DNA of 64,000 nucleotides from IMG/VR virus record IMGVR_UViG_3300042560_001054; one strand, 5' to 3'. Shown piece by piece: positions 1 through 64,000 of this stretch. The notes below the pieces were generated by a model. It made no database searches and had not been told where the DNA came from. It worked only from the letters and a program-made list of their open reading frames with translations. The number at the start of each line of letters is the position of its first letter. The stretch's first letter is position 1. The translations under genes and the position numbers were made by a program. This stretch comes from an uncultured virus (IMG/VR IMGVR_UViG_3300042560_001054). Lineage: Duplodnaviria > Heunggongvirae > Uroviricota > Caudoviricetes.

Positions 1-409
1 ACTGCCTACCAAACTTGTCGAGCCGTATTTATACGACCAGACCTACGGCTTCCCTGCCAGATAGGTAGTTACTACCCAGTAGCCAGCCTGCTCAGGAAAT
101 ACGATTACTCTCTCTCTTATTATTACTTTAGGGATTAAACAGGGAATTAAATTGGGGGATTGCCAAAGATTGCCAAGTCCTGCCCATGACCACGCATGGT
201 GAAACTCCACCACCGCCACCGCCACCAAAGGTGATGAGGTGATGACCCTGTTCGTTCAGGCGTTCGGTCACTTAAAAGCAGGAAAGCGTTATCAAAACGT
301 TATCAAATACGGTATTACCTAATTCGCTATTTGATTGGCTATCCACTACCCTCAGACCACAAGGCAGTCACCCGATTGCCTACTTACACGAAACGGATAC
401 CCACTCCTG

Positions 410-1765
410 ATGATTGCTCTATTAGTAGAAACAGAAACAAATGAGGGCAAGGCACAAAGCCTTATTGCTCCTCTCAAAAATGAGGTGGTGTGTTACCACC
501 GCCTCTCAAATGGAAGTCGTGGTCGTGGTCAAGCTTGGAAACAAACTTGCCTAGATGAACTACCACTAGACATGGTGACCTGTATGCCAGTAGCCGTGCC
601 ACTTACTTACAAAGACATTGAGGGCTTGGCAGTCGGTCAGATTACAACCCTTGCCGTCAAAGCCATGACCGCCTTCGAACAAACCAGTCCTGTCGAGCCT
701 GTAGATACTCACCGAGCCGTAGTCGCTGACCTAACCCTTCGACTAATCGCAGGTGACATGACCCTCAACGCCTATGTCAAAGACGGTCGCCGTAACAGTC
801 CTGTAGTGCTGACACCACTAACCAAGCCTGTCGAGCCTGTTAGGGAAGTAAGCGCAGAGGCACATAAACAGCAGGAAGCACCAGTATTGGTCGGAGCAAG
901 CCCAGTAATTATGGAACTAGCAACTATTCCAACATTAGATTGGTCTAAGAAATACATAAACAGAAAAATAAATGGTCTTATCGAATACGCTATTTATGAC
1001 AACGCCATGACCAACAACGAGAACATACTAATCATGGGTCACGCAGGTAGCGGTAAAACTATGTCAGTCTTGGGATACGCAAGCACTCGTGGCTATCGCT
1101 ATTACAACGTGTCTAGTCACATTGGCTTAGAGCCAACCCAGTTATTCGGTTCATGGATACCAACCCCTGACGGACACTTCCGTTGGCAAGACGGTCCTGT
1201 AACAGACTTGGTAAGAAATGGTGGAGTGTTACTTCTAAATGAAGTGAACTTCATGCCCGAGCGTGTCACCACAATTCTGTTCGGCTTACTTGACGACCGC
1301 CGTGAGATACAAATTATGGAAAATGGTGGTGAGGTTATCAAGGCTCACAAAGACCTCTTGATTATCGCTGACATGAACCCCAACTACAGAGGCACTCGAC
1401 CTATGAACCAAGCTTGGGTAGATAGATTTCACCACAAGTTAGACTTCCCATACGACCACGCTATCGAAAGCAAACTAATCAAGAACAAGGCGTTGCTAGA
1501 AATGGCAAACAAACTTAGGGAGTTATCTAACAAGGGCGACCTTGATACTCCTATCTCAACTCGTGGTCTAGCCAACTTTATTAAGAACGCTACCAACCTA
1601 AACTTGGATTACGCCATGTCCTCTTATGTAAATGGCTTCCTTGATGAGGAGCGAGAAGCAGTCAAACTTGTATTAGATACATACAAGCCGAACATTGGTG
1701 TAGAACTTGGCATTACTGTTGAGGTAGCACCAACTCAGGTAGATGAGGTGGCAATAAATGGCTAA
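410..1765 (+). CDS. MoxR-family (CbbQ/NirQ/CobS-like) AAA+ ATPase
   Basis: Walker A GHAGSGKT; W-x-DGPV motif; Walker B variant LLLNEVN; MNPNYRGT; DRF arginine finger; ISTR. Start placed at ATG 410 rather than TTG 335. Confidence 0.88.
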   Translation: MIALLVETETNEGKAQSLIAPLKNEVVCYHRLSNGSRGRGQAWKQTCLDELPLDMVTCMPVAVPLTYKDIEGLAVGQITTLAVKAMTAFEQTSPVEPVDTHRAVVADLTLRLIAGDMTLNAYVKDGRRNSPVVLTPLTKPVEPVREVSAEAHKQQEAPVLVGASPVIMELATIPTLDWSKKYINRKINGLIEYAIYDNAMTNNENILIMGHAGSGKTMSVLGYASTRGYRYYNVSSHIGLEPTQLFGSWIPTPDGHFRWQDGPVTDLVRNGGVLLLNEVNFMPERVTTILFGLLDDRREIQIMENGGEVIKAHKDLLIIADMNPNYRGTRPMNQAWVDRFHHKLDFPYDHAIESKLIKNKALLEMANKLRELSNKGDLDTPISTRGLANFIKNATNLNLDYAMSSYVNGFLDEEREAVKLVLDTYKPNIGVELGITVEVAPTQVDEVAING

Positions 1766-3680
1766 GAAAATCCAACGAGAACTTACTGCTCAACTATCTT
1801 GGCAAGAAGTGGATACGGAGTGGAAAGAGTGGCTTCGTGAGAACAACCCAACTTATCGTGAGAAAAATTATCACGAACTTGATGAACTTGCTAAGTCCTC
1901 AGGTGTTGACATAGCAACCTTGCGTGAACAGAACCATGAGGAATACCAAGCCCTTCGTGAGCAATTCCAAGACACTCTCAAAGAAATTGCTGACGATAAA
2001 CAACAGAAACTAACTCTCAAAAATAACTTGTTAGATAGTTACTGCTCCGTGTATCAGAAAGCCGACCGTATCTTGACAGGTGGCTTGGACATTGAGGTTC
2101 GCATTGGAACACCAGCAGACGGAGTGGAAGCCCCTGCTTGGAATGACGGTAAAGTTATTTCTTTTAACGAAAGTATTATTAACGGCGTTGAGGAAAATAC
2201 TTTATTAGGATTACATGGGCTTAATTTCCATGAGGTCGCTCATCTCCTCTACTCACCACGTATCGGTTCAGAACTTGGAACGTGGGTCAAAGACAACAAC
2301 TATCAAACCAGTTTTAACATACTAGAGGACAACCGTGCCGAAACCTTCTTGGTAACTAAATACCCTGCGACTAGAAACTTCTTGTTAGCAACGCTTGGTG
2401 AATACATTATTAGAAGTAGTGGTGAAAGACTTGGCGATAGTTTTATCTTGTTAGCAGGTCGCAAGTATTTCTCATACGATTGTCGAACCAGTATTGGCAA
2501 GCTTTATGCTGAGAAGCATGGATTAGAACAAGCAAAGAAAGTTTATTACTTAATAAATAAATACCGCACTTTAGTATTTCCACGTGACTACGCTATCGCT
2601 AAAGAAATAATTACAGAGTTTAGTCCACTAATCCCTGAGGGAACAGATACACCAAACGGTTGTGGCACTCGTAGCCCATTAAAGAACGGTCGCCCTGAAA
2701 CAGGCAAGGAGCAAGAAGCATTAAACGTAACCGACCCTGAAACCGAACCCAACCTAAACCCTGACGACAAGAAGCACTCACACGGACACGGTGGCAACGA
2801 TGAAACAGACTTGCCTAAAGCAGAGCAAGCACAACGCCAGCAAGACGTCTTGGATAAATTGACTGATGAGGTCAACCGTGCCAAGAATAATAGTGATGTA
2901 ATAAATAAAATTAAAGAAACACAAAAGTCAATTAGCAAATCAAATGCTAATAAGACAATTCTTACAAAACAAAACGCTAACCTCAAAAGTCCTACGGGTA
3001 GCGATGTAGCAACGGTCAGAGCGTTCGCAACAGAACTAGAACGCTTACGCATTGAGGCAGACCCAGCATGGGGATTGGAGAAGCCAAGCGGTCGCCTCAA
3101 CAAGAAGCGAGCCATGAACGCAGACATAAACGACATTAACAAACTGTTCGACCGTTGGGAGCAGGGCAACGACAACCACGAGATTGAGGCAGTCTTGTTA
3201 TTAGATAAGTCAGGCTCTATGTATCGTGACATTGACGCAGTATCCCGAGCAGGTTGGGTTATCAAGCGAGCCGTTGAGAAAATACAAGGTCGTGTAACTA
3301 TCTTGTCATACAACCATAACTCCAAAGTCTTGTATGAAGGTGATGAGAAAGCCAAGTCTGATTACAAGTCACTTGACTGTAGCGGTGGAACTAACCCTCA
3401 CTTCGCATTGGTAGAAACCGAAAGAATTATGAAAGCAAGTATCAAGCCTACCAAGCTTGTTATTATGCTTACTGACGGTGGCTTCTATGAAGGTGACGAA
3501 ATAATCCAGCGCCTTAACGACATGGGAACAACTACTGTAATGGTATTTCTTGGTGAACCTTACATGCCAGTAGAGCAACTCTCTCATGGAGCGCAGGTGT
3601 TCAGGGCGATTGCTGACCCTAGAGGGCTTGTGAAAGTCGCCAAAGACATTGTTCGCAAACGCTTGCGTTCCTCTCGCTGA
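1758..3680 (+). CDS. vWA-domain protein with N-terminal HExxH metallopeptidase-like domain (CobT-like MoxR partner)
   Basis: HEVAH and NILED motifs; MIDAS DKSGS...GGT...LTDG; overlaps the ATPase stop. Confidence 0.85.
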   Translation: MAKKIQRELTAQLSWQEVDTEWKEWLRENNPTYREKNYHELDELAKSSGVDIATLREQNHEEYQALREQFQDTLKEIADDKQQKLTLKNNLLDSYCSVYQKADRILTGGLDIEVRIGTPADGVEAPAWNDGKVISFNESIINGVEENTLLGLHGLNFHEVAHLLYSPRIGSELGTWVKDNNYQTSFNILEDNRAETFLVTKYPATRNFLLATLGEYIIRSSGERLGDSFILLAGRKYFSYDCRTSIGKLYAEKHGLEQAKKVYYLINKYRTLVFPRDYAIAKEIITEFSPLIPEGTDTPNGCGTRSPLKNGRPETGKEQEALNVTDPETEPNLNPDDKKHSHGHGGNDETDLPKAEQAQRQQDVLDKLTDEVNRAKNNSDVINKIKETQKSISKSNANKTILTKQNANLKSPTGSDVATVRAFATELERLRIEADPAWGLEKPSGRLNKKRAMNADINDINKLFDRWEQGNDNHEIEAVLLLDKSGSMYRDIDAVSRAGWVIKRAVEKIQGRVTILSYNHNSKVLYEGDEKAKSDYKSLDCSGGTNPHFALVETERIMKASIKPTKLVIMLTDGGFYEGDEIIQRLNDMGTTTVMVFLGEPYMPVEQLSHGAQVFRAIADPRGLVKVAKDIVRKRLRSSR

Positions 3681-3693
3681 TAGGCAATAATCG

Positions 3694-3716
3694 CCCCTAA
3701 CACAAAAGTTAGGGGG
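3694..3716 (+). terminator. Stem-loop after vWA gene, possible terminator
   Basis: CCCCTAAC-acaaaa-GTTAGGGG inverted repeat; weak U tail. Confidence 0.35.
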
Positions 3717-3720
3717 GGTT

Positions 3721-3888
3721 ATGCCCGAAACTGTTTATTGTGACGGTTGCTACGAAGCCGTCATTACCACGAACAACGGAAACTGTCCAACCTGTTTAAC
3801 AGACTTCTTTCTGTATGAACCTGTTGATGAAATAAAAGACAACCACGAATTGTGGGAATACGAACTACACTCAGACCGAGATAACTAA
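3721..3888 (+). CDS. Small Cys4 zinc-ribbon protein (55 aa, below ORF-track cutoff)
   Basis: Translated by hand: MPETVYCDGC...NCPTC...; G-rich stretch upstream. Confidence 0.6.
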   Translation: MPETVYCDGCYEAVITTNNGNCPTCLTDFFLYEPVDEIKDNHELWEYELHSDRDN

Positions 3889-3897
3889 GGAGCAACC

Positions 3898-4053
3898 ATG
3901 CCAAAATACAAAGTAACACTAGAAGCACTAATAACGGCACAAGATAAAGACCAAGCGACCAACGCTCTGCTAAATGGTGATGAAGAACTTGTTGACGCCG
4001 TGTGGGTAATCAGCACAGAAGAAATTACTACTTTAACATTAGAAAGCGAATAA
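3898..4053 (+). CDS. Hypothetical protein (51 aa)
   Basis: AAGGAG SD, ATG, MPKYKVTLEALITA...; ends TAA. Confidence 0.65.
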   Translation: MPKYKVTLEALITAQDKDQATNALLNGDEELVDAVWVISTEEITTLTLESE

Positions 4054-4161
4054 CCCTGCCTACCCAAACTTTGATGGCGGCCAAAGTCCTGGAGCTATCA
4101 AAAAGCAGGGGAGTAGTAACTGTAATAAACAAATACATAAATAGAGAGAGGAAATAGTAAA

Positions 4162-4392
4162 ATGAACACAGAACACTATTTCGTAGTTAGATACACGGAA
4201 GGTGAGGGGTGGTCTTGGGACACAGATACAGAGAGCGCAAACTTCCCTGACGGCACAATTTACTATCCCAACCTAAACAAATGGGAAAAATCGGGTAGTA
4301 TTTACAACTCTGACGAGTTAACATACGAGAGAGATGAAACTGCTAGTCAGCAATTAGGGCAAGCAATAAGGGTAATGAACGGAACAAACTAA
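4162..4392 (+). CDS. Hypothetical protein
   Basis: ORF track; GAGAGGA SD upstream. Confidence 0.7.
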   Translation: MNTEHYFVVRYTEGEGWSWDTDTESANFPDGTIYYPNLNKWEKSGSIYNSDELTYERDETASQQLGQAIRVMNGTN

Positions 4393-4407
4393 GAGAAAGA
4401 GAAATAC

Positions 4408-4668
4408 ATGGTAGACAAATTACATTACTACTTCACGGTATCAAAGAACATGGAAAAGAGCGGTGCGTGGCTTTCCGAGTTTGTAGCAAAAGACCGTGAA
4501 GGCAACGTTAAGAAACAAGGCTGTAGCGCATGGACAACAAGTGCTAAGGCAAAGAAGTGGTGCGCTGAGCAAATTGAGAGAGGAAGGTTGACTTGGGAGA
4601 TTACGGCTTCAAATCCTGAAAACCAAAAGCCAACAAGTATGCGAAACCATACTGAGGTGCGTTTGTAA
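4408..4668 (+). CDS. Hypothetical protein
   Basis: ORF track; in operon with neighbours. Confidence 0.65.
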   Translation: MVDKLHYYFTVSKNMEKSGAWLSEFVAKDREGNVKKQGCSAWTTSAKAKKWCAEQIERGRLTWEITASNPENQKPTSMRNHTEVRL

Positions 4669-4781
4669 TGCCAACAGAGATAATCCCAAATCCTGATTGG
4701 GGCAGACCTTCACCCAGCATTGAAGATGATGACGTGTATGAGTTTGAAGAAGAAGATGATGACTTTGATGAGGACGAGTAA
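4668..4781 (+). CDS. Small acidic protein (37 aa)
   Basis: TAATG coupling; MPTEIIPNPDWGRPSPSIEDDDVYEFEEEDDDFDEDE. Confidence 0.55.
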   Translation: MPTEIIPNPDWGRPSPSIEDDDVYEFEEEDDDFDEDE

Positions 4782-4804
4782 AGAGAGAGTTATTTAAGAA
4801 CAAC

Positions 4805-4906
4805 TAAGCCCCGCAGTTTAAGGACTACCGAGAGTAGCCAACTGCGGGGCTTATTATTTTTACAAAAGAGAAAGGGCCCTAGCTACCCACTAACTAGGGC
4901 CCCTTT
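4805..4906. terminator. Pair of hairpins at the convergence of the + and - transcription units
   Basis: TAAGCCCCGCAGTT...AACTGCGGGGCTTA followed by T-rich tract; second hairpin GGGCCCTAG...CTAGGGCCC. Confidence 0.75.
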
Positions 4907-4941
4907 GGAGAGAGAGGTAATTGCGGTATTACCCTATCACA

Positions 4942-5205
4942 CTATTTGTCAATTACTGAATTAGCGACTTCATCTCTAATAACTTTAAGCGAAGCAATTT
5001 TGTCAGGTCTAAATCCAGACCAATGTGTGTCTCCGCTTACAACTACTGGGGTGTATGAATACCCAAGAGACTTAACAAGTTTGTAAGCGTCCTCATCAGT
5101 AGTTATGTCCACCTCAGTAAAAGCAACGTTATCACGAGTAAGGTATTTCTTAGTCGCATTACAAGGCGGACAGTCAGGTTTTGTGTAAACAGTTACGTTA
5201 GTCAT
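4942..5205 (-). CDS. nrdH: NrdH-like glutaredoxin
   Basis: VYTKPDCPPC, TPVV, WSGFRPDKI; coupled to the RNR gene. Confidence 0.9.
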   Translation of the reverse strand: MTNVTVYTKPDCPPCNATKKYLTRDNVAFTEVDITTDEDAYKLVKSLGYSYTPVVVSGDTHWSGFRPDKIASLKVIRDEVANSVIDK

Positions 5206-7241
5206 TTGTTCTCCTTCTTGATGAAGCTTATCTCACAGGCGTCTGTAGTGCAATAAGCTTCTCCGATTGCATCGGCGGCCAGGCCAGCGTAGACGCCAGC
5301 AAAATCAATTGGCATTAACTTAAATACATACTCCTCATAATCCTGTTTTGTTATTTGAGTGTAGGGCATTTGTGGGTAAATAGTATTTCCCATAGGAAGG
5401 AAGGAGACTGTCTTCAGCTGACCATCAAACATGTGCAGCACAGTTCCTACATGCTCCCCTTCAGTCTCTTGATTGAACGAAACTGTAACTGAAACTGAGT
5501 TATCACTCCAATGGCGTTGAGCCATAGAAGCCAACGACATCTTCTCAAAGATAGTTACATCTTTTTCAGACCGTTTAGCCATAGACTCAACTGGAAAGAA
5601 CACGACAGAAGTAGTGGTTGGTGATTCACTTGCTGGCTCAACAGTATAGTTAGCCATAGTGAATAGGGGAAGCATAGGGTCTTCGTTACTAAACCTGATT
5701 GCTCTTAAGAAGTATTGACCGCCTGGAGTCCAATGAACCCCTGGAGATTCTCCAGCCAAGATTGACACAGTTCCCGAAGGCTTTACCGTTGTCATCTTAA
5801 TTGATTCACGGATACCAAGCCACTCTGAGTAAAGCTTGTCATACCCTTGAATAACTGAATAGCCTGTGTCCATCCATTCACGAAGAACAGGCACACCTTT
5901 TCTGTCAGCAAAGTTAGCAATACCAGAGATAGAAGTTCCGATACGTCGGTTACGTTGCATGATTGCGTTAGTTTCTTCCCAATGCGTTGGAAGAAGCGTA
6001 ACAGTCTTGGCGTATAGATAAGCAAACTTAAGAGTTCTCTTGAAATCATCAAGACTGTCATGTCTATTCAAATAGGTTTCAACAAGGGTGCAACACTCAA
6101 AAGACTCTAAAGATTGTTCAGCACAAGGATTGTAACCAGCGGCTCGCCAGTCTTTATTGTTAGGCGGGTCAATGAGACGGCCATACTTGCGAGTTACGTC
6201 CATCCAAATAACTCCAGGCTCTCCGTTTAATCTAATACCGTCAACAATTTTAGACAAATCGTCACCAACGCCAACCTCTACAGAGTTGTTAGACATCCAA
6301 GCCCAGCCTGGATTCTTAGGGTCGTATGAGTTACGCTCTGGAAATACCTCAGCGTTCTTAAGATTCAAGAAGTCCTCGTCGTCAACCTTACCAAGCAAGA
6401 GCTCAGCTGAGCGGCGTACGTTGCCTGATACAACGCAAACCCCTATTAAATTTCCTATATCAGCAATATCAATTCGGGTTAAAGTATTTCCTTCCCGATT
6501 ATTAAACAATTTATTGATAGACTCGTGAAGTCTCTTCAGCGGCCCCGGCCCAGCAGCTGTGCCTCCGAATGTTTTAATTGGTTCTCCAGCCAGTCTAATT
6601 TGCGAATAATCGAATTTAGGCATTGGTTGTTCAGGTTTCAAATATGAATTTAGTAATTGGCTTACTGAATCTACCCAACCCTCTCTGGTATCTGCAATCA
6701 CTGTCTCGGCATCTGAGGGTAGTGGCTTGTAAATAGCAAACTCTTTTTCTGCACCTTTGCTATCGAATCCCACTCCAACACCTAGCATGCTGGCTTCCAT
6801 TAAAAATGCAAATGGTTTTGCTGGGTTCAGCTTAGTCATCTCGCTAGTGGATACAAACGCACAGTTCTGCAAAGCTGCGCTGTTCTTTTGTTCGTTAACT
6901 ACTGGTGTGCCCATCATCCACAAACCTCGGCCTGGGGGTGTCCACTTAAAATTAAACAATCGGTCAAAGGCTTCTTTGGCAGAGGCTTGTGCCTTTGAAT
7001 CATTCCAAGGAAGTCGGCTAGACTTACAGTGGTCTTTCTGTAGGGAATACATACCGTTGACTATGCGCTCGCATACATCAACCCAAGTCTCTTTGGTTCC
7101 ATCTTCTTTTAATCTAGAATAAGTTCGAAGGAAAGTTACCTCTCCTACCGAGTTACCTGCCGCATCTTTATAACCCCAAGGTACTGGCTTTGCTCGGTAT
7201 CCGTCTACGAACTCGTTTGCTAGTTTAAAAGAAAGTGCCAT
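5202..7241 (-). CDS. nrdJ: Class II (adenosylcobalamin-dependent) ribonucleotide reductase
   Basis: PPGRGLW, NCAF, GNVRRSAE, NPCAEQ, TTVKPSGT, C-terminal CTTDAC; no beta subunit nearby. Confidence 0.92.
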   Translation of the reverse strand: MALSFKLANEFVDGYRAKPVPWGYKDAAGNSVGEVTFLRTYSRLKEDGTKETWVDVCERIVNGMYSLQKDHCKSSRLPWNDSKAQASAKEAFDRLFNFKWTPPGRGLWMMGTPVVNEQKNSAALQNCAFVSTSEMTKLNPAKPFAFLMEASMLGVGVGFDSKGAEKEFAIYKPLPSDAETVIADTREGWVDSVSQLLNSYLKPEQPMPKFDYSQIRLAGEPIKTFGGTAAGPGPLKRLHESINKLFNNREGNTLTRIDIADIGNLIGVCVVSGNVRRSAELLLGKVDDEDFLNLKNAEVFPERNSYDPKNPGWAWMSNNSVEVGVGDDLSKIVDGIRLNGEPGVIWMDVTRKYGRLIDPPNNKDWRAAGYNPCAEQSLESFECCTLVETYLNRHDSLDDFKRTLKFAYLYAKTVTLLPTHWEETNAIMQRNRRIGTSISGIANFADRKGVPVLREWMDTGYSVIQGYDKLYSEWLGIRESIKMTTVKPSGTVSILAGESPGVHWTPGGQYFLRAIRFSNEDPMLPLFTMANYTVEPASESPTTTSVVFFPVESMAKRSEKDVTIFEKMSLASMAQRHWSDNSVSVTVSFNQETEGEHVGTVLHMFDGQLKTVSFLPMGNTIYPQMPYTQITKQDYEEYVFKLMPIDFAGVYAGLAADAIGEAYCTTDACEISFIKKENK

Positions 7242-7341
7242 ATCAATTCCTATTCTCGTATGTGTGTTGTAAATACAAAACCCCTGTGTGTGAGTTAGGG
7301 GGAGTGTCTTAGTCTACCTTTTTGATAAAACTAAAACTGGT

Positions 7342-7653
7342 TCAGTTGGTTGTGCTTCTTCGTTCTTCTTCGTTTATAGCCATATCTAGGGCTAGCCAAT
7401 AGCCAGCTCCATCAATACGATTATCTTGCTTAGACTTGTACGACTCTCTAGCAAGTTTAACGCCGTCCATACAAAGTGCTACTTGTCTGTAGGTTACTTC
7501 GTACCCTAATATCGCTGACCATATCTTTGCAATCCTAGTGAAGTTATCTAGGGGGTGGTCGTACGCATTATTTCTATCTCCAGTAACTAATCTAGTTGCC
7601 TCATCTAGTATGTTTTTAGGACTACCCTGTTCCATGTTGTTTTGGTCGTTCAT
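7342..7653 (-). CDS. DUF6378-like phage protein (helical NTP-pyrophosphatase-like)
   Basis: ILDEA..LV.GDR...Y..P.DNF.RIA..WS, K.AR, DN..DGAGY pattern. Confidence 0.7.
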   Translation of the reverse strand: MNDQNNMEQGSPKNILDEATRLVTGDRNNAYDHPLDNFTRIAKIWSAILGYEVTYRQVALCMDGVKLARESYKSKQDNRIDGAGYWLALDMAINEEERRSTTN

Positions 7654-7658
7654 AGTTA

Positions 7659-9125
7659 CTACGAGTTCTCCTTGTCTGTGTCCGTAATTTGCTTAATAAT
7701 CTCGTTAGTTTTGTTTTCGTTTAATCCATCATTTGGTAATTCTCGAAGGGTTTGAGCCCTGTCTCCGAAGATAGCGGATAGTACTCCACCAGCTCCTTGA
7801 CGCTCTACCGTCATCCTAATAAACTCTCGTGAGTCGTCCAAATCCTTAATAGTTTTTAACATTTTAAAGAATCTGTCCATCTCTTGTCCGACGTTTGGGT
7901 CGGGGTATCCGCCGTTCAAATCTTCGCTAAACTTAGCGAAAGCCACTCTTTGGCCCTGCATTTCAAGTAAAGCGTTAATCAAAGACTTCAACTGTTCCTT
8001 GGTTTTAACCTCTACTGGTAGGTTGAACGCACAGGTGTTTTGTGGTTTAAAGGCAGGACAATTAGCGGCAACAAAACATGTATCGCATACCCGTAAACTA
8101 GTGCTATTGGAACGTAATGTGGTGACATCTTTAATGACCATATTGCCGTCATCGTCGGGTTCTAATACTCTCTGAACCTCTACTCCAAGCACGGGTAAAA
8201 CACCCATTTCCTCTGGTTTACGTTGTTCAAGTTTCCGCATGCCGACCCCCCTCGGAGTAACTTCAGCAGGGGGTGTTTCCGCATTTTGTTGGGGTACTAG
8301 TTCATCACTCATAGTTACTACGTTCTCTCCTAATCGACGATGCCAATCCTCGTATTGTTGGTAAGACCAAACAGCAAGCTTTGATACTTCTACTGCGTCG
8401 TCTGCCAGTATCTTATCGAAATCTAGCCCAGCCCGCTCGTATATGGACTTGTATCTAGGCCGTGACTGTTCTTTCATACGCTTAGGATAACGAAGCAGTT
8501 TTGTTCCATCCCAAACAATCGTTTCGCCTCGCATCATAGGGGATAGCCAAGAAAGGGTGCTAGCAGTCTCTACAGGCACTTGTCGCAGGTTATCTGGCTT
8601 GGCGCTAGCCAAAGCATGGAAAGTGGTTCCATGTATCTGGTTAAGTCGCCTAGTCTTTGCTGACAAACTGGTTTCGTTTTCAATTAAATTTCCAGGCAAG
8701 GCTACATTTAAATACCGAACTGCTAGGCTTTCTAAATCCTCGCCATGCCATACAGGCCAAAACTTTTCTTCTGGCACATCAGACCAACTGGTAACCCGCT
8801 GTTCGTCTATGAACAACTGGGTAAGCTGTGGGTGGTCTACCTCGGTAAACCCCTCAATCCTGTCTAAGTTCTCAGCTACGAACGCTTCGTAATCAGCTGC
8901 AAAGTCAGCTAACTCAGACTGAGTAAACTCTCGTTTAAATGGTATTCCAGCATTTAAAAAAAGCCTGACGTTGTCTGGAAAATAATTTTTTAGCTCGTAT
9001 TTTATGGTTTTAGGCATACCACGTCTTTGAAGGCCCCAGAAGCTGACTCCCATGCAGCTAGCTCCAGCTGCAGTCAGGATAGTTCTATTGCTAGGCACCT
9101 CAGCACCCAAATAAACTATGTTCAT
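7659..9125 (-). CDS. TGT/DpdA-like TIM-barrel protein with degenerate active-site motifs, fused to a Cys4 domain
   Basis: Motif order LFLNAG, EVD, PVWHG, VALPG, FHALA, ASTLSW mirrors the DSG...D...PVxH...GG...HxxG...DSxxW of phage TGT-like proteins; C-terminal CDTC-x5-C-x8-C. Confidence 0.5.
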   Translation of the reverse strand: MNIVYLGAEVPSNRTILTAAGASCMGVSFWGLQRRGMPKTIKYELKNYFPDNVRLFLNAGIPFKREFTQSELADFAADYEAFVAENLDRIEGFTEVDHPQLTQLFIDEQRVTSWSDVPEEKFWPVWHGEDLESLAVRYLNVALPGNLIENETSLSAKTRRLNQIHGTTFHALASAKPDNLRQVPVETASTLSWLSPMMRGETIVWDGTKLLRYPKRMKEQSRPRYKSIYERAGLDFDKILADDAVEVSKLAVWSYQQYEDWHRRLGENVVTMSDELVPQQNAETPPAEVTPRGVGMRKLEQRKPEEMGVLPVLGVEVQRVLEPDDDGNMVIKDVTTLRSNSTSLRVCDTCFVAANCPAFKPQNTCAFNLPVEVKTKEQLKSLINALLEMQGQRVAFAKFSEDLNGGYPDPNVGQEMDRFFKMLKTIKDLDDSREFIRMTVERQGAGGVLSAIFGDRAQTLRELPNDGLNENKTNEIIKQITDTDKENS

Positions 9126-9583
9126 ATACGTGGGTCCTCAGCAATAAGCTGAACTTGTCTATCTAGTTCGCCTTGGATGTCTTCCCAACTACGTCGTCCC
9201 TCACGTCCGTCTGGTCTAAATTTGTGACTTAAGTACTTAGGATGTAAAAACAGGAACACTCTAATCCCGTTTTCAATGCACAACTTAGCCAACTCTAAGT
9301 CAGCGGTAATTACTAAAAATATAGGGCCTTGAGCTTGAAGCTTTTGAACTTTAGCAAAGTCTTTTCTATCTGGTTCTACGCTTTCTAAACCAGTATTGTC
9401 TATGAAACCGTCTAAATCTGTAAACCTGTGTTCTTTGCACCATCTTGATGCTTCTTTTTCATCATCTACACCTAATACAACTTTGGTTCCGTTGTTTAAA
9501 GCTCTGTAAACAGAAATACCTTCAAAGATTGGTACTTTTGTATCGGTTCGTAAAACACCGTCGATAAAAAATATAATTGACAC
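9122..9583 (-). CDS. HAD-superfamily-like protein lacking the first Asp of motif I
   Basis: N-terminal IIFFIDGVLR versus canonical DxDGVL. Confidence 0.5.
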   Translation of the reverse strand: MSIIFFIDGVLRTDTKVPIFEGISVYRALNNGTKVVLGVDDEKEASRWCKEHRFTDLDGFIDNTGLESVEPDRKDFAKVQKLQAQGPIFLVITADLELAKLCIENGIRVFLFLHPKYLSHKFRPDGREGRRSWEDIQGELDRQVQLIAEDPRI

Positions 9584-9609
9584 CGTTTATGCTCCGAATT
9601 CTTTTTCGT

Positions 9610-10509
9610 TTAACTGCGGTTAATACGTTGTGAAGCTGCCCTACGAATAAGAACGCTAGCGTCTGCTAACTCTGAGCCGTATGTCTTTTCAGAAAAAGTT
9701 TTAAAATCCGATTCTTTTAATTCTTTTAGCTTCTGTAAGCCTTGAACAATACCAGACCGTTTACCAGACTGCCAACGGTAATTAAACCAATCACCGTAGC
9801 CTTTTCCAGATTCACTAAATGCGTGTTTTCTTCCAGAATGTATATCTTCATAAAGACCAACAGCTTGAGTCAACGCGTTTTCTCTTTCTCTCGAGGCGTT
9901 TACTCTAGCAGACTCATTAGAAGATTGTTCTAATTTAGACATAGCAGAACCATATCGCTTTAGGATTTCAATTGCCATGTCTTTGTCTCGTTGCGTTTTT
10001 TGTTCCCAAGAAGGGTCTACTACAATTTCCTCTGTATTTGGGGTAACAACCCATGCGTCGTCAGTTAACGAATAAGCGGCGTATGGCTTTAAATCTAAAA
10101 TATTTGGTTGAATGTTTACATAAAAAGTTAACTCAAAGACTCCCATGAAATTTGCGGTTTCTGGATAAATCTCTTCCCTAAAACCCTCGTTAAACATTTG
10201 GGAAATCTCTTTGTTGCTAAATCTAGCGTAGTCTTCGTTAGACTGACGGAATCCTATGAAGTCCACTCCAACAAGGCAGTCTAGGTCTGCAGGCTCTCTG
10301 TGGGCGGCCCATTGGTAAGAAACACCAGAACCTGCTAACCATACGTGCATCCATGACTCAGAGCCCGTAAAACGGGAATTAACATGGTTAAATAGTATTT
10401 GAAGGATAGAGTTTCTAACCTTGGGGATTACTTTCCCATTTCTAAACAATCTAGGGTCTAACCCCGCAGAAGGCCTGCTAAAAAACGAGGTCTCCGCAGG
10501 TTCTAGCAT
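9610..10509 (-). CDS. Pol-beta-superfamily nucleotidyltransferase
   Basis: LAGSGVSY followed by DLDCLV (GS...DxD); candidate third carboxylate in FELTFY. Confidence 0.72.
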   Translation of the reverse strand: MLEPAETSFFSRPSAGLDPRLFRNGKVIPKVRNSILQILFNHVNSRFTGSESWMHVWLAGSGVSYQWAAHREPADLDCLVGVDFIGFRQSNEDYARFSNKEISQMFNEGFREEIYPETANFMGVFELTFYVNIQPNILDLKPYAAYSLTDDAWVVTPNTEEIVVDPSWEQKTQRDKDMAIEILKRYGSAMSKLEQSSNESARVNASRERENALTQAVGLYEDIHSGRKHAFSESGKGYGDWFNYRWQSGKRSGIVQGLQKLKELKESDFKTFSEKTYGSELADASVLIRRAASQRINRS

Positions 10510-10511
10510 GT

Positions 10512-10745
10512 TTAATCGTCCTCGTCTTCGTCTGGGTCATCAAGGTGATAACGTTTAGCTCTCGGTTTAAAGTTTATATTATATTTAGTTGTTTCTTCTG
10601 GTCTATCTTTATTTATTCCAGAAACAAATCCGCAATCAGTGTGGGCTTCAACAAATCTTGAAGACAACAACCATAACGCAGTTTCATTTTCGTTTTGTTC
10701 CATTTGCATTGATGCACCACAAGTGCAAATCATCTCTACGAACAT
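10512..10745 (-). CDS. Hypothetical protein, CxC...HxxC, acidic tail
   Basis: ORF track; GGGG SD-like; TAAACT upstream. Confidence 0.6.
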   Translation of the reverse strand: MFVEMICTCGASMQMEQNENETALWLLSSRFVEAHTDCGFVSGINKDRPEETTKYNINFKPRAKRYHLDDPDEDEDD

Positions 10746-10778
10746 GGCGAACCCCCTGTCGTTACAGTTTACAAGATT

Positions 10779-11096
10779 TTAACTTTGACGTCTATCCAAA
10801 GCATCTCGCATTGAGGCCCCTACGCGCTGGCTATCCTCACTTCCAGTTTGCTTCAAATGTTGGGAAACAGCCCATGCCAGCTCTTGAGTGCGTATCGCAT
10901 CCCCAATCTCTTGACAGCCTTGCTTAATGTCTGTAACTACAGCCTGACGGTCTACAGCCAAGGGGGTAGCCAAGTCAGTTACGGCTTTCCACACTCCGCT
11001 GTCTAGCTTAATTAATAAAAACGCAGTAACTCCAGAACGTTGAATTACTTCTTGAGTATCGGTAGTAGGTGTTTCTACTTCTTGTTCTTCTGTCAC
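10779..11096 (-). CDS. Hypothetical protein
   Basis: ORF track; GTGA overlap with upstream gene. Confidence 0.65.
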   Translation of the reverse strand: MTEEQEVETPTTDTQEVIQRSGVTAFLLIKLDSGVWKAVTDLATPLAVDRQAVVTDIKQGCQEIGDAIRTQELAWAVSQHLKQTGSEDSQRVGASMRDALDRRQS

Positions 11097-11626
11097 TTGT
11101 ATAGTCCTTTCGACTCATGGTGCTTGGTCATATTAAACGATTTAACTGGACAAAAATCACACAGATATATCTTAGGGCCTGTTGGAGTCGAAGACAACCC
11201 AGCATCTGCTCTGTCTTTAGCAGTTCCTGGTTTTAATATTTTCTTCTCTGATTTGTAATCAGGGCACTGACCCTTAGGCCTGTTATGTTGTCCGTAACAA
11301 GCCATAGCGTCTTCTGCAAACTGCATCTTAGTTGCGTAAAATTGAGTTCCAAACGCGTCTAGTCCAGACGAGCCCCCACCTTGTATCTGTTCAATAACCT
11401 GTGGTCTCATCTTTTCAGACATCCAGATAACAGCTGGTACGTTGTACAAAACTCCTATATGGTCTGCACCGTGACGCTCTACTGTTATTTCTAAAAGCAC
11501 GTTACTTGGGTCTTGGTCTGCTGAAGGCAGCTCATCAATGGTCTTACAGGTACGACAAACTAATAACCTAAAATGGGGTTCTTGCTCAGCTCCACCGTCA
11601 TTTAAAGTAGACAGGTCTAAAACCAT
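11093..11626 (-). CDS. Cys/His-rich putative zinc-binding protein
   Basis: CRTC, C..H, C, CDFC; AGGAG SD. Confidence 0.7.
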   Translation of the reverse strand: MVLDLSTLNDGGAEQEPHFRLLVCRTCKTIDELPSADQDPSNVLLEITVERHGADHIGVLYNVPAVIWMSEKMRPQVIEQIQGGGSSGLDAFGTQFYATKMQFAEDAMACYGQHNRPKGQCPDYKSEKKILKPGTAKDRADAGLSSTPTGPKIYLCDFCPVKSFNMTKHHESKGLYK

Positions 11627-11672
11627 TTGATGCTCCTAATCGTAGAACGTGTAGCCTATCAGATAAGGCTAT

Positions 11673-11876
11673 TTATTTCGTATTCTTTTTAGATTTCTTT
11701 AAAACTGAGTAATACCCACCAGCGTGTATTCTTAAATCGTTTGGATTAGTCTCACCAAGTTTATCTAACTTAGCTGCTGTTGCTGCTTTGTCATCCCCAA
11801 CAGTATGCTTGTACACATCTCGACCCTCAAACTCAGGTCTGTTTGGAATGTTTTGTAGTTTTTTAGGCGCTGGCAC
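11673..11876 (-). CDS. Hypothetical basic protein
   Basis: ORF track; operon context. Confidence 0.55.
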   Translation of the reverse strand: MPAPKKLQNIPNRPEFEGRDVYKHTVGDDKAATAAKLDKLGETNPNDLRIHAGGYYSVLKKSKKNTK

Positions 11877-12411
11877 GACGAGTACCCACGTCAGAACGGT
11901 CCCCAGTCACAACTGTTTTTGGACGGTCTTTGTAAGTTGCACCAGCTTTGTCTCCAGAAGCTGTGCAAGAAGGGCAGGTTACGTCTCCCTTTGTTGACTC
12001 CATTGATACAGAACTACCGCAGCCTGGGGTTTGACAAGCTAGTCTAGTTACACGTCGACTATCAACTACCCCTTTTTGAATAGCTTTTCCAATAGTTTTG
12101 CGATGCGCTTCTTTTTCTAAACCAGTGCTTCTTTCAAAACGATTTTGAGTTTTTTGCAGCTCTCCATGCTCACGTTCACTTAAGTTAGGCATAAATTTAT
12201 AGTCTGCAGCTTGTTTAGCTCTTAAATTATTTTCTACTTTAGAGCCTTTTTCTTCTTTTGCAATTGCTCTTAAATCTTGTTCAAATACGCTATCGGAAGC
12301 TTCTCGTTTTGCGTTTGCAACTTTATTTCCTTTAGACACCACAGCGCGTACTTCTTGTTCGCTTTGAGTAGGTAGTTGAATTCTTTTAAATTGTGCAGAT
12401 ACTGGTTTCAT
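11863..12411 (-). CDS. Hypothetical protein with C-terminal zinc ribbon
   Basis: CQTPGC...CPSC. Confidence 0.65.
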   Translation of the reverse strand: MKPVSAQFKRIQLPTQSEQEVRAVVSKGNKVANAKREASDSVFEQDLRAIAKEEKGSKVENNLRAKQAADYKFMPNLSEREHGELQKTQNRFERSTGLEKEAHRKTIGKAIQKGVVDSRRVTRLACQTPGCGSSVSMESTKGDVTCPSCTASGDKAGATYKDRPKTVVTGDRSDVGTRRASA

Positions 12412-12596
12412 TATTTTGCTTTAACTTTCTTTACTGATGGCATTGGGTCACGGTAATCATTTGCTACATCTTTGCCAGTGTTTACCCATGGGTCGTTCTT
12501 TGCAGCTTCGTTGGTTTCTTTTGCTGCAGAAACGGCTCTTCCTAGAGCAGCTAAACCTTCTTTGCTAGAATTAAATTGACTCTTACTTGGAATCAC
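12411..12596 (-). CDS. Hypothetical protein
   Basis: Translationally coupled on both sides. Confidence 0.6.
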   Translation of the reverse strand: MIPSKSQFNSSKEGLAALGRAVSAAKETNEAAKNDPWVNTGKDVANDYRDPMPSVKKVKAK

Positions 12597-12910
12597 TTTG
12601 TTGCTCCATCCTTACCTTCGCCAAATTCGACTGCACGACGAACTACGCTTTGATGCCTAGATGTAGACGAACTGTATTTAGTACTTGGTACGTGCCATCC
12701 AGCTTTCTCAGAATACCAAGCAATTGGAGTCTGGTACGAGTTAACTACGTACTCAGGGTTGTGCTCTTTAAACTTTGCTGCTTCATCTTCTGGCAAACGA
12801 CCAAGCCCCGTAGAAGAACTACCGCCTGAAAAGTTAGATGCTTTAAACGGTTTTCTATTAAGAATATGCTCTCCAGCATTTCTTTGATTGGCGCGGGCTG
12901 GCTTTGCCAT
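12593..12910 (-). CDS. Conserved phage hypothetical protein (SYxTPIA...YSxxTSRHQ type)
   Basis: YVVNSYQTPIAW and KYSSSTSRHQ motifs resemble a recurrent phage family. Confidence 0.65.
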   Translation of the reverse strand: MAKPARANQRNAGEHILNRKPFKASNFSGGSSSTGLGRLPEDEAAKFKEHNPEYVVNSYQTPIAWYSEKAGWHVPSTKYSSSTSRHQSVVRRAVEFGEGKDGATK

Positions 12911-12911
12911 A

Positions 12912-13118
12912 CTAAGCTCCTGGGTTTACTTTGTTAGGAGCCTCTGAATTAATAAAATCATAATTCATGTAAGGATTTAGACCTGCACGGTTTTGAACAA
13001 CAATCTGGTCGCCCATACCTGGGGCTACAGTTGTGTTTGGACGACGCTTGCGGTACTTACCGTCTGTTGCGCCTTCCAACATGTCTGCGTTCTGTGAACG
13101 TGAGTTATTGACTGTCAT
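12912..13118 (-). CDS. Hypothetical protein
   Basis: ORF track; AAGGT SD. Confidence 0.65.
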   Translation of the reverse strand: MTVNNSRSQNADMLEGATDGKYRKRRPNTTVAPGMGDQIVVQNRAGLNPYMNYDFINSEAPNKVNPGA

Positions 13119-13129
13119 GTTTACCTTTC

Positions 13130-13345
13130 TTAAGCCATTCTGTTAGCAACTGATTTAGCTGCTTTCTTACGGCCACATGGTTGACATAGGGTGGATGATA
13201 AAGATTGAACTGGGTTTAATAATGACCCGCAACTTCCGCATGGAACTGACCCATTGTAAACAGATAAGCTTTTACCGGTTACCGGGTCAAGCACGTAGGG
13301 CATGCCTTCACCTTGGTCATCTAAATACGTAATTGTATTTTCCAT
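13130..13345 (-). CDS. Small zinc-finger protein
   Basis: CGSC...CQPC; leaderless promoter upstream. Confidence 0.65.
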   Translation of the reverse strand: MENTITYLDDQGEGMPYVLDPVTGKSLSVYNGSVPCGSCGSLLNPVQSLSSTLCQPCGRKKAAKSVANRMA

Positions 13346-13354
13346 AATACTATT

Positions 13355-13717
13355 TTATACCTGTCCTAGGGTGTTTCGACTGGTGGACTCAGTAGTGTTT
13401 GGCTGCTGAGCATAGTCAGTTCTTTCGTAAGTCCTGCTAGTAAGCTCAACGATATCCTCAATACTGTATTCCGTGTTCTTATACCCAAATCTAGGTGGAA
13501 ACAGCTCTACCTGAGGTAGGGGTGGACGAACGTATTCTTGAATTTCTTCCCCAGTCATATTGGCTACCTCTAAAGACTGACTTACTAGTCTTTCTTGGTT
13601 ACTAGCAAATGGACCAATATAAGCTTGCGGAGGATATGCAGCTTTACCAGCGGCTATCCAAGGTCTGTTAGTAGACCATGGTCTTTCTCCGTAAACCCCA
13701 TCGGGTGTGTTTGGCAT
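13355..13717 (-). CDS. Hypothetical protein
   Basis: TAATG coupling at 13717. Confidence 0.65.
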   Translation of the reverse strand: MPNTPDGVYGERPWSTNRPWIAAGKAAYPPQAYIGPFASNQERLVSQSLEVANMTGEEIQEYVRPPLPQVELFPPRFGYKNTEYSIEDIVELTSRTYERTDYAQQPNTTESTSRNTLGQV

Positions 13718-14244
13718 TAATTCCACCCAGGCTTTAGTCTAGAAATTTGGTCAACGCGTCGTTGGTTTACTTCGTAAGGAGCATTGTGTTTTGTGTTTGC
13801 CTTACCGTCATTTACTAAATGAGGTGCAGGTGCTAACTTAGATACTGGTGCGTTTCTAGGTACAAGGTCTCCACGACGAGCAGCAGCCATTTGTCTTTTA
13901 ATTCCGCGGTCTCTGTCTAAACCAGAAGGATAATAATAATCTGATGGGTCAATACGTTCTCCGCGATGCACACCACGTTGATAGGAACGTTGTCCTACAC
14001 GTTGTTTCATCTTGTCTAATACGCGGTCAGAAGTTCCGTTAGCAAGACCTCTGTCATCACGTCGTGAACGTATGGTGCCTAGGTACCCATTTGGATACTC
14101 TGCGGAAGGTTCTCGACCCACACCCATACGTAAATAGTCGAGCTCAGAACGAGCAACAGGAACACCGCCGCCACCATAATTAGTGTAAGTTCCATAGAGT
14201 CCCGAAGCTCCGAGACTCTGTATATTCTGATGGGTACCTGGCAT
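13717..14244 (-). CDS. Hypothetical Arg/Gly-rich protein
   Basis: ORF track; TATTAT 6 nt before ATG. Confidence 0.7.
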   Translation of the reverse strand: MPGTHQNIQSLGASGLYGTYTNYGGGGVPVARSELDYLRMGVGREPSAEYPNGYLGTIRSRRDDRGLANGTSDRVLDKMKQRVGQRSYQRGVHRGERIDPSDYYYPSGLDRDRGIKRQMAAARRGDLVPRNAPVSKLAPAPHLVNDGKANTKHNAPYEVNQRRVDQISRLKPGWN

Positions 14245-14270
14245 ACATACATAATACGCCTATCAGAACC

Positions 14271-15293
14271 TTACTTAGCGGTAAACTCTTTTCCTTCGTG
14301 AACCGTCCAACCATCTAAAATGTTAATTGGCTGCAATATAAAATGGCCGTCTTCCCTAATCCAGCCAATCATGACTCCTTGTTGCCAATCTTCCCAATGT
14401 TTTACTGGACGGCCTTGCTCACTAAGGCCACTGCCATAAGAAGGGACTGCTCCGTCAACACGACATAGGCACCCTGGACTTGCTGAAACGCTTCTGATGG
14501 GACCGTCTTGGTCATGTACAGTTTTATATTGCATCTCCTGTCTGTGTGCGTGTCCAAAAATTGTAGAAATGTGAGGGTTCTTATTTACATAAGCACTGGC
14601 TGTTGAGCCTCCAGAACGAACGCTGGTTCCGTGGATAGCTCTTAGGCTCTTATTTAACCAGTATTCACCTGCTGGGTATGCGCCAATATAATCGACCCTT
14701 AATTCATCTAATCTGAGTAAATATGGAATAGACATAACAGGCCAAGAATCTGGCTTTGGCATAGCTCGTTTAATGCCTTTAGCTGCCATAGCATTCATAG
14801 TAATAAACTTATTCATACGACAATCATGGTTGCCTTCAATTAAAACAATTTTTGCATTTGGGCAAGTCGCTCTTTGTTTAGCCAATAATTGATGCCCGTA
14901 ATCTATAGCTGGTTGTACTGTGTGTGCAAACATCTCTTCTTGTGCGTATTTTCCCATAGTCGGTAAATCTAAATAATCACCTAAATGAATGATTTCATCT
15001 ACGCCATATTTTGCTTCTAAATACGCAAGTAATTGGAAATGAACATCAATCGCTGCTTCATCATGGAATGGGTCTAAGGTTCCATCTTCGTATTTTCTAT
15101 ACCCAATTTGAGGGTCTGGAACAAACATAACTAATTTGTATGGCCCTTTATCAGATTTTTTATTTTTGTATACAGCTGGTTTTATAACTGTAGGGGAAGC
15201 CTGTTGAATAGGCGGCCACAACCACGCTGTATCAGGTACTTTAGGTTCTAAAAGATTAGTTAATTTTTCTATTAGCTCGTCGGACAAGTGCAT
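14271..15293 (-). CDS. Calcineurin-like metallophosphoesterase
   Basis: PDPQ, GDYLD, GNHD, HG, GHAH motifs. Confidence 0.85.
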   Translation of the reverse strand: MHLSDELIEKLTNLLEPKVPDTAWLWPPIQQASPTVIKPAVYKNKKSDKGPYKLVMFVPDPQIGYRKYEDGTLDPFHDEAAIDVHFQLLAYLEAKYGVDEIIHLGDYLDLPTMGKYAQEEMFAHTVQPAIDYGHQLLAKQRATCPNAKIVLIEGNHDCRMNKFITMNAMAAKGIKRAMPKPDSWPVMSIPYLLRLDELRVDYIGAYPAGEYWLNKSLRAIHGTSVRSGGSTASAYVNKNPHISTIFGHAHRQEMQYKTVHDQDGPIRSVSASPGCLCRVDGAVPSYGSGLSEQGRPVKHWEDWQQGVMIGWIREDGHFILQPINILDGWTVHEGKEFTAK

Positions 15294-15514
15294 CTCCCTC
15301 TAATATGGGTTACAAAAGAAGTTCTTTTAAATGGTAAATTGCTATTTTCTTCAGATATGTATCTATAGGCTACGGAAAGGTTTGCATTTGGACTTTTCAT
15401 TAACGACTCAAATGCTTCTTGTAATTCTTTTGGTTGAGTAAGCAACCACACCTTTACAACACAGCCGTTTATAGCGCCTTCTTTAGCTATATTCAATATC
15501 TTTTCAGATAACAT
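15272..15514 (-). CDS. Hypothetical protein coupled to the phosphoesterase (C...H-x3-CxC)
   Basis: AGGAG SD; C-terminal HIRGRCTC. Confidence 0.65.
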   Translation of the reverse strand: MLSEKILNIAKEGAINGCVVKVWLLTQPKELQEAFESLMKSPNANLSVAYRYISEENSNLPFKRTSFVTHIRGRCTCPTS

Positions 15515-15601
15515 AGGCCTCTCCTACTCATGCTTAACTACACGAGTGTCATTAGCCTAACACACTTTGACAATTATTGGCGTTGCAAAACGAGAAAATG
15601 C

Positions 15602-15636
15602 AAATAGGACCGAGCCGTTGGGCTGCGGTCCTATTT
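15602..15636 (-). terminator. Intrinsic terminator, possibly bidirectional
   Basis: AAATAGGACCG...CGGTCCTATTT stem followed by T-rich tract on - strand. Confidence 0.7.
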
Positions 15637-15649
15637 CGCTATTAAGTTG

Positions 15650-15970
15650 TTAGTTTGCTAAAGCGTCTGATGCACCTGACGAAAAGTTAGGGGCTTGACG
15701 ATTTAGCGCAGCAGTGAATACTCTGCCGTTAGCTTGTGTCATTCCTGCAGAAGGGTCTTTGTATGTAGGCATTGATGTTCTAATACCATACGCACGTACG
15801 CCAGCTGCTTTTACATTCTTACGTGAAGGTTTTGCTTGTGCATATGGGTCGCCAGCTTGAGCGCCCTTCTTCTTAACAAGCTTGCCAGAAGTGCCTTCAG
15901 CAGAAGCGTTTCGTGCTCCGCGGGCAGCGCTGGTTTCCATCGTAGAAAACTTGCTCTTTGGTTCTTTCAT
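15650..15970 (-). CDS. Hypothetical Ala/Lys-rich protein
   Basis: GAGGT SD; flanked by promoter-like sequence and terminator. Confidence 0.7.
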   Translation of the reverse strand: MKEPKSKFSTMETSAARGARNASAEGTSGKLVKKKGAQAGDPYAQAKPSRKNVKAAGVRAYGIRTSMPTYKDPSAGMTQANGRVFTAALNRQAPNFSSGASDALAN

Positions 15971-16035
15971 TTTATACCTCTTCGGCCTAAGAGTTGGTAA
16001 TACAACAATACGGCCTTACTCTTGAAAAATAAGGC

Positions 16036-16317
16036 TTAACTGACTGCATTAATTCTAAAAACGATAGCACTGATAGTGTCACCGTTGCTTTCAACTGAGG
16101 CAAACCCTGGCACACAGGCTAGGTCAATACCTCGGGGAGCGGTGTAGCCTCGAGCAATAGCAATCGCTTTTACAGCTTGATTTACTGCGCCTGCGCCTAC
16201 GGCTCTAATCTTGCAAGTATTGTTTTCGTATACGGCATGTGCAATAGCTGAGGCCACGGATTGTGGGTTACTGCCTGCTCCTACGCGTAATACCTGCTCT
16301 TCTTGTATCTCGGACAT
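16036..16317 (-). CDS. spoVS: SpoVS-family (Alba-like) protein
   Basis: LRV...SNPQSVASAIA, AVGAGAVNQAVKAIAIARGY, PGF: near-canonical SpoVS signature. Confidence 0.88.
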   Translation of the reverse strand: MSEIQEEQVLRVGAGSNPQSVASAIAHAVYENNTCKIRAVGAGAVNQAVKAIAIARGYTAPRGIDLACVPGFASVESNGDTISAIVFRINAVS

Positions 16318-16376
16318 GTAGTTCCTCTATATTCGTCTAGTAGTACTCCCGTGGGAAATAATATACGGCAATTTAA

Positions 16377-16613
16377 CTATGAATTAGGGGTGTAACCTGG
16401 ACTATCTACTAGGGTGGGAGCGGTGGCTAAAGACCCGCACAGGGCGCACTCCATGTCTAAAAAGTACATAGAAATCTCATAGTCCTCAAACATAGCTTTT
16501 ATGTTCCATAAAGTTGACCCGCATACACAGACGTGGGTCGGGGTTCCACGCATATCCATAGCTGCCTCGTAATCAGGCTTTAAAGAGCTAATAGGAATAG
16601 GCTGGTCACTCAT
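16377..16613 (-). CDS. Small zinc-ribbon protein
   Basis: CVCGS...CALCGS. Confidence 0.7.
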   Translation of the reverse strand: MSDQPIPISSLKPDYEAAMDMRGTPTHVCVCGSTLWNIKAMFEDYEISMYFLDMECALCGSLATAPTLVDSPGYTPNS

Positions 16614-16622
16614 GCCTAAAGC

Positions 16623-17207
16623 TTAGGGCTTTTCTCTGTATTTAGGGTCTTGTATGTTGTTATAAATATCTTTTTCATAAGAAAGACCGTGCCTTCCAGC
16701 AGCTAAATGAGCGAGCGCATAAGAGTCAGCAGCGTTATCGTCAGTAAACTCTACACCCCACTTCTTATATACATGAAGCAGTATTTGATTCTTTTGTATA
16801 CCGTTGCCTTTTCCAGTAACGTATTTTTTAAGCACAGTAGGTGGAATTATGTACGGGTACTTTCCATGAAAACTATCAAGACTCATGAAACAAGTTAACT
16901 TAACTAATCCGCCGAGTTCTCCAGCCATGTTTGCCATTTGAGACCCGTATGCATACCCCTCCATTGCAACCACAACTTCTTCTGCGTTTTTAGACAAAGC
17001 ATTTAAAGTTCCTTCTAAAGACCTACCAATAAAGTACAACCTGTCTACGTGAGTTCCTGGAGCCTTCGTAACTGTAGTCATCCACTCACCGCTGTCCATG
17101 TCCATAGCAGTAAACGCAAACCCGGTGTAAGACTGGTCTATACCTATAGAAACTCGTTTAGCTTCTTTAGTTAGGCCACCATCAAAAAATTTAATAGGGG
17201 TGGTCAT
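16623..17207 (-). CDS. RuvC-like Holliday junction resolvase
   Basis: IGIDQSYTG, MEGY, LKKYVTGKG, DNAADS (RNase H fold). Confidence 0.82.
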   Translation of the reverse strand: MTTPIKFFDGGLTKEAKRVSIGIDQSYTGFAFTAMDMDSGEWMTTVTKAPGTHVDRLYFIGRSLEGTLNALSKNAEEVVVAMEGYAYGSQMANMAGELGGLVKLTCFMSLDSFHGKYPYIIPPTVLKKYVTGKGNGIQKNQILLHVYKKWGVEFTDDNAADSYALAHLAAGRHGLSYEKDIYNNIQDPKYREKP

Positions 17208-17701
17208 GTTGTAAATTTCTTTGCTCGGGTTTTAAAGTTGTCATTAGAAGTTCTTCTAGTCAACTCTCGGCTACAAACTGAGCTTCCTCTATCGTAGTTA
17301 TTAGCCATTGTTTCAATCAATTTTCTGTATGCAAACTTTTGCATGTGTTCTTCTTTTAACTGCACAACATCTTCGTCTGAGGCTACTTGAGGCCTTACAG
17401 TAGTTAATTTAGAAGTCGCTGTTGACAAAGTTAAAAAAGTAGTAGCTTCTGCTAGTTCTATACGTCGCTCTAGCTCTTTCTCATCAATAATCGCACAAGA
17501 AAGTTGAGTGTTAATAAAGTCTGAATATGCAACAAATTTGGTGTACAGCTCCATTAAATCTTCGTCACCTAATTCAGTTATGTTGCTAGGTAACGTTGGC
17601 CTACTTAAATCAACTTCTAAGTCAACTACAAACCCTTGTTCTTTAAGGGTAGTTAAAGCGTTACTGCTGACGGAATCTGCAATCAAACTACTTTTGCTCA
17701 T
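17204..17701 (-). CDS. Hypothetical helical protein (possible recombination mediator)
   Basis: Coiled-coil character, C-terminal SRELTRR; start set at ATG 17701. Confidence 0.55.
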   Translation of the reverse strand: MSKSSLIADSVSSNALTTLKEQGFVVDLEVDLSRPTLPSNITELGDEDLMELYTKFVAYSDFINTQLSCAIIDEKELERRIELAEATTFLTLSTATSKLTTVRPQVASDEDVVQLKEEHMQKFAYRKLIETMANNYDRGSSVCSRELTRRTSNDNFKTRAKKFTT

Positions 17702-18548
17702 CTTTATACCCCTTACATCCTTGACACAACATCCTACCACCGTTGTTACAATCTGGTGGGGTCCTGGTTTTTACAGCTTCTACAATCATTTTAGCAGCGT
17801 CTAGTAAATGATTAATTCCCCAAGAATCTTTTCTTATAACAAACTCTTTTACTTCTTGGTTAACCTTTGACTCATAAATGATTATTGCTTCTTGCGGAGT
17901 TACTTCATGGTCAGATAGTTCTAACAATTTTAAATACAATTGAACTTGAGAAATGTGAGACTCAAATGGTGTTTCAATAGCTTTCCAAGCAGCAGCAAAA
18001 TCAGAATCTGCTTTTACAAGTCCTGGTGAGTAATACCTCATACTTCCAATACCAATAGACTTTACTTCTAATAGAAGTGGCTCACCAAAACCAACAAGCC
18101 AACCATCTGCGTGACCTGTAATCATTAGTTCTTCATTATCTAAAGGAACTTCTCTGTATTTAACTGTGTACTTGTCATCGTGGTCAGAAGCAAATCCCCA
18201 ATAAGTTGCGCCTGTTTCCATAATTTCCCACATGCCGTACAAAGTCCCCATGTCTCTAAAAACATCTTGCCAAACTTCGTGGATACGATGACCTTCAGCA
18301 AAAATCATATGTTGATTTAAAGTTATAGGTCTTGGAGCAGGTTCATGCCCAAGCAAATGAAAATACGAAGCTCTGTGACACCAACTAGGGCTGACCATAG
18401 CTGAAGGGTGTAACAAATCACTTCGTCTACTCTCATCACGAGGTGTAGAAAGAATATGTCTTTCTACTTTTCCCAACACCCTGCTATTTGTTTTACCTGC
18501 TTTTAAAAACTTATCCAAAGCGGCACTTTTTTCTGTTCTTAGAATCAT
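17688..18548 (-). CDS. Cas4-like PD-(D/E)xK exonuclease
   Basis: N-terminal Cys, GHRIH, GHADG, LEVKS, QVQLY, C-terminal Cys cluster. Confidence 0.8.
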   Translation of the reverse strand: MILRTEKSAALDKFLKAGKTNSRVLGKVERHILSTPRDESRRSDLLHPSAMVSPSWCHRASYFHLLGHEPAPRPITLNQHMIFAEGHRIHEVWQDVFRDMGTLYGMWEIMETGATYWGFASDHDDKYTVKYREVPLDNEELMITGHADGWLVGFGEPLLLEVKSIGIGSMRYYSPGLVKADSDFAAAWKAIETPFESHISQVQLYLKLLELSDHEVTPQEAIIIYESKVNQEVKEFVIRKDSWGINHLLDAAKMIVEAVKTRTPPDCNNGGRMLCQGCKGYKDEQK

Positions 18549-18579
18549 CTCTCCTCCTAGAGGATGAACTTACCACAGA

Positions 18580-18897
18580 CTACTTCTTTGTGCTATCTGC
18601 AATAACCCATTCTTTGAGCGTCATTCCTTTTTTTTCTACTTTTCTTTTTAATGCGTTACGCTCACGATGGCTAAGTCCTCCCCATATACCGTGGGGTTCA
18701 TCAACTCTATCTGCCTCAAGTAAACATTGAATTCGTACTGGGCATGGTGGTCTACCATCTTTGCCAAAACATACTGCTTTTGACTTGTCTGCTATTTCTT
18801 TATATAAATCTTTATCACGAGGGGGATACCAAAGCTCGGTATCCATACCACGGCACTTGGCGCTATGACGCCAATCGTCTTGGGGTTCTGCAGGCAA
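18580..18897 (-). CDS. whiB: WhiB-family Fe-S transcription factor
   Basis: W...AKC, C, CPVRIQC, GIWGGLS.RER. Confidence 0.9.
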   Translation of the reverse strand: MPAEPQDDWRHSAKCRGMDTELWYPPRDKDLYKEIADKSKAVCFGKDGRPPCPVRIQCLLEADRVDEPHGIWGGLSHRERNALKRKVEKKGMTLKEWVIADSTKK

Positions 18898-18919
18898 GAA
18901 GTATGCTCCTTATATAGGG

Positions 18920-19270
18920 CTACTCCTCTTCCGTGTGTTCTCGCTCCAAGTCTATCATGTTTAGCAGAGTATCTCGAATCTGCAGAAAGTCGTCCTCCAA
19001 TAGAACCACGTAGTTCTCTTTGTTTAAACTGAAACCTAATACAGGCGTTCTGCTATCTAATATGGCCTCGGTAACAATTTTTTCAAGAACGTCGGCTTTC
19101 ATTGTAAAAGACTGTTTACCAGTCCACTTATGCTCTATTAAAAGGTCCTTAGACCTGACGTCCCCTTTACGTTGCCAAAAAGCTCCAGAACCAGCGTTTC
19201 TGCCACCCCCAACTTTTTTAGCTAATCTCTTTTCATGCTTTAGAGACTGTTTTTGACCCTCACTCTTCAT
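18920..19270 (-). CDS. Hjc-like PD-(D/E)xK resolvase/endonuclease
   Basis: HEKRLAK, GSGA, KGDV, IEHK. Confidence 0.72.
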   Translation of the reverse strand: MKSEGQKQSLKHEKRLAKKVGGGRNAGSGAFWQRKGDVRSKDLLIEHKWTGKQSFTMKADVLEKIVTEAILDSRTPVLGFSLNKENYVVLLEDDFLQIRDTLLNMIDLEREHTEEE

Positions 19271-20315
19271 CAGGTTCAACAGTCGGGTCAGAACCTAAAG
19301 TGCCTTTGTTTTTAACGATGTCCAAAACTTCTCTTTCTAACTCTTCTTTTAAATCTATCTCTTCTCTTAAAGAGGATAGCAAAGCGTCTGCACCCTGCCA
19401 TTGACGACCAGCGTATCTGTAGTACGCCCCAGCTCTTTTAATGATTTTGTATAAATAACCAATAGCCACAATTTCTTTAGCAAAATCGTAATTACCTTTA
19501 GGAACTGCGCCACCATCAGCAAAGTAGAAATCTACAAAAGCTGATTGAGATGGTGGGGCAGACTTGTTCTTTTTTGTTTGAAACTTAATAGTTTGGCCAA
19601 TACGACGTTTTTCTTGACCGGTTCCCACTTCAACCCAGTCATCTCGTTTAACCTCTACACGTGTAAAGAAAAAGTAGTTCTTAGCCTCTCCTCCAGGAGT
19701 GGTGCGAGGGTCTCCGTAAGTAACACCTATCTTCATACGGTATTGATTAATAATTAACCCAACAAAGGGGCGCTCTTCGTTAATAAGACTACGACTACCA
19801 GCTTTTTCCATTTTTCTAAAAAACTTAGCCATTAACGACGCAGCACGGCCAACAGTAAACTCTTCAAGTTCTTTTTCGTCCTCAGCAGCAGGAACCAAAG
19901 CTGCCAACGAATCAATGACCACACAATCTATCTCCTTTGTCTCTACTAAATCTAAGACAGCAGTTAAAGCAACTTCCATTACGTTAGTTGTTAAAACGTG
20001 AACTCTAGACAAGTCTACTCCGCACATTTCTGCATATTCGGGAACCCACTGCTCTGCTGCTACCCACACAGCAGTAAAACTAGGGTCTTTCTTTTGATTA
20101 GCAGCAATAGTTTTAAGAGCTAATGCTGTTTTTCCATTACTGGCTTCACCAACAATTTCATGCCATTGATTTGTAGGCCACCCGCCACCTAAAATTACAT
20201 CTAAAGCAAGTGAACCTGAAGTAACTCGTGTACTAGGAATTACATCGGACGCAACTACAATTGTTCCGTCACCGTATTTTTTATTAATTAACGCTAATAC
20301 TTTATTAAAACTCAT
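19260..20315 (-). CDS. recA: RecA-family recombinase
   Basis: SGSLALD, GEASNGKT, VIDSLAAL, INQYR.KIG, TTPGG, KNK.APP. Confidence 0.92.
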   Translation of the reverse strand: MSFNKVLALINKKYGDGTIVVASDVIPSTRVTSGSLALDVILGGGWPTNQWHEIVGEASNGKTALALKTIAANQKKDPSFTAVWVAAEQWVPEYAEMCGVDLSRVHVLTTNVMEVALTAVLDLVETKEIDCVVIDSLAALVPAAEDEKELEEFTVGRAASLMAKFFRKMEKAGSRSLINEERPFVGLIINQYRMKIGVTYGDPRTTPGGEAKNYFFFTRVEVKRDDWVEVGTGQEKRRIGQTIKFQTKKNKSAPPSQSAFVDFYFADGGAVPKGNYDFAKEIVAIGYLYKIIKRAGAYYRYAGRQWQGADALLSSLREEIDLKEELEREVLDIVKNKGTLGSDPTVEPDEE

Positions 20316-20674
20316 TATTCAATCTTACCAATGATAGTTGTTGGATTAAAATTATTTGATGTATCTATTTGTTTAGTAGGTTCAGCAGCGCCTGTGCTTG
20401 GCAATCTAACTCCTGGAGTTCCAGTTCCAGACTGCTGTATTGGATATCCGCAGTCATAACATCTTGCTCTAGTATCAGGACTTGACTTGCCGTAGTTTCC
20501 ACTCCCACAGTGTGGACATCTTGAACTGGTCATCGCGCTTTCTGGCAGACGATTTCCAGATTGGGTATGTGTCTGTGGAGCGGGTTGTACAACAGGAGGA
20601 GTATTTTGAGGTATATACGGTGTACTTTGAGGATTTGTATTCGTTCCTAATTTTTTTGACCACCAATCGTTCAT
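20315..20674 (-). CDS. Zinc-ribbon protein with Pro/Gln-rich N terminus
   Basis: CPHC...CYDC. Confidence 0.7.
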   Translation of the reverse strand: MNDWWSKKLGTNTNPQSTPYIPQNTPPVVQPAPQTHTQSGNRLPESAMTSSRCPHCGSGNYGKSSPDTRARCYDCGYPIQQSGTGTPGVRLPSTGAAEPTKQIDTSNNFNPTTIIGKIE

Positions 20675-21144
20675 TTGTTATCCATTTCGTCTATGTCTGT
20701 AAATGTACCAGATATATCAATTAAACCCAACTCGGCAGCAGCAGCGTAACTTGATATTAATGCAGCAAACCCTATGTTTTGATAAAACTGTGTTGTCTCA
20801 ACAAGACCGGTGTCTACTTCGTCCTCTGGCATACCGTGTTTTATCATGTCAGCCTTTTGAACTGCAGCAATAGCTTTTGCGTTTAATTCTGCCATAACAC
20901 TTAAAAAAGGAAGTATAGGCACAACAAAGCTCATTCTATTGGCACTGTCTTCTTCTTCTTTTTCTTTACCCTCGTTACTAATGGGATTTAAATTAAACAC
21001 TTTACCGCCAAATTTATTTGGCTCTTCAATACCCATGTCGTATATGTACCATCTAGCTAATGTAGACAAAGGAACTGAATCTCTAGTAACTATCCAGTCT
21101 GGTTCCTTGTCCTCAGAAAACCTGTTAAAAAATGGAAACTTCAC
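20671..21144 (-). CDS. Hypothetical protein
   Basis: ORF track; coupled to the polymerase. Confidence 0.65.
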   Translation of the reverse strand: MKFPFFNRFSEDKEPDWIVTRDSVPLSTLARWYIYDMGIEEPNKFGGKVFNLNPISNEGKEKEEEDSANRMSFVVPILPFLSVMAELNAKAIAAVQKADMIKHGMPEDEVDTGLVETTQFYQNIGFAALISSYAAAAELGLIDISGTFTDIDEMDNK

Positions 21145-23120
21145 TTAGCGTCTCCCCACCTTTTAGCTACAGTAATATCTGCAATCAATGGAACTTTTAA
21201 CACATTAATCCCCTCCATGGCCTCTCTTAGTTTAGAAACTGTTTCGTCTACTAAGTTGTCTGGGGTTGTTACCACCAGTTCGTCGTGGACGGTAAGCGTA
21301 ATCTTAGCTTGTTTTGGTAGCATTGTATGAGCCCGCACCATAGCTATTTTAATAATATCTGCGGCACTTCCTTGTATTCTAGTATTAAAAGCTTGACGTT
21401 CTGCGCCAGCTCTAACACCTGGGTCCTTAGAAAATATCTCTGGCAAATATCTGCGTCGACCCGTTATGGTGGTCACATAAGGAGGCCTACCTCGTCTAGT
21501 AGCTCCTAAAACTTTAGACCTGTAACTTGCCACAGTCTTAAACCTCTCAGCAAATTTGTTAAGCAAATCCCTTGCTGCTGCTACAGAACACCCAATAGAC
21601 TTAGCAATCTTGTCAGGACCTACTCCATAAGCCATAGAAAGAACTAAAACCTTACCTGCTTTTCTATCTACTCCCATAGTGTCACCAACGGTTGTGTAGA
21701 TGTCTCCACCCTCTAGGTAGTTTTTCATCATAATTGGGTCTTCACTAAACGAAGCAATAACTCTAGGTTCAATCTGAGAATAATCAGCAACTACTAGAGA
21801 GTGTCCTTCTGGGGCAACAAACAGGTTTCTAATAGCTTTTCCATTTGGTGTGTGGGGGGCTGGAACATTTTGTAGATTAGGGTTTCTGCTGGAGAAACGG
21901 CCTGTCTCTGCCCCGTGTTGAATAAAATCACAATGGAGTTTTCCGTTTATTAAAAGACTTTCTTTATGTTCTATTTTAGATTTTCCTGAAACCGTACGTA
22001 CTACATCGCCACCCAAGTACGGGGTTACATAAGTAGTCAAAAGCTTGTTTAAATCAGAGTACTCTAGTAATAACGTTACTAATGTGTCTTTGTCTCTATA
22101 AGGTTCTAAAGCCTCTGCTGATACAGAGTAATGCTCGATAGACAACTCTTTGCCAGCTTTAGCTGCTTCTTCTCCTTTTAGTGTAAGAACCTTAGGCTTT
22201 AAACCTCGACCACCCTCATCTTTAGGTCCATACAAAATGTGTTGTTTTTCTTGATTAGAGTTAATATTAAATTCACGAGATGCGGCTTTCCATATAGAAG
22301 CCTTAGTTTTTTCTAAATCTGCTTCTAAAGACGCATGCAAAGAAGACAAAGCCTCTACATCAATTACAGCACCTGTCAGCTTCATATCACAAAGAACTCT
22401 AAGAACATCCATCTCTAAAGAAAACACTTTAGTTAAATCAGCAGCCTCTAACCTTGGCTGTAAAGTTTTCCAAAGTAAAAATGTGTACTTAGCGTCTAAA
22501 TAAGCGTACTTAGCAACTTCTTCAAAAGAATACTTTTCTACTTCTTTTCCTACACCTTTAACCATCTCATAGTTAAACTCACGTTTTAAACAATCATCCA
22601 ATCCACATTTATTCTTATTACGGTTGTCTACAATAAAAGAAGCAACCATCGTATCAAAGTAAGGCGCTTCTGGAATTCGTCCTTTGTAATATTTAGCAAT
22701 AGAAGTTAAATCAAAAATTAAATTGTGACCTATAGTCAATTTACTATCGTCAAACAACAAAGGTTCTAAAGCAGAAAACACTTCGTTAGGAAACAGTTGG
22801 TCTGGCGCGGGTCCAAATATTTTAGTGGCCTTCTTACTATCTCTTGAATAGTCGCTAAGCCGTAGCGCCAAACCTTCCTGTTTCCTAATCTCTCCTTGTC
22901 CCGTAAGGGGAAATACTTCTTCTATAAACTCTCCGTTTGGATGTCCCATAGGAATTACGTCACAACGACCATGCGTTGCAAAAGTAATCCAAAGAACCTC
23001 GTTTACTGGAGTTAGACCTCTTTGTGGTCCCACAGTCTCCACGTCAAAAGCAAAAGCATCTTGAGTTAGATAGTGACTAACCATTTCTGATAAAGCTTCT
23101 GTAGTGGTAATAATGTTCAT
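21141..23120 (-). CDS. polA: Family A DNA polymerase with 3'-5' exonuclease domain
   Basis: ExoI DVET, HNLIFD, YAYLD; TGRFSSRNPNLQN; motif A DYSQIE; motif B RKAGKVLVLSMAYG; motif C VHDE. Confidence 0.95.
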   Translation of the reverse strand: MNIITTTEALSEMVSHYLTQDAFAFDVETVGPQRGLTPVNEVLWITFATHGRCDVIPMGHPNGEFIEEVFPLTGQGEIRKQEGLALRLSDYSRDSKKATKIFGPAPDQLFPNEVFSALEPLLFDDSKLTIGHNLIFDLTSIAKYYKGRIPEAPYFDTMVASFIVDNRNKNKCGLDDCLKREFNYEMVKGVGKEVEKYSFEEVAKYAYLDAKYTFLLWKTLQPRLEAADLTKVFSLEMDVLRVLCDMKLTGAVIDVEALSSLHASLEADLEKTKASIWKAASREFNINSNQEKQHILYGPKDEGGRGLKPKVLTLKGEEAAKAGKELSIEHYSVSAEALEPYRDKDTLVTLLLEYSDLNKLLTTYVTPYLGGDVVRTVSGKSKIEHKESLLINGKLHCDFIQHGAETGRFSSRNPNLQNVPAPHTPNGKAIRNLFVAPEGHSLVVADYSQIEPRVIASFSEDPIMMKNYLEGGDIYTTVGDTMGVDRKAGKVLVLSMAYGVGPDKIAKSIGCSVAAARDLLNKFAERFKTVASYRSKVLGATRRGRPPYVTTITGRRRYLPEIFSKDPGVRAGAERQAFNTRIQGSAADIIKIAMVRAHTMLPKQAKITLTVHDELVVTTPDNLVDETVSKLREAMEGINVLKVPLIADITVAKRWGDAK

Positions 23121-23136
23121 ATTGTGGGTTCCTTTT

Positions 23137-23174
23137 TTAATAGCAGGATAGGGCACGTCCTACCCTGCTATTAA
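23137..23174 (-). promoter_or_regulatory. Long stem-loop just upstream of the polymerase SD
   Basis: TTAATAGCAGGGTAGG...CCTATCCTGCTATTAA; no U tract. Confidence 0.5.
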
Positions 23175-23194
23175 GTGTTAAAGTGATTTAGTTT

Positions 23195-23869
23195 TTAGAG
23201 AAGTGAATTAGCAATTTCGTCCAACTCTTCCCAAGTTGGTTTACGAATTGCATCAGCAGTGTAAGGTTGTGTGTTTTCAACAACCGCAGCAGCAGTCTCT
23301 GGATTAATCTTCCAGTCTTCTTCCAAGTCACGCTCTTTAATAGGGGTGATGGTGTAAACAGTTGCAGCCATCTTTCCTGTGCGAGAAATCGCCCAGTAAC
23401 CTTTTGTAAGAGGTCCTTGAGGTGAGAAGTGAGCAGCATGTAGAGCCTGATACAAACGAGAACCCGCAATTAACATTTGACGCTGAGGTCCTTCTTCAGC
23501 ACTAAAGTTAACAACAGAGAACGCTCTTTTGTTTTCTGGCTTACTCCCAAGCTTTACACACAATGGGTCGTTGGCTCCAAGAGAAACGTATGAACGTTTT
23601 CCTGAAGTCTTTTGATTAAGGAAGTGTTGCTTATAGATAGCAAAAGGACCGTCTTGGTCCAAGAACTTGAAAACTTGAAATTCGTTTTCAATCAAACGTG
23701 TCTCTACAGGAAAATCTCCCATAGCAGTAGTTAGTTTTTCAGCAGCATCCCATCCTGATAAAACAACATCATCAGAAGAGGATTTGGTAGTTGATTGAGC
23801 AGGACGCTCATCGATTGATTCATCAGCCACATACGCATTGGCATCTGGGGCAGTTTGTTGAATAGCCAT
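23195..23869 (-). CDS. Putative single-stranded DNA-binding protein
   Basis: KFLD..PF..YKQH, RTG...T.Y pattern; position beside polymerase; AAGGAG SD before ATG 23869. Confidence 0.55.
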   Translation of the reverse strand: MAIQQTAPDANAYVADESIDERPAQSTTKSSSDDVVLSGWDAAEKLTTAMGDFPVETRLIENEFQVFKFLDQDGPFAIYKQHFLNQKTSGKRSYVSLGANDPLCVKLGSKPENKRAFSVVNFSAEEGPQRQMLIAGSRLYQALHAAHFSPQGPLTKGYWAISRTGKMAATVYTITPIKERDLEEDWKINPETAAAVVENTQPYTADAIRKPTWEELDEIANSLL

Positions 23870-23882
23870 TTGGCATTTCTCC

Positions 23883-24344
23883 TTAGTTAGTTTCGGTTGT
23901 GCGGATTTCATTCCACACCTCGGTTATCTTGTCTGCAAGATTCCGGTGCGTAGATAATTCTACTCTATCCGCGTGTAGCAGTCCAGCCGAGGCAAATATT
24001 TTTACCACGGCATCCACCATCGCTTTACTGTATAGCCTTCTACCAACGTAGGTTTTTCCATTTTTACCTACAGTATCTGGCATTCGGTAAGGCGATTGTG
24101 GAAACTTACCTTGTTCCATCCATTTACGCAAGGTTTTAGGTGAGCGGTTTATGGCTTTAGCTAAAGACCCTAATGTATACAGTTTTACTTTTTGTCCGTT
24201 TATGAACTTTTCAAAGTACTCGTCTTCCCAAGGCACGATTTCTACCGTAGGTTTTTCTGGGACGGGTTTACGACGTTTGCGTTTGCTTCCTGGATAGAAA
24301 GCGTCTAATTCGCCAAAGGTCTCTTCAATAAAGTCATTAGGCAA
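23883..24344 (-). CDS. MerR-like HTH DNA-binding protein
   Basis: YTLGSLAKAINRSPKTLRKWMEQG...RRLY. Confidence 0.75.
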   Translation of the reverse strand: MPNDFIEETFGELDAFYPGSKRKRRKPVPEKPTVEIVPWEDEYFEKFINGQKVKLYTLGSLAKAINRSPKTLRKWMEQGKFPQSPYRMPDTVGKNGKTYVGRRLYSKAMVDAVVKIFASAGLLHADRVELSTHRNLADKITEVWNEIRTTETN

Positions 24345-24345
24345 C

Positions 24346-24783
24346 TTACTTCTCCAAAATCAAAGCCCAAGTAACCTTCTCTGGAAACATTGAATCAATG
24401 TCAGAGTCGGTCAGTAGTCCTTCATAATATGCAGCCATAATTGCATCTTCATCTAAAACTTCTACAGTTTTAACACAACGTTCTTTTAAAGATTTAGATG
24501 TAAGAACCGTGTCCGCTCTTTCTTCATTAAAAACTTTAGAAGCACGACGTTGTTTAACAATAGACTTAGTACCTGTTGTTTCTTCATTAATTGGAAAAAC
24601 AATATGGCCTTTATCTGTAGGCTCTCCATAGTTTTCTGCAACAGCAAAGATACGACCTTTAATGTCGTCTTTTCTTTTATTTAGGGAGTCTATTTGGTCT
24701 TTAAGAGCTACGTACTGACGTACTTCACCTTTTACGATTTCTAACTGCTCATCAAGCAGAGCATCTACACTATTGTCTGGCAT
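24346..24783 (-). CDS. Hypothetical coiled-coil protein
   Basis: AGGAGG SD; own promoter. Confidence 0.7.
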   Translation of the reverse strand: MPDNSVDALLDEQLEIVKGEVRQYVALKDQIDSLNKRKDDIKGRIFAVAENYGEPTDKGHIVFPINEETTGTKSIVKQRRASKVFNEERADTVLTSKSLKERCVKTVEVLDEDAIMAAYYEGLLTDSDIDSMFPEKVTWALILEK

Positions 24784-24808
24784 TTGTACCTCCTATTAGG
24801 TTGGTACA

Positions 24809-24837
24809 AACTTAATCAGGTAGTTACCCCTTGTCAA
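24809..24837 (-). promoter_or_regulatory. Sigma70/SigA-type promoter
   Basis: TTGACA-17 nt-TAAGTT upstream of the 24783 gene. Confidence 0.75.
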
Positions 24838-24979
24838 CCCCAGATACGTAGTTATTCAAAGCTTCGATAATGACGCTAGTGACTGTGACCTCTTCTAGGG
24901 CAGCCTTCTTCTGGACAGCTGTCCACAGCTCGTCAGATACGCGGATAGTACGCGTTGGAGTCTTAGGTGCATTTGGCAT
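24824..24979 (-). CDS. Ribbon-helix-helix DNA-binding protein (51 aa, not in ORF track)
   Basis: MPNAPKTPTRTIRVSDELWTAVQKKAALEEVTVTSVIIEALNNYV. Confidence 0.75.
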   Translation of the reverse strand: MPNAPKTPTRTIRVSDELWTAVQKKAALEEVTVTSVIIEALNNYVSGVDKG

Positions 24980-25005
24980 TAAACTATTTTAACAGGTACA
25001 AAACC

Positions 25006-25173
25006 CTATTTTCCGCCCCAACCGCTTCCTTTAAATATTAAACCAGGAGCTGAGTAGATTTTAGGCATCAAAACCTGACATCTAGGGCATCTCATTTGAG
25101 CGTCTTCGTGAATAGAAAACTCTCCAGTGCCGTAGGTTTCACACTCTTCACAGCGAAATTCATAGGTTGGCAT
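25006..25173 (-). CDS. FmdB-like zinc-ribbon protein (55 aa, not in ORF track)
   Basis: MPTYEFRCEEC...CPRC...FKGSGW. Confidence 0.8.
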   Translation of the reverse strand: MPTYEFRCEECETYGTGEFSIHEDAQMRCPRCQVLMPKIYSAPGLIFKGSGWGGK

Positions 25174-25182
25174 AGGAGTACT

Positions 25183-26766
25183 CTACACCGAACTATCTAG
25201 TAAAAACTTTTTAAGGCTGCTAATTGTCAGGTCAACTCCACCTTTATCGTTTATACCTGTTCCGTCCAGAACAGCCGAAGCTACAGCGTTCTTCTGTTGT
25301 AGGGCTTCATACTGCCTGACTTCTATAGACCCGCTTACAAGAATGTCTTGTATGACGATTGTGGACCATTCTGAAGACGCTCTGTTGATTCGTCCGTTCC
25401 TTTGAGTAGCCAAGCCAGACGACCAGGGAAGGTCGTAGTTGATAAGAAGATTAGCAGATGGTAAGTCAACGCCATAACCCCCAGCGTCAGAGCTAACAAG
25501 AACCCTAACATTAGGAGAAGTATTAAATTCAACTTTATGTTCCTCTTTAGTTTTAGAATCTATCTGTCCAGAGTAGACTCTGCATATATCAGGTCCAAGC
25601 CTATCAATAATCTTGTTAAGCATCTCTACGTAAGTACAAAAGATAACAAGTTTATTAGACTCATCTTGCTCTAAAAAATCTTTAGAGTAGGCCACCAACA
25701 TGTCAAGCTTGGTTTCTGGCATTGACTCTAAAAGACCTTCATCATCTAATTGAGCTGCGTAGGCGGAGCCTTCTCCCTTAGCTAATCTAAACTTATCAGC
25801 GCTTGATTTAATTAAATTTGGAGAACAACACAGCATCTTTAAACAACCAATTTTAGACATAATTTTGCCACGAAGTTCGTCTCCCTGATTCCATTGACTT
25901 TCATAGCCGTAATGAGCAAGAAGGTTAAAATTAGCACCAAATAAAGTTTGAGCATCGTCTAGGTCTATGAGTAAATCAGACAAAATTCTGGAATACAGTT
26001 TTGCAGACTTTCTATCTAGTATCACTTGAAGAGGCTCTTTGTATAAAGCATCTGGCAAGTAAGGAGCAACATCTGCGTCTTTTTGAGATTTTCTAACGCA
26101 TGCTTCTTTAAGTCGTTCATGTAAAGTGTTTAGGTTTCTGTACCTATCAACCCCGCCCCAGGAGTTTCTTACGATAAACGCAATATCAAATATGTCAAAT
26201 CTACCTAAGACTGACTGGTCGACAAACTGCATAATGCTAAATAGTTCCTCTGGTTTTCCGTTTTCAATAGGAGTTCCAGTTAAAGCAAACCTATACGGAG
26301 CATCTGACAGTTTTTTTACAGCTTTAGAACGTTTAGACCTAAAAGATTTAATAGCGGTAGCTTCGTCTAAAACAACAAATCCTTTTGGTAGCTTTTGAAT
26401 AAACTTCCAATCATTAACTACTTGTTCGTAGTTCAGTATTACGTAATCTATTTTTGTGTCTTTCCAACGATAAACCTTGTTGTACTGAGCTTCTCTTTGT
26501 TTTGGTGTTCCGTCAATGACAATAGCCGTGGACGTTCCTTCTGTAAATTTTTTAATTTGGTTAGCCCACTGATATTTAATACTTGATAAACAAACTATAA
26601 TTCCAGGCTCAGTTACCTTTCCTTCATCCATTAAACGTTCTAAAGCAGCAATAGTCATAATAGTTTTGCCTAAACCTAAGTCGTACGCAACAAGCATTTT
26701 TTTGCGCTCGCACATTCGGTCAACTGCTTCTGGTTGATACGGTAGTAGAGTTCCTTTAAAAGTCAT
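25183..26766 (-). CDS. SNF2-family helicase
   Basis: LLPYQ, DLGLGKT, DEAT, LTGTPIEN, GGYGVDL, QRNGRINR. Confidence 0.9.
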   Translation of the reverse strand: MTFKGTLLPYQPEAVDRMCERKKMLVAYDLGLGKTIMTIAALERLMDEGKVTEPGIIVCLSSIKYQWANQIKKFTEGTSTAIVIDGTPKQREAQYNKVYRWKDTKIDYVILNYEQVVNDWKFIQKLPKGFVVLDEATAIKSFRSKRSKAVKKLSDAPYRFALTGTPIENGKPEELFSIMQFVDQSVLGRFDIFDIAFIVRNSWGGVDRYRNLNTLHERLKEACVRKSQKDADVAPYLPDALYKEPLQVILDRKSAKLYSRILSDLLIDLDDAQTLFGANFNLLAHYGYESQWNQGDELRGKIMSKIGCLKMLCCSPNLIKSSADKFRLAKGEGSAYAAQLDDEGLLESMPETKLDMLVAYSKDFLEQDESNKLVIFCTYVEMLNKIIDRLGPDICRVYSGQIDSKTKEEHKVEFNTSPNVRVLVSSDAGGYGVDLPSANLLINYDLPWSSGLATQRNGRINRASSEWSTIVIQDILVSGSIEVRQYEALQQKNAVASAVLDGTGINDKGGVDLTISSLKKFLLDSSV

Positions 26767-27695
26767 ACGATTGCCTTAAGTCCGTGAAGACAATGCTTTG
26801 CAGTTTCTAATCCAGTAAGTATCTCTGCCTTACTCATACCGCCTACATCTTTCATAGTTGTGGCGGAATAGTTAAAAAACCAAGCTTCAAAACTTAAAGA
26901 CACAGTCAAGTCAAGCATTTTTTGAGCAGCAAGTTTTCCAGCGTCATCGTTATCAAAAGCAAAAACAATCTGGTCAGCGCTCCTGATGAGGCTGATTTGT
27001 TCCTTAGAAACTAAAGAACCAAATGTAGCGACCCCACCAGAAACGCCAACTGAAGATAATCTAACTACGTCTAGAGGAGACTCAACAACAATAAGCCTGC
27101 CACCATCGTACCTGCGAAAGCCAAAAAGAGCTTTGCTTTTTTCCACTCCCGTAGGGTAATTCTTGAAGTAACGTTTGACATAACCTTTCTCCTGCCACCC
27201 CATGAGTTTGTTGGTAAAAGGATTACGTATGGGCGTAATCCAGTTGTTATGTTTGGGGTCCCACAACACTTCGTGTTCTCTAGCTGACTCTAACTTAAAA
27301 CCGCGAGCGGCGAGCGCTTCAGCAGGAGGGTCAGTGAACAAAGCTAAACGAGCCTCTGATATCTCTACAACTTCTTTAAATACAGGTTCTTCTTTTTTCT
27401 CTGCTCTTTCCATAACTAAAGATAAATCTTCGTTTTCTAAATAAAACCAATCTTTAGCGTCTGCGTAATCAACCTGTTTAACGTCACAAATTAAAGACAT
27501 CAAACTTCCTTTGTATCCGCAACTAAAACAAATATGAGCTCCTGTGTCAGCGTTTATGTACCATGAAGGATTGCTGTCTTCTTTTCCTTTAATAGTTTTA
27601 TGGCCAGGACAATAGGACTGAATTTCGCTACCTCTTACAGAAACAACTTCAAGCCCTAATCTAGATAGGACTGTCTCCATCTCTTCTAATCTCAT
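26763..27695 (-). CDS. DNA primase (CHC2 zinc finger plus TOPRIM)
   Basis: CPGH...CFSC; VESPLD; FDNDDAG. Confidence 0.88.
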   Translation of the reverse strand: MRLEEMETVLSRLGLEVVSVRGSEIQSYCPGHKTIKGKEDSNPSWYINADTGAHICFSCGYKGSLMSLICDVKQVDYADAKDWFYLENEDLSLVMERAEKKEEPVFKEVVEISEARLALFTDPPAEALAARGFKLESAREHEVLWDPKHNNWITPIRNPFTNKLMGWQEKGYVKRYFKNYPTGVEKSKALFGFRRYDGGRLIVVESPLDVVRLSSVGVSGGVATFGSLVSKEQISLIRSADQIVFAFDNDDAGKLAAQKMLDLTVSLSFEAWFFNYSATTMKDVGGMSKAEILTGLETAKHCLHGLKAIV

Positions 27696-28918
27696 AGGTC
27701 ATCTCCAGACAACTCTCTAAACTGACCCGTATTCCAATCCCAAAGCAAAGAAGTCTCTGTAGGCCCTGAGTTACGAGCAGCCAATACTTTAAGAATTCTA
27801 GTGTCGTCTACGGTGTCATCTTCTCGTTCCAAACCAAACAATACATCTGCGTCTTGGAAAAAGGAAGAGGAGTAACCAATAGAATCTGTTGTTACCTTGC
27901 CCTTACGCATTTTCCATTGAAGTACTTGAGTAGAAACAACTATTGGCTTATCTACTCTTTGTGCTAATCGTTTTAGGGAACGAGTAATGTTAGTAAGAGC
28001 TAGAGGGGTGTTTGCTTCACCGCTTTGTTCATCAATCATCAAATACACACCGTCAATAAAGATAACGTCAGGTTGAATAGTTTGAATCTTACTTGCTACC
28101 GCTGCAACAGTCTGTCCACCAGCTGCATCAGTTAGCCAGAAGTTATGTGGGTCTGCAGCCATAGCGGTTAGGGAATCTCTGTATCTAGCCTCTTCTTCAT
28201 CTGTAAGGGAACCCGTAATGAGACGATGATGAGAAACCATAGCTCTCATGGCATCGTAACGTTTTTGTTGTTCTGTGTTAGACATTTCAAAAGATTGAAA
28301 TAGTGGAACTGCGCCGTCTTTGTGGATATTTCTAGCCATCTGCAAAGCAAGAGTTGATTTACCTGTTTTAGGAGGTGCAACCAAAACAATTAACTGACCA
28401 TTTTGTAATCCGCTAGTAACGGCATCAATTGTAGGAAATCCAGTTGCGTATCCCAACAATCCTGGGTTTGCCTTTAACTGTTGATATTCGTCCCAACGAG
28501 TTTCTGTAGTCTTAACCAAGTTGACGTCTGTGCTGGTGCTAAGCCCAGCCTCTTCAATCTTAACCATGCCTCGTTGAAGAGCAATAAGAGCTGCTTCGTG
28601 GTCTTGCTCTTTTTCAATTGCTTGAATTGCTTCACGCAACATAGAACTAGTGGCAACTTTACGACGCTTTGAAATTAAATCATCTAACAAAAAGTCCATT
28701 GAGTCGGACAGGTTTAATACTTGATAGGTAGGGAAGTTTTCAGATACAACTTCTAAACTTGGGCACTCACCATATTTTGAAAAGTGTGAACGAAGAAAAA
28801 CCCAGATACGTCGGTCGTCTTGGTCTGGGAACCAAGAGTCTGTTACGCCGCGTTCAAAGAGAGCAGATAAGTCTCTAGTCTGAATTGCAGCACTTATTAA
28901 TTTTGCTTCATTTGTCAT
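27692..28918 (-). CDS. dnaB: DnaB-like replicative helicase
   Basis: TGFPTID, APPKTGKS, SFEM, IDGVYLM, QDAD, ARN. Confidence 0.9.
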   Translation of the reverse strand: MTNEAKLISAAIQTRDLSALFERGVTDSWFPDQDDRRIWVFLRSHFSKYGECPSLEVVSENFPTYQVLNLSDSMDFLLDDLISKRRKVATSSMLREAIQAIEKEQDHEAALIALQRGMVKIEEAGLSTSTDVNLVKTTETRWDEYQQLKANPGLLGYATGFPTIDAVTSGLQNGQLIVLVAPPKTGKSTLALQMARNIHKDGAVPLFQSFEMSNTEQQKRYDAMRAMVSHHRLITGSLTDEEEARYRDSLTAMAADPHNFWLTDAAGGQTVAAVASKIQTIQPDVIFIDGVYLMIDEQSGEANTPLALTNITRSLKRLAQRVDKPIVVSTQVLQWKMRKGKVTTDSIGYSSSFFQDADVLFGLEREDDTVDDTRILKVLAARNSGPTETSLLWDWNTGQFRELSGDDL

Positions 28919-29322
28919 AGGTTAGGGAAATCCAATCCCCAGCTTCCATAACGCATTAAGCGATTAGGAAGGTCTACTACACCCGCAACCTCTGCTCTAT
29001 ATGGCAGGTCATCTACTAACTTGTCTACTGACTTGTAAGGAGTTGCATACCTAAAAGGATTAGTAGCGTACTGGTCTAAGTTCTGCATCACCTCTACCAA
29101 CTCCTCTTCGTCATGTTTAAAACTTACCAGCTCTAGGGTCCAACCGCGCTTTAGAGTAACGGAATACAGATGACTTAAAACTAAACGATTGTAATGAGTT
29201 TTTGTTTTATTAACAGGAATGATATTAAGGATTTTACGTTTGTCAACGTATTCGTCCACTATCACATCAAAAGTAACTAAGATGCGAGGAGGAAGAGAAT
29301 TACTAATATCACCCTTCTCCAT
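28915..29322 (-). CDS. Hypothetical protein, possibly degenerate HAD-like fold
   Basis: ORF track; coupled on both sides. Confidence 0.55.
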   Translation of the reverse strand: MEKGDISNSLPPRILVTFDVIVDEYVDKRKILNIIPVNKTKTHYNRLVLSHLYSVTLKRGWTLELVSFKHDEEELVEVMQNLDQYATNPFRYATPYKSVDKLVDDLPYRAEVAGVVDLPNRLMRYGSWGLDFPNL

Positions 29323-29621
29323 TAAAACACCTTTATCTTTCCATACTTTAAAAGAAACTCTCTAAACTTCTCTGGGTCTTGTCGTGCTAACTCTGTTTCT
29401 GCAAGAGAAGCTTTTGTCGATACCTCAATTGGATACACCCCTTCGTTTTCAACAATGGCTAACGCAACATACTTAGTATGTTTGCATGTCCCCTTAATGC
29501 TAAACCCTGGGCAGGTGCACCTCAAGTTTTGTTCATCATCTCCACTTACTTCAAAAATCCCTGGTCCTGGATTTGTAGAGCTTTGACTTAAAAAAACTTG
29601 AATTAACTTATATTCACTCAC
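29322..29621 (-). CDS. SWIM zinc-finger protein
   Basis: CTCPGF...CKH; GTG start at 29621 inferred. Confidence 0.75.
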   Translation of the reverse strand: MSEYKLIQVFLSQSSTNPGPGIFEVSGDDEQNLRCTCPGFSIKGTCKHTKYVALAIVENEGVYPIEVSTKASLAETELARQDPEKFREFLLKYGKIKVF

Positions 29622-29829
29622 GCTTACCTTGAATCCCAAAATGACCAACAACATTTAAAGCTACGTCAAAATAAATAGAAGCGGTAGAAAACAAATCCTC
29701 TGGATGGTACAAAGAATCTTTGTCCGAGCCCCAATTGTGCTTTAAATAATTTCTAAGACCTGGTGTAACTATGTCTACAAATTCGTCAGCAGTTAGGTAT
29801 CCGTAATCTCTTAAATCTTTTTTACCCAT
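29614..29829 (-). CDS. Hypothetical protein
   Basis: AAGGA SD before ATG 29829. Confidence 0.55.
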   Translation of the reverse strand: MGKKDLRDYGYLTADEFVDIVTPGLRNYLKHNWGSDKDSLYHPEDLFSTASIYFDVALNVVGHFGIQGKRE

Positions 29830-29977
29830 TGACGTTTTCCTTTGCCCACTGTTTGTACTCAAAATCTAATTCTGCTACATCAATAGTGCCTTCGTAACCT
29901 TGCTCATAAAGATGTTCAAGAAAATCATCATCTGCTACAAGTACTGGCAAACCATCTAAATACACATCTATCTCCAC
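29822..29977 (-). CDS. Small acidic hypothetical protein (51 aa, not in ORF track)
   Basis: AGGAGG SD, GTG start, EIDVYLDGLPVLVADDDFLEHLY... Confidence 0.6.
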   Translation of the reverse strand: MEIDVYLDGLPVLVADDDFLEHLYEQGYEGTIDVAELDFEYKQWAKENVNG

Positions 29978-29979
29978 AA

Positions 29980-30666
29980 CTACCTCCTTAAATCGGTTAT
30001 GTTATCCATGTTTAAATACATGAAAGCTTCATTTGCAAAAGACTCTGTTGCTTCTCCGTAAAGTCCCGACCAATTTTTTAACTCTACATTGGTGGTAACT
30101 ATAGTGGGAAGTCCGTTGTTGTACCGAGTCCTAAGAACGTGGTGAAGCATACTCTTTTGCCAACCAGACAAGCTTGCATGCTCTTTTCCTACATCATCTA
30201 AAACCAAAACTCTTACGTTGTAGGCATCATCTAAACTCTCTCCCAAAATACCGTCGTACAAAAGCTTGTCAGATTCAGTTTGCTCATCCATCAAAGCGCC
30301 CTTCAAATCTAGTAGGGAGTTAAAGGTTATGAAATAGCAGGGGCGGACTAAAGTCTTGCCCTCACCCATCTTCAAAGCCTTAGGGGTAGCCGTACGCATA
30401 ATCTCCTGTAGGAGGGTTACCGCAACGGTCGTCTTGCCTCTACCAGGCAATCCGTAGAGAAGTAGGCCAAGACCGCAAGTTTGACGTCCTACGGCGGTCA
30501 CTACGTTGCCCTTGTAAAGCCCTGTGAGCCATTTAGAGAGGCTATCAAGAGCCTCGGTAGGTACGTCCCTACAGTCGTCTAGCTCCCAGCCAATTCTGGC
30601 CTTTGGAAGGGATGCAATCTGTATCCACGTCCGTCTACGGATAGGTAAATTATCTAAACTGAACAT
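29980..30666 (-). CDS. DnaC/IstB-like AAA+ ATPase (helicase loader)
   Basis: GLLLYGLPGRGKT, LVLDDVGKE, R...LPTIVTTN. Confidence 0.85.
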   Translation of the reverse strand: MFSLDNLPIRRRTWIQIASLPKARIGWELDDCRDVPTEALDSLSKWLTGLYKGNVVTAVGRQTCGLGLLLYGLPGRGKTTVAVTLLQEIMRTATPKALKMGEGKTLVRPCYFITFNSLLDLKGALMDEQTESDKLLYDGILGESLDDAYNVRVLVLDDVGKEHASLSGWQKSMLHHVLRTRYNNGLPTIVTTNVELKNWSGLYGEATESFANEAFMYLNMDNITDLRR

Positions 30667-31478
30667 TAGTCCTCGTCATCAAATAGAGCCAGTTTTTTGG
30701 CTGCCTGAGCCTTGGCCTCAACAATAGCAGTCTCTCTCTGTTCTGGTGTAGTTACAGATATTCGAGCCTGCTCAACAATGGAAGGAGCTATCCGAATGAA
30801 AGAACGCCAAAGATGATTTCCATCTTTATATTTGTCATGCTGGATTGAACTGAAGAAAATATCAATCATGGCAACCTCTATAGCGCCGTTGGTTTGAAAT
30901 TTCTTACGCATACCCGCAAGAGCCATAACAAAACGGGATTGAGTAACGCGGAATGGGGGAATATTCCACAGGTCCATCATGCGGTCGGCAAACTCGTAAG
31001 CCACATCTTTAGAGTTCCACTTAGCAACCTCTACGCTATCTCGATGACGCTTACGTTTATCCATCTTAGCGTTTTGGTCGGTTTCGAAGTCACTTGTGGA
31101 CTTTGAGCCAAATAGGCTTCGATACATCTCATCATTCATGCTTCCCCCGTCCTCTTTGACTTCGTCAAAGAATTTATTTGTAGCTATATATGAGATATCA
31201 GCTTTTAAGCTATTAGAAATAGGGCTAAGGGCTATATCGCTATATAGCGTATCGGAAGGTACAGAAAGCTGTACCTTCTGTGAGATTTTTAAGCGTGTCC
31301 CTATGTTTGAGTTTCTAGTCCTAATTATGTAGCCAGCAGACTCCAGCTCTACAATTAATTTACGACTTTTTGGTCTTCCTATGCCCATAAGAGTACGAAG
31401 GGTTTCTGAATTAACCCGTAAATCAGGGTCAGATACAAAAAGGTTTAATGCATACCTAGCGTCCCTACTTAGACTCAT
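30666..31478 (-). CDS. Putative replication initiator with N-terminal winged HTH
   Basis: LS.DAR...ELESAGYI.R N terminus; low-complexity linker; directly upstream of DnaC-like gene. Confidence 0.55.
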   Translation of the reverse strand: MSLSRDARYALNLFVSDPDLRVNSETLRTLMGIGRPKSRKLIVELESAGYIIRTRNSNIGTRLKISQKVQLSVPSDTLYSDIALSPISNSLKADISYIATNKFFDEVKEDGGSMNDEMYRSLFGSKSTSDFETDQNAKMDKRKRHRDSVEVAKWNSKDVAYEFADRMMDLWNIPPFRVTQSRFVMALAGMRKKFQTNGAIEVAMIDIFFSSIQHDKYKDGNHLWRSFIRIAPSIVEQARISVTTPEQRETAIVEAKAQAAKKLALFDDED

Positions 31479-32109
31479 CGGGGCCTTTTTCCATAGCCTC
31501 TTTGATAGCGCTTGCTATAGCAACTGCAAATATTTTAGCTATCTCTTCAACAGCCTCTAATATTATGTCTGAGGACTCGTATTCCTCTTCGTCATCATCT
31601 TCCTCGTCGTAGTCTTCTTCTTCGTCCTCTTCAATTTTTAAAAAGCTTGATTTGTACTTAGCGTCTTTTTTTACTTCAATAGGGTTAACTTTAGTCTCAA
31701 CCTCTGGCATAGCTGCTACAACAGGTCTAGGTTTTATGTCTGTAGTTATCGGTTTTATGGCAACTAGACCATTAGTTAAATCAAAAGACATTATGCTGTT
31801 TTCTTGAGAACATCTAATTGCCTCAACGCATTCAAAATCTTCGTCATCCCAAAGTATAAAAAACTTTGTTTCTCTGTCTTTATTGTCCGTAACAAAACTA
31901 GAAAAATTTAAATCCGAATACTCTTTATAAGATAAGTTTTTACTATCAGCGTATTGTTTGGACCATACAACGCCCTCAGAAGGGGCTTTATCGTAGATTA
32001 AAGCTATGTAGGTTTCGTCAAACGACTCAATAGTGTCGTTTAATAAAGCCTCTACGTTTGCTCTTGAAGTTTTGCCATTTCCTATAACCGCTATGGTTAC
32101 TCGTCTCAT
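31465..32109 (-). CDS. Hypothetical protein with acidic C-terminal tract
   Basis: AAGGAGG SD before ATG 32109; TG-n-TATGCT extended -10 at about 32135-32143. Confidence 0.65.
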   Translation of the reverse strand: MRRVTIAVIGNGKTSRANVEALLNDTIESFDETYIALIYDKAPSEGVVWSKQYADSKNLSYKEYSDLNFSSFVTDNKDRETKFFILWDDEDFECVEAIRCSQENSIMSFDLTNGLVAIKPITTDIKPRPVVAAMPEVETKVNPIEVKKDAKYKSSFLKIEEDEEEDYDEEDDDEEEYESSDIILEAVEEIAKIFAVAIASAIKEAMEKGPDESK

Positions 32110-32160
32110 TTGGTACCTCCTTGACGGAGATGCCAGCATACACAACTCTTACAAAAAGGG

Positions 32161-34158
32161 CTAGTCTGGTTGCGCCACGAATATAGCCCAAGGAGTTCCG
32201 TGAGTTATAAACTCTCCAACAGTCGCGGCAAGCCTGTTTTGTACTAAAGCTCTGTTTTTATAATAATGACTTCTAGACAATCCTGGAGTACCTTCCCAAA
32301 CTAAATCACTAGTTTGTTGATAACCTCCTGCGCCATCAAAGTACGGGCCTACATACGATGCTCTTTCAAATAACACTGCGTCAACAAACAGTACGTTTCC
32401 AGTTCCACCCGCCCAAGAAACACTAACTTTTGCGTGTACTGCATTGCTAGGAGCTGTTGCAGTTATTGAAACTCGTCCAAAAGCAGTATTTAAATTAGTA
32501 GAAGTTCCAGAACTATTAGAAATTAAGGTTCCACCTTCTGTGTACCAAGATATGTTAGCTGTTGCTGTAGTTGCTGTTCCCGTTCTTTTTGCGTAAAAAC
32601 TTAAAGAATACTCAGAGCCTGCTACAACATTATGAGCAAATGAATCGGTTTCTACAGTTACTGTTCCAGAACTGGTAGGGGTTGCCGTAAGCGATGTAGT
32701 GCTAAAGTCTAAAGCCCCAGTTGCTGAAGTGCTTAACGTTGCATTAGAGGTGCTGCACATCCATCCGCTAGTGTTTACTTCAAAACTTGGATTAGATATT
32801 AAGTTAACTCTGTTTGATATTAGAACAATATCCGTTCTTCTAGCATCAACAAAATTAGTAGGTTCAGCGGAGTTTTCAAATTGAATGGCGTCAATATAAT
32901 GAACTTCTCCGTTAGAACATCCTTCAATTCTTATATAAGGAATAGCAAACTTAGCGTTTGCTGGGGCAGAGGATGTAGAAAACGCGGGCCTAGTCCAGCC
33001 TCCTGTAGTGTTTAACCCACCGGATTCACCAGCAGTTCCTAACAAAGTTTCATTTGCGTCATACCATCTAATGTCAAGAACAACGTTTCTTGCAGTAGTC
33101 TTTGCTCTGCTATATGCAGATAAAGTGTATGACCTTCCGCTTTGAACAGGTATTCCTAAAGTTCTTACATCTAATGTTCCGCAAGCAATTTCAACATCTG
33201 CTGCGCTATTAGCTGTTACTTTTAAAAAGCCAGCTTGACCATTTGGGTAATTAGATGGGGAGGTAACTTCGCTATAAGGTGCTATAGACGGAGTTTCACT
33301 TTCTAAAGTTCCTTGAGCTAATGTAGCGTTAGATACGCTTCTCCAAAAACCTGTTGACTCCTTAAATGAAGACGAATTAACATCTAGCATGTAGTTAGTT
33401 ATTGGGTTAATTCTGCAGTTATACCCAGAAAAAGCAGTAACATAAGTTTTTAGGCCTTGAACAGAACCCTTTTCTGAATAAATTTTAACGGCGTTTCTAA
33501 GAAGAATTCGTGCTTGTTGAAGCCCTACATAAGGTTCGTATTTTAATCCAAATTGATTTAGCATTGGAGGAACTAAACGACCGTCTAAGTTAAGAATGTC
33601 GTATCTTTCGCTTACGTTTTGAGCTGAAGTTTTAAATAAATCGTGTTCAATAGCAAAAATACTTAAAAAATTGTACAGGTCATCGTTTATAGAATCGTCA
33701 TTATCAGATGCAGAAAATGTGTTCTTTATTTTAAAAATTGCTGGGAGATAGTCATAGAATTGTTCTTTAGTTCCATAATTTTTTACCGAGACTCCAATAG
33801 CTTCTCCAGCTTTAACCCAGGTGTTCTGTACAGTTTCTTTTACAAATATCGAATAATAATAAGTGTGACCTGGAATTAAACCAGAGTTTGAAGGAACCTG
33901 ACCTCGGTCTAAATAAAACGTTACGTCGTCTGCAGGAATAGCTTCTACTAGTAAATCCCCATCATCAGGTGTCATTGGAAAACCAAATGGGTTTCTTAGT
34001 AAACGCAACGTGCTCCAAGAACCAGAAGGCTCAGTCCATCTTAATTCAATTTCGTTATAGTCTGTAGATGTGGCTATAAAAGGAGATGCGTCAAAATCTA
34101 CTAAAGTGTTAGCACCATAGAAAGAAATTCCGTAAAAGTCAACGCCATAAATAGCCAT
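32161..34158 (-). CDS. Baseplate/tail protein: P2 gpI-like segment plus carbohydrate-binding-like beta domains
   Basis: YLPAIF...R.LLRNAV.IY.EKGS; NL..NPSFE and DA..FE repeats typical of CBM4-like folds. Confidence 0.7.
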   Translation of the reverse strand: MAIYGVDFYGISFYGANTLVDFDASPFIATSTDYNEIELRWTEPSGSWSTLRLLRNPFGFPMTPDDGDLLVEAIPADDVTFYLDRGQVPSNSGLIPGHTYYYSIFVKETVQNTWVKAGEAIGVSVKNYGTKEQFYDYLPAIFKIKNTFSASDNDDSINDDLYNFLSIFAIEHDLFKTSAQNVSERYDILNLDGRLVPPMLNQFGLKYEPYVGLQQARILLRNAVKIYSEKGSVQGLKTYVTAFSGYNCRINPITNYMLDVNSSSFKESTGFWRSVSNATLAQGTLESETPSIAPYSEVTSPSNYPNGQAGFLKVTANSAADVEIACGTLDVRTLGIPVQSGRSYTLSAYSRAKTTARNVVLDIRWYDANETLLGTAGESGGLNTTGGWTRPAFSTSSAPANAKFAIPYIRIEGCSNGEVHYIDAIQFENSAEPTNFVDARRTDIVLISNRVNLISNPSFEVNTSGWMCSTSNATLSTSATGALDFSTTSLTATPTSSGTVTVETDSFAHNVVAGSEYSLSFYAKRTGTATTATANISWYTEGGTLISNSSGTSTNLNTAFGRVSITATAPSNAVHAKVSVSWAGGTGNVLFVDAVLFERASYVGPYFDGAGGYQQTSDLVWEGTPGLSRSHYYKNRALVQNRLAATVGEFITHGTPWAIFVAQPD

Positions 34159-34164
34159 TTAGTA

Positions 34165-34632
34165 TTACCCAAATACCCAAGCTACTACAGACAGATTGTC
34201 TGTTGCTTCAGCAACGTTTGCAGCAAACACTGCTCCGTTTGGAGATACAGAAGCTACAACTGTTCCAGAAGAGTTTCTCCACTCTTGTAGGTTTGCGCTT
34301 TGACTTGCCGCTCCTCTAACAACAAGAGGTACGCTTGAAGCACTTGTACTTAACAAAATACCGCCACCAGATAGTTTTAAGTACTGAGTGTGCACGTCCC
34401 CAGTAATTCCGTTTTCTATATTTGCAAGTCTAGAAGATACGGTTGCCCAAGAGGTAGCAACGTTTGTGTATGCTCCTGAACCAGTAGTTGAAAGGTTTGG
34501 ATTTATACCAAGTACGCTTTCAATTGCTGTTACCTCTTCTTGAATTAAGTTTGGGTGGGACGCATCGATAGTATCTACAGTGTTTGCTTTTGTAGTAAAG
34601 TTTCTAATCGACCCTGGGTATACGGCTGCCAT
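34165..34632 (-). CDS. Virion structural protein, hypothetical
   Basis: A.YP...F..K...D..DASHPN..QEEV.AIE..LG pattern; baseplate operon. Confidence 0.55.
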   Translation of the reverse strand: MAAVYPGSIRNFTTKANTVDTIDASHPNLIQEEVTAIESVLGINPNLSTTGSGAYTNVATSWATVSSRLANIENGITGDVHTQYLKLSGGGILLSTSASSVPLVVRGAASQSANLQEWRNSSGTVVASVSPNGAVFAANVAEATDNLSVVAWVFG

Positions 34633-34640
34633 TTTTCTCC

Positions 34641-36356
34641 TTAGCTAATTCCACCAGATACATTTACTGTGAATGTTCCTTCTTCTGGCAGTTCATTTAC
34701 TGCGCATACAACAGTGTCTACAACTAACGCTAGGGCAGTACCAGCAGAAGCTGCTGTGCTAGAGATAGTTCCTGAATATGTTTTAGCGTATGTGAACGTT
34801 GTAGAAGAAGGAACAGTTAATACTGTAAACACCCCATTAAAGTTAGCGTTTACTACATCGGCAATTCTTACTTTTTGACCAACTGTAAAGTTGTGTGCAG
34901 CAGAAGTTGTTATGGTTGCTACGTTTGAGGTTAAAGCAAAATTAGACACATTAAATTGTTGTTTTGCGTCTGTTCTACGAAGAATTTCTACTGTAGCGTA
35001 ATCAATACCTGTTACAGCGTTTAGTGCGCTCATTACATATTGAAGAGGGATTGTGTCTGCAAAGAACACGTTGTCTATATTAAATAGCTCTCTTATTGCT
35101 GAAAGAGCTTGGTTTTGAACAATGCTTTGCTTGTATTGAGGCAACAAATTAATAGTGACCTCTAAATCAACAGGCACGTACGCTGGAGGGAAATACGTGA
35201 TTTCGGTTCCAGGAGCGGCTTTTTCTGCAAAATAAGCAGAGAGTTCTGTAACTAGATTATCAAAAATTGGTGTTGTTGAGGTAACTCCCCCTGTTGTTAC
35301 AGAACCACGGTCTCCAAATGGTTTTATAAATAGCAAAATGCTTGAATACACATTAGCTTCTGCAATTGATTTAGCTACTCCAGGAAGTTGAAGAGCTAGG
35401 GAAGCGTAATCTTGAAGAGATACAGCTCTGTTTAAACCTTTTAACGCTAAAGGAGCATTAGTTCTAATAGAATCTGTTGTTTCTGGGTCTGAGCCCCCAG
35501 CCGCTGCTTCCTGGTTGTTAACAGTTACTCCAGATTGAGGATTTGTTAAAAAGAAAGTCAGTTTATTTATAGGAACGTTTCCAGCAGAACCAAGTCCTAC
35601 TCGATATGTTGCGTTAATAGTTCCAGCTGAGGGAGGTATACGACCACCAATACCATCACCAAATTGAACGTAGGTGTACCCTTCAGAATCTGAGAAGGTA
35701 GTAAACACAGGGTCAAATAGGTTATTGTCAATTAAAAATGGGCTGTAAGTATAAGAAACCCCATTTACAGTAATTTCAATGCTGTCTGTAATAGTAGACT
35801 CCTGAGACAGTTTAAATATTTGATTAGGTGTTCCGTTTGACGTTCCAAGTAGTTCAGTAAATGTTTTGCCCTGAGTAGCGTCTACTGTAGCAACTCCGTT
35901 GACTGCTCCAACCTTAGCAGGTACAACAACCGCGTCGTCTGTTTCAAAAACTACTTGAGTAGTAACTCCGTTTACTGTTACAGATGTAGCAATTTGAGTT
36001 CTAGCGGGTACTGTTTTATTTGTAGCACTAGAGTTAGAGAACGTTAGTTCTACGGTAGCTGGGGTGCTCTCAGTTGGGGTGTAGTTGAGCATAGAGGCAA
36101 TTCTAAGAATGCTGTCTCTTTGGCTAGCGGTAGCTAAGAACCCTTCATTAGCAGCTCTGTCAATATAAAAGTTTAGTAAGTCTCCCATATAGGAAAATAG
36201 TTCAACCAGAGTAACTCCAAAGTCTGAAGGGTCTCTGTTAGTCCAATTAGGTGCGTAATTAGGGATTAGATTAAGAAGGTCTTCACGAATGGTCTCATAA
36301 TCCCTAGAGGTGTAATCCACCTGTGGAATATATGAAGAGGAAGCGTTTTCAGCCAT
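34641..36356 (-). CDS. Baseplate wedge protein (T4 gp6/P2 gpJ-like)
   Basis: DYTSRDY, WT..DPSDFG, FGDG..GRIP, GGSDPET, RAVSLQDY. Confidence 0.9.
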   Translation of the reverse strand: MAENASSSYIPQVDYTSRDYETIREDLLNLIPNYAPNWTNRDPSDFGVTLVELFSYMGDLLNFYIDRAANEGFLATASQRDSILRIASMLNYTPTESTPATVELTFSNSSATNKTVPARTQIATSVTVNGVTTQVVFETDDAVVVPAKVGAVNGVATVDATQGKTFTELLGTSNGTPNQIFKLSQESTITDSIEITVNGVSYTYSPFLIDNNLFDPVFTTFSDSEGYTYVQFGDGIGGRIPPSAGTINATYRVGLGSAGNVPINKLTFFLTNPQSGVTVNNQEAAAGGSDPETTDSIRTNAPLALKGLNRAVSLQDYASLALQLPGVAKSIAEANVYSSILLFIKPFGDRGSVTTGGVTSTTPIFDNLVTELSAYFAEKAAPGTEITYFPPAYVPVDLEVTINLLPQYKQSIVQNQALSAIRELFNIDNVFFADTIPLQYVMSALNAVTGIDYATVEILRRTDAKQQFNVSNFALTSNVATITTSAAHNFTVGQKVRIADVVNANFNGVFTVLTVPSSTTFTYAKTYSGTISSTAASAGTALALVVDTVVCAVNELPEEGTFTVNVSGGIS

Positions 36357-36756
36357 TGGTTATCTCCTGAATTAAATCACCTGAAGAACTAAGGATAGCG
36401 GTTTTTAGCTTCACTGTATCCTCCTCCCCAGTAGGAAGTCGATAAAAAACACTGACCTCTAGGGAACCTTGCACAGCGTCAAACACAGGTTTCATAGAAG
36501 TTAGCTCTAATGTTGCCAGCCATTTGCTAAAGGCTTCCCTAATTGTGGTTTCTGCCTTCTCTATAGCTAGGGTTTCGTTTTCAAAAACGGTTTGATTTAC
36601 TAAGCTGCCGTAGTTAGGGCGCATGACTCTTTCGCCAAATCTAGTCATAAGTACTAAAAGAACCCTGTCCTGCCAAATCTTTTTTTGGTCAGTGGAGTAC
36701 GAGAGCTCTCCAAAAGAATTAAAAGAAAATGGTAATGATATTGCTGAACTTGCCAT
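36349..36756 (-). CDS. Baseplate wedge subunit gp25/gpW-like
   Basis: LMTRFGERVMRPNYGS. Confidence 0.88.
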   Translation of the reverse strand: MASSAISLPFSFNSFGELSYSTDQKKIWQDRVLLVLMTRFGERVMRPNYGSLVNQTVFENETLAIEKAETTIREAFSKWLATLELTSMKPVFDAVQGSLEVSVFYRLPTGEEDTVKLKTAILSSSGDLIQEITNG

Positions 36757-37226
36757 TAATATACCCCTATCCAAACTGGGAAATTAGAATCTCCGCCTTC
36801 AAACATTACCCACACCCCTTGGTCAATCCTTGGAACTAGTCTATGTGGAGAATGTTCTGCGGTGGTGTTTGTCTCTTGTTCGTCGTTCCAAAGTTCGTCA
36901 GTATCGGCATCTGTTTTTTTAGGGTGCTTTAAGGTACCTGCACCCGCTTTAGCCACAACCGTTAAAGCTGGGACTGTTTCTGTGTCCCCCCGTGAGTCTG
37001 TAACTGACACAGGTGTCGTAGTTAGAAGTGCTGCAATCTGCGCCGCTGTGTGTTCTTGATGGTCAGGGTGGTTTGAGTTAGAGGTTACAGGTAGACATGG
37101 CCATGCCCATTCGCTTAAAGCGCTTCCCAAAACTTGTGGCACCAGTAGTTTAATGCGTTTGTAGTTCTCTGGGTCTTCGTTTTCTTTACAAATGCCTCTA
37201 TATATTCCGTAGTGTAGGTCGCTCAT
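36756..37226 (-). CDS. gp5/gpV-type spike OB-fold protein
   Basis: YRG...DPE...RIK..VPQV, WAWPC, VP.I..GVWVMFEGGD..FPVW.G. Confidence 0.8.
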   Translation of the reverse strand: MSDLHYGIYRGICKENEDPENYKRIKLLVPQVLGSALSEWAWPCLPVTSNSNHPDHQEHTAAQIAALLTTTPVSVTDSRGDTETVPALTVVAKAGAGTLKHPKKTDADTDELWNDEQETNTTAEHSPHRLVPRIDQGVWVMFEGGDSNFPVWIGVY

Positions 37227-38533
37227 ATAGCCCTCGATATTTTTGAAATTACAGCTGGAGACCTTCTGGGCTCTGCTTTCTTAGCAACTAAGTTACCTTT
37301 ATTAGAAGACCACGTATTGTTAGAAACTTCAAAAGATTTTTTGTTAGGAGCAGTTCTGTTTCTTGAAGTTACTAGCCTAATATCAGAAGTTGGTTTTATT
37401 TGAGGAGAAGAGCTTAACAATTGATTTTTTGGCGCTTCTCTAGTTTGTCTAACGTTAGGCTTAATTACTCTATTTTGAAAAGAAGTAGGAGATGCAGGTA
37501 CTCCTGCTATGTTAACACTACCTAAAGAATCGGTGCCGAGTACAAGATAGGTTGTGTAAAGATAGTAGTTTAATTCTGTCTCTTCTACCCGGTGTTCTGT
37601 TTCCAAAACTGTCCAATAACCGCTGTATGAACCCACTGTATCTAAGTAAACAGGTTTGCCTGGAAGAAGCCTAGAATCTCCAAAAACTACGGCAGTAGCT
37701 CTGTAAGGAAATTTAGAGTTTTCATCAGCAGCTTCTGCTTCATAGGTAGCTACTTGAAAATCGTTTACTACTACCGTGGTAGCGTATTTATCAAATAACT
37801 CGGTTTGAGCTTTCTTTCTAGTCGGTGTTGAACGTCTTTGTTTTGTAACTTGAATTAATTCAGCAGTTCTTGGGTCTATTCCAGTAACTGCAGTTGCAGA
37901 TTTATCTGACAACCCGTGAGACAAAGTTTCTCCAATTACAGGGTTAAACTCGTATATGTGCTGAGCGCTTTTAATTCCGTATTCACCTCGAGTAAAGTAT
38001 AAAGCTTCAGAAATGTTTTCGGTAAACTCTTTTAAATGAGGTTGAAAATATAAGGTGGTTCCTTCTACGTTTAAGCTGTATCCACACTGTTTTGCTAATT
38101 TTCTTAAAAACTCCCAGTCAGTCAATCCTGCTTGAGAAATTTGAGGATACACTCTTGGATGAGGTTCAATTTTGTAAGAAAATCCGTTTTCTACGGCAAT
38201 TTTTTGAGCAATCTCACTAGCGGTAACATTCCTAAACACATCCTGACTAGCTTGGCGCATAACATAAGAAGCTCCAATTGCTGAAACTTCAATAAAGTTA
38301 GAAGCTCCAGTCATATCAGCTTTAATGTCATGAACATACCCAACAAACTCTCGTTTTCCAATGTTTAAAGTTATAGGGGTTCCTGGCTTAACTCGGGATA
38401 CGTCTACCCCCCAATCACGAAATTGAATAGTTGCAAACTCATGATTAAACAGCCCTTGTTTAATATAGGCTGTGTGAACACGGTCTGGTTGAGCAGAGCT
38501 GGTAGGAAAACTAACTTTTACACTATTAAACAC
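37223..38533 (-). CDS. Baseplate hub (gp27/late control D-like)
   Basis: SEIAQKIA, Q...TDWEFLRKLA...GY, GD..L.PG, SGYW.V....H. Confidence 0.82.
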   Translation of the reverse strand: MFNSVKVSFPTSSAQPDRVHTAYIKQGLFNHEFATIQFRDWGVDVSRVKPGTPITLNIGKREFVGYVHDIKADMTGASNFIEVSAIGASYVMRQASQDVFRNVTASEIAQKIAVENGFSYKIEPHPRVYPQISQAGLTDWEFLRKLAKQCGYSLNVEGTTLYFQPHLKEFTENISEALYFTRGEYGIKSAQHIYEFNPVIGETLSHGLSDKSATAVTGIDPRTAELIQVTKQRRSTPTRKKAQTELFDKYATTVVVNDFQVATYEAEAADENSKFPYRATAVVFGDSRLLPGKPVYLDTVGSYSGYWTVLETEHRVEETELNYYLYTTYLVLGTDSLGSVNIAGVPASPTSFQNRVIKPNVRQTREAPKNQLLSSSPQIKPTSDIRLVTSRNRTAPNKKSFEVSNNTWSSNKGNLVAKKAEPRRSPAVISKISRAI

Positions 38534-38807
38534 GAGGAATCCTTAGTAATGTACCAGCTGGAATATTTTGTATATCTTCAATTTCAGGGTTAGCTTCCAT
38601 AATTACCCACCAAAAACCAGGTTTGCCATAAAATTTCATAGCAATATTGTCTAGTCGTTCTCCTTGTTTATATGGATATTCTTGATATGTAAGAATACCT
38701 AGTTCATCAAATTCATAAAAAACAACTGGGTATGCATCTTCATCAGGTTCAAAAGAAATAAAATCAACAACAGAAAGTTCATACCGTGAACCTAGTCTAA
38801 TTGGCAT
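38526..38807 (-). CDS. LysM-like tail/baseplate protein (gpX/gp53-like)
   Basis: GERLDNIAMKFYG...WWVIMEANP...IPAGTLLRIP. Confidence 0.85.
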   Translation of the reverse strand: MPIRLGSRYELSVVDFISFEPDEDAYPVVFYEFDELGILTYQEYPYKQGERLDNIAMKFYGKPGFWWVIMEANPEIEDIQNIPAGTLLRIPRV

Positions 38808-38809
38808 TC

Positions 38810-40153
38810 TTATACCTTCCTGCTTGTAAGCCCTGCAGTTGCAAGGACGTTTAATGATATTGATACATTTGTAGAAATAGGAATCATGTCAGGGGTAAAC
38901 CTCATGTGTTGAACTCCTAGGCTGGTGACGTACCCCTTGTAAGCAAGAGGTCCAATATCAATATTTAACAGTGTAGGCATTAAAAAGCCAATATCAGCTG
39001 TTTGTATTCCTCGTCGGTTAGTCCACACGGTATCACCTGTTCCAGGACCATTAATAGCTCTGTACAAGTACTCAACATCTGAGATAGTGCCTCTTTCAAA
39101 CAGGTCAATTAACTTGTCTTCTAATTCTTCAGCACTAGTTTGAAACGAAGTATTACCACTGTAGTATTCAGAGAACTCTCTTACTGAGTTTCTTAATAGC
39201 CCTCTCTCTGTAACTTTATTGTCGTAAGACTGGTCAGGTCTATATTGAGATACTTGAGCAGCAGGCACCCCATAAATGTTTGAAGTGTTTAATCCTGGTC
39301 GTTCAAATTTAGCGTTTGCACAAGCAAAGTCGTTAGTTCTATCTAAGACAATGTTAAATGTAATTGTTTCAGTAGCTGGGAAAGCGGCTACTAAAGATAA
39401 GAACATATCTTTTACATCTGGAGTTGTTTCCATTTGTACTTGAACAGCTGTTGAAAATGACTCTGGATTCCATAGGAATTGGAAACCATACTTTCTTTCA
39501 TTATCAGAAGCTTGTTTTGCTATTTTTTGTGCGTCGCTACTTGAATCTGAAGAGCCAACTGTAATATCTAAGTTTGCGCTTGAGTTCCACCATAGGCGCC
39601 CACGACGATAAGCTTCGCTAGAGCGATTTGGTTTTCCAAAGTCGTTATACCCGCCACCAACATTATTAACAAGAGTAGGGGTTAAAGGCATACTCCATTT
39701 GTGAGGAGGCAAGTTCCATTTGTATTCACTTGGGTCAGCTTCTGGCTGAGGAGACGGAGTAGTGTCACCATCAGTAGCGACTTCCGCTTTAGTTTTATCT
39801 TTTGTAGTAGTTTTAGTTTTATCTTTACCGTCATTTGAGGTTGACTTAGTATCCTTTTTAGAAATTTTATCAACTAGCGGTGGAATAACAATAGTACCTA
39901 CGGTAGCTACTGTAGCTGCTCTTCCAAGTGCTTTTTTAGTAAGTACTTTTGAAGCAGCGCTACCAACAGCGTACCCGCTTGCAGTCTTTGAAAGTTTACT
40001 TGTTCCAGGTTTTGCTGCTTTAGCTGATTTAGCAGCACCTTTAGCAGTTACTGCTGCAGCTCTTTTTACTTGATTTTTTGCAATTTGTTTAGCGGCTACT
40101 CCAACTCCTATTCGAACGGCCCCTACTACAACAGGTATCAAAGGAAACGGCAT
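38810..40153 (-). CDS. Tail tube initiator-like protein with long basic N-terminal extension
   Basis: FQFLWNPES, F.IVLDRT, GYVTSL.V....F..DMIP; position after tape measure. Confidence 0.6.
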   Translation of the reverse strand: MPFPLIPVVVGAVRIGVGVAAKQIAKNQVKRAAAVTAKGAAKSAKAAKPGTSKLSKTASGYAVGSAASKVLTKKALGRAATVATVGTIVIPPLVDKISKKDTKSTSNDGKDKTKTTTKDKTKAEVATDGDTTPSPQPEADPSEYKWNLPPHKWSMPLTPTLVNNVGGGYNDFGKPNRSSEAYRRGRLWWNSSANLDITVGSSDSSSDAQKIAKQASDNERKYGFQFLWNPESFSTAVQVQMETTPDVKDMFLSLVAAFPATETITFNIVLDRTNDFACANAKFERPGLNTSNIYGVPAAQVSQYRPDQSYDNKVTERGLLRNSVREFSEYYSGNTSFQTSAEELEDKLIDLFERGTISDVEYLYRAINGPGTGDTVWTNRRGIQTADIGFLMPTLLNIDIGPLAYKGYVTSLGVQHMRFTPDMIPISTNVSISLNVLATAGLTSRKV

Positions 40154-42240
40154 TATCTACTCACCGCCATTCTAATAGAGTCTTCGTTAATGAGTATGTT
40201 CTTAACTTCTCTTGCAAGTTTCTTTTCATCAATTGCAGTTCCTTTAGGCACGTTAATGTTTACAACTACTCCACCATAGTTAGTGTGGGTGCTGCCCCCA
40301 CCAGTGTCTCCTCCACCTTGTGGTTTTGCAAACAACGGAGTTCCTGATTTCATGTCAAATAGCGATGTTCCTGATACTCCAACGTCTGCTATAGCATTTG
40401 CTGCGTAAACACTTGAAGCAGAACTAGAGTCTAAAGAAGCTGCTCCACTTAAATATCCAATTGGGTCTACTTTAGCTTCGCCTCGTCGCACTTCAAAATG
40501 TAGGTGAGGACCAGTACTGTTACCTGAATTTCCACTTAACCCAACAACTTGTCCAGCTTTTATAGAAGAACCTTCAGGTACGTTTTTACTAGATAAATGA
40601 CCGTAGTAACTTGTATACCCATCGTCGTGTAGAACTTTTACATAGTTACCAAATCCGTCAGAATCATAACCAGTAGGTTGAACTATTCCATCTTTAACAG
40701 CCATTACTGGAGTTCCTGTAGCAACTCCGTAATCTACGCCTCCATGAGGTCTTCCATAAGATGGGCTCTTTTTTCCATTAAATACTAAGTGTCTTACTTC
40801 ACCATAAGGACTAGTTACTCTAGGACTTCCGCTCAAAGGTTTAACTGCTGTATACATGGCTTCGTTGCCGTCGCCACCACCAGTTCCACCATCAGGCTCT
40901 TCGTCGGTCATGTCTGTATTAAATAGTTTGTTTGCTCCGTAAGTTACACCTGCTGAAATTAGAGCTGCCAACCCAAACTTTTTAAACGCTCCACCTTTTC
41001 CTCCGCCGCCTCCAAGTAAGGCACCTAGGAAAGAGGTTATTCCGCTAAGAACTAAACCTCCTATACCACCCATTAAGCCGCCAAGTCCGTTATTGCCACC
41101 ACCAGCTAAAGTCTCTATTTTAGAGAACTGTTTGATAATTCCACCAAAAGTATCTACGTGAGCGTTAAAGTTTTTAGCAGCAGTTGTAAGAAGCGTATTA
41201 GCTTCCATAATTCCTTGAATTTGATAATCAGATGTAGAAGCAATAACGTCAGAAGCTGCTGCATTTCTTTTTGCTTCGCTCTGAGCTATATCTGGAATTA
41301 ATCCGCTTTCTCTTAATGATTGCAAATCTAGTTCTGCACCAGATGCTTTTTGCATAATTGCATTAATAATGCCCATTCGTAGTTCTGGTGATTCACCAAA
41401 GTACTGATTTAAATAAGAATAAAGAGCATTACCTGGTTGCAAAGATAGAGCAATAGCGTCTTTTGTTATCTTCTTTCCGCCAGCTGCATTAGTTAATTGC
41501 TTCCATACGTCATTAGCAATATCTTCAGGCTTTCTCATAAAGCCATCAGCACCTCGTACATTTATACCAATCATACGAAGTTTGTTTACGCTAGATGCTT
41601 GGTTTAAAGCAATAGCAGCTGACATACCACCTTGAATACCTACGCCAGGCGCAAGATTTGAAAATGTAGCCGCTGCAGACATGGAGTCATTTCTTCCAAA
41701 TCCTGGAAGCATTCCAGCGCTTAAGCCCATCATTGCTGCACGTGCTGCGTCTTCTGGTTCAATTCCTGTTCCAGTTTGCATTGTTCCGCTAATCATGCGG
41801 CGAGCCCCACCGTTAGTCATGAAGTTTAAGCGGGCTTCAGTAAAGTTACGTTCAATTGCTTGTTGATTTGTAGGCAACATTGTTGCAGCAAGGCCAATAC
41901 CCGCTACAGCGTATGGAAGAGCTCTAGCTACTGCTCCACCAAAACTCATACCACTAGATGATTCATTAGCTGCTTGTTGGTTTCTATTAGGAGGTTGTAC
42001 AAACCCTCCTAAAGAACCAGCGCCAGGCATTTGAGGAACTCCAGGTCCACCTCCGCCTGCTACGGCAAAAGCTCCAGCTCCTTTTCCTGCCTTTAAATTA
42101 GCTGCAATGTCAGCAGATAGTTCTTTTGTTTTTTGAAGAACTTGATTTAATTTATTGTATTCTTCACGTAGGTCGGTAACTAACTGAATTTTTTTAGCTT
42201 GGCCGCTACCGCCAAGGTTCATTCCACCAAGAACGCTCAT
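40153..42240 (-). CDS. Tape measure protein with C-terminal M23 peptidase
   Basis: Ala/Gly-rich helical body; HGGVD, YGHL, GPHLHFE (M23 zinc ligands); follows the chaperone. Confidence 0.85.
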   Translation of the reverse strand: MSVLGGMNLGGSGQAKKIQLVTDLREEYNKLNQVLQKTKELSADIAANLKAGKGAGAFAVAGGGGPGVPQMPGAGSLGGFVQPPNRNQQAANESSSGMSFGGAVARALPYAVAGIGLAATMLPTNQQAIERNFTEARLNFMTNGGARRMISGTMQTGTGIEPEDAARAAMMGLSAGMLPGFGRNDSMSAAATFSNLAPGVGIQGGMSAAIALNQASSVNKLRMIGINVRGADGFMRKPEDIANDVWKQLTNAAGGKKITKDAIALSLQPGNALYSYLNQYFGESPELRMGIINAIMQKASGAELDLQSLRESGLIPDIAQSEAKRNAAASDVIASTSDYQIQGIMEANTLLTTAAKNFNAHVDTFGGIIKQFSKIETLAGGGNNGLGGLMGGIGGLVLSGITSFLGALLGGGGGKGGAFKKFGLAALISAGVTYGANKLFNTDMTDEEPDGGTGGGDGNEAMYTAVKPLSGSPRVTSPYGEVRHLVFNGKKSPSYGRPHGGVDYGVATGTPVMAVKDGIVQPTGYDSDGFGNYVKVLHDDGYTSYYGHLSSKNVPEGSSIKAGQVVGLSGNSGNSTGPHLHFEVRRGEAKVDPIGYLSGAASLDSSSASSVYAANAIADVGVSGTSLFDMKSGTPLFAKPQGGGDTGGGSTHTNYGGVVVNINVPKGTAIDEKKLAREVKNILINEDSIRMAVSR

Positions 42241-42254
42241 CTGCTAATCACCTC

Positions 42255-42401
42255 CTACTTACGTTTAGCTCTTGAAATCCAATTAAATCGTTCTCTAACT
42301 GATAAAGAACGAATATCTTCTAGCGTCCATCCTGGGAACGAACGTGTCAAAAATTCGTACTGGTCTAACAGGTTCTCGTAGTCCTCGTCTTTATAGACGA
42401 A
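42255..42401 (-). CDS. Second tail-assembly-chaperone ORF with no ATG/GTG start, probably reached by +1 frameshift
   Basis: Hand translation in the +1 frame: FVYKDEDYENLLDQYEFLTRSFPGWTLEDIRSLSVRERFNWISRAKRK; fills the gap before the tape measure SD. Confidence 0.65.
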   Translation of the reverse strand, partial: FVYKDEDYENLLDQYEFLTRSFPGWTLEDIRSLSVRERFNWISRAKRK

Positions 42402-43185
42402 ACAAGTCGGCCAGGCTCAGTGGCATAGCTATTTCTTCACCACATGCCTCACAGGCCGTACTCACCTCCCCGAGGCGGGGTCCTGGATTACGAGTTAAAA
42501 TTTCTTCAATGATTTTACTTCTGTCAGACATTCCTAGTTTTAATACAGAAACCGCTCCTAAAGAGGGTGCTCCGTTAATAGTAGAAATGCATCCAGCAAG
42601 AAGCATTGTGTTTAACTCTGCCACGGTTTTATCCGTGTTTTCCATGAGTTTTCTTTGAACTGACCCGTTAGGTAAGTTAACAACAACTTCTCCTAATTTT
42701 GATTGATAGACAAATGTTCTATCTTCAATAGGGTCTTTAAGTTCACGCACTGGTATGCCATCTTTTACATCCACTGTTACGTCTAGAGCTGTCTTACAAA
42801 ATGGGCAAGTGATATTAAAATCAACTTTAGACCCAAAGGTAACGCATCGAATTCCAACAAGGATTGCGTCTCGGTCACCTGATAGTAGGCTGTCCAAGTC
42901 TTCTTTGTTGGCCTTCTCCATACCTAAGCTAACAAGTCCTCGTTGTAGCATTACGTTTAATGCTCTTCCAATAGACCCTGCTTTAGATATAGCTTCTTCA
43001 TCGACACCAGTCAATTCACGCACTTCTGCGTATTTGACTAGGGACCCTTCCCGGTTGATATATCCTCCGGGAAGAGTCACCTCTGAATTTGAAGGCGGTA
43101 CAGTTTTTACTTCAACTGCAGGCTCTTCAATACTCTTGGTCAATTTGTCGAGTAGTGACTGGTCTGTAACTAGTTGTTCTGCCAC
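42391..43185 (-). CDS. Tail assembly chaperone / T4 gp26-like hub assembly protein
   Basis: VRELTGVDEE, GDRD.IL..IR..TFG, CPFC, CEAC; between tube and tape measure. Confidence 0.75.
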   Translation of the reverse strand: MAEQLVTDQSLLDKLTKSIEEPAVEVKTVPPSNSEVTLPGGYINREGSLVKYAEVRELTGVDEEAISKAGSIGRALNVMLQRGLVSLGMEKANKEDLDSLLSGDRDAILVGIRCVTFGSKVDFNITCPFCKTALDVTVDVKDGIPVRELKDPIEDRTFVYQSKLGEVVVNLPNGSVQRKLMENTDKTVAELNTMLLAGCISTINGAPSLGAVSVLKLGMSDRSKIIEEILTRNPGPRLGEVSTACEACGEEIAMPLSLADLFRL

Positions 43186-43210
43186 GATTTATTCTCCTTA
43201 GTTAGTTTGT

Positions 43211-43804
43211 TTAACCTTTTGCATCTCCAGCACGAGGGTCTCCAGTTGCTCCTGTAAAGGATACAGAAAGACCTTCGTGCACTAGCTGCATTGTTTCAAA
43301 TAGAATTTGGTTATCTGTTGCGTTTAGGTCTGAGTAGCTTAGGCTTGAAATCCAAGCGTTGTGAATCTTGAAGCGCATCTTAAATGCGTTTTCTCCACTA
43401 TCCGCAACAGGATGGTCCATTACCCAGATGTTAACGTCACAACGGAATGAACTTGTGTTTGCTCCTACAGCGATACCGTCTCCAGAAGCTGCAGCGAACA
43501 ATCCACGCATCCAGTTGATTGCTTGGTCATTTCCAAATAGTGTTCCTCTTTGGAAGGTCACTGGTGAAAATGTTGTCATACCTGGAACTTGGTGCAACGT
43601 AGTGTTGTATCCACCTTCACGGTATCCAATGCTCTGTGTATTAATAGATAACCCAGAGATATTTGTAAATCCTCCACTAAAAGTAGTGAAGTCTTTTGTT
43701 GCATACGCCTTAGTTTCTGCTGGCGTAAATTGCGCATAGAATCTAAAACTGCGAAGTGGGTCTGTCGCAAGTTTAGAAAAGCGCGAGATATTACTGGTGG
43801 CCAT
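43211..43804 (-). CDS. Tail tube protein (T4 gp19-like)
   Basis: DPLRSFRF, GF..ISGL, YREGG, PG...F.PVT..RG, NAW, E...LVHEG. Confidence 0.92.
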   Translation of the reverse strand: MATSNISRFSKLATDPLRSFRFYAQFTPAETKAYATKDFTTFSGGFTNISGLSINTQSIGYREGGYNTTLHQVPGMTTFSPVTFQRGTLFGNDQAINWMRGLFAAASGDGIAVGANTSSFRCDVNIWVMDHPVADSGENAFKMRFKIHNAWISSLSYSDLNATDNQILFETMQLVHEGLSVSFTGATGDPRAGDAKG

Positions 43805-43816
43805 GTTTTATTCTCC

Positions 43817-45304
43817 TTACGCCACAGTGACGGTGCTGCCACCATCATACTGACCGATTTTGATAACAACGAATTCAGCTGGTCGTTGGAGGGCCACTCC
43901 AATTTCCATATTAACTTCTCCATTGTCTACCTTGATAAGTGGGTTCGTTGAAGCGTCGCACTTAACAAAGAATGCATCTGCTGGGGTTGCTCCACGTAGA
44001 CCACCTTGTGACCAGTAGTCAGTTAGGAAGCCTTCCAGAGAAGCTGTGATACGACGCCATAATACTGCATCGTTAGGTTCAAATACTGCAAAGGTTGTTA
44101 AATCAGTTAGCGCTTTGCGTAGATAAATTAGGGAACGACGAACTGGTACATAACGGTCTGCGTATCCTGCTTTAAGAGTACGAGAACCCATTACTACAAT
44201 TCCTGAACCTGGGATAAAACGAATAGCGTTTACAGGTGCAGCGGCACTGTTCATTGTGTCTAAGTTAGCGTTAGTCAACTTAGTAACAGCAACTGCTCCA
44301 GCAATTCTATTGTTTACACCAGCTGGTGCCTTGAATACTCCACGAGATACATCTGTTGAGATGTACTGTCCGACAACTGCTCCACCGCAGAATGCTGTTT
44401 CTGTAGCTCCTGGGCTTGAAGATGTTGGGCTTGGAATAGTTAGATTAGGGTAATACACAGCTCCAAGAGAAGAGCTTGTATAAGCAGCTGCACGTGTCAT
44501 TTGATTTGCTACTGTATCGTTCATAGCATCAATAACTACAAACACATCGTCGCGTCCTTCAGCATAAGAAAGGATGCTGTTAATAGCAGCTGAAGATGTA
44601 ACTCCAGGTGCGTTAAGAACTAGTGCGTTAGTTACTGTGTCAAAAGCAGGCATTGCGTTTGCAACATCTGATTCTGTTACAGATGAACCGTTGCTTCCTG
44701 ATGCAAGTGGTTCTAGTGATACCACTCCTGGGTTTCTTGTTCCACCAGTTGCTGCAGAGTTTGCATCTACAGCTGTAATGATAGTTGAGGTGTTGTTAAT
44801 AGCAGTAGGAGCATAACGAGCATCTCCAACTGTCATATTCAAATCAGTAAAACGTTCAGCAAGGAAAGCTGAAGTTGTTCCACCGTTATAAACTGCTATA
44901 TCAAAGTGGTTAGCTAGTGAAGAGTTAGTGATTGTGATGTAAACACTATTTCCCCAAGTACCAGCGTTTTTAGCAAAAATGGTTAGTGTTGGGTCTGTTG
45001 TTGCAGAACGGTCATCAAATGAACGTGTTGCAGGAGCAGCAGCACCAGCAGTTACTCTCTTAATCCAAGCTTGGTTTCCACCATTTGCAAAGAATAAGTA
45101 AACAGCAGTTGTTAAAGTATTTAAAGTACCCCATGAACCGTACAGGCTAGTGTACTGAGTCCACGAAGTAACCAATGTTGGGTCTGTAGGACCCCTGTCT
45201 GCAGCGCCAATAAATGCAGCAACCGAAGTTGATGCTGGCCCTGCTAATGGTGGGATTGGATTGAGGGTTTCCTCAACATACACACCAGGGCGTAGATAAG
45301 ACAT
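43817..45304 (-). CDS. Contractile tail sheath protein
   Basis: RPGVYVEE, FFANGG, RGVFKAPAG, RYVPVRR, FEPND, PAEFVVI. Confidence 0.95.
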   Translation of the reverse strand: MSYLRPGVYVEETLNPIPPLAGPASTSVAAFIGAADRGPTDPTLVTSWTQYTSLYGSWGTLNTLTTAVYLFFANGGNQAWIKRVTAGAAAPATRSFDDRSATTDPTLTIFAKNAGTWGNSVYITITNSSLANHFDIAVYNGGTTSAFLAERFTDLNMTVGDARYAPTAINNTSTIITAVDANSAATGGTRNPGVVSLEPLASGSNGSSVTESDVANAMPAFDTVTNALVLNAPGVTSSAAINSILSYAEGRDDVFVVIDAMNDTVANQMTRAAAYTSSSLGAVYYPNLTIPSPTSSSPGATETAFCGGAVVGQYISTDVSRGVFKAPAGVNNRIAGAVAVTKLTNANLDTMNSAAAPVNAIRFIPGSGIVVMGSRTLKAGYADRYVPVRRSLIYLRKALTDLTTFAVFEPNDAVLWRRITASLEGFLTDYWSQGGLRGATPADAFFVKCDASTNPLIKVDNGEVNMEIGVALQRPAEFVVIKIGQYDGGSTVTVA

Positions 45305-45344
45305 TAGGTGTTCTCCTTAGTTTAGTTTCATTAGGCGACGAATA

Positions 45345-45956
45345 TTAGATTTCTGATAGTCCGGATGGGATGTTCGTTGGGTTTTCGTTTATCAGTACTT
45401 CTTCTACCCATGCAACGGAATCTCCGCTATCTGGGGTACTTTCGCTTGTTACAAGAACAGTAAACACGTTTCGGAATAACCGACGTCCGTCTTCTACTGT
45501 GTCTCGTTTAGCGAAATCTTGTAGGATGATGTGCCTGTAGGAAGTTTGAGTTCCTAACTCATTTGGCACTGGCAAAAAACCTCTGTTAGCAACAAAATCA
45601 TTGTTTAGTAAGTGAGCGATAATTGCTCTGTCGTGACGAGGATGACGAGAGTAACTAGTTATTTGATACATTAAATCCCAAGCAGCTGGAACTTCGTATT
45701 CAAAAACTTCTCCGCTTGAAGGTGAGACAGTTCCTTGTCTGTCGTTATCAATAAAAAATCCAGATGCTTGTCTGTAGTTAGCCCACTCTACGCCAATTAA
45801 TTCAATTGTTACGTAAGGGTAAGACTGGTTTCTTAATTCTGGGTCAGGGTTAGAAAACCATGCTTGAACAGAGCGAGTGTTGTTTTTTTCATCTGACACT
45901 GTTATCCCCTGCATTAAAGTTTTTAATGCTTGGTCTTCAGCAATAATAAAACTCAT
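45345..45956 (-). CDS. Probable tail completion/terminator protein
   Basis: Position upstream of sheath; YPYVTI and DLMYQITSYS motifs. Confidence 0.55.
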   Translation of the reverse strand: MSFIIAEDQALKTLMQGITVSDEKNNTRSVQAWFSNPDPELRNQSYPYVTIELIGVEWANYRQASGFFIDNDRQGTVSPSSGEVFEYEVPAAWDLMYQITSYSRHPRHDRAIIAHLLNNDFVANRGFLPVPNELGTQTSYRHIILQDFAKRDTVEDGRRLFRNVFTVLVTSESTPDSGDSVAWVEEVLINENPTNIPSGLSEI

Positions 45957-46282
45957 GGAAGAACCCCCTGGTCAAATAGATAATCTATAGATGTGTCTAC
46001 AAGAGAATTTTCAACGCTAGTTTTGTTTGCTTTTGCAAATTTTCTGAACACTGGGGTAGGTGGAGTGACTCCATCGCCGTACTCGAGGTTCTCTACTCGT
46101 GTTGATACGTTTTCTGGATACTCGACGTCCATAGAAGTATCTGTAATCACTACACGAAGTTGTTTTGTTAATGCCACAGGCCACCCAGCAGAAAGTGCAC
46201 TTTTTCGCAGAGCTTGGGTTAAGGGCTTATTTAAAGTCTTAGTAGACTGAGTGAGAGCGGAAATTAACTCTTTGTTAGTCAT
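45953..46282 (-). CDS. Hypothetical virion morphogenesis protein
   Basis: LEYG..P..P..R motif like neck/HK97 gp10-type proteins; coupled. Confidence 0.5.
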   Translation of the reverse strand: MTNKELISALTQSTKTLNKPLTQALRKSALSAGWPVALTKQLRVVITDTSMDVEYPENVSTRVENLEYGDGVTPPTPVFRKFAKANKTSVENSLVDTSIDYLFDQGVLP

Positions 46283-46443
46283 TTACGCCGTACCACTTTA
46301 CTTGCTAACGCCCCTATGGCTAATCCTACCCAGAATGAACTAATACCCTTACGGTCAGTAGCTGCATCTGCGAACCCTCGAGCAAAGTCTGCTTCAGTAG
46401 GCTCCGAGACTTTTCTTTCTTTGTCTCTGTACAAATAGGACAT
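46279..46443 (-). CDS. Small protein with C-terminal hydrophobic segment (54 aa, not in ORF track)
   Basis: GGAG SD; ...SSFWVGLAIGALASKVVRRK; ATGA overlap. Confidence 0.6.
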   Translation of the reverse strand: MSYLYRDKERKVSEPTEADFARGFADAATDRKGISSFWVGLAIGALASKVVRRK

Positions 46444-46519
46444 AGCAATCTCCAATGGAGTATCAGGGTCGAACGCAAGGGGTACAGCTTTGATTCCCGC
46501 ACGGAATCAGTTCAATAAT

Positions 46520-46546
46520 AAAGCAAAAGGCCCCCTTTCGGGGGCC
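46520..46546 (-). terminator. Intrinsic terminator
   Basis: GGCCCCC-GAAA-GGGGGCC followed by TTTTGCTTT. Confidence 0.85.
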
Positions 46547-46553
46547 CAAGCTT

Positions 46554-46784
46554 CTACTTCTTTTTGTCGTCCTTATCGGACTTCTTTACTTTTTTAATAA
46601 TTTTGGCGTCAATTTTCTTATCTTCAGCCATAGACTTTGGTTTCTTCTTCTTGCCGTGAGCCTTATCAGCCTTCTCAAACTTAGCCTTTTCGTCTTTGTC
46701 GAAACCAGCCTTCTTGAGCATTTTGGCGTCTTTCTTTTCATCTTTGGCTTTTGTGTACTTGCCCTTTTCAAATGGTTTAGCCAT
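46554..46784 (-). CDS. Small Lys/Asp-rich protein
   Basis: ORF track; very high Lys content. Confidence 0.65.
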   Translation of the reverse strand: MAKPFEKGKYTKAKDEKKDAKMLKKAGFDKDEKAKFEKADKAHGKKKKPKSMAEDKKIDAKIIKKVKKSDKDDKKK

Positions 46785-46833
46785 TAGGGTCCTTCTTTCC
46801 GCAACCGCAGTTGCCGCATTTGCACTCTGGCAT
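46777..46833 (-). CDS. Putative 18-aa Cys-rich peptide
   Basis: TAATG coupling; MPECKCGNCGCGKKDPNG. Confidence 0.4.
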   Translation of the reverse strand: MPECKCGNCGCGKKDPNG

Positions 46834-46973
46834 TACATGCCTTTCTTTTTTACCATAGAAGACTTCTTGCCCTTTGCGGGAGCTGCCTTCTTAGCAAACT
46901 TTTTATTTGCTGCCTTTACAGTTTTCATGCCGTGCTTGTCTTTAGGTTTACCGCAACCACAGGTAGCGCACAT
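46833..46973 (-). CDS. Small Lys-rich protein with CxxCGC N terminus (46 aa)
   Basis: MCATCGCGKPKDKHGMK...; TAATG coupling. Confidence 0.6.
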   Translation of the reverse strand: MCATCGCGKPKDKHGMKTVKAANKKFAKKAAPAKGKKSSMVKKKGM

Positions 46974-47113
46974 TATTTTTTACCTTTCTTAGGTTTAGCG
47001 ACTTTGTTTTTTCCTTTACCTTCAGGAACACAGTTTGGAACTTTCTTTCCATTCTTGTTCTTGAATCCTACTTGGACGTATCCGTCCCAACATGGGTTAG
47101 AGCCGCTTGCCAT
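46973..47113 (-). CDS. Small Lys-rich protein with CWxGY...VPNCV motif (46 aa)
   Basis: MASGSNPCWDGYVQVGFKNKNGKKVPNCVPEGK...; TAATG coupling. Confidence 0.65.
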   Translation of the reverse strand: MASGSNPCWDGYVQVGFKNKNGKKVPNCVPEGKGKNKVAKPKKGKK

Positions 47114-47337
47114 TACTTACCCTTCTTGTGGGAGTTGCTTGGCTTACTGTGCCAATCTTTAACTGCCTTAACACCTTGCTTAACAGTCTTTGCTCCACCA
47201 ACCTTAGTTAGATTAATCTTATCGTACTTGCCTGTTTTTTGACCTAAGTGGTCAACAATAACTTTGTCTTTTTTCTTGTAGACAACATGACCGGTACCTC
47301 CAGCTTTAAGGGTGGCAGGCTTTTCTTTCTTTTTCAT
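47113..47337 (-). CDS. Small Lys-rich protein
   Basis: ORF track; ATGA coupling. Confidence 0.65.
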   Translation of the reverse strand: MKKKEKPATLKAGGTGHVVYKKKDKVIVDHLGQKTGKYDKINLTKVGGAKTVKQGVKAVKDWHSKPSNSHKKGK

Positions 47338-47501
47338 TTTGCGCCTCGTTTGTATCTGATAGTAGCTTTTGGTTTACGAACAATTCCGCCCTTTTTCTTT
47401 CGAGCCATGGCTCCACCTGACTTGTACTTGCTACCAGTCAAAGCGATGCTCACTGACTTTTCAGGGTTCTTACCTGCTGATTGTCCAATACGTTTTGCCA
47501 T
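47334..47501 (-). CDS. Small Lys/Arg-rich protein (55 aa)
   Basis: AAGGAGG SD; MAKRIGQSAGKNPEK... Confidence 0.65.
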   Translation of the reverse strand: MAKRIGQSAGKNPEKSVSIALTGSKYKSGGAMARKKKGGIVRKPKATIRYKRGAK

Positions 47502-47510
47502 GTTTCCTCC

Positions 47511-48044
47511 TTATGCTTGGGCGTACGCCAAGAACTGGGTATCGTTAACCAGCTCATCTGGCATAACTTGAATTAGGTCCATAAGTATCAAAGTGTGACG
47601 CTCTGACACAACACCAGACTGTTGAGCTTTAATTGGTCGATAGACTTGTTCTTTCCATACAATTCTGTATTTATTAGTTAAATCAATTGTGTTTTTAATA
47701 ATTCCTCGTTGAGTAAAGAGGTCTGGGCTAGCTGTCTTTAAGTCATCAATGTTTAAAGTCATGTGCAAAGTATCAGCGTTATAGAAACCGCGCTCATTTT
47801 GCGCTCCAGTTCCTTGAGTGATAGAGGCTCTAACAACAGAAAGTAAATGTGGCCCAACCCAAACACGACCGCCTCCTAGAGGCTCTACATCGTAGATGGG
47901 GTCTCTCACACTTGCTGCTGAGTTAAATATCCACCATTGAGCTTTAGTTCCAGCTGGATTTGTTAAGTCGGCAGTAATGCCGTCACCAATAGAATCTAAT
48001 TCAAAATCTGAATCAAATCTACCACCTGGGGTATAGGCTCTCAT
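47511..48044 (-). CDS. Probable head-closure/neck protein
   Basis: DPIYD, RGFY..DTL, RIVWKEQVYRP; position in the morphogenesis module. Confidence 0.45.
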   Translation of the reverse strand: MRAYTPGGRFDSDFELDSIGDGITADLTNPAGTKAQWWIFNSAASVRDPIYDVEPLGGGRVWVGPHLLSVVRASITQGTGAQNERGFYNADTLHMTLNIDDLKTASPDLFTQRGIIKNTIDLTNKYRIVWKEQVYRPIKAQQSGVVSERHTLILMDLIQVMPDELVNDTQFLAYAQA

Positions 48045-49093
48045 TACTCTCCTTGATAAAAGTGCAAGTTAATCTTAAGTCGTGGGTCTGATGGATTTAA
48101 CTCCACAGCCTTTGTTCCTTGAATAATAGCTTCCTCTATTTTACCTAATTTGTACGCAGATAACGCCATAAGGTCGTGTGGAAGTGAGCCCCAAGAATCA
48201 GCATCGTTTAGATATGCCAATGGTTTTTCAACAATAGCCAAAGCTGTCTTAGCGTTGTTGTAGCAGGCTTCCCAATCATTTAGTTGGTAGTAGGCGTTTG
48301 CTAAATCTACCCAGGGTTCTCTAAATTCAGGAGCTTCCTTAGCCGCTTCCTTTAAATACATTATTGCATTTTCAGGGTCGCACTTTGCCATATATCTCCA
48401 AGATGCAGCTCGCTCTGGAGCCCACCTGGCCGTCTTAAGCTCAAGGTGACGTTTAAACTCTATTAATGCTTTCTCGTATAAACCGTGAAAATATAATTCT
48501 CTTGCGTAGTAGAAAGCGTTGCGGTCATCCTCTGGCGCTTCGTTTACAGAGAGCTCAAGCAAAGGAAAGTATTGACCTCTTGATTTATTAGGGTCAGGGT
48601 GATGATGTATTTCTAATTTAACCCACCCTTGAGTCTCCGCAATTCTGTCTGGAGTTATTACTTCATGTACTGGGTGCTTCCATCTATAACCGTGACGAGC
48701 ATGTATTTTGTCACCACCATACACAAGGCCTGGACTTCCGTCAGGATTCCAGCTCCATGTGTATTGGTATCTAGGTCGGGTCCATTTTTGGGTGTGGGCC
48801 GATTCTAACTCTTCTCTCCAACCTGGCTGGAGAACTTCATCCATATCTAAAGCAATGCAGTAATCTATATCGTCAGGTATTAAAGCAAGAGAAACATTCC
48901 TTGCGTCATCAAATCTCCAAGGTTTCACGCTAATTGTGTGGCACACAATTCCAAGTGATTTGGCTTTCTCTACGGTTTTATCTGTAGAACCCGTGTCAGC
49001 AATTAGTAAGTAGTCCGCGTCTTTTGCGGAATCAAACCAAGATTGAACAAAGTGCTCTTCATTTAAAGCAATGGTATAGACGGCTACCTTCAT
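48044..49093 (-). CDS. GT2 glycosyltransferase with C-terminal TPR repeats
   Basis: IALNEE, DTGSTD, F..ARN, LDMDE (DxD), HPVHE; helical TPR-like tail. Confidence 0.88.
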   Translation of the reverse strand: MKVAVYTIALNEEHFVQSWFDSAKDADYLLIADTGSTDKTVEKAKSLGIVCHTISVKPWRFDDARNVSLALIPDDIDYCIALDMDEVLQPGWREELESAHTQKWTRPRYQYTWSWNPDGSPGLVYGGDKIHARHGYRWKHPVHEVITPDRIAETQGWVKLEIHHHPDPNKSRGQYFPLLELSVNEAPEDDRNAFYYARELYFHGLYEKALIEFKRHLELKTARWAPERAASWRYMAKCDPENAIMYLKEAAKEAPEFREPWVDLANAYYQLNDWEACYNNAKTALAIVEKPLAYLNDADSWGSLPHDLMALSAYKLGKIEEAIIQGTKAVELNPSDPRLKINLHFYQGE

Positions 49094-49104
49094 TTGGTAC
49101 CTAA

Positions 49105-49227
49105 CTACTCGGCGTCAAGGGCTACATAATCGTAGCCGATAACCTCCCCAGTTGCCGCATCCGTGACTCTAAAAGTACGGATATTTGTTAGAGGGTCTAC
49201 GCCTAAATCTTCTTTATTTACTGTCAT
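49105..49227 (-). CDS. Small hypothetical protein (40 aa)
   Basis: ATGA overlap with the fibre stop; [19 protein letters not shown]... Confidence 0.5.
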
Positions 49228-50966
49228 GATAATCTACCCCACAGACCGGTGTTGTAAGTTGTAACTGGTGTAGCCGTTGTTGGCAAATCTGTTTGTGAAG
49301 TAACAGCACCATTTAGTTTTGGACTCAAGCTTGCTACAGAGCCTGGAGCAAATCCGTATGCTACATAAGCATTTCCTGGAGTGCTTCCTACCCATAGAAC
49401 TGCAAGGCCGTATCTAACCCCTGCTTGAAGAGTGTATGTGGCAGGTAGTGAACCACCTGTTGAAAATGCTCTTGTGTACAAAGTGTTTCTAGTGCCAAAT
49501 ATTGTTGTGTCGTTTGCTGTGGCAGCTACTAAAGTTGCTGTGGTTTCATCATATGTGTATAAACCAAATCTAGCAAGAGTTGTACCGCTAGAGGCTGTAC
49601 CTGCAGAAGATACTGAAATCTCGTCTAGAGTCAGAGTCTTGAGAGGTGTAAAGAACGTAAAGTAAGTAGTTCCGCTGACTAGGAACGCGGTCTGGTTATC
49701 CCAACGTGGTGCAACATCTATAGCTGCGGTTGGCATACCTAGAGCACCAAGAGCATGTTCTACCAATGCCACAGTTCCAGTAGCATCTTGAATAGTTACT
49801 GTTCTATCAGCTGTTGGGTCTGTAAAGCTCAGTGTTGTTTCATTAGCATCTGCAGTAGAACCTTCTACAACAATGTTTCCATCATTAAGAGTTAAACCAG
49901 TAAGAACAGGGCTGCTTAGTGTTAAGCCTGAAACAGAGGTTGTTGTTCCACCCAAAGTCAATGTACTTGAACCAAGGGTAATCGTAGAGTTAGCTAACTT
50001 AACGTTTGTTACGTTTGCGTCTACAATTTTTGCAGTTGTTACTGTTCCATCTGTAGGTGTACGAGTATCGGTAAACCTAGCATCTGTGTCAATTGCTAGT
50101 TTTACCCAGTTACCTGCGTGTGCATAATAAGCACTTCCAGTAGCATGAACATGAGCAAACATTCCGTGGTTAGTAGCTGCGTTAGGTAGGTCTACTAACG
50201 CGTCAAACACAACCCAAGTAATGTCGTCTGAAGTAATTGCTGACTTATCTAAACCAAGAACTGCCGCTGTTGATGTTCCTGTATTTGTTACAGGTCCTGT
50301 TACAGAGATAACTCCTGATGGGCCTGTTGGACCAGTAACTGTGCTTGCAGCACCTGTTGGACCAGTTGGTCCTACGGGTCCTTGAGGACCTACAATCTGT
50401 CCTGCGCTATACCAAGCAGTGCCGTTCCATACATATAAGTCGCCATCTTCATCAACAATGTACGCGTCGTTTACTGCATTTCCTGTTGATGGTAGGTTTG
50501 CAATTAATGCAACGCTTCCAATTAAATCAACTGCAACACCTTGTGCACCTGTTGGTCCTGTTACGCCCTGAGCACCAGTAGGGCCAGTTATGCCCTGTGC
50601 GCCTGTAGGACCAGTTGGTCCCGTTACTCCCTGTGCGCCAGTAGGGCCAGTTATGCCCTGTGCGCCTGTTGGTCCAGTAGGACCTATCGGTAGAATTAAA
50701 TTAAGTGTTTGGTTTGGAGCAGTACCAGTTATAGACGCTCCAGCACTAGTGCTAGATGATATTGAACCAATTGTTAAAGTATTAGCAGCACCAGTTGGAC
50801 CAGTAACACCAGATGAATAAGCTAGAGAGTTCCAACCTTGAATACCATTGCCCACTTTAAATCTACCTGTGTCATACTCATACCCAACTTCTCCTTGAGC
50901 TAGAATTGGGTTGGTAGTAGACCATGCTGTTGCAGTATCACGTCTAAACTGAACACGAACGGCCAT
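49224..50966 (-). CDS. Collagen-like tail fibre with Mtd-N-like N terminus
   Basis: QFRRDTA..W...[27 protein letters not shown] repeats. Confidence 0.8.
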
Positions 50967-50975
50967 TAAATCTCC

Positions 50976-51338
50976 TTAGCTTGCAGCATTTCCACAATCA
51001 ATAATTGAGGAACCACCATATATTGTATTCGCTGCGCCACCATCAATATTTGTAAACACTGGACCAGTTGGTCCTGTCTCACCTATTGGTCCTGTTGGGC
51101 CTGTTGGACCAGTTACACCTTGTGAACCAGTCGGTCCTGTTGGACCAGTTGGGCCTGTTACACCTTGAATACCTTGTGAGCCAGTTGGACCAGTTACTGA
51201 TGGACCAGTTGGACCTGTAGGACCCACAGGTCCTTGAGCAACGCTGATTCTCCATACTGAGCCATCCCAGTACCAAAGCTGGTCGCCAGCAGAAAATAGG
51301 TCATTTACCGCAGGGGAGTTGGGAAAGTCGATTGGCAT
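50976..51338 (-). CDS. Short collagen-like protein
   Basis: IDFPNSP N terminus; Gly-X-Thr triplets; IDGG tail. Confidence 0.75.
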
Positions 51339-51347
51339 AGTATTAGT

Positions 51348-53000
51348 TTAGCCTTTAGTTAAGTATTTTTCTGCTTTAGGTAACCATAGAATATCTAACT
51401 CAGAAGTCTCTAAAACCTCTACTGCCTCATCAAAAGTTTGAACAAGGGGTTCTCCAGCTAAATTAAAACTAGTGTTTAATAGTATTCCATGGCCAGTTAA
51501 TTCTTTAAAAGCCAATAATACGTCGTAAATAGGCCCTGACTCGTAAGTGACTGTTTGTATCCTACAGGTGTTGTCTACATGTATTACTCCAGGAATTACG
51601 TTTTTAGATTCAGGTAGGCTTTTAAAGGACACGGTCATAAAAGGACTTTCTTCTATTGGCATATAAAAATATTTATTGGCATCTTCTTTTAAAACAGCAG
51701 CAGCAAAAGGCCTGTACCATTCACGTTTTTTTATCTTATTTACTATCTTTTTAGCTTCAGGGTTTCTAGGGTCAAAAAGTATAGACCTGTTACCTAACGC
51801 CCTAGGCCCTGCTTCTGCTAATCCATTAAAAATTGCTACGCTTTTTCCTTCTACTATGTATTTTGCAATATCTATAGGAGAACATGGTTTACCGTAATTA
51901 GTTGTTTTTGTGTCAAGTGTGCCGTTAAAAAAAGTATGTTTTAATTTATTAATTTTTAAATCTTGAGTCATAGACCTGTAAACGTACATGGCACCACCAA
52001 TGCTGTTACCCGAATCATCTGCTAAAGGTTCAAAATAAAAATTAACATTAGGCAAATTTTCTATATAAAAAGCATTAGCTACAACGTTTAGTCCATACCC
52101 TCCAGTTACACATACGTTAGTAATTCCTGTAGAGGTAACTGAAGAAGTTATTAATTCTAACATTGCTTCTTGACTTTGTTTTTGAACCTGAAACGCGTAA
52201 TTAGCAAACTCTTTATAGTTTTTTTCGGTCATTGGTGTTTTAAGTAAATGTTTTTTTAAACTGCTATAGCATGCGTAGTCCATATCATAGTTATTTTTGT
52301 GAAAAAAGAACTGGTCTATTCCTACACCAAAATTACTAAACAATTTTGGGAAATTAAGATTATCTTCTCCATATGCGGCTAAACCCATAGTTTTTCCGTT
52401 TTCTAGAACATGTTGTCCTATTAAAGTAGTGGCGCTTTCGTACACTTTAACTAATCCTTGTTGACTATCAACATGTATACCTATTTTAGTTTTGTAGTTT
52501 TTAAATTTTTCTTCTATATCTCTAACTGACTCGGGTTTTTTATTAGAATCTTCTAACCATAAATTTTTATAAATTGGTGTAAAAGAATTTGGATAAGAAG
52601 CTACAAAAACTGTTTCTGATTCTCTCGCGTTTAACCCAATAAAAGAACCATTTCTATCAGCAACAATAACTAAACTTTCTTCAAAACCGCTATTATAAAA
52701 AGCTAATGCTGCGTGTTGTAAATGATGCTCATTAGATAAATTAACTATTTCAGGAACTTTTAGTTGTTTATTAACATATTGATAATACGTAGGTATAGCT
52801 CCATCTAAATTAGTAGGAGCGCAAATTGCTACAGCATCTATATCACCTACTGAAGAAATAGCGGTGTCTAAAGAAATAAACGGGTGCTTATCTCTTTTTA
52901 TTCTAGATAATCTCTCTTCTTTAGAAAAGAACTCAATGTTTCCGTCAGTAAATACTGCAACACTGCTGTCGTGAAATGGATTAATTCCAAGAATTCTCAT
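51348..53000 (-). CDS. Carbamoyltransferase (NodU/CmcH family)
   Basis: HDSS, EERLSRIK, HHLQHA, GKTMGLAAYG, EAGPRALGNRSI, KKREWYRPFA, HVD.TCRIQT, NTSFN. Confidence 0.92.
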   Translation of the reverse strand: MRILGINPFHDSSVAVFTDGNIEFFSKEERLSRIKRDKHPFISLDTAISSVGDIDAVAICAPTNLDGAIPTYYQYVNKQLKVPEIVNLSNEHHLQHAALAFYNSGFEESLVIVADRNGSFIGLNARESETVFVASYPNSFTPIYKNLWLEDSNKKPESVRDIEEKFKNYKTKIGIHVDSQQGLVKVYESATTLIGQHVLENGKTMGLAAYGEDNLNFPKLFSNFGVGIDQFFFHKNNYDMDYACYSSLKKHLLKTPMTEKNYKEFANYAFQVQKQSQEAMLELITSSVTSTGITNVCVTGGYGLNVVANAFYIENLPNVNFYFEPLADDSGNSIGGAMYVYRSMTQDLKINKLKHTFFNGTLDTKTTNYGKPCSPIDIAKYIVEGKSVAIFNGLAEAGPRALGNRSILFDPRNPEAKKIVNKIKKREWYRPFAAAVLKEDANKYFYMPIEESPFMTVSFKSLPESKNVIPGVIHVDNTCRIQTVTYESGPIYDVLLAFKELTGHGILLNTSFNLAGEPLVQTFDEAVEVLETSELDILWLPKAEKYLTKG

Positions 53001-53731
53001 TAATTTATTACCGCTTTTTTTATTAAATTCATTGTTTTTTTGTCCATCGAAGTGTTTTTAAAAAGTTTATACCGGTCTATTAACGGGATATTTAAGCCAA
53101 ATAATGCGGCTCCTTGGGCGCAGGTAATAGAAATATTTCTTATTTCTTGAGTTATAGAAAACCTTTTAAATACTACTGGTCTTTCTGTTTTAGCTCTTAA
53201 AAAGAAAATAGGCTCACCACTATTTAGTTTAAAATGTTCAATTCCGGTATTTAATATAAATTCAGCGTTTACTGGTCTAAACCAAGAACCTATATTGTAC
53301 GTTCCTGGAACAAAAGTTCCGTAGGCAAGATGTGGGGATTCTAAAATAAATGGGGGAACAACTTCAATAGTAAGAGGCTCTTCAGAAAAAAATACCCAAC
53401 TCATACTAGCGTTTATATGAGTTCTGTTTAAAAAACTAGGTTCTCTACCTAATGAGACATTAATAAAGTTTTTTTCTGTTGAAACTATTTCTTTTTTTTG
53501 TATTTTGCAATCAATTGGAAGCGTTGCACTAAAATAAAAAACGTTTTTAATTAAATCTTTAAACGCTGGACAACGTAAAAGGCCAACATTTGCGGTGTCT
53601 TTGTTTATAAATTCTTTTAAAGACGTAGAAAGAGTATCTGGGTTGTTGTATAAAATATCCCAATCAAAATAGCCCTCGTCTAAAGGGAAATTTGGGGCCC
53701 AGTAAATAGTTATTGGTTCTAGTTTTGGCAC
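53000..53731 (-). CDS. Hypothetical protein, beta-rich
   Basis: RCPAF, PG.YNIGSWFRP, GEPI; AT-rich island. Confidence 0.6.
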   Translation of the reverse strand: MPKLEPITIYWAPNFPLDEGYFDWDILYNNPDTLSTSLKEFINKDTANVGLLRCPAFKDLIKNVFYFSATLPIDCKIQKKEIVSTEKNFINVSLGREPSFLNRTHINASMSWVFFSEEPLTIEVVPPFILESPHLAYGTFVPGTYNIGSWFRPVNAEFILNTGIEHFKLNSGEPIFFLRAKTERPVVFKRFSITQEIRNISITCAQGAALFGLNIPLIDRYKLFKNTSMDKKTMNLIKKAVIN

Positions 53732-53750
53732 AGCCGTATACTACAGCAAA

Positions 53751-54134
53751 TTATTGGTAAAGCCACATGTCTTCAGGCTCAACCCAAGTTTCAAAAGTAG
53801 GCAAATCTAATCCAAATTCTTTAATCCTTTTAATAACTTGTTTTTGAGCTCCTGGACCATAATAAGTTTCTACTCCATGCCCTTGAAGTTCTAAAATCCA
53901 GCCAACCCTAAGCATATAGAATTCAGCAAACGGTTCCCAAGCAGCATACAGACCAAAAGCTCCTCCATGCTCTAATATAACTTCCCAAACATCAATGTCT
54001 TCTATTTTTAACTCTCTAGAGTAATCCCATTCTTTTGTAGGAGGAAGAATTAGTTTGTTTGAATCCATCCAATTGGGGTCAAATACCTCTTGGTGGTCAT
54101 GAAAAATATTTTGAGTTGAGCGAAATCTTGGCAC
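53751..54134 (-). CDS. Hypothetical protein
   Basis: ORF track; leaderless-type start. Confidence 0.6.
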   Translation of the reverse strand: MPRFRSTQNIFHDHQEVFDPNWMDSNKLILPPTKEWDYSRELKIEDIDVWEVILEHGGAFGLYAAWEPFAEFYMLRVGWILELQGHGVETYYGPGAQKQVIKRIKEFGLDLPTFETWVEPEDMWLYQ

Positions 54135-54145
54135 AAGTCAGTATA

Positions 54146-55180
54146 TTACACTGTATAGCGAACTATTACTACGCCGCTTCCGCCAGCACCGCCAATAGAA
54201 ACCTGGCCACCAGAATTTCCCCCACCACCTCCACCACCGCCACGTTCGTTTCCTAAAACAGGTGGTGTAGTTGAGCTATTAGTTGAATATCCATGACTAC
54301 CGCCAAAGTCTGAGGCTCCGTTATTAATACTTTGATTACTTCCTGGAGAGCCGTTTGAATTGGCGTCGTGAGACCCTGCCCCAGCACCTCCAGCGTAACC
54401 TACAGAGGTCCCGGTTATTGAGTTGTATAAACCTGCTCCTCCAAAATGATTTGTTGCAGCAGCCCCTGCTCCACCTCCTCCGCCTTCGTTATACCCGCCA
54501 AAGGTATATGAGTTTGCTGTTAAGCCGTTTCCAGCAACAGTTGACGCTCCTTTATTTCCTTGTGGAGGGGTTGTATTTGGATAATTTCCTGGACCCGCTG
54601 GACAGCAACTTGAGCCTCCACCACCAGAACCGCCGTGATTACCGCCTGCAGTTCCAGTTACGTAAGACGTATCAGCACTCCATGAACCGCCACGACCACC
54701 GCCAGCAGAGGTTATACCAAATGCTGAGCTGTCTCCGCCGTTAGCAGCAGAATTGCTTCCAGGAAGGTTACCATAACCACCAGGATTATAAGCACCTTTG
54801 CCTCCGCCACCTACAGTAATAGTATTACTTCCAGAGGTAGCTACCGCGTAACCAGTTCTATATCCGCCAGCGCCTCCTCCTCCACCTACCCAGGAACCTC
54901 CACCTCCACCGCCACCTATAATAAGATATTCAACTACAGCTCCAGAAACCGCTCCAGTATTGGGAGTGCCATCACTTCTTGCACTACCGTTTCCTCCAAT
55001 ATTTTCTGCAACAGCAAAAGTAAAAGTGCTGTTTCCAACAGAGGTAAATCTATGAATTCTGTATGCTCCAGAAGTGGTTATAGTTCCACCAGTTGACGCA
55101 GCAGAACCTTTACCATCACTTATTGGATATGGTCTTTTTATAAGACCTAAAGTTCCTCGTACGCTACTTACAAAAGGCAT
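54146..55180 (-). CDS. Glycine-rich virion/fibre protein
   Basis: GGGGAGG repeats; C-terminal GGSGVVIVRY. Confidence 0.75.
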   Translation of the reverse strand: MPFVSSVRGTLGLIKRPYPISDGKGSAASTGGTITTSGAYRIHRFTSVGNSTFTFAVAENIGGNGSARSDGTPNTGAVSGAVVEYLIIGGGGGGGSWVGGGGGAGGYRTGYAVATSGSNTITVGGGGKGAYNPGGYGNLPGSNSAANGGDSSAFGITSAGGGRGGSWSADTSYVTGTAGGNHGGSGGGGSSCCPAGPGNYPNTTPPQGNKGASTVAGNGLTANSYTFGGYNEGGGGGAGAAATNHFGGAGLYNSITGTSVGYAGGAGAGSHDANSNGSPGSNQSINNGASDFGGSHGYSTNSSTTPPVLGNERGGGGGGGGNSGGQVSIGGAGGSGVVIVRYTV

Positions 55181-55190
55181 TTACTTCTCC

Positions 55191-58088
55191 TTAGAAGTTG
55201 AGGTTAGCAGAGCCTAACAACGTGTAGGTAGAAGACCTACGTACAATGTTTAATGTAAAGATATCAATTTTTCCTGAAGTTGATGTAGGTGTTGGAGTAA
55301 CTCCAGCAGCCCACTTCATAGTAATAGCAGAACCATTAATAGTAAATGTTGTTGGAATATACCCGGTAGAGCCTTGAGTAACAAGAACGTTAATAGTAAA
55401 TACTCGACCATCTGTGGTTGGTGCATTTGTAATGTTCCAAGTCATTGCAGCTGATGGAGTGTTTGTAGTCCAGAAAATGTTACCTGCGCTGTAGTCAAGA
55501 GTAGCTACGTTAGAAGACAGGGTAACATCTACAACGTCTTCAATCATTTCTTGAACACGAACACCGCCAGTAAAGGTTGGGGTTCCTGTAAATGATGGTG
55601 AGCCAGAGAATACTGGGGTACCAGAGAATGTTGGGTTACCAGAGAATGTTGCATCGCCAGCAATAGTTCCACCAAAGCTGTTTGAAGAACCGCTAAGGGT
55701 TAAGTTAGCAATGCTGTTAGAACCAGCTGTAGAGGTTAATCCTGTTGACAAGGTTGCTGAAGTCGCAGTGATTGCTCCGGTACGTACAGCGTCGTATACA
55801 AGCCCAGCGTCTGTAAAGTCAACAGTTGTTCCTGGAGCAACAGTTAGGCCATCAAATATTTTTGTAACGCCGTCAGATGCGTCACGGACAAGGCCGTAGT
55901 ATCTGCGTTCACGAGTCTTAGTAGCTGTTCCAGCAGGAGATACTGCAGCAGAAGTTACGTTAGCAGCGCCAGTCTTTCTGTAGCTAAATGTTGTGGCAGA
56001 AGGAACTGCGCTTACAACGTAAGTTCCGTTAAATGTAGCGTCTACGCTTGTTACTACGACAACGTCACCTACAACATATGTATGGGCTGCAGTTGTAGTT
56101 AGAGTAGCTACTTCAGAGGCAATTACCTTATTGCTTACAGAGCGAACTACGTTAGATACAGCAACTGTGTATTCTGACACAACGCCGACGTCAATTAGGT
56201 CGTCAGTGTTATTAGCAGCTGTACGAACTAGTGAGTCTGCAGTTGAAAGGGTGTCGATAACTGTAGTGGTTCCAGAACCACCGAATGTTAGTGTACCCAC
56301 GATTGCAACGTTACCCGCAATGTTCATAGCACCTTGGATACCGACGCCACCTACTACGGTGAGAGCACCTGTTGTAGGAGATACAGATGGGGTATCAATT
56401 TCAATATGTACATTCTCATCTGGAGTAATTTCCATTTGGGTTAGACCAGAGCTAAATCCTCCAGCAGCAAAGATAATCTTGTTATCTGTACCGTTTGCGC
56501 CTGTAGCAAATACAAGGTTACCGCCGCCGCCTGCGTTGAAGGTTACGCTACCTACAGGGGACACTGCAGCTGAGGTTACGTTAGCGTTAGTCTTGTCATA
56601 AGTAAAAGTTGTAGTCGTAGGCACTGCTTTTACATAGTAGGTGCCATCAAATGGTGCTCCTACGCCTGTAATAACTGCTTTAGCGCCTACGCTAATTCCA
56701 TGAGTAGTCCCTGTTGTAAGAGTTGCTACGTTAGAGGTAAGAGCCTTGTTAGTAATAGTTTTTGTTACAACTGCTGGTGCATCATGGAAAATGTATGCAT
56801 CGTTAGGCCCAGTAATACCGTAAGTTGTGTCATCAAAATCAGAGCCTGTGATACCGAAAGATGCCCAACCGCTTCCGTCGTCACCGTTATTAGAAATAAC
56901 TTGAATATCAGTTGAGGAGGTCTTATCAGCATTAGTAAAAGCAATTTGAGCAAAACCTGATTCATCAGTATTGTTGTCAAAATTAAATACCGCTACTGCG
57001 TTAGTTAATCCTGCATCATCGTGACGTGTTTCCGCATCCGTACCAACAAAAGCTTGAACAGTTGCAGTTAGCTCATCAACTGTTATGTCTGATACCCAAG
57101 TAACTGCTGTTCCATCGTTAGATAAAAATTTACCAGCTGCTGCAGAATAATCAGGGAAAGTACCCGCCGCTAAAACGTCCCAGTTAGCTCCTGCTACTGG
57201 AGTGTTTCCTTGAGTGTTCTGTTTTGCAATCCAAGAAGAACCACCGTAGGTAACAATATCGTTTTTGTTGTAAGTTGTAAGAGAGTTATATGTGCCCTTC
57301 CAAGAAATACCTTCAATAAGCACTGCCCAATAAATTGTATCTGTTGGTGCGCTGTTAAGAGAGTCTGCAATAGCTACATAAACAAGACCACCGTAGTTAA
57401 CTACGTCTCCTGCTTGGTAGTTAGCTGATGATGACCATGTACCTTCAAATTGGAAACCTTGGCTGAATAGAGCCCAGTTAGTTGTATTAGTTGGCACTAC
57501 TCCAGTAGAAGGAACAATATTAATGTACGCCTTACCACCGTAGGAAACAATGTCATTTACTTTATAAGCAGTACCTGAGGCGTAAGCGCCTTTCCATTCA
57601 ACACCGTATACAAGAATATCCCAGTTTACGTTAGACGAAGTAGGGGCTGAAGCAGAGTTGTTATTAACAGCAATCCAGATGTTACCGCCGTACTTTACAA
57701 CATCGCCTTTTTGATAAGATGTGCCTGAAGCCCAAGAACCTTCGTATTGGATACCATCAACAAAAACAGACCAATCAGACCCTGAAGTTACTGGGTTGTC
57801 AGCAATGGTGTCTCTAAGAGCAATGTAAATTTTTCCACCAAAGGAAACTAAATCTGAAATTAAATATTGAGTTGCGTCAGACCAAATACCTCGGTAGTTG
57901 AAACCTTCTACCATTAACGCCCAGAAAGCTGTGTTAGTTGGGAGGTTGCCAGTGGTTGCTGTGCCTAGTGTGTAAACATAGACGTTACCACCGTACTGCA
58001 CTACATCGTTGCGCTCATACTCTGTGGCGCTGCTGTAAGCTCCACGATAGTCAAATCGGAATTTGCCCAGGTCAAGAATTTGAGCCAT
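55191..58088 (-). CDS. Tail fibre/adhesin with six CBM5/12-like N-terminal repeats
   Basis: Six G.W/Y....Y..ND.V.YGG...P....W repeats; GALTVVGGVG; C-terminal T..KIDIF domain. Confidence 0.75.
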   Translation of the reverse strand: MAQILDLGKFRFDYRGAYSSATEYERNDVVQYGGNVYVYTLGTATTGNLPTNTAFWALMVEGFNYRGIWSDATQYLISDLVSFGGKIYIALRDTIADNPVTSGSDWSVFVDGIQYEGSWASGTSYQKGDVVKYGGNIWIAVNNNSASAPTSSNVNWDILVYGVEWKGAYASGTAYKVNDIVSYGGKAYINIVPSTGVVPTNTTNWALFSQGFQFEGTWSSSANYQAGDVVNYGGLVYVAIADSLNSAPTDTIYWAVLIEGISWKGTYNSLTTYNKNDIVTYGGSSWIAKQNTQGNTPVAGANWDVLAAGTFPDYSAAAGKFLSNDGTAVTWVSDITVDELTATVQAFVGTDAETRHDDAGLTNAVAVFNFDNNTDESGFAQIAFTNADKTSSTDIQVISNNGDDGSGWASFGITGSDFDDTTYGITGPNDAYIFHDAPAVVTKTITNKALTSNVATLTTGTTHGISVGAKAVITGVGAPFDGTYYVKAVPTTTTFTYDKTNANVTSAAVSPVGSVTFNAGGGGNLVFATGANGTDNKIIFAAGGFSSGLTQMEITPDENVHIEIDTPSVSPTTGALTVVGGVGIQGAMNIAGNVAIVGTLTFGGSGTTTVIDTLSTADSLVRTAANNTDDLIDVGVVSEYTVAVSNVVRSVSNKVIASEVATLTTTAAHTYVVGDVVVVTSVDATFNGTYVVSAVPSATTFSYRKTGAANVTSAAVSPAGTATKTRERRYYGLVRDASDGVTKIFDGLTVAPGTTVDFTDAGLVYDAVRTGAITATSATLSTGLTSTAGSNSIANLTLSGSSNSFGGTIAGDATFSGNPTFSGTPVFSGSPSFTGTPTFTGGVRVQEMIEDVVDVTLSSNVATLDYSAGNIFWTTNTPSAAMTWNITNAPTTDGRVFTINVLVTQGSTGYIPTTFTINGSAITMKWAAGVTPTPTSTSGKIDIFTLNIVRRSSTYTLLGSANLNF

Positions 58089-58363
58089 TAGTAAACCTCC
58101 ATAAGGATATGTCCGGTAGCGTTAACACTAAATCTGAGTGTGTTGTTACTCCACATCCAGTTTAGATAATCAGTTGATTTAGATGAGAACGAATCACCTA
58201 ACGTGATTGTGCTACCTGAACCAATAATATCAATGTAAGCCTTGCCTGTAAGTATATCTTGGCGAGCTCCATAGAAGACTCTATCTACAATACTTTCTAA
58301 ATCTGAGGTAGTAAGGGTGGCTTCTGAGGAACCGTCTATATTAATAAACGTAGGATTTGGCAC
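58088..58363 (-). CDS. Small fibre-associated hypothetical protein
   Basis: FYG...D...L.I and C-terminal LMEV; paralog of 62621..62893. Confidence 0.65.
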   Translation of the reverse strand: MPNPTFINIDGSSEATLTTSDLESIVDRVFYGARQDILTGKAYIDIIGSGSTITLGDSFSSKSTDYLNWMWSNNTLRFSVNATGHILMEVY

Positions 58364-58809
58364 TATCTAACCCCTTCTTCCAGGTTTATGGTCAATCCAA
58401 TGACATCTTCAAAAGGGCAGGTTGCGTATAGTTTGTCTCCTGTTTGAAGAGTAATTTCATTTGAAATTTTGTTGTACCCAATAGCTACTGGGTTTCCGTC
58501 TTCCCCAACTCGGGTATCTCCAGATACTAGAGGTAGGACTAGGTAAGCGGTTTTTAAAACGCGGGTCTTATTTACTAAAAACTTAGTGATGGTTCCAGAT
58601 ACGTCTCGACCTACATATAGAGAGACAGGAAGGATTCCAGTATCTGATGCGCCAGTGTGAGCAGCCAAAACAGAAGTAACTTTAGTTTTAGAAGTGGCTG
58701 TATAAATTACAGTTGCTGAGCCTGGAGCGGTGTCGGTTACTAAAAAGTTAATGCTTTTAGCAGTTCCCGCAGATGCTACTGCGTCAACTGGATATGCGTA
58801 CCCTGGCAT
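58363..58809 (-). CDS. Fibre-associated hypothetical protein
   Basis: T.IYT...VTSV, ITLQTGDKL; related to 62893..63225. Confidence 0.6.
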   Translation of the reverse strand: MPGYAYPVDAVASAGTAKSINFLVTDTAPGSATVIYTATSKTKVTSVLAAHTGASDTGILPVSLYVGRDVSGTITKFLVNKTRVLKTAYLVLPLVSGDTRVGEDGNPVAIGYNKISNEITLQTGDKLYATCPFEDVIGLTINLEEGVR

Positions 58810-58817
58810 CTATTCTC

Positions 58818-59144
58818 CTAAGCTGTCTGGTCTAAGCCTTGTAGGTAAAAGGCAACACCAGAAGGTCCTGCAATTTTTACAACATCTGTCGGGTTCAACC
58901 CAAACCTAAATGTTTCATAACTATTATACGCAGGCACAGTTAAATTGTATGCTATTAAACCGTATCCAGGTTCCGAAGCTCCTGATGGAACTACATATAC
59001 ATAAATGTTTACATCTGCAGCGGTTGTATTTGTTGCAATTACAGATACTAAATAATAATCTGTAGAAGTAAATAGGGTGGTTCCTGTGCCGTAAGCAACC
59101 GTCGAAGAAAGACGATTTACCGCTAAGCGTTCAATTCCTGCCAT
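58818..59144 (-). CDS. Fibre-associated hypothetical protein
   Basis: IAYNLTVP...L..TDVV; related to 62893..63225. Confidence 0.65.
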   Translation of the reverse strand: MAGIERLAVNRLSSTVAYGTGTTLFTSTDYYLVSVIATNTTAADVNIYVYVVPSGASEPGYGLIAYNLTVPAYNSYETFRFGLNPTDVVKIAGPSGVAFYLQGLDQTA

Positions 59145-59612
59145 TTATACTCCTAACCACCAAGATGTTCCGATGCTTCCTGCACTAGATGAGCCTGCAG
59201 GTCCTGTAGCACCTGTTGCTCCAACAGCTCCTGTCGGTCCAGTTACACCTTGTGGACCAGTTGGTCCAATTGGTGCCGCACCAGTCTCAACCCAGTATCC
59301 ATCATAAAAGATAAATATTCCGCCTGTATTAGGGTCAAACCAAGCGTCACCTGCTGATGCACCTACTGGTGGAAGTGCACTTGAGTAAGTCCACGCTCCT
59401 GTAGGTCCTGTACTACCAGTTGGTCCTAATAAACCTTGCGTACCAGTTGGGCCAGTTGGACCTGTTGGTCCTGTGGCACCTTGCGGTCCAGTTGGTCCGA
59501 CTACTGGTGTGCGGATTACATCCCAAGTAGTTCCATTCCACTCCCAAGTAGTATTACCAGAAGTAAACTGTTGATTGAGTGTAGGTGAATTAGGAAAATC
59601 AATTGCTGTCAT
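59145..59612 (-). CDS. Short collagen-like protein
   Basis: IDFPNSP start; GPT repeats flanking a GDAWF...YDGYWV domain. Confidence 0.75.
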   Translation of the reverse strand: MTAIDFPNSPTLNQQFTSGNTTWEWNGTTWDVIRTPVVGPTGPQGATGPTGPTGPTGTQGLLGPTGSTGPTGAWTYSSALPPVGASAGDAWFDPNTGGIFIFYDGYWVETGAAPIGPTGPQGVTGPTGAVGATGATGPAGSSSAGSIGTSWWLGV

Positions 59613-60538
59613 TAGATTGGATACCTAATAATTACTACTCCAGAACCGCCATTGTTAATACTAGTAGATGGAGTACCAGAACCATTTCCTCCACCTCCAC
59701 CGCCAAGCCCATTAGTTCCAGGAAGACCTTGTCTTCCAGCGTCGTTAAAATTTGCTGAGCCTCCGCCACCACGGCCTCCGCCTCCGTTACCTCCAGCAGG
59801 TTGAATAGATGCGGGGTCCCAACCACCTCCAGCACCACCGCCAGCGTAAAACGTACCCGAACCTGAAATAGAATAAGAAAGTCCTACGCCACCAACACCG
59901 CCATTTTCACCGTTATAGTTTGCGCCCTGTCCTCCAGCGCCACCTCCGCCACCGGCACCCCAAGGACTTTGTACCCCATCTCCTCCGTTAAAACCTTGTC
60001 CAGCGCATCCGTAATTATGTTTGCTTAATCCATTATAGTCTCCAGTTCTTCCACCACCAGAACCAGAGTTGCAAGCTGATGTGCTAAGGCTTGCTCCAGG
60101 CACAGCAACGCTTGTGCTGTCCGCGTCTGCTCCAGCCATTCCTCCAAAAGCAGTTAAAGTAAATCCTGAACTGTCTCCTCCTCTACCACCATGCGAACCT
60201 GCTGAAGCACCCCCAGCTTGTGCTCCGCCGCCGCCTACAACAATAGAGTAATTTTGAGATATTACAGGTCTGGAAGATGAGTACACAAGCCCACCAGCTC
60301 CCCCTCCGCCAGCACGTCTTCCGCCGCCACCGCCGCCTCCAGCCACAAGTAGTACTTCAACGTTTCCAGCATCGTCTGGAATAAAAGTTGAAGTTCCAAC
60401 AGCAGTAAAAGTGTGAATGCGAAAACCGCCGGAAGTAGTAATTGTTCCGCCAGTAGAACCACTACCTAAACGACCAGTTTGTACTCTACGTCTTCCTTGA
60501 CTGCCGTAGCTTCCACGAACAGAGCTAACAAAAGGCAT
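59612..60538 (-). CDS. Glycine-rich virion/fibre protein, paralog of 54146..55180
   Basis: Same MPFVSSVRG start and GGSGVVI.RY end. Confidence 0.75.
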   Translation of the reverse strand: MPFVSSVRGSYGSQGRRRVQTGRLGSGSTGGTITTSGGFRIHTFTAVGTSTFIPDDAGNVEVLLVAGGGGGGGRRAGGGGAGGLVYSSSRPVISQNYSIVVGGGGAQAGGASAGSHGGRGGDSSGFTLTAFGGMAGADADSTSVAVPGASLSTSACNSGSGGGRTGDYNGLSKHNYGCAGQGFNGGDGVQSPWGAGGGGGAGGQGANYNGENGGVGGVGLSYSISGSGTFYAGGGAGGGWDPASIQPAGGNGGGGRGGGGSANFNDAGRQGLPGTNGLGGGGGGNGSGTPSTSINNGGSGVVIIRYPI

Positions 60539-60542
60539 TTAA

Positions 60543-62621
60543 TTACCCCCAGTTTAGGTTAGCGGAGCCTAGGACTGTCCAAGCGCTAGAAACACGAATT
60601 AATGAGAAAGTAAATACGTCTATACGTCCCGCAACAGATGTTGGGGTAGGTGCAGCAGCTGTTGGCCATTTAATGGTTGCTGCGCTACCGTTAATACTTA
60701 ATGCGCTAGGAATATATCCTGTAGAGCCTTGAGTAACAAATATGTTAATAGTCATAACTTTATCGTTATCTGTTGGTACGTTAGTTAGAACTGCAGTAAA
60801 GTTTGCGGAAGGCGCAGTGCCAATCCAGTAGATATTACCTGCAGACCAATCACAAGCTGCGTTATTAGAAGCAATAGTTACTGGAACCAAAGTTTCACGC
60901 ATTTCTTGAATGTCAACAGTGCCGCTTAATGACACTGTTCCAGAGGCTGTTAAACCAGCAACTCTAAGGTCTGCGTATGCAAGGCCTGCTTCTGAGAAGT
61001 TTACAGTTGTAGCTGGCTTAGTTGTAGCATCTTTAAATATCTTAAAGATTCCATCAGATGCATCACGAACTGCGCCACCATAGTATCTACGAGCAGATAC
61101 TGAAGAGCTTCCAGAAGCTGCAGCTGAAGATACGTTAGATGCGGTTTTAGCATAAGTAAATGTAGTAGATGTAGGTACTGCGGTAATTGCATAAGTACCG
61201 TTAAATGTAGCGTCAACTCCGCTTACTACAACTACGTCACCTTCGCGGTAATTATGTCCAGCAGATGTAGTCAAAGTAGCTACGTTAGAAGTAAGTGCCT
61301 TATTAGTAATAGTACTTACTAGAGCAGCAATAGTGCTTGCGTACTCTACGACAAGGCCTTCATCGACTGTATCAGCTTGGTTACCTGTACCAGAGAAAAT
61401 CATAGGAGCAACAACAGCTAAGTTGTCTGTAGTAGTTGCGCCTCCACCAAATGTGAGGTTACCTACGATAGCCATGTTACCTTGAACGTTCATATCTCCC
61501 TGTACACCTACGCCACCAACTACAGTTAAAGCACCTGTAGTAGAGCTAGTTGATGGGGTTGGGATTTCAATATGTACGTTTAAATCTGGAGTAATACTCA
61601 TTTGAGTATTATCAGAGGACAAACCACCAGCGGCAAAAATAATCTTGTTTTCAGTTCCTTTATCGCCTGTAGCAAAAACTAAGTTACCTGGACCTGTGGT
61701 TCCAACAGGGGCCTCTAAGAAAATATATCCATCGTTAGCTCCAGTAATTGTAAACTCTGGGTCATTAAAGTTTGAGCTTGTAATACCCATATCGATGTAG
61801 CCAGCAAAGTCTGTTCCGTTATTAGCGTACGCAATAAAGTCTGTTGAAGAGTTTGCACCATTGCCAGAGTTTCTAAAAGCAACTTGAGCAAAGTCATCAT
61901 CTGCATCAACTGCAAACGCAGCAACTAAATTTGTATAGCCTGGAACTGTTGTTACAGTACCAACAGTTGCTTGTGACGCAATGTTTCCAGCGGTCTTAGC
62001 AAAAGTAAATGTATTAAGAGTTGGGGTAGTAATAATTTCATATGTACCATCAAATGCTGCATCTGCTGGGCTAAGAGCAATTGTTACAAATTGAAATGGT
62101 GCAAAGCCGTGTGCAGTAGATGTGGTGATGGTTGCAACGTTAGAAGTTAAAGATTTAGTTTGTGCAGTCTTTGTAACTGCTCCAAGAGTTTCAGCATCTG
62201 TACGTGCTCCAGGACCTACATACAATTCACCTGCTGTAGAAGCAACATCAAGGTCACCTGTTACTCCAAGAGTTCCAAATGAGTTAGACCAAGACGCGTT
62301 AGTTCCATCAGTTTTAAGGAATTTACCTGCTTCTCCAGTTTGAGAAGGTACTTGACTTACGTTAGCAAATTGAAATGCAGAACCTGTGGTTTGGAGGAAT
62401 TGACCATTAGTTCCTGCTGTTGGGTCTGTGTACCCATCAATCATCTTTGACCAGTAAGCGGTGCTAGTTGGAGCGTTTCCTGTAGTAGCGCCTGTGTTGA
62501 TATAGACGTATAGGTTATTGGTGTACTTGACTACGTCATTAAGTTGATATTCAGTCGCGCCGCTATAGACGCCTTTGTAGGTAAAGCGTAGCTTTCCTAG
62601 ATTAAAGATTTGGGCAGCCAC
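60543..62621 (-). CDS. Tail fibre/adhesin, paralog of 55191..58088
   Basis: One CBM-like repeat; shared ENKIIFAAGG/DNKIIFAAGG, VHIEI.TPS, QEM.E, LGSANLN. Confidence 0.75.
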   Translation of the reverse strand: MAAQIFNLGKLRFTYKGVYSGATEYQLNDVVKYTNNLYVYINTGATTGNAPTSTAYWSKMIDGYTDPTAGTNGQFLQTTGSAFQFANVSQVPSQTGEAGKFLKTDGTNASWSNSFGTLGVTGDLDVASTAGELYVGPGARTDAETLGAVTKTAQTKSLTSNVATITTSTAHGFAPFQFVTIALSPADAAFDGTYEIITTPTLNTFTFAKTAGNIASQATVGTVTTVPGYTNLVAAFAVDADDDFAQVAFRNSGNGANSSTDFIAYANNGTDFAGYIDMGITSSNFNDPEFTITGANDGYIFLEAPVGTTGPGNLVFATGDKGTENKIIFAAGGLSSDNTQMSITPDLNVHIEIPTPSTSSTTGALTVVGGVGVQGDMNVQGNMAIVGNLTFGGGATTTDNLAVVAPMIFSGTGNQADTVDEGLVVEYASTIAALVSTITNKALTSNVATLTTSAGHNYREGDVVVVSGVDATFNGTYAITAVPTSTTFTYAKTASNVSSAAASGSSSVSARRYYGGAVRDASDGIFKIFKDATTKPATTVNFSEAGLAYADLRVAGLTASGTVSLSGTVDIQEMRETLVPVTIASNNAACDWSAGNIYWIGTAPSANFTAVLTNVPTDNDKVMTINIFVTQGSTGYIPSALSINGSAATIKWPTAAAPTPTSVAGRIDVFTFSLIRVSSAWTVLGSANLNWG

Positions 62622-62893
62622 TAGTTAACCTCCATGATTAGCTGGTCTGTGTATGTAGTATCCCACGAAAAAGAGAATTCGTAAGGGGTTAGAGCAGTTG
62701 TATAATAAGTATCGTCGTATCTAGCGTATACCGTTCCATCGTCGTTTAGTTGAGGAACAGTGATTTGAGCTGAAGTATCTCCCCATAAATACTCTTCAAT
62801 AGTCAAAGAATCAGTTGTTGGGTCATACTTAAACCCATAGAAATTTTGTTTTGACTTTGCAGAGCTACCAGATAGAGATAAGAATCCAGCCAT
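62621..62893 (-). CDS. Small fibre-associated hypothetical protein
   Basis: ORF track; coupled. Confidence 0.65.
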   Translation of the reverse strand: MAGFLSLSGSSAKSKQNFYGFKYDPTTDSLTIEEYLWGDTSAQITVPQLNDDGTVYARYDDTYYTTALTPYEFSFSWDTTYTDQLIMEVN

Positions 62894-63225
62894 TAGGGTG
62901 TAATCTCCGTTCCAAATACGCTTACGCTAAGGTTGTTGTTTCCACCGTTTATCGTTATTACATCTGCTGCGTCTATGGTTATTCCGAAAGAAAGAACAGT
63001 AGTGTCATTTCTATCAATCGGGACGTCATAGGCGACGTAGTGCTTGTTTTCTATAGAAGCACCGTTAGGACGTACAGCTAGCTTAAACGTGGTGTTTTCA
63101 GTTCCACGGTTAGCAATCACAATGCTGCTGATTACAGCTTGAGTACTTGAGGGTACGGTATAAGCATTTGTGTCAACGCTAGCCGTAGATACGACTTGCC
63201 CAAGAACTTTATATGTTGTGGCCAC
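62893..63225 (-). CDS. Fibre-associated hypothetical protein (YKVLGQ type)
   Basis: YKVLGQ...YTVP...ISSIVIAN...YD...GIT...D.I...FG.EI. Confidence 0.7.
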   Translation of the reverse strand: MATTYKVLGQVVSTASVDTNAYTVPSSTQAVISSIVIANRGTENTTFKLAVRPNGASIENKHYVAYDVPIDRNDTTVLSFGITIDAADVITINGGNNNLSVSVFGTEITP

Positions 63226-63249
63226 TGTGTTCCTTTCTTGTTAAGTTTA

Positions 63250-64000
63250 CTAAATTGTTCCGAATAAAAATGGATGTAGCTGTGCATCTGCTGCTGGTCC
63301 AGTTGGACCTGTTGCACCTGCAGGACCTGTAGGTCCAGTTACTCCAGGGTTACCTTGTGGTCCTGTTGGACCTGTGACTGAAGGACCTGTTGGTCCAGTT
63401 GGTCCAGGAACATTAGATGCAGCACCAGTCGGACCTGTTGGTCCAGTAACTGATGGACCTGCTGGTCCTGTAGGACCTTGAAGTGTAGAAGCAGGACCAG
63501 TTGGTCCAGTTGCTCCTGTTGGGCCAGTAACACCAGCAGGACCTGTTGGTCCTTCTACTGTGCTGGCCGCACCTGTTGGTCCTGTTGGACCTACTGAACC
63601 AGTTGGTCCAATATCAGAGTTTGCCCACTCAACCCAATAAGAATCGTAGTAAACATAATTACGTGCGTTGTTTGAATTAAACCAGACATCACCTGCATTA
63701 GGAGAAGCAGGTGCAGTAATTCCTACATAAAAAATACCTTGTGGTCCAAGTGCACCAGTTGGTCCCGTCGGACCAGTAGAACCAGTTGGTCCAGTTACAC
63801 CAGCAGGACCTGTTGGTCCAGTTTCTCCTTGCGCTGCTGCAGTTCCAGGAATACCTTGCGGACCTGTCGCACCAGTTGGTCCAGTAGGACCAAGTAAACC
63901 TTGAGCACCTGTTGGACCAGTTGGTCCAGGTACTGTGCTTTCTGCACCTGTTGGTCCAGTAGCACCAGTTGGTCCGGTTGCACCTGCGGGACCTGTAGGT
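63250..64000 (-). CDS. Collagen-like protein, 3' part (start lies beyond the window)
   Basis: Long GGx-CCx-ACx repeats with a GDVWF...YDSYWVEW domain; ends ...[12 protein letters not shown] at 63250. Confidence 0.8.

Follow-up and report, generated by a model that had tools for sequence, protein, structure and literature searches.

The window, that is, the whole stretch of 64,000 nucleotides that was analysed, belongs to a lake-type phage of actinobacteria, and it carries between the replication genes and the ribonucleotide reductase (RNR), away from the head genes, a conserved actinophage block composed of a 177-aa Cys-rich protein, a 105-aa protein, a 77-aa Cys peptide, an apparent nucleotidyltransferase (NTase), a HAD-like protein and a TGT-like protein. 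The features of the block and of the genes that follow it are:

11093..11626, minus strand: Cys-rich protein of 177 aa with the pattern CxxC ... C..H ... C ... CDFCP, opening the conserved block
10779..11096, minus strand: 105-aa protein of the conserved block, by synteny and profile matches
10512..10745, minus strand: 77-aa Cys-containing peptide, conserved F.EM.C.C ... H..CG
9610..10509, minus strand: 299-aa protein with a Pol-beta-type nucleotidyltransferase signature and a conserved helical C-terminal half
9122..9583, minus strand: 153-aa capless HAD-fold protein, F6 at the motif I nucleophile position, D8 kept
9125..7659, minus strand: 488-aa TGT/DpdA-fold protein, whole ORF
8322..9125, minus strand: TGT/DpdA-type TIM barrel, residues 1-268 of the 488-aa protein
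7659..8321, minus strand: linker (~269-340) and Cys4/helical C-terminal domain (~341-488) of the 488-aa protein
7342..7653, minus strand: 103-aa DUF6378 protein (Pfam)
5202..7241, minus strand: class II (B12-dependent) ribonucleotide reductase (Pfam, PHROG)
5205..4942, minus strand: NrdH/glutaredoxin-like gene (phrog_22)
4905..4871, minus strand: terminator-like hairpin after nrdH, 15 pairs (7 GC) and a T-rich tail

The reading frames given in the earlier note were recovered at the same coordinates, all on the minus strand. From the 77-aa peptide through the RNR the genes share this strand with intergenic gaps of 2, 26, -4, 5 and 100 bases, and the start of the 488-aa frame overlaps the stop of the 153-aa frame by 4 bases, which is counted as translational coupling. 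The sole strong terminator-like site lies downstream of nrdH on the minus strand, and this hairpin is probably the end of the transcription unit. The shared strand, the small gaps and the position of the terminator all fit the co-transcription that had been proposed, which thus remains plausible rather than proven.

The proposal that the 488-aa protein is a TGT barrel is upheld by its predicted structure and by profile alignment. The AF2 model has a pLDDT above 93 across residues 1-267, its best Foldseek matches are to the Z. mobilis TGT (E ~1e-5), and with VIA-align it resembles the archaeosine TGT 1iq8_A (Z 17.1, rmsd 3.2 Å, 250 aligned) as well as a bacterial TGT (Z 16.7). When aligned by hhalign with the phage 9g DpdA profile (96.7%, E 4e-10), the DSG of the latter falls on L57-N58-A59-G60, its DSSSW on S189-T-L-S-W193, its base-recognition Asp on D97 and its HG on H170-A171, and the alignments with BCD7 gp021 and BS162P1_00087 give the identical register; these equivalences, like those of the HAD-like protein below, derive from profile alignments and range offsets, not from superposed coordinates. 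Asn58 therefore replaces the general acid/base Asp of DpdA and Ser189 its nucleophile Asp, so that the changes of DSG to NAG and of DSxxW to STLSW, read in the earlier note, are placed by three DpdA alignments. At the level of family names, the protein matches phrog_887, called ‘queuine tRNA-ribosyltransferase’ (E 5e-49), as the homologues of phages BRock and GiJojo are also called in GenBank; Pfam TGT matches 0/73 members of the TGT-like family, and the PADLOC DpdA model does not match the 488-aa protein, although even the 9g DpdA reaches just E 0.02 with it.

The loss of these residues is real, but that of the nucleophile is a property of the whole family and not, as the description of a ‘dead’ enzyme in this phage might suggest, a peculiarity of the window. 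Clustered at 50% identity, the family comprises at least 1,058 groups, and in its nucleophile column Asp is found in 0/136 representatives and 0/82 loci, with S, A, T or G instead. Among the same 136 representatives position 58 is D in 82, Y in 18, E in 14 and H in 9, the pocket keeps D97 in 108 and H170 in 106, and there are other conserved acids at positions 9 (E or D, 125), 95 (E, 116) and 201 (E or D, 131), while W193 is invariant. In the DpdA and TGT families the acid/base and nucleophile Asp are described as invariant and essential, and guanine exchange by the Salmonella Montevideo DpdA is reported to be abolished by either Asp95Ala or Asp256Ala (PMC10164549). Among the TGT-like representatives listed, 4/150 bear LAGLIDADG intein/homing-endonuclease insertions, and three of the junctions were read; they fall on the conserved G-[D/E]|T motif and within the Cys4 cluster, a pattern in keeping with sites that are conserved because the protein needs them. 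In 2/150 of those listed an HNH nuclease domain stands at the N-terminus, which points weakly to DNA.

The fused Cys4 domain announced by the earlier note is likewise present, C347, C350, C356 and C365 each being found in 134-135 of the 136 representatives. In the AF2 model the pLDDT falls below 50 at 270-297 and recovers to 75-89 at ~350-430. BCD7 gp021 has the same domain at its C-terminus (tblastn E 6e-6), and BS162P1_00088, a separate gene, also contains it (hhalign 99.2%).

It is in these two phages that the nearest known build is found. BCD7 gp021, of a Bacillus phage and also in phrog_887, has the same TGT-type barrel followed by a Cys4/helical C-terminal part (hhalign 99.9% with the 488-aa barrel), and Bacteroides phage BS162P1 shows a split form of it in genes 00087 and 00088 (hhalign 98.3% and 99.2%). 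However, these two, together with the 9g DpdA, are working-type relatives that keep DSG and D-S-x-x-W, in contrast to the N58 and S189 of the window protein; gp021, of 757 aa, lies beside FolE, QueC, QueE and QueD, genes that the window and its relatives do not have; by annotation, neither gp021 nor the BS162P1 pair has a hydrolase or HAD gene in the surrounding stretch that was shown; and the NTase of BCD7, gp015, is unrelated to that of the window. With the phage 9g DpdA1, the Salmonella Montevideo DpdA and the tRNA TGTs, the 488-aa protein has in common the TIM barrel and the base-recognition Asp and His (D97, H170), but not the acid/base and nucleophile Asp. A TGT fold devoid of catalytic residues that serves as a binding partner exists in eukaryotes, where QTRT2 is the non-catalytic subunit that pairs with an active TGT paralogue; unlike in that pairing, no active paralogue was found for the 488-aa protein.

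The 153-aa protein proved to be HAD-like, with Phe where the nucleophile Asp should be, as had been anticipated. Its AF2 model (pLDDT 90) is best matched in VIA-align by the T4 Pnkp 3'-phosphatase (5uj0_B, Z 13.8, rmsd 2.4 Å, 113 aligned), all 50 of the 50 rows listed are HAD-superfamily chains, and Pnkp1 of the Pnkp1/Rnl/Hen1 complex reaches Z 13.1; Foldseek is weak (best E 4e-3) and finds the same folds. Motif I reads F6-I7-D8-G9, and F6 would correspond, from the aligned ranges 1..114 and 160..298, to Asp165 of T4 Pnkp, which we take to be its phosphatase nucleophile. Among 44 relatives this position is T in 13, F in 11, V in 8, Y in 4, S in 4, A in 3 and P in 1, with Asp in 0/44, while position 8 (Asp+2) is D or E in 41/44 and D95 is kept in 37/44, and with the retention of D8 and D95 some metal or phosphate chemistry may survive. 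Thus the capless fold and the Asp+2 of motif I are held in common with T4 Pnkp, from which the 153-aa protein differs in its Phe, in having no kinase domain, and in a conserved C-terminal segment of its own (F/W-R-P-D ... W133 ... Q143).

The 299-aa protein appears, from its motif and from some weaker leads, to be a Pol-beta-type nucleotidyltransferase. The intact GS...DxD seen at the outset corresponds to G60-S61 ... D75-L76-D77, invariant in 40/40 aligned relatives, and E126 is conserved in at least 90% of them; DUF6932 matches 12/40 members below the cut-off, and its atlas neighbours bear the name nucleotidyltransferase or have PF01909 in 12% of their members, no more than a lead. The homologue in Streptomyces phage BRock, gp39, is 33% identical (E 2e-57). 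The NTase adjoins the HAD/TGT-like pair in 65/80 distant loci, but six complete genomes of relatives carry the pair and not the NTase, and consequently the enzyme that the two other folds had been supposed to serve is not an obligatory partner.

The pair itself is far more constant, and in this the expectation that the genes would co-occur in relatives was well founded: the HAD-like gene lies upstream of the TGT-like gene and on the same strand in 78/80 distant loci, and the two exceptions are a locus with just 142 bases upstream and another with the HAD gene ~8 kb away. Co-occurrence of the two genes reaches as far as BRock and holds in essentially every relative where it could be assessed. 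The relatives found form one broad group of phages of roughly 85-116 kb with a common gene order, so co-occurrence may partly reflect descent rather than joint function. The dN/dS values are 0.054-0.070 for the TGT-like, 0.034-0.097 for the HAD-like, 0.026-0.064 for the NTase and 0.024-0.053 for the RNR genes; the first three are under strong purifying selection, similar to that on the RNR, and the TGT-like and HAD-like proteins are maintained, not decaying.

As for a supply of modified base, it had been said that the window holds no 7-deazaguanine synthesis genes, and this extends to its relatives: no FolE or Que name occurs among the PHROG hits of the 84 window ORFs, and QueC, FolE and QueD are found in 0/5 relatives' records (four that are 97-100% complete, and BRock), with positive controls. 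The claim that no such system had been described holds for the composition, since the literature search yielded no paper on this gene module, but not for the TGT-like family, which was already catalogued: Hutinet et al. 2019 (PMC6884629, Supplementary Data 1) list the BRock homologue among their singletons as a ‘DpdA’; its disabled state and partner genes are not described in the literature searched.

The core pair is, then, a derivative of a two-domain (‘long-form’) phage DpdA together with a Pnkp-phosphatase-like HAD protein, and neither still has the Asp through which its parent enzyme forms a covalent intermediate. The window clade additionally lacks the general acid/base Asp (Asn58), while the barrel retains the guanine-reading residues of DpdA, D97 and H170, and the Cys4 domain of the working long-form DpdAs. 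The loss of the attacking residues in both look-alikes implies that the known DNA modification is not what the module carries out. The explanation that we prefer, although we hold it tentatively and at not quite an even chance, is that the long-form DpdA derivative does not exchange bases but, together with the HAD-like protein, binds nucleic acid. The 488-aa protein would be incapable of the double-displacement guanine exchange of DpdA and TGT, the phage would provide it with no 7-deazaguanine, and it would most likely be a binder or recogniser of nucleic acid, probably DNA, gripping a flipped-out guanine-like base. The HAD-like partner probably acts jointly, and may hold a phosphate-bearing end or a nucleotide that it leaves unhydrolysed. 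In genomes that have the NTase, this would be the block's sole canonical enzyme, working on that ligand too. The location of the block, with replication genes on one side and the RNR on the other, suggests that it serves the DNA or nucleotide metabolism of the replicating phage. Near-identical contigs of four metatranscriptome studies, which cover parts of all the genes, are weak support for the preferred explanation, as such libraries may include DNA.

An alternative that we regard as unlikely, without being negligible, is an active but non-canonical modification in which the barrel exchanges, excises or installs a DNA base without a covalent Asp, whether by direct displacement via residue 58 or E9/E95/E201 or with a residue supplied by the HAD-like protein, while the NTase nucleotidylates, and so activates, either the target or the group that comes in. 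The conservation of D97, H170 and several acidic residues, the strong selection, the intact NTase beside the pair in most distant loci, and the inteins at what would be critical sites are all in keeping with it. Furthermore, 123/136 representatives have D, E, H or Y at residue 58, and with the other conserved acids this mostly ionisable position makes non-covalent or alternative-residue catalysis possible, at least in the D58 clades. However, the window protein has Asn58 and Ser189, the variation of the nucleophile column among S, A, T and G shows that its residue is no catalytic replacement, and the six genomes without the NTase, the missing donor-base pathway and the lack of precedent in the literature searched all go against it.

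It is less probable still that the ligand is tRNA, with the barrel binding an anticodon loop, the Pnkp-like HAD a broken or phosphorylated RNA end, and the NTase joining in, so that tRNAs under attack by anticodon nucleases of the host are shielded or otherwise handled. In its structure the HAD-like protein is indeed closest to polynucleotide 3'-phosphatases from enzymes that repair RNA or DNA, and the barrel is as similar to the tRNA TGTs (Z 16.7-17.1) as could be measured. But the nearest relatives in sequence are the DNA-acting phage DpdAs and not tRNA TGTs, to which the Pfam result also speaks, a phosphatase without its nucleophile is incapable of healing ends, and no RNA ligase occurs among the PHROG hits of the window.

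That the protein recognises the phage DNA so that it can be packaged, or for some other structural purpose, in the manner of a small terminase, is an idea in which we place somewhat less trust again: the C-terminal domain is able to exist as a separate gene (BS162P1_00088), but when its half of the protein is searched alone, phrog_887 is the one family matched (E 6e-35), with no terminase among the matches at E <=0.01, the gene is distant from the head genes, and the occurrence of the domain within the FolE/QueC/QueE/QueD cluster of BCD7 gp021 and beside the barrel gene of BS162P1 makes it part of DpdA biology. The database names, phrog_887 and the BRock and GiJojo entries, and the listing of BRock as a singleton DpdA, would imply a DpdA that is functional and draws on the host for the preQ0 or other 7-deazaguanine that it inserts, which is scarcely credible given two catalytic Asp absent here, the nucleophile missing family-wide, the reported inactivity of the Ala mutants in S. 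Montevideo and the 0/5 count for Que genes. Finally, that the HAD-like and TGT-like genes are decaying relics held by linkage alone, as the loss of catalytic residues in two adjacent genes might suggest, is refuted for practical purposes by dN/dS values that span 0.03-0.10, like those of the RNR, by the invariant W193 and Cys4 across the family and by ORFs intact in every locus examined.

Around this core the other genes vary in constancy. The 177-aa Cys-rich gene belongs to the conserved block, its product being 36% identical to BRock gp42 (tblastn) and its profile matching an upstream same-strand ORF in 77/80 distant loci; the 105-aa protein is syntenic in related loci and its profile matches 63/80 distant ones, and neither has a significant Pfam or PHROG family. 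The 77-aa peptide occurs in most close and middle-distance loci and was undetected in the 80 distant ones, which is a weak test for so short a peptide. Downstream, the RNR matches RNR_Alpha (2.8e-28), RNR-II_ins_dom (1.2e-10) and phrog_367 (1e-138), and the NrdH-like gene the thioredoxin domain of phrog_22 (E 1.2e-21). The assignment of the 103-aa protein to DUF6378 is secure (Pfam E 4.9e-22, above cut-off), but not its inclusion in the module, as it occurs in 21/80 related loci, which all come from close relatives whose TGT-like protein is at least 78% identical, and is absent from BRock and GiJojo; it is a lineage-specific passenger outside the core.

The 488-aa TGT-like protein of this phage is maintained, with conserved functional sites, and yet is not a canonical transglycosylase. 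Its gene lies in a run of minus-strand genes, packed tightly one after another between 4,942 and 11,626, as follows:

11626..11093, minus strand, Cys-rich 177-aa protein (ORF)
11096..10779, minus strand, 105-aa protein (ORF)
10745..10512, minus strand, 77-aa Cys peptide (ORF)
10509..9610, minus strand, 299-aa protein, putative NTase (ORF)
9583..9122, minus strand, 153-aa protein, HAD-like (ORF)
9125..7659, minus strand, 488-aa protein, TGT-like (ORF)
7653..7342, minus strand, 103-aa DUF6378 protein (ORF and Pfam)
7241..5202, minus strand, class II RNR (ORF)
5205..4942, minus strand, NrdH-like redoxin (ORF)

The ATG of the 488-aa gene overlaps the stop of the 153-aa gene by 4 bases, and the sole strong terminator-like hairpin (4905-4871) follows nrdH. 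Inside the block, promoter-like sites (9 against 11.4 expected from shuffles) and terminator-like sites (5 against 6.6) stand at or below the shuffle level, and are thus uninformative on internal promoters. Short contigs of four metatranscriptome studies, nearly the same as the window in sequence, together touch parts of every block gene and span both the HAD/TGT-like overlap and the 77-aa/NTase junction; they record presence in RNA libraries only, and the stretches they leave uncovered carry no meaning. Since such libraries may hold DNA, and contigs cannot prove a transcript, these data are only compatible with expression of the block. One marine-labelled metatranscriptome contig joins 4965 to 5228, skipping 262 bases, and represents a variant without most of the nrdH-like gene.

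The AF2 model of the 488-aa protein, built from an alignment of 73 diverse family members, has a pLDDT above 93 over residues 1-267 and contains a TGT-type (beta/alpha)8 barrel, which VIA-align superposes on the archaeosine TGT 1iq8_A (Z 17.1, rmsd 3.2 A, 250 residues aligned) and on bacterial TGT (Z 16.7), and for which the best Foldseek matches are to the Z. mobilis TGT (E about 1e-5). The protein falls in phrog_887, 'queuine tRNA-ribosyltransferase' (PHROGs E 5e-49, residues 76-477), which its two halves also match separately, and profile alignment relates its family to the DpdA of phage 9g (96.7%), to gp021 of Bacillus phage BCD7 (99.9%), and to the two halves of the split version in Bacteroides phage BS162P1 (98.3% and 99.2%). 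Its C-terminal domain is homologous to the C-terminus of BCD7 gp021 and to BS162P1_00088, and the whole has the architecture of a long-form DpdA, with the barrel and a Cys4/helical C-terminal domain in a single protein. A reading of the C-terminal half as a small terminase gained no support: this half, taken alone, matches only phrog_887.

Other resources gave little. Pfam, NCBIfam and PDB sequence searches with the 488-aa protein returned no match, nor did NCBIfam for the 153-aa and 299-aa proteins and three distant family members; Pfam on the 73 family members found no TGT or DUF6610 and only scattered chance-level matches; PDB sequence searches with the 488-aa, NTase and HAD profiles and with 9g DpdA yielded nothing meaningful; and a locus search with a single family protein (P0217) found no match. 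PADLOC matched none of the window proteins, a negative that is uninformative because its DpdA model barely detects 9g DpdA itself (E 0.02).

The three profile alignments (9g DpdA, BCD7 gp021, BS162P1_00087) fall in one common register, anchored at the invariant Trp193. In this register the Asp of DSG corresponds to Asn58 in the window (L-N-A-G), that of D-S-x-x-W to Ser189 (S-T-L-S-W193), the base-recognition Asp (Asp130) to Asp97, and the His-Gly pair (His181-Gly182) to His170-Ala171. According to the work on S. Montevideo DpdA (PMC10164549), Asp95 is there the general acid/base and Asp256 the nucleophile, guanine exchange is lost in the Ala mutants of either, and the three active-site Asp are called invariant across TGT and DpdA. 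The window protein has neither the general acid/base (N58) nor the nucleophile (S189), while keeping the Asp and His of base recognition, with Ala171 in place of the Gly.

This is not a peculiarity of one sequence. A profile search of 1.84 billion representatives, with E up to 1e-3, gives the family no fewer than 1,058 clusters (50% identity); clustered at 90% identity, the family numbers at least 1,618. In 136 full-length representatives, column 189 holds S in 62, A in 20, T in 16, G in 14 and D in none, and Asp is likewise found there in 0 of 82 further loci, so that loss of the nucleophile is a family-wide trait. Column 58 holds D in 82, Y in 18, E in 14, H in 9 and N in 5, the DSG Asp being additionally missing in the window's own clade; both Asp are kept in the active relatives BCD7, BS162P1 and 9g. 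The base-reading columns are largely constant (D at 97 in 108, H at 170 in 106, G at 171 in 82 and A in 37), and each Cys of the Cys4 motif, C347-x2-C350-x5-C356-x8-C365 in the window (7659-8100), is kept in 134-135 of the 136. The spacing C-x2-C-x5-C also occurs in the [4Fe-4S] sites of EndoIII/MutY-type glycosylases and of WhiB proteins, and by this motif the domain may hold either Zn or an Fe-S cluster. Measured from the window to each of two close relatives, dN/dS comes to 0.054 and 0.070 for the gene (0.024 and 0.053 for the RNR), which shows purifying selection, and the view of the protein as a relic is less likely.

Among the 150 representatives listed, four (P0163, P0214, P0216, P0221) reach 814-865 aa owing to intein/LAGLIDADG (homing-endonuclease) insertions, which, at the three junctions read, lie between the second and third residues of a conserved G-[D/E]-T motif (between E201 and T202 in the window) and before the second and the fourth Cys of the Cys4; in two others (P0128, P0133) an HNH endonuclease domain stands N-terminal to the TGT-like barrel within one predicted protein, which may be a genuine fusion or two genes called as one. 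Fusion to a HAD or NTase domain was seen in 0 of 270 family proteins.

The neighbouring 153-aa protein matches no family model. Its AF2 model (44 sequences, pLDDT 90) has a HAD Rossmann-like core: the best 50 VIA-align matches listed all belong to the HAD superfamily, headed by the 3'-phosphatase domain of T4 Pnkp (Z 13.8, rmsd 2.4 A, 113 aligned), with Pnkp1 at Z 13.1, and Foldseek finds the same folds at weak values (E 4e-3 to 4e-2). Strand 1 ends in F6-I7-D8-G9-V-L, with Phe at the position assigned to the motif I nucleophile Asp; the 44 relatives have T, F, V, Y, S, A or P there, and none has Asp. The assignment of F6 uses the pattern in which strand 1 ends, hhhh-x-D-G-[VI]-L, together with the offset between the ranges aligned to T4 Pnkp (model 1..114 against 160..298), not a residue-level superposition; by these ranges F6 would face the T4 Pnkp nucleophile, Asp165. 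Position 8 is D or E in 41/44, and D95, at the end of strand 88-93 and equated with motif IV from strand position only, is D in 37/44. The dN/dS of this gene is 0.034-0.097. The earlier note had seen, from the sequence alone, a TGT barrel reading NAG and STLSW and a HAD-like protein with Phe as nucleophile position (FIDGVL); both folds and all of these residue calls hold, those in the barrel by virtue of the shared register and the roles of Asp95 and Asp256.

The two genes also travel together. The record nearest to the window is a 19.6-kb fragment. In a close set of 80 IMG/VR loci (55-100% identity to the window), the order 177-aa, 105-aa, 77-aa, NTase, HAD, TGT-like, RNR is kept wherever the flank suffices, and the NTase is present in 72, the other 8 having less than 1.9 kb of upstream sequence. 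In a distant set of 80 loci (33-48% identity to another family member), 78 have a same-strand HAD-like ORF upstream, 65 an NTase, and 77 the 177-aa protein. The HAD match fails in two loci: one offers 142 bases of upstream sequence, and in the other (G010) the 177-aa/NTase/HAD block sits about 8 kb off. In ten records no NTase is adjacent; among these, G010 alone carries one elsewhere, and 6 of the other 9 are rated 100% complete. The HAD-like and TGT-like proteins are thus a constant pair, which the NTase often accompanies but which can do without it. In BRock and GiJojo, cultured Streptomyces phages, the 177-aa protein is likewise present, as are the NTase (33%, E 2e-57) and the HAD-like protein (25%, E 9e-17), and one extra gene stands before the TGT-like gene. 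The contigs of all relatives are about 85-116 kb with a shared gene order, so the linkage may partly reflect inheritance rather than joint function.

The 103-aa protein belongs to DUF6378 (PF19905; 78.4 bits, gathering score 27.1, E 4.9e-22), and its gene occurs in 21 of the 80 close loci, in each of which the TGT-like protein is 78% identical or more, and in neither BRock nor GiJojo; it is a passenger. The module of the earlier note, NTase, two dead folds and DUF6378, is hence to be redrawn: the co-occurrence stands for the HAD-like and TGT-like proteins, the NTase is not obligatory, and DUF6378 drops out. The 177-aa Cys-rich protein, which has no family match, may be a fourth core member. 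It shows (11093-11626) two apparent metal-binding pairs, conserved with BRock gp42.

Members of the Pol-beta-like nucleotidyltransferase superfamily are defined by hG[GS] ... DxD and a third carboxylate. The 299-aa protein carries this signature, whose intact GS...DxD the earlier note had seen: G60-S61 and D75-L76-D77, with 13 residues between them, do not vary in 40/40 relatives, and E126 is conserved in at least 90%; on these motifs it is a putative Pol-beta-type NTase. No Pfam family is above cut-off, DUF6932 being weakly matched by 12/40 members (best E 0.015), profile searches of PDB sequences found no match, and its Atlas neighbours, named nucleotidyltransferase or with PF01909 in 12% of members, offer a weak lead.

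Nor was a phage-borne source of 7-deazaguanine found. FolE, QueD, QueE and QueC are absent by name from the PHROG matches of the 84 window ORFs, as the earlier note had found, and models of QueC, FolE and QueD found none in five relatives' records (four 97-100% complete, and BRock) with positive control genomes. BCD7 gp021, in contrast, adjoins GTP cyclohydrolase, QueC, QueE and QueD. That the block is a canonical DpdA system is less likely.

From the missing residues we infer a barrel not capable of double-displacement exchange. Given the retained base-reading residues and DpdA-type C-terminal domain, it would probably still engage nucleic acid and a guanine-like base, without exchange, and would probably act together with its HAD-like partner, with the NTase as the sole canonical enzyme of the block. 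As a whole, this is the reading we prefer, tentatively and at a little under an even chance. The main rival, which we consider unlikely, is that the block performs an active, non-canonical chemistry; most family members have an ionisable residue at position 58, and a number of acidic positions are conserved, but Asn58 in the window speaks against this rival for its clade. That the barrel is directed at tRNA, or that the block serves packaging, is less likely. A bolder and improbable reading would join the barrel and the Pnkp-like HAD, both nucleophile-less, into one composite machine which, with the NTase and the Cys-rich proteins, would carry out new chemistry on phage DNA, (i) adding or removing a group other than a deazaguanine via a nucleotidylated intermediate, or (ii) flipping out bases as a 'reader' so as to mark or shield the DNA against actinobacterial defences. 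If true, the 'DpdA' label would conceal a new class of system by which phages handle DNA.

Hutinet et al. 2019 (PMC6884629) listed the BRock homologue, in their Supplementary Data 1, as a DpdA that lacks the rest of the pathway, and remarked on a possible functional divergence of singleton DpdAs; DpdA has been proposed, in a preprint (bioRxiv 10.1101/2023.04.13.536721), as a signature of 7-deazaguanine DNA. A literature search, bioRxiv supplements aside, found no description of the loss of the catalytic Asp, of the HAD-like partner or of the block; neither BRock nor BCD7 occurs in the supplement of PMC10516641, and for aGPT-Pplase, as a possible link to thymidine-hypermodification transferases, only generic TIM-barrel papers were found. 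The names queuine tRNA-ribosyltransferase and DpdA, given to this family in databases and in a published catalogue, are misleading: the family has neither the required residues nor a phage-encoded base supply, and surveys that count it overestimate the number of modified phages. Two adjacent, co-inherited proteins, each lacking only its covalent nucleophile and strongly selected, are a rare case and a good model for pseudoenzymes gaining binding or new catalytic roles, and the cultured Streptomyces phages with the same block (BRock, GiJojo and relatives) make laboratory tests possible.

The window has the gene content of a myovirus (tail sheath, baseplate, DNA polymerase, primase, DnaB-like helicase, recombinase, resolvases, WhiB-like regulator). 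The closest cultured relatives of the 488-aa protein are BRock-group Streptomyces phages (33-34% identity, full length), and this kinship, with the WhiB-like gene, points to an actinobacterial host. A scan of bacterial genomes with the family alignment gave a single weak partial match, in a Sporichthya MAG (36% over 55 residues), too little to name a host or to claim absence from bacteria.

Facing the block on the plus strand (335-3680) are two genes, for a 476-aa AAA-type ATPase (phrog_249 'porphyrin biosynthesis', E 6e-46) and a 640-aa protein with no PHROG match, which may be a CobS/CobT-like pair, of possible interest beside a B12-dependent RNR. In the stretch that separates the block from the recombination genes, a metallophosphoesterase (14271-15293; phrog_20266, E 2e-95) is followed by eight small ORFs (61-182 aa; 11673-14244); one matches phrog_32689 (E 2.6e-11) and phrog_5643 (E 2.3e-6), both of unknown function, and the other seven no PHROG. 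Among the tail-fibre genes (48044-53731) lie a glycosyltransferase (phrog_13126, E 2e-117) and a Nol-like carbamoyltransferase (phrog_1601, E 8e-128), and the GC content falls to 0.33 at 52001-54000, against about 0.42 elsewhere.

Follow-up and report, generated by a model that had tools for sequence, protein, structure and literature searches.

A probable +1 ribosomal frameshift on UUU_C in a phage tail assembly chaperone gene of the T4 gp26/gp51 family

A frameshift in the tail assembly chaperone gene is conserved in long-tailed phages, as in lambda gpG/gpGT (Xu, Hendrix and Duda 2004, as described in PMC5009743). Other shifts in phage tail and structural genes are described in PMC5009743 and PMC3498833: Mu gpGT (-2), the tsh gene of Listeria phages PSA, A118 and A500 (+1 at CCC_UGA), and the HSTV-2 chaperone (probably +1). 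For +1 shifts on UUU, PMC3498833 gives UCC_UUU_CGU as the site of influenza A PA-X, PMC5052127 describes a shift at UUU_CGN in plant amalgaviruses, and PMC5009743 describes UUU_Ynn as shift-prone in bacteria, including the proposed YopN-TyeA site. T4 gp26 (208 aa) and gp51 (249 aa) are described as hub assembly chaperones (Leiman et al. 2010, PMC3004832). We found no published account of a UUU_C +1 shift in a tail chaperone in a full-text literature search. T4 has long been cited as the exception to the conserved G-T frameshift.

We analyzed a 64,000-nucleotide stretch of an uncultured member of the Caudoviricetes (IMG/VR record IMGVR_UViG_3300042560_001054), referred to in full as the window. 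The source phage is from freshwater, and every gene around its chaperone locus lies on the minus strand. The chaperone gene is flanked on that strand by the tail tube gene and the tape measure gene, which is the G/GT-type position. The features of the locus are as follows:

43211..43804, minus strand: tail tube gene, 197 aa, adjoining the chaperone gene upstream (Pfam Phage_T4_gp19, E 2.4e-24; phrog_4542, tail tube)
42391..43185, minus strand: chaperone gene in frame 0 (264 aa plus TAA), encoding the short product and assigned to the T4 gp26/gp51 family
42420..42443, minus strand: possible 5-bp stem with a 14-nt loop (42443-42439 with 42424-42420), the sole helix that RNAalifold predicts for a consensus of 28 loci
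42417..42419, minus strand: TGA stop of the +1 frame, 5 codons 5' of TTC, the 5' limit of the possible shift stretch
42399..42402, minus strand: candidate shift site UUU_C (UUU 42402-42400 to UUC 42401-42399)
42397..42399, minus strand: frame-0 A-site codon CGT (Arg), directly 3' of TTT
42391..42393, minus strand: frame-0 stop TAA, two codons past the shift codon
42258..42401, minus strand: +1-frame extension, 48 codons including the re-paired TTC, the putative C-terminal domain of a 309-aa long product (P0001)
42255..42257, minus strand: TAG stop of the extension, overlapping the tape measure Shine-Dalgarno sequence (GGAGG)
40153..42240, minus strand: tape measure gene, 695 aa, ATG at 42240, with a Peptidase_M23 domain (PF01551, E 4.4e-31) and matches to several tape measure PHROGs

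In the window, the chaperone gene ends in GAC TTG TTT CGT CTA TAA. A preliminary description of the locus had reported a +1 frame that stays open for 48 codons from TTC, lacks ATG and GTG, has a TGA a few codons upstream and stops just before the tape measure Shine-Dalgarno sequence. All of this was borne out, with the TGA 5 codons upstream, the TAG overlapping GGAGG, and TTG at 42350 as the sole common start codon of the ORF. The reported absence of a -1 heptamer likewise held, since no X_XXY_YYZ occurs from the +1-frame TGA to the frame-0 TAA; the -1 frame is closed 26 nt past the frame-0 stop. The TTTC at the site is the only in-frame TTTC of the window's chaperone gene.

We consider it probable (about 0.85), on comparative sequence evidence, that this gene yields a G/GT-type chaperone pair through a +1 ribosomal frameshift in which tRNA-Phe moves from UUU to UUC. 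Most ribosomes would read frame 0 to the TAA and produce the 264-aa protein. A minority would slip one base forward with peptidyl-tRNA-Phe (anticodon GAA) on UUU in the P site, re-pair with the overlapping UUC, which this tRNA should bind better, and resume in the +1 frame at GUC. The shift would thereby add a conserved 47-residue domain of three predicted helices, giving a 309-aa protein that is 45 residues longer and ends just before the tape measure start.

We evaluated the frame relation in 77 loci with both gene end and extension visible, comprising the window, 52 IMG/VR loci, four loci from cultured Streptomyces phages and 20 bacterial-genome loci. The extension lies in the +1 frame in 77 of 77, so that the variable frame offset named in the preliminary description as a sign against the shift does not occur within the clade. 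Fifty-eight IMG/VR loci were fetched, of which six run off the contig; the 52 usable relatives, with a visible gene end, all show this +1 arrangement together with the same peptide. The +1 extension was also present in all four cultured Streptomyces phages examined and in 20 of 21 bacterial-genome loci; in the remaining one (L081) no extension could be detected. Across loci the chaperones are 29 to 100% identical to that of the window, and the frame-0 stop falls 0–3 codons past TTT in all relatives. In four loci (L047–L050) the frame-0 stop follows TTT directly and the +1-frame stop lies 3 codons upstream, leaving only four codons for the shift; within that stretch, TTT is the sole codon common to the family. 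In the distantly related Bacillus phage BCD7 the +1 frame is closed. The proposed device is common to dozens of related phages and annotated in none of them.

The extension peptide is conserved in its own right. Across 42 sequences of 22–98% identity, a W and an R are invariant and RER..W is near-invariant, with conservation starting directly at the junction. The extension profile matched 252 clusters among 1.84 billion representatives, and an AF2 model of the extension alone had a pLDDT of 91.0 and three helices. Judged by this conservation and by the model, the extension is a real domain. Fifty-three open codons in AT-rich DNA are not rare and can arise by chance, which is what a chance frame, a decayed remnant or an assembly error without a long product would have in its favor. 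The +1 ORF goes beyond chance because both the arrangement and the peptide are conserved in relatives, across many independent assemblies and cultured phages. With the number of matching clusters and the confidently predicted fold, these conservation data already refute such a reading, in our assessment.

Searches with the extension alone returned little. It matched no family in Pfam or PHROGs, and its model had zero matches in BFVD at E<=0.001. High-probability BFVD rows for this model, which we list as leads only, included a 74-aa ORF of Myoviridae sp. ctgXL3 and a 107-aa "baseplate protein" of Klebsiella phage KPV15. A word-index homolog search with the extension found one protein, P0368 (68 aa), which has no Pfam domain, so this search gave no link to the PF28602 domain of gp51 homologs. 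A 167-nt -1-frame ORF in BCD7 appeared similar to the extension by eye and went undetected by the extension HMM; a -1-shift route to the same domain in distant relatives was therefore dropped.

The extension could instead be a separate small gene, translated from a non-canonical start or by termination-reinitiation after the chaperone stop. It is annotated as its own small protein in LuckySocke (gene 91), BRock (gp135) and GiJojo (gene 83), 148 of the 150 extension-bearing representatives listed are orphan ORFs of 31–90 aa, and the frame-0 stop is only 0–3 codons from the start of the conserved peptide. Yet in 40 of 56 distinct loci, the window included, the +1 frame contains no ATG, GTG or TTG as far as extension codon 10, and peptide conservation begins at the junction itself. 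The preliminary description had raised an independent start at the CTG that follows GAGGA in the window. This combination is not conserved, with an SD-like core after TTT in only 5 of 28 diverse loci, which favors the shift. A separate gene would also fail to explain why the offset is strictly +1 and why TTT_Y occurs at the junction, and we consider it very unlikely indeed.

The remaining two of the 150 listed representatives are high-GC ORFs (P0343, 344 aa; P0323, 288 aa). We rejected them as natural fusions and regard them as frame chimeras because the +1 frame is entered far upstream and the conserved chaperone C-terminus is lost. None of the 120 chaperone homologs listed exceeds 268 aa or reaches the extension, so no in-frame fusion was found among them. 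This lack of fusions among the 120 homologs and 150 representatives listed may hint indirectly that tail assembly requires both products in a set ratio.

Frameshifting by tRNA-Phe on UUU receives further support from the junction bases, which read TTTC in 72 of 77 loci, TTTT (TTT_TGA) in 4 of 77 (L047–L050) and otherwise in 1 of 77. The proposed slip giving a G/GT-like pair is thus supported comparatively both by the constant +1 offset and by TTT_Y in 76 of 77. A synonymous TTC at the site, which the preliminary description had named as evidence against the shift, was found in no homolog except L083, which retains the +1 extension without TTT at the junction and has a different site. TTT conservation in low-GC members weighs little because TTT is the common Phe codon there (79%), and the weight of this observation rests on the high-GC loci. 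In high-GC actinobacterial prophages (GC 0.60–0.69), TTT is retained in 18 of 19, though it makes up 0–20% of their Phe codons, shares computed over stop-to-stop ORFs of 150 aa or more, a set that may contain spurious ones. In the window phage, in-frame TTT followed by C is avoided: 50 of 592 TTT codons (8.4%) precede a C, against 948 of 6542 (14.5%) other NNT codons (Fisher p 2.4e-5). Additionally, 27 of 32 related chaperone genes contain no further in-frame copy of their site tetranucleotide (TTTT in L047) upstream of the site.

The bases flanking the tetranucleotide are less constrained. The codon before TTT varies among TTG, TTA, CTA, CTC, CTG, ATG, ATC, ACC, GTG, ACG, GCG and CTT. The A-site codon is CGN in 63 of the 76 TTT loci, the others having CTC (5), CTG (1), CAG (2), CCG (1) or TGA (4). 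The signal is UUU_Y (UUU_C or UUU_U) and not strictly UUU_CGN because CGN occurs in only these 63. Hence, of the PA-X-like UUU_CGN shift first proposed for this gene, the conserved UUU_C tetranucleotide stands and the CGN requirement does not. The notion that CGU acts as a rare stimulatory codon, as in PA-X, found no support, since CGT accounts for 27% of Arg codons (11.6 per 1000 codons) in the window, a figure for the phage's own usage rather than the host's. No tRNA genes are present in the window.

The extension could also be reached by a ribosomal slip of -2, or by one of +1 on a codon next to UUU. Frames +1 and -2 coincide and are indistinguishable by sequence alone, and phage Mu provides a known example of a -2 chaperone shift (PMC3498833). 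After a -2 slip, however, neither tRNA-Phe nor tRNA-Arg meets a matching codon on re-pairing. The bases before TTT also vary, and only re-pairing from UUU to UUC or from UUU to UUU is conserved, with the shift confined to four codons in L047–L050. Both variants appear very unlikely.

A change of frame before translation, by RNA polymerase slippage or a DNA indel variant in part of the transcripts or genomes, would also bring the extension into frame, and transcriptional slippage is described as being used by some phage and bacterial genes (PMC5009743). The run at the site, however, is three T (four in L047–L050), far below known slippage runs. The site is spanned gap-free by two RNA-library contigs, each from a different study (X15 record 1; X17 record 6), and by one DNA contig (X2 record 11), all of them assembled contigs, which drop rare variants and could miss slippage at a low level. 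More than 50 independent assemblies share this frame arrangement. We find this origin exceedingly unlikely and infer that the frame change is ribosomal.

We also considered elements that might stimulate a +1 shift on UUU. No downstream RNA structure is conserved in the RNAalifold consensus of 28 loci. The A-site codon varies within the family and is not a rare one in the phage. The prfB-type pattern combines a stop codon in the A site with an SD-like sequence 3 nt upstream of the shift codon; a stop directly after TTT is limited to 4 of 77 loci (L047–L050), and the window shows no upstream SD-like sequence. The one consensus helix, whose 3' end lies 17 nt upstream of UUU, has 88.6% of cells paired, whereas shuffling gives 81.3 +/- 1.7 and none of 500 shuffles comes up to the observed value; one of its pairs alternates between C-G (16) and U-A (8) among loci. 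This upstream 5-bp stem is weakly supported as a real element. Visual inspection also suggested hairpins in the Pro-Leu-x-Leu-Ala codons immediately 5' of TTT; these were rejected because their register depends on the clade and is largely codon-driven. The shift is presumably inefficient, in which case a strong stimulator would not be needed; its efficiency could be very low.

By profile match, the chaperone gene product belongs to PF12322 (T4_baseplate, the T4 gp26/gp51 family), the short form scoring 43.8 bits and the long form 50.0 bits against a Pfam gathering cut-off of 24.5, over residues 95–203 only (profile positions 60–150 of 219). The model of the chaperone had 60 BFVD matches at E<=0.001 (rank 1, E 4.9e-21, TM 0.75), and the named ones included baseplate hub assembly proteins, chaperones and subunits of T4-like phages. 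A baseplate protein of Myoviridae sp. ctgXL3 ranked fourth. The predicted fold may be nearest to the HK97 and YqbN tail assembly chaperones. A search of PDB sequences with the long-form profile found nothing at E<=1. Aligned to single T4 proteins, this profile matched gp26 in 51 columns around the Cys motif only (E 6.4e-4, probability 28%) and gp51 in 23 columns (E 0.025). In profile comparison with the gp51 family, the long form was colinear through the junction (E 8.8e-4, probability 23%); the extension alone aligned best to the C-terminal tail of gp51, not significantly (E 0.08–0.16).

T4 gp26 and gp51 both match PF12322 over the full length of the family profile. In all three proteins, 13 residues separate the second Cys pair from a Phe (window C248–F262, gp26 C189–F203, gp51 C186–F200). 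Past this Phe, gp26 has 5 residues and the window's short form 2, while gp51 has 49 and the long form 47. T4 differs in having two separate genes, with no frameshift, in the hub gene cluster rather than in the tube–tape measure interval. We tentatively propose, with slightly less than even confidence, that PF12322 comprises the G/GT-type chaperones used by a very large set of phages with contractile tails, which would make the pair by a bare UUU_C +1 shift without a stimulator; T4 genes 26 and 51 would be the same pair hard-wired as paralogous genes, and the four-base signal of PA-X and amalgaviruses would also have been fixed and programmed on bacterial ribosomes.

If the shift occurs as proposed, it would constitute a large and strictly conserved case of +1 frameshifting on UUU_C in bacterial viruses, in which selection can fix a four-base signal that is helped by neither a rare codon nor a stop codon nor an RNA structure. 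Reannotation would be called for in the cultured Streptomyces phages BRock, LuckySocke, GiJojo and pSt2308 and in hundreds of metagenomic phages; in these the chaperone is currently annotated as a hypothetical or baseplate protein and the extension as a separate small ORF or not at all. The T4 gp26/gp51 family would gain a concrete role as tape measure chaperones, and the claim that T4 lacks a G-T device would become directly testable.

Compared with the systems described in the sources cited above, the locus resembles lambda G/GT in its place, with the major tail or tube gene on one side and the tape measure gene on the other, in a shift site near the 3' end, in a second ORF without a start of its own, in products that would share their N-terminal part, and in an arrangement kept despite sequence divergence. 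By analogy, the two products may act like gpG and gpGT, with the part they share sitting on the tape measure and the extension bringing in another tail component. The locus differs from lambda in that the shift would be +1 rather than -1, without an X_XXY_YYZ heptamer, and its protein is set apart from gpG by being about twice as long, belonging to PF12322 and carrying Cys pairs. With Mu, Listeria and HSTV-2 it shares a shift other than -1 in a phage tail gene, HSTV-2 offering a myovirus chaperone with a probable +1 shift, whereas the shift codons in Mu and Listeria are a GGG-type run or CCC_stop, not UUU. With PA-X and the amalgaviruses it shares UUU_C and the proposed P-site slip of tRNA-Phe from UUU to UUC, and in the window the CGU A-site codon too. 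Here, in contrast, the ribosome is a bacterial 70S, CGN is found in only part of the family, CGT is not rare in the phage, and UUU is preceded by a variable Leu or Met codon instead of the UCC of PA-X. The bacterial UUU_Ynn sites have the same minimal signal under bacterial translation, with no 3' stop codon needed; they are described as error-prone sites or a single bacterial fusion, whereas the site reported here is fixed across a large phage family in a structural-assembly gene.

We put at roughly 85% the probability of a programmed +1 ribosomal frameshift at the 3' junction of the candidate tail assembly chaperone gene. The gene block around this chaperone lies entirely on the minus strand of the window, in the following order:

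45304..43817, minus strand: tail sheath gene, first in order
43804..43211, minus strand: tail tube gene, preceding the chaperone gene
43185..42391, minus strand: 264-aa chaperone gene, with the 3' end GAC TTG TTT CGT CTA TAA
42240..40153, minus strand: tape measure gene, next after the chaperone gene (695 aa, Peptidase_M23 domain at residues 498-593)
38810-40153, minus strand: gene for a 447-aa protein, after the tape measure, whose match to the CIS tube family, at 23.9 bits, falls short of the cut-off (27)
downstream of the 447-aa protein gene, minus strand: LysM/tail-X protein, then gpD-like hub protein

The 447-aa protein may be a tube initiator. Five small ORFs of 46–76 aa, very rich in Lys/Arg and arranged head to tail, lie upstream of the sheath-side genes (46554-47501, minus strand).

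The junction itself is made up of these elements:

42402-42400, minus strand: proposed TTT shift codon, close to the 264-aa gene's 3' end
42393-42391, minus strand: frame-0 stop TAA, ending the 264-aa gene
42419-42417, minus strand: upstream +1-frame stop TGA, 5' of TTC
42401 (TTC) to 42257-42255 (TAG), minus strand: +1 open frame of 48 codons

The +1-frame TAG overlaps the GGAGG preceding the tape measure ATG, and the +1 ORF of the window contains neither ATG nor GTG. No -1 heptamer was found at this junction, where the -1 frame shuts after 26 nt. Every element of the site as the preliminary description gave it is borne out. Judged from sequence, the 53-codon open frame is not by itself beyond chance, whereas its conservation is.

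Scanning IMG/VR with the 264-aa protein yielded 58 loci, six of which lose the gene end at a contig edge. In all 52 remaining loci the +1 frame runs on for 133–148 nt beyond the frame-0 stop, coding for one shared peptide, the extension; the -1 frame stays open for no more than 95 nt, without conservation. The same +1 arrangement was present in all four cultured Streptomyces phages examined (LuckySocke, BRock, pSt2308 and GiJojo; 38–40% identity). The GenBank records of three of them carry the extension as a separate hypothetical protein, and that of pSt2308 leaves it unannotated:

L059 4866-5021: LuckySocke
L060 4779-4961: BRock
L085 1512-1709: GiJojo
L084 1481-1739: pSt2308

These records name the chaperone a hypothetical or baseplate protein, and the BRock tape measure is named endolysin. 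Searching prokaryotes at one genome per species returned 21 loci, mostly prophages of Streptomyces, Kitasatospora, Saccharothrix and Terracoccus; the +1 extension was present in 20 and not detectable in one (L081). Wherever gene end and extension could both be seen in a locus, the extension was in the +1 frame (77 of 77). The +1 frame is closed in Bacillus phage BCD7, a distant relative (26% identity, PF12322), and the 167-nt -1 ORF of this phage was not recognized by the extension profile.

At the junction, TTT is followed by C in 72 of the 77 loci and directly by the stop TGA in four (L047-L050); L083 keeps the extension without TTT, its junction reading CTT CTA TTC GGT TGA. The frame-0 stop falls 0–3 codons past TTT in every case, and the +1-frame stop lies merely three codons upstream in many loci. 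With TGA immediately after TTT and a near upstream +1 stop, the shift in L047-L050 is confined to four codons, among which TTT is the sole family-wide one. TTT supplies 79% of Phe codons in the window and 34–89% in related AT-rich loci; since it is the usual Phe codon in these AT-rich members, its conservation there says little. More informative are the 19 high-GC loci (GC 0.60–0.69): TTT accounts for only 0–20% of their Phe codons, a share tallied from stop-to-stop ORFs (minimum 150 aa) that may include spurious ones, yet 18 of the 19 retain it at the junction. CGN comes next in 63 of the 76 loci that have TTT (CGT 27, CGC 24, CGA 10, CGG 2), the others having CTC (5), CTG (1), CAG (2), CCG (1) or TGA (4), a mixture indicating that the conserved signal is UUU_Y, not UUU_CGN. 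The frameshift first proposed for this site is supported as a +1 shift, with its UUU_CGN motif corrected to UUU_Y. The codon before TTT is free to vary (Leu, Met, Ile, Thr, Val and Ala codons), leaving a -2 slip without conserved re-pairing.

The extension could instead be translated from a start of its own. In 40 of 56 distinct loci, one of them the window, however, the +1 frame offers no ATG, GTG or TTG from its upstream stop as far as extension codon 10. Nor is there conservation of the window's GAGGA...CTG, which the preliminary description put forward as a start that might be used: just 5 of 28 diverse loci carry any SD-like core there. Against a fusion or pseudogene, none of the 120 homologs listed, of 187 with E≤0.001, exceeds 268 aa or reaches the extension. 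A search of 1.84 billion representatives with a profile built from 42 extension peptides gave 252 clusters, and 148 of the 150 extension matches listed were orphan ORFs of 31–90 aa. The two longer matches were rejected as true fusions, their +1 entry lying far upstream in high-GC DNA and the chaperone C-terminus being lost. As for an indel or transcript slippage, two RNA-library contigs, each from a different study, and one DNA contig run across the site gap-free, although contigs are blind to rare variants.

For the programmed +1 shift, the proposed event is slippage of tRNA-Phe from UUU to UUC, and a passage in PMC3498833 states that the single tRNA-Phe pairs better with UUC than with UUU. 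The window holds no tRNA genes. CGT makes up 27% of the phage's Arg codons and is not rare there. No stimulator came to light: RNAalifold predicted no downstream structure across 28 loci, and no SD-like sequence was seen upstream of the site. A stem of 5 bp closing a 14-nt loop (42420-42443, minus strand) has its 3' end 17 nt upstream of UUU; across the 28 loci its paired cells reach 88.6%, against 81.3% in shuffles (0 of 500 equal it), and one pair alternates between C-G (16) and U-A (8). This stem is a weak candidate stimulator; it may act as a weak element on the 5' side or follow from the choice of codons. In-frame TTT followed by C is scarce in the phage, at 50 of 592 (8.4%) compared with 948 of 6542 (14.5%) for other NNT codons (p=2.4e-5), consistent with selection against accidental UUU_C shifts. 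Across the coding regions of the window, TTC followed by C is enriched (26%). In 27 of 32 related chaperone genes no second in-frame copy of the tetranucleotide at the site (TTTT in L047) lies upstream of it; this uniqueness and the TTT-C depletion agree with a site that shifts unaided and at low frequency. Such a rate would suit a G/GT-type pair, the lambda G/GT ratio being given as 30:1 in a passage of PMC5009743.

An alignment of 42 extension sequences, 22–98% identical to that of the window, shows no variation at W25 and R38 and almost none at L18, L33, R36, E37 and W41. Modelled alone, the extension forms three helices (pLDDT 91.0); by this alignment and prediction, it is a real domain. 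Pfam PF12322 (T4_baseplate) recognizes the short form at 43.8 bits (cut-off 24.5), and phrog_150 matches it too. An AlphaFold model of the protein, built from 30 sequences (pLDDT 86.4, pTM 0.80), was compared in an unbiased manner with 48,161 solved chains, and its predicted fold is nearest to the HK97 and YqbN tail assembly chaperones. Predicted viral structures gave 60 matches at E≤0.001, topped by T4-like baseplate hub assembly proteins and BCD7.

Other genes of the window include:

18580-18897, minus strand: WhiB-like regulator
16036-16317, minus strand: SpoVS-like protein
19260-20315, minus strand: RecA
5202-7241, minus strand: class II (B12-dependent) ribonucleotide reductase

DNA polymerase A, DnaB and a primase are also encoded. 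WhiB and the Streptomyces-phage relatives indicate an actinobacterial host, and the sequencing runs containing the window are freshwater metagenomes; the source is probably a freshwater actinobacterial myovirus. GATC is absent from the 64 kb (~236 expected from base composition), and CCGG (23 vs 123), TCGA (66 vs 236) and CGCG (38 vs 123) are depleted, which looks like restriction-site avoidance. Several collagen-like-repeat genes (49224-50966, 50976-51338 and 59145-59612, minus strand), one bearing the N-terminal domain of a major tropism determinant (Mtd_N) and two bearing glycine-rich domains, probably encode fibres.

T4 gp26 and gp51 each match the full length of PF12322, and both appear as hub assembly chaperones in the table of a review (PMC3004832). 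Common to the window protein and these two is a second Cys pair followed by Phe, with 13 residues between:

window short form: C248 to F262, 2 residues after Phe
window long form: C248 to F262, 47 residues after Phe
T4 gp26: C189 to F203, 5 residues after Phe
T4 gp51: C186 to F200, 49 residues after Phe

In a profile comparison with 22 gp51 homologs, the match of the long form stayed colinear across the junction (E 8.8e-4, probability 23%); the extension alone showed no significant similarity to the gp51 tail. From these sequence comparisons, a link of the window's short/long pair to gp26/gp51 appears plausible. Within gene 26 (L062 2803-3429) the T4 record also places 26', a nested 95-aa product that shares the C-terminus of the gene's full product, so T4 already makes nested products from the PF12322 family. 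Full-text searching, with subscription journals largely outside its coverage, yielded no description of a UUU_C device in PF12322 chaperones. There is precedent for frameshifting in tail chaperones, for +1 shifts in tail genes of phages and for UUU_Y as a site prone to shifting; what is new is their combination, a fixed UUU_C +1 site in PF12322 chaperones, spread over hundreds of clusters and unannotated even in cultured phages.
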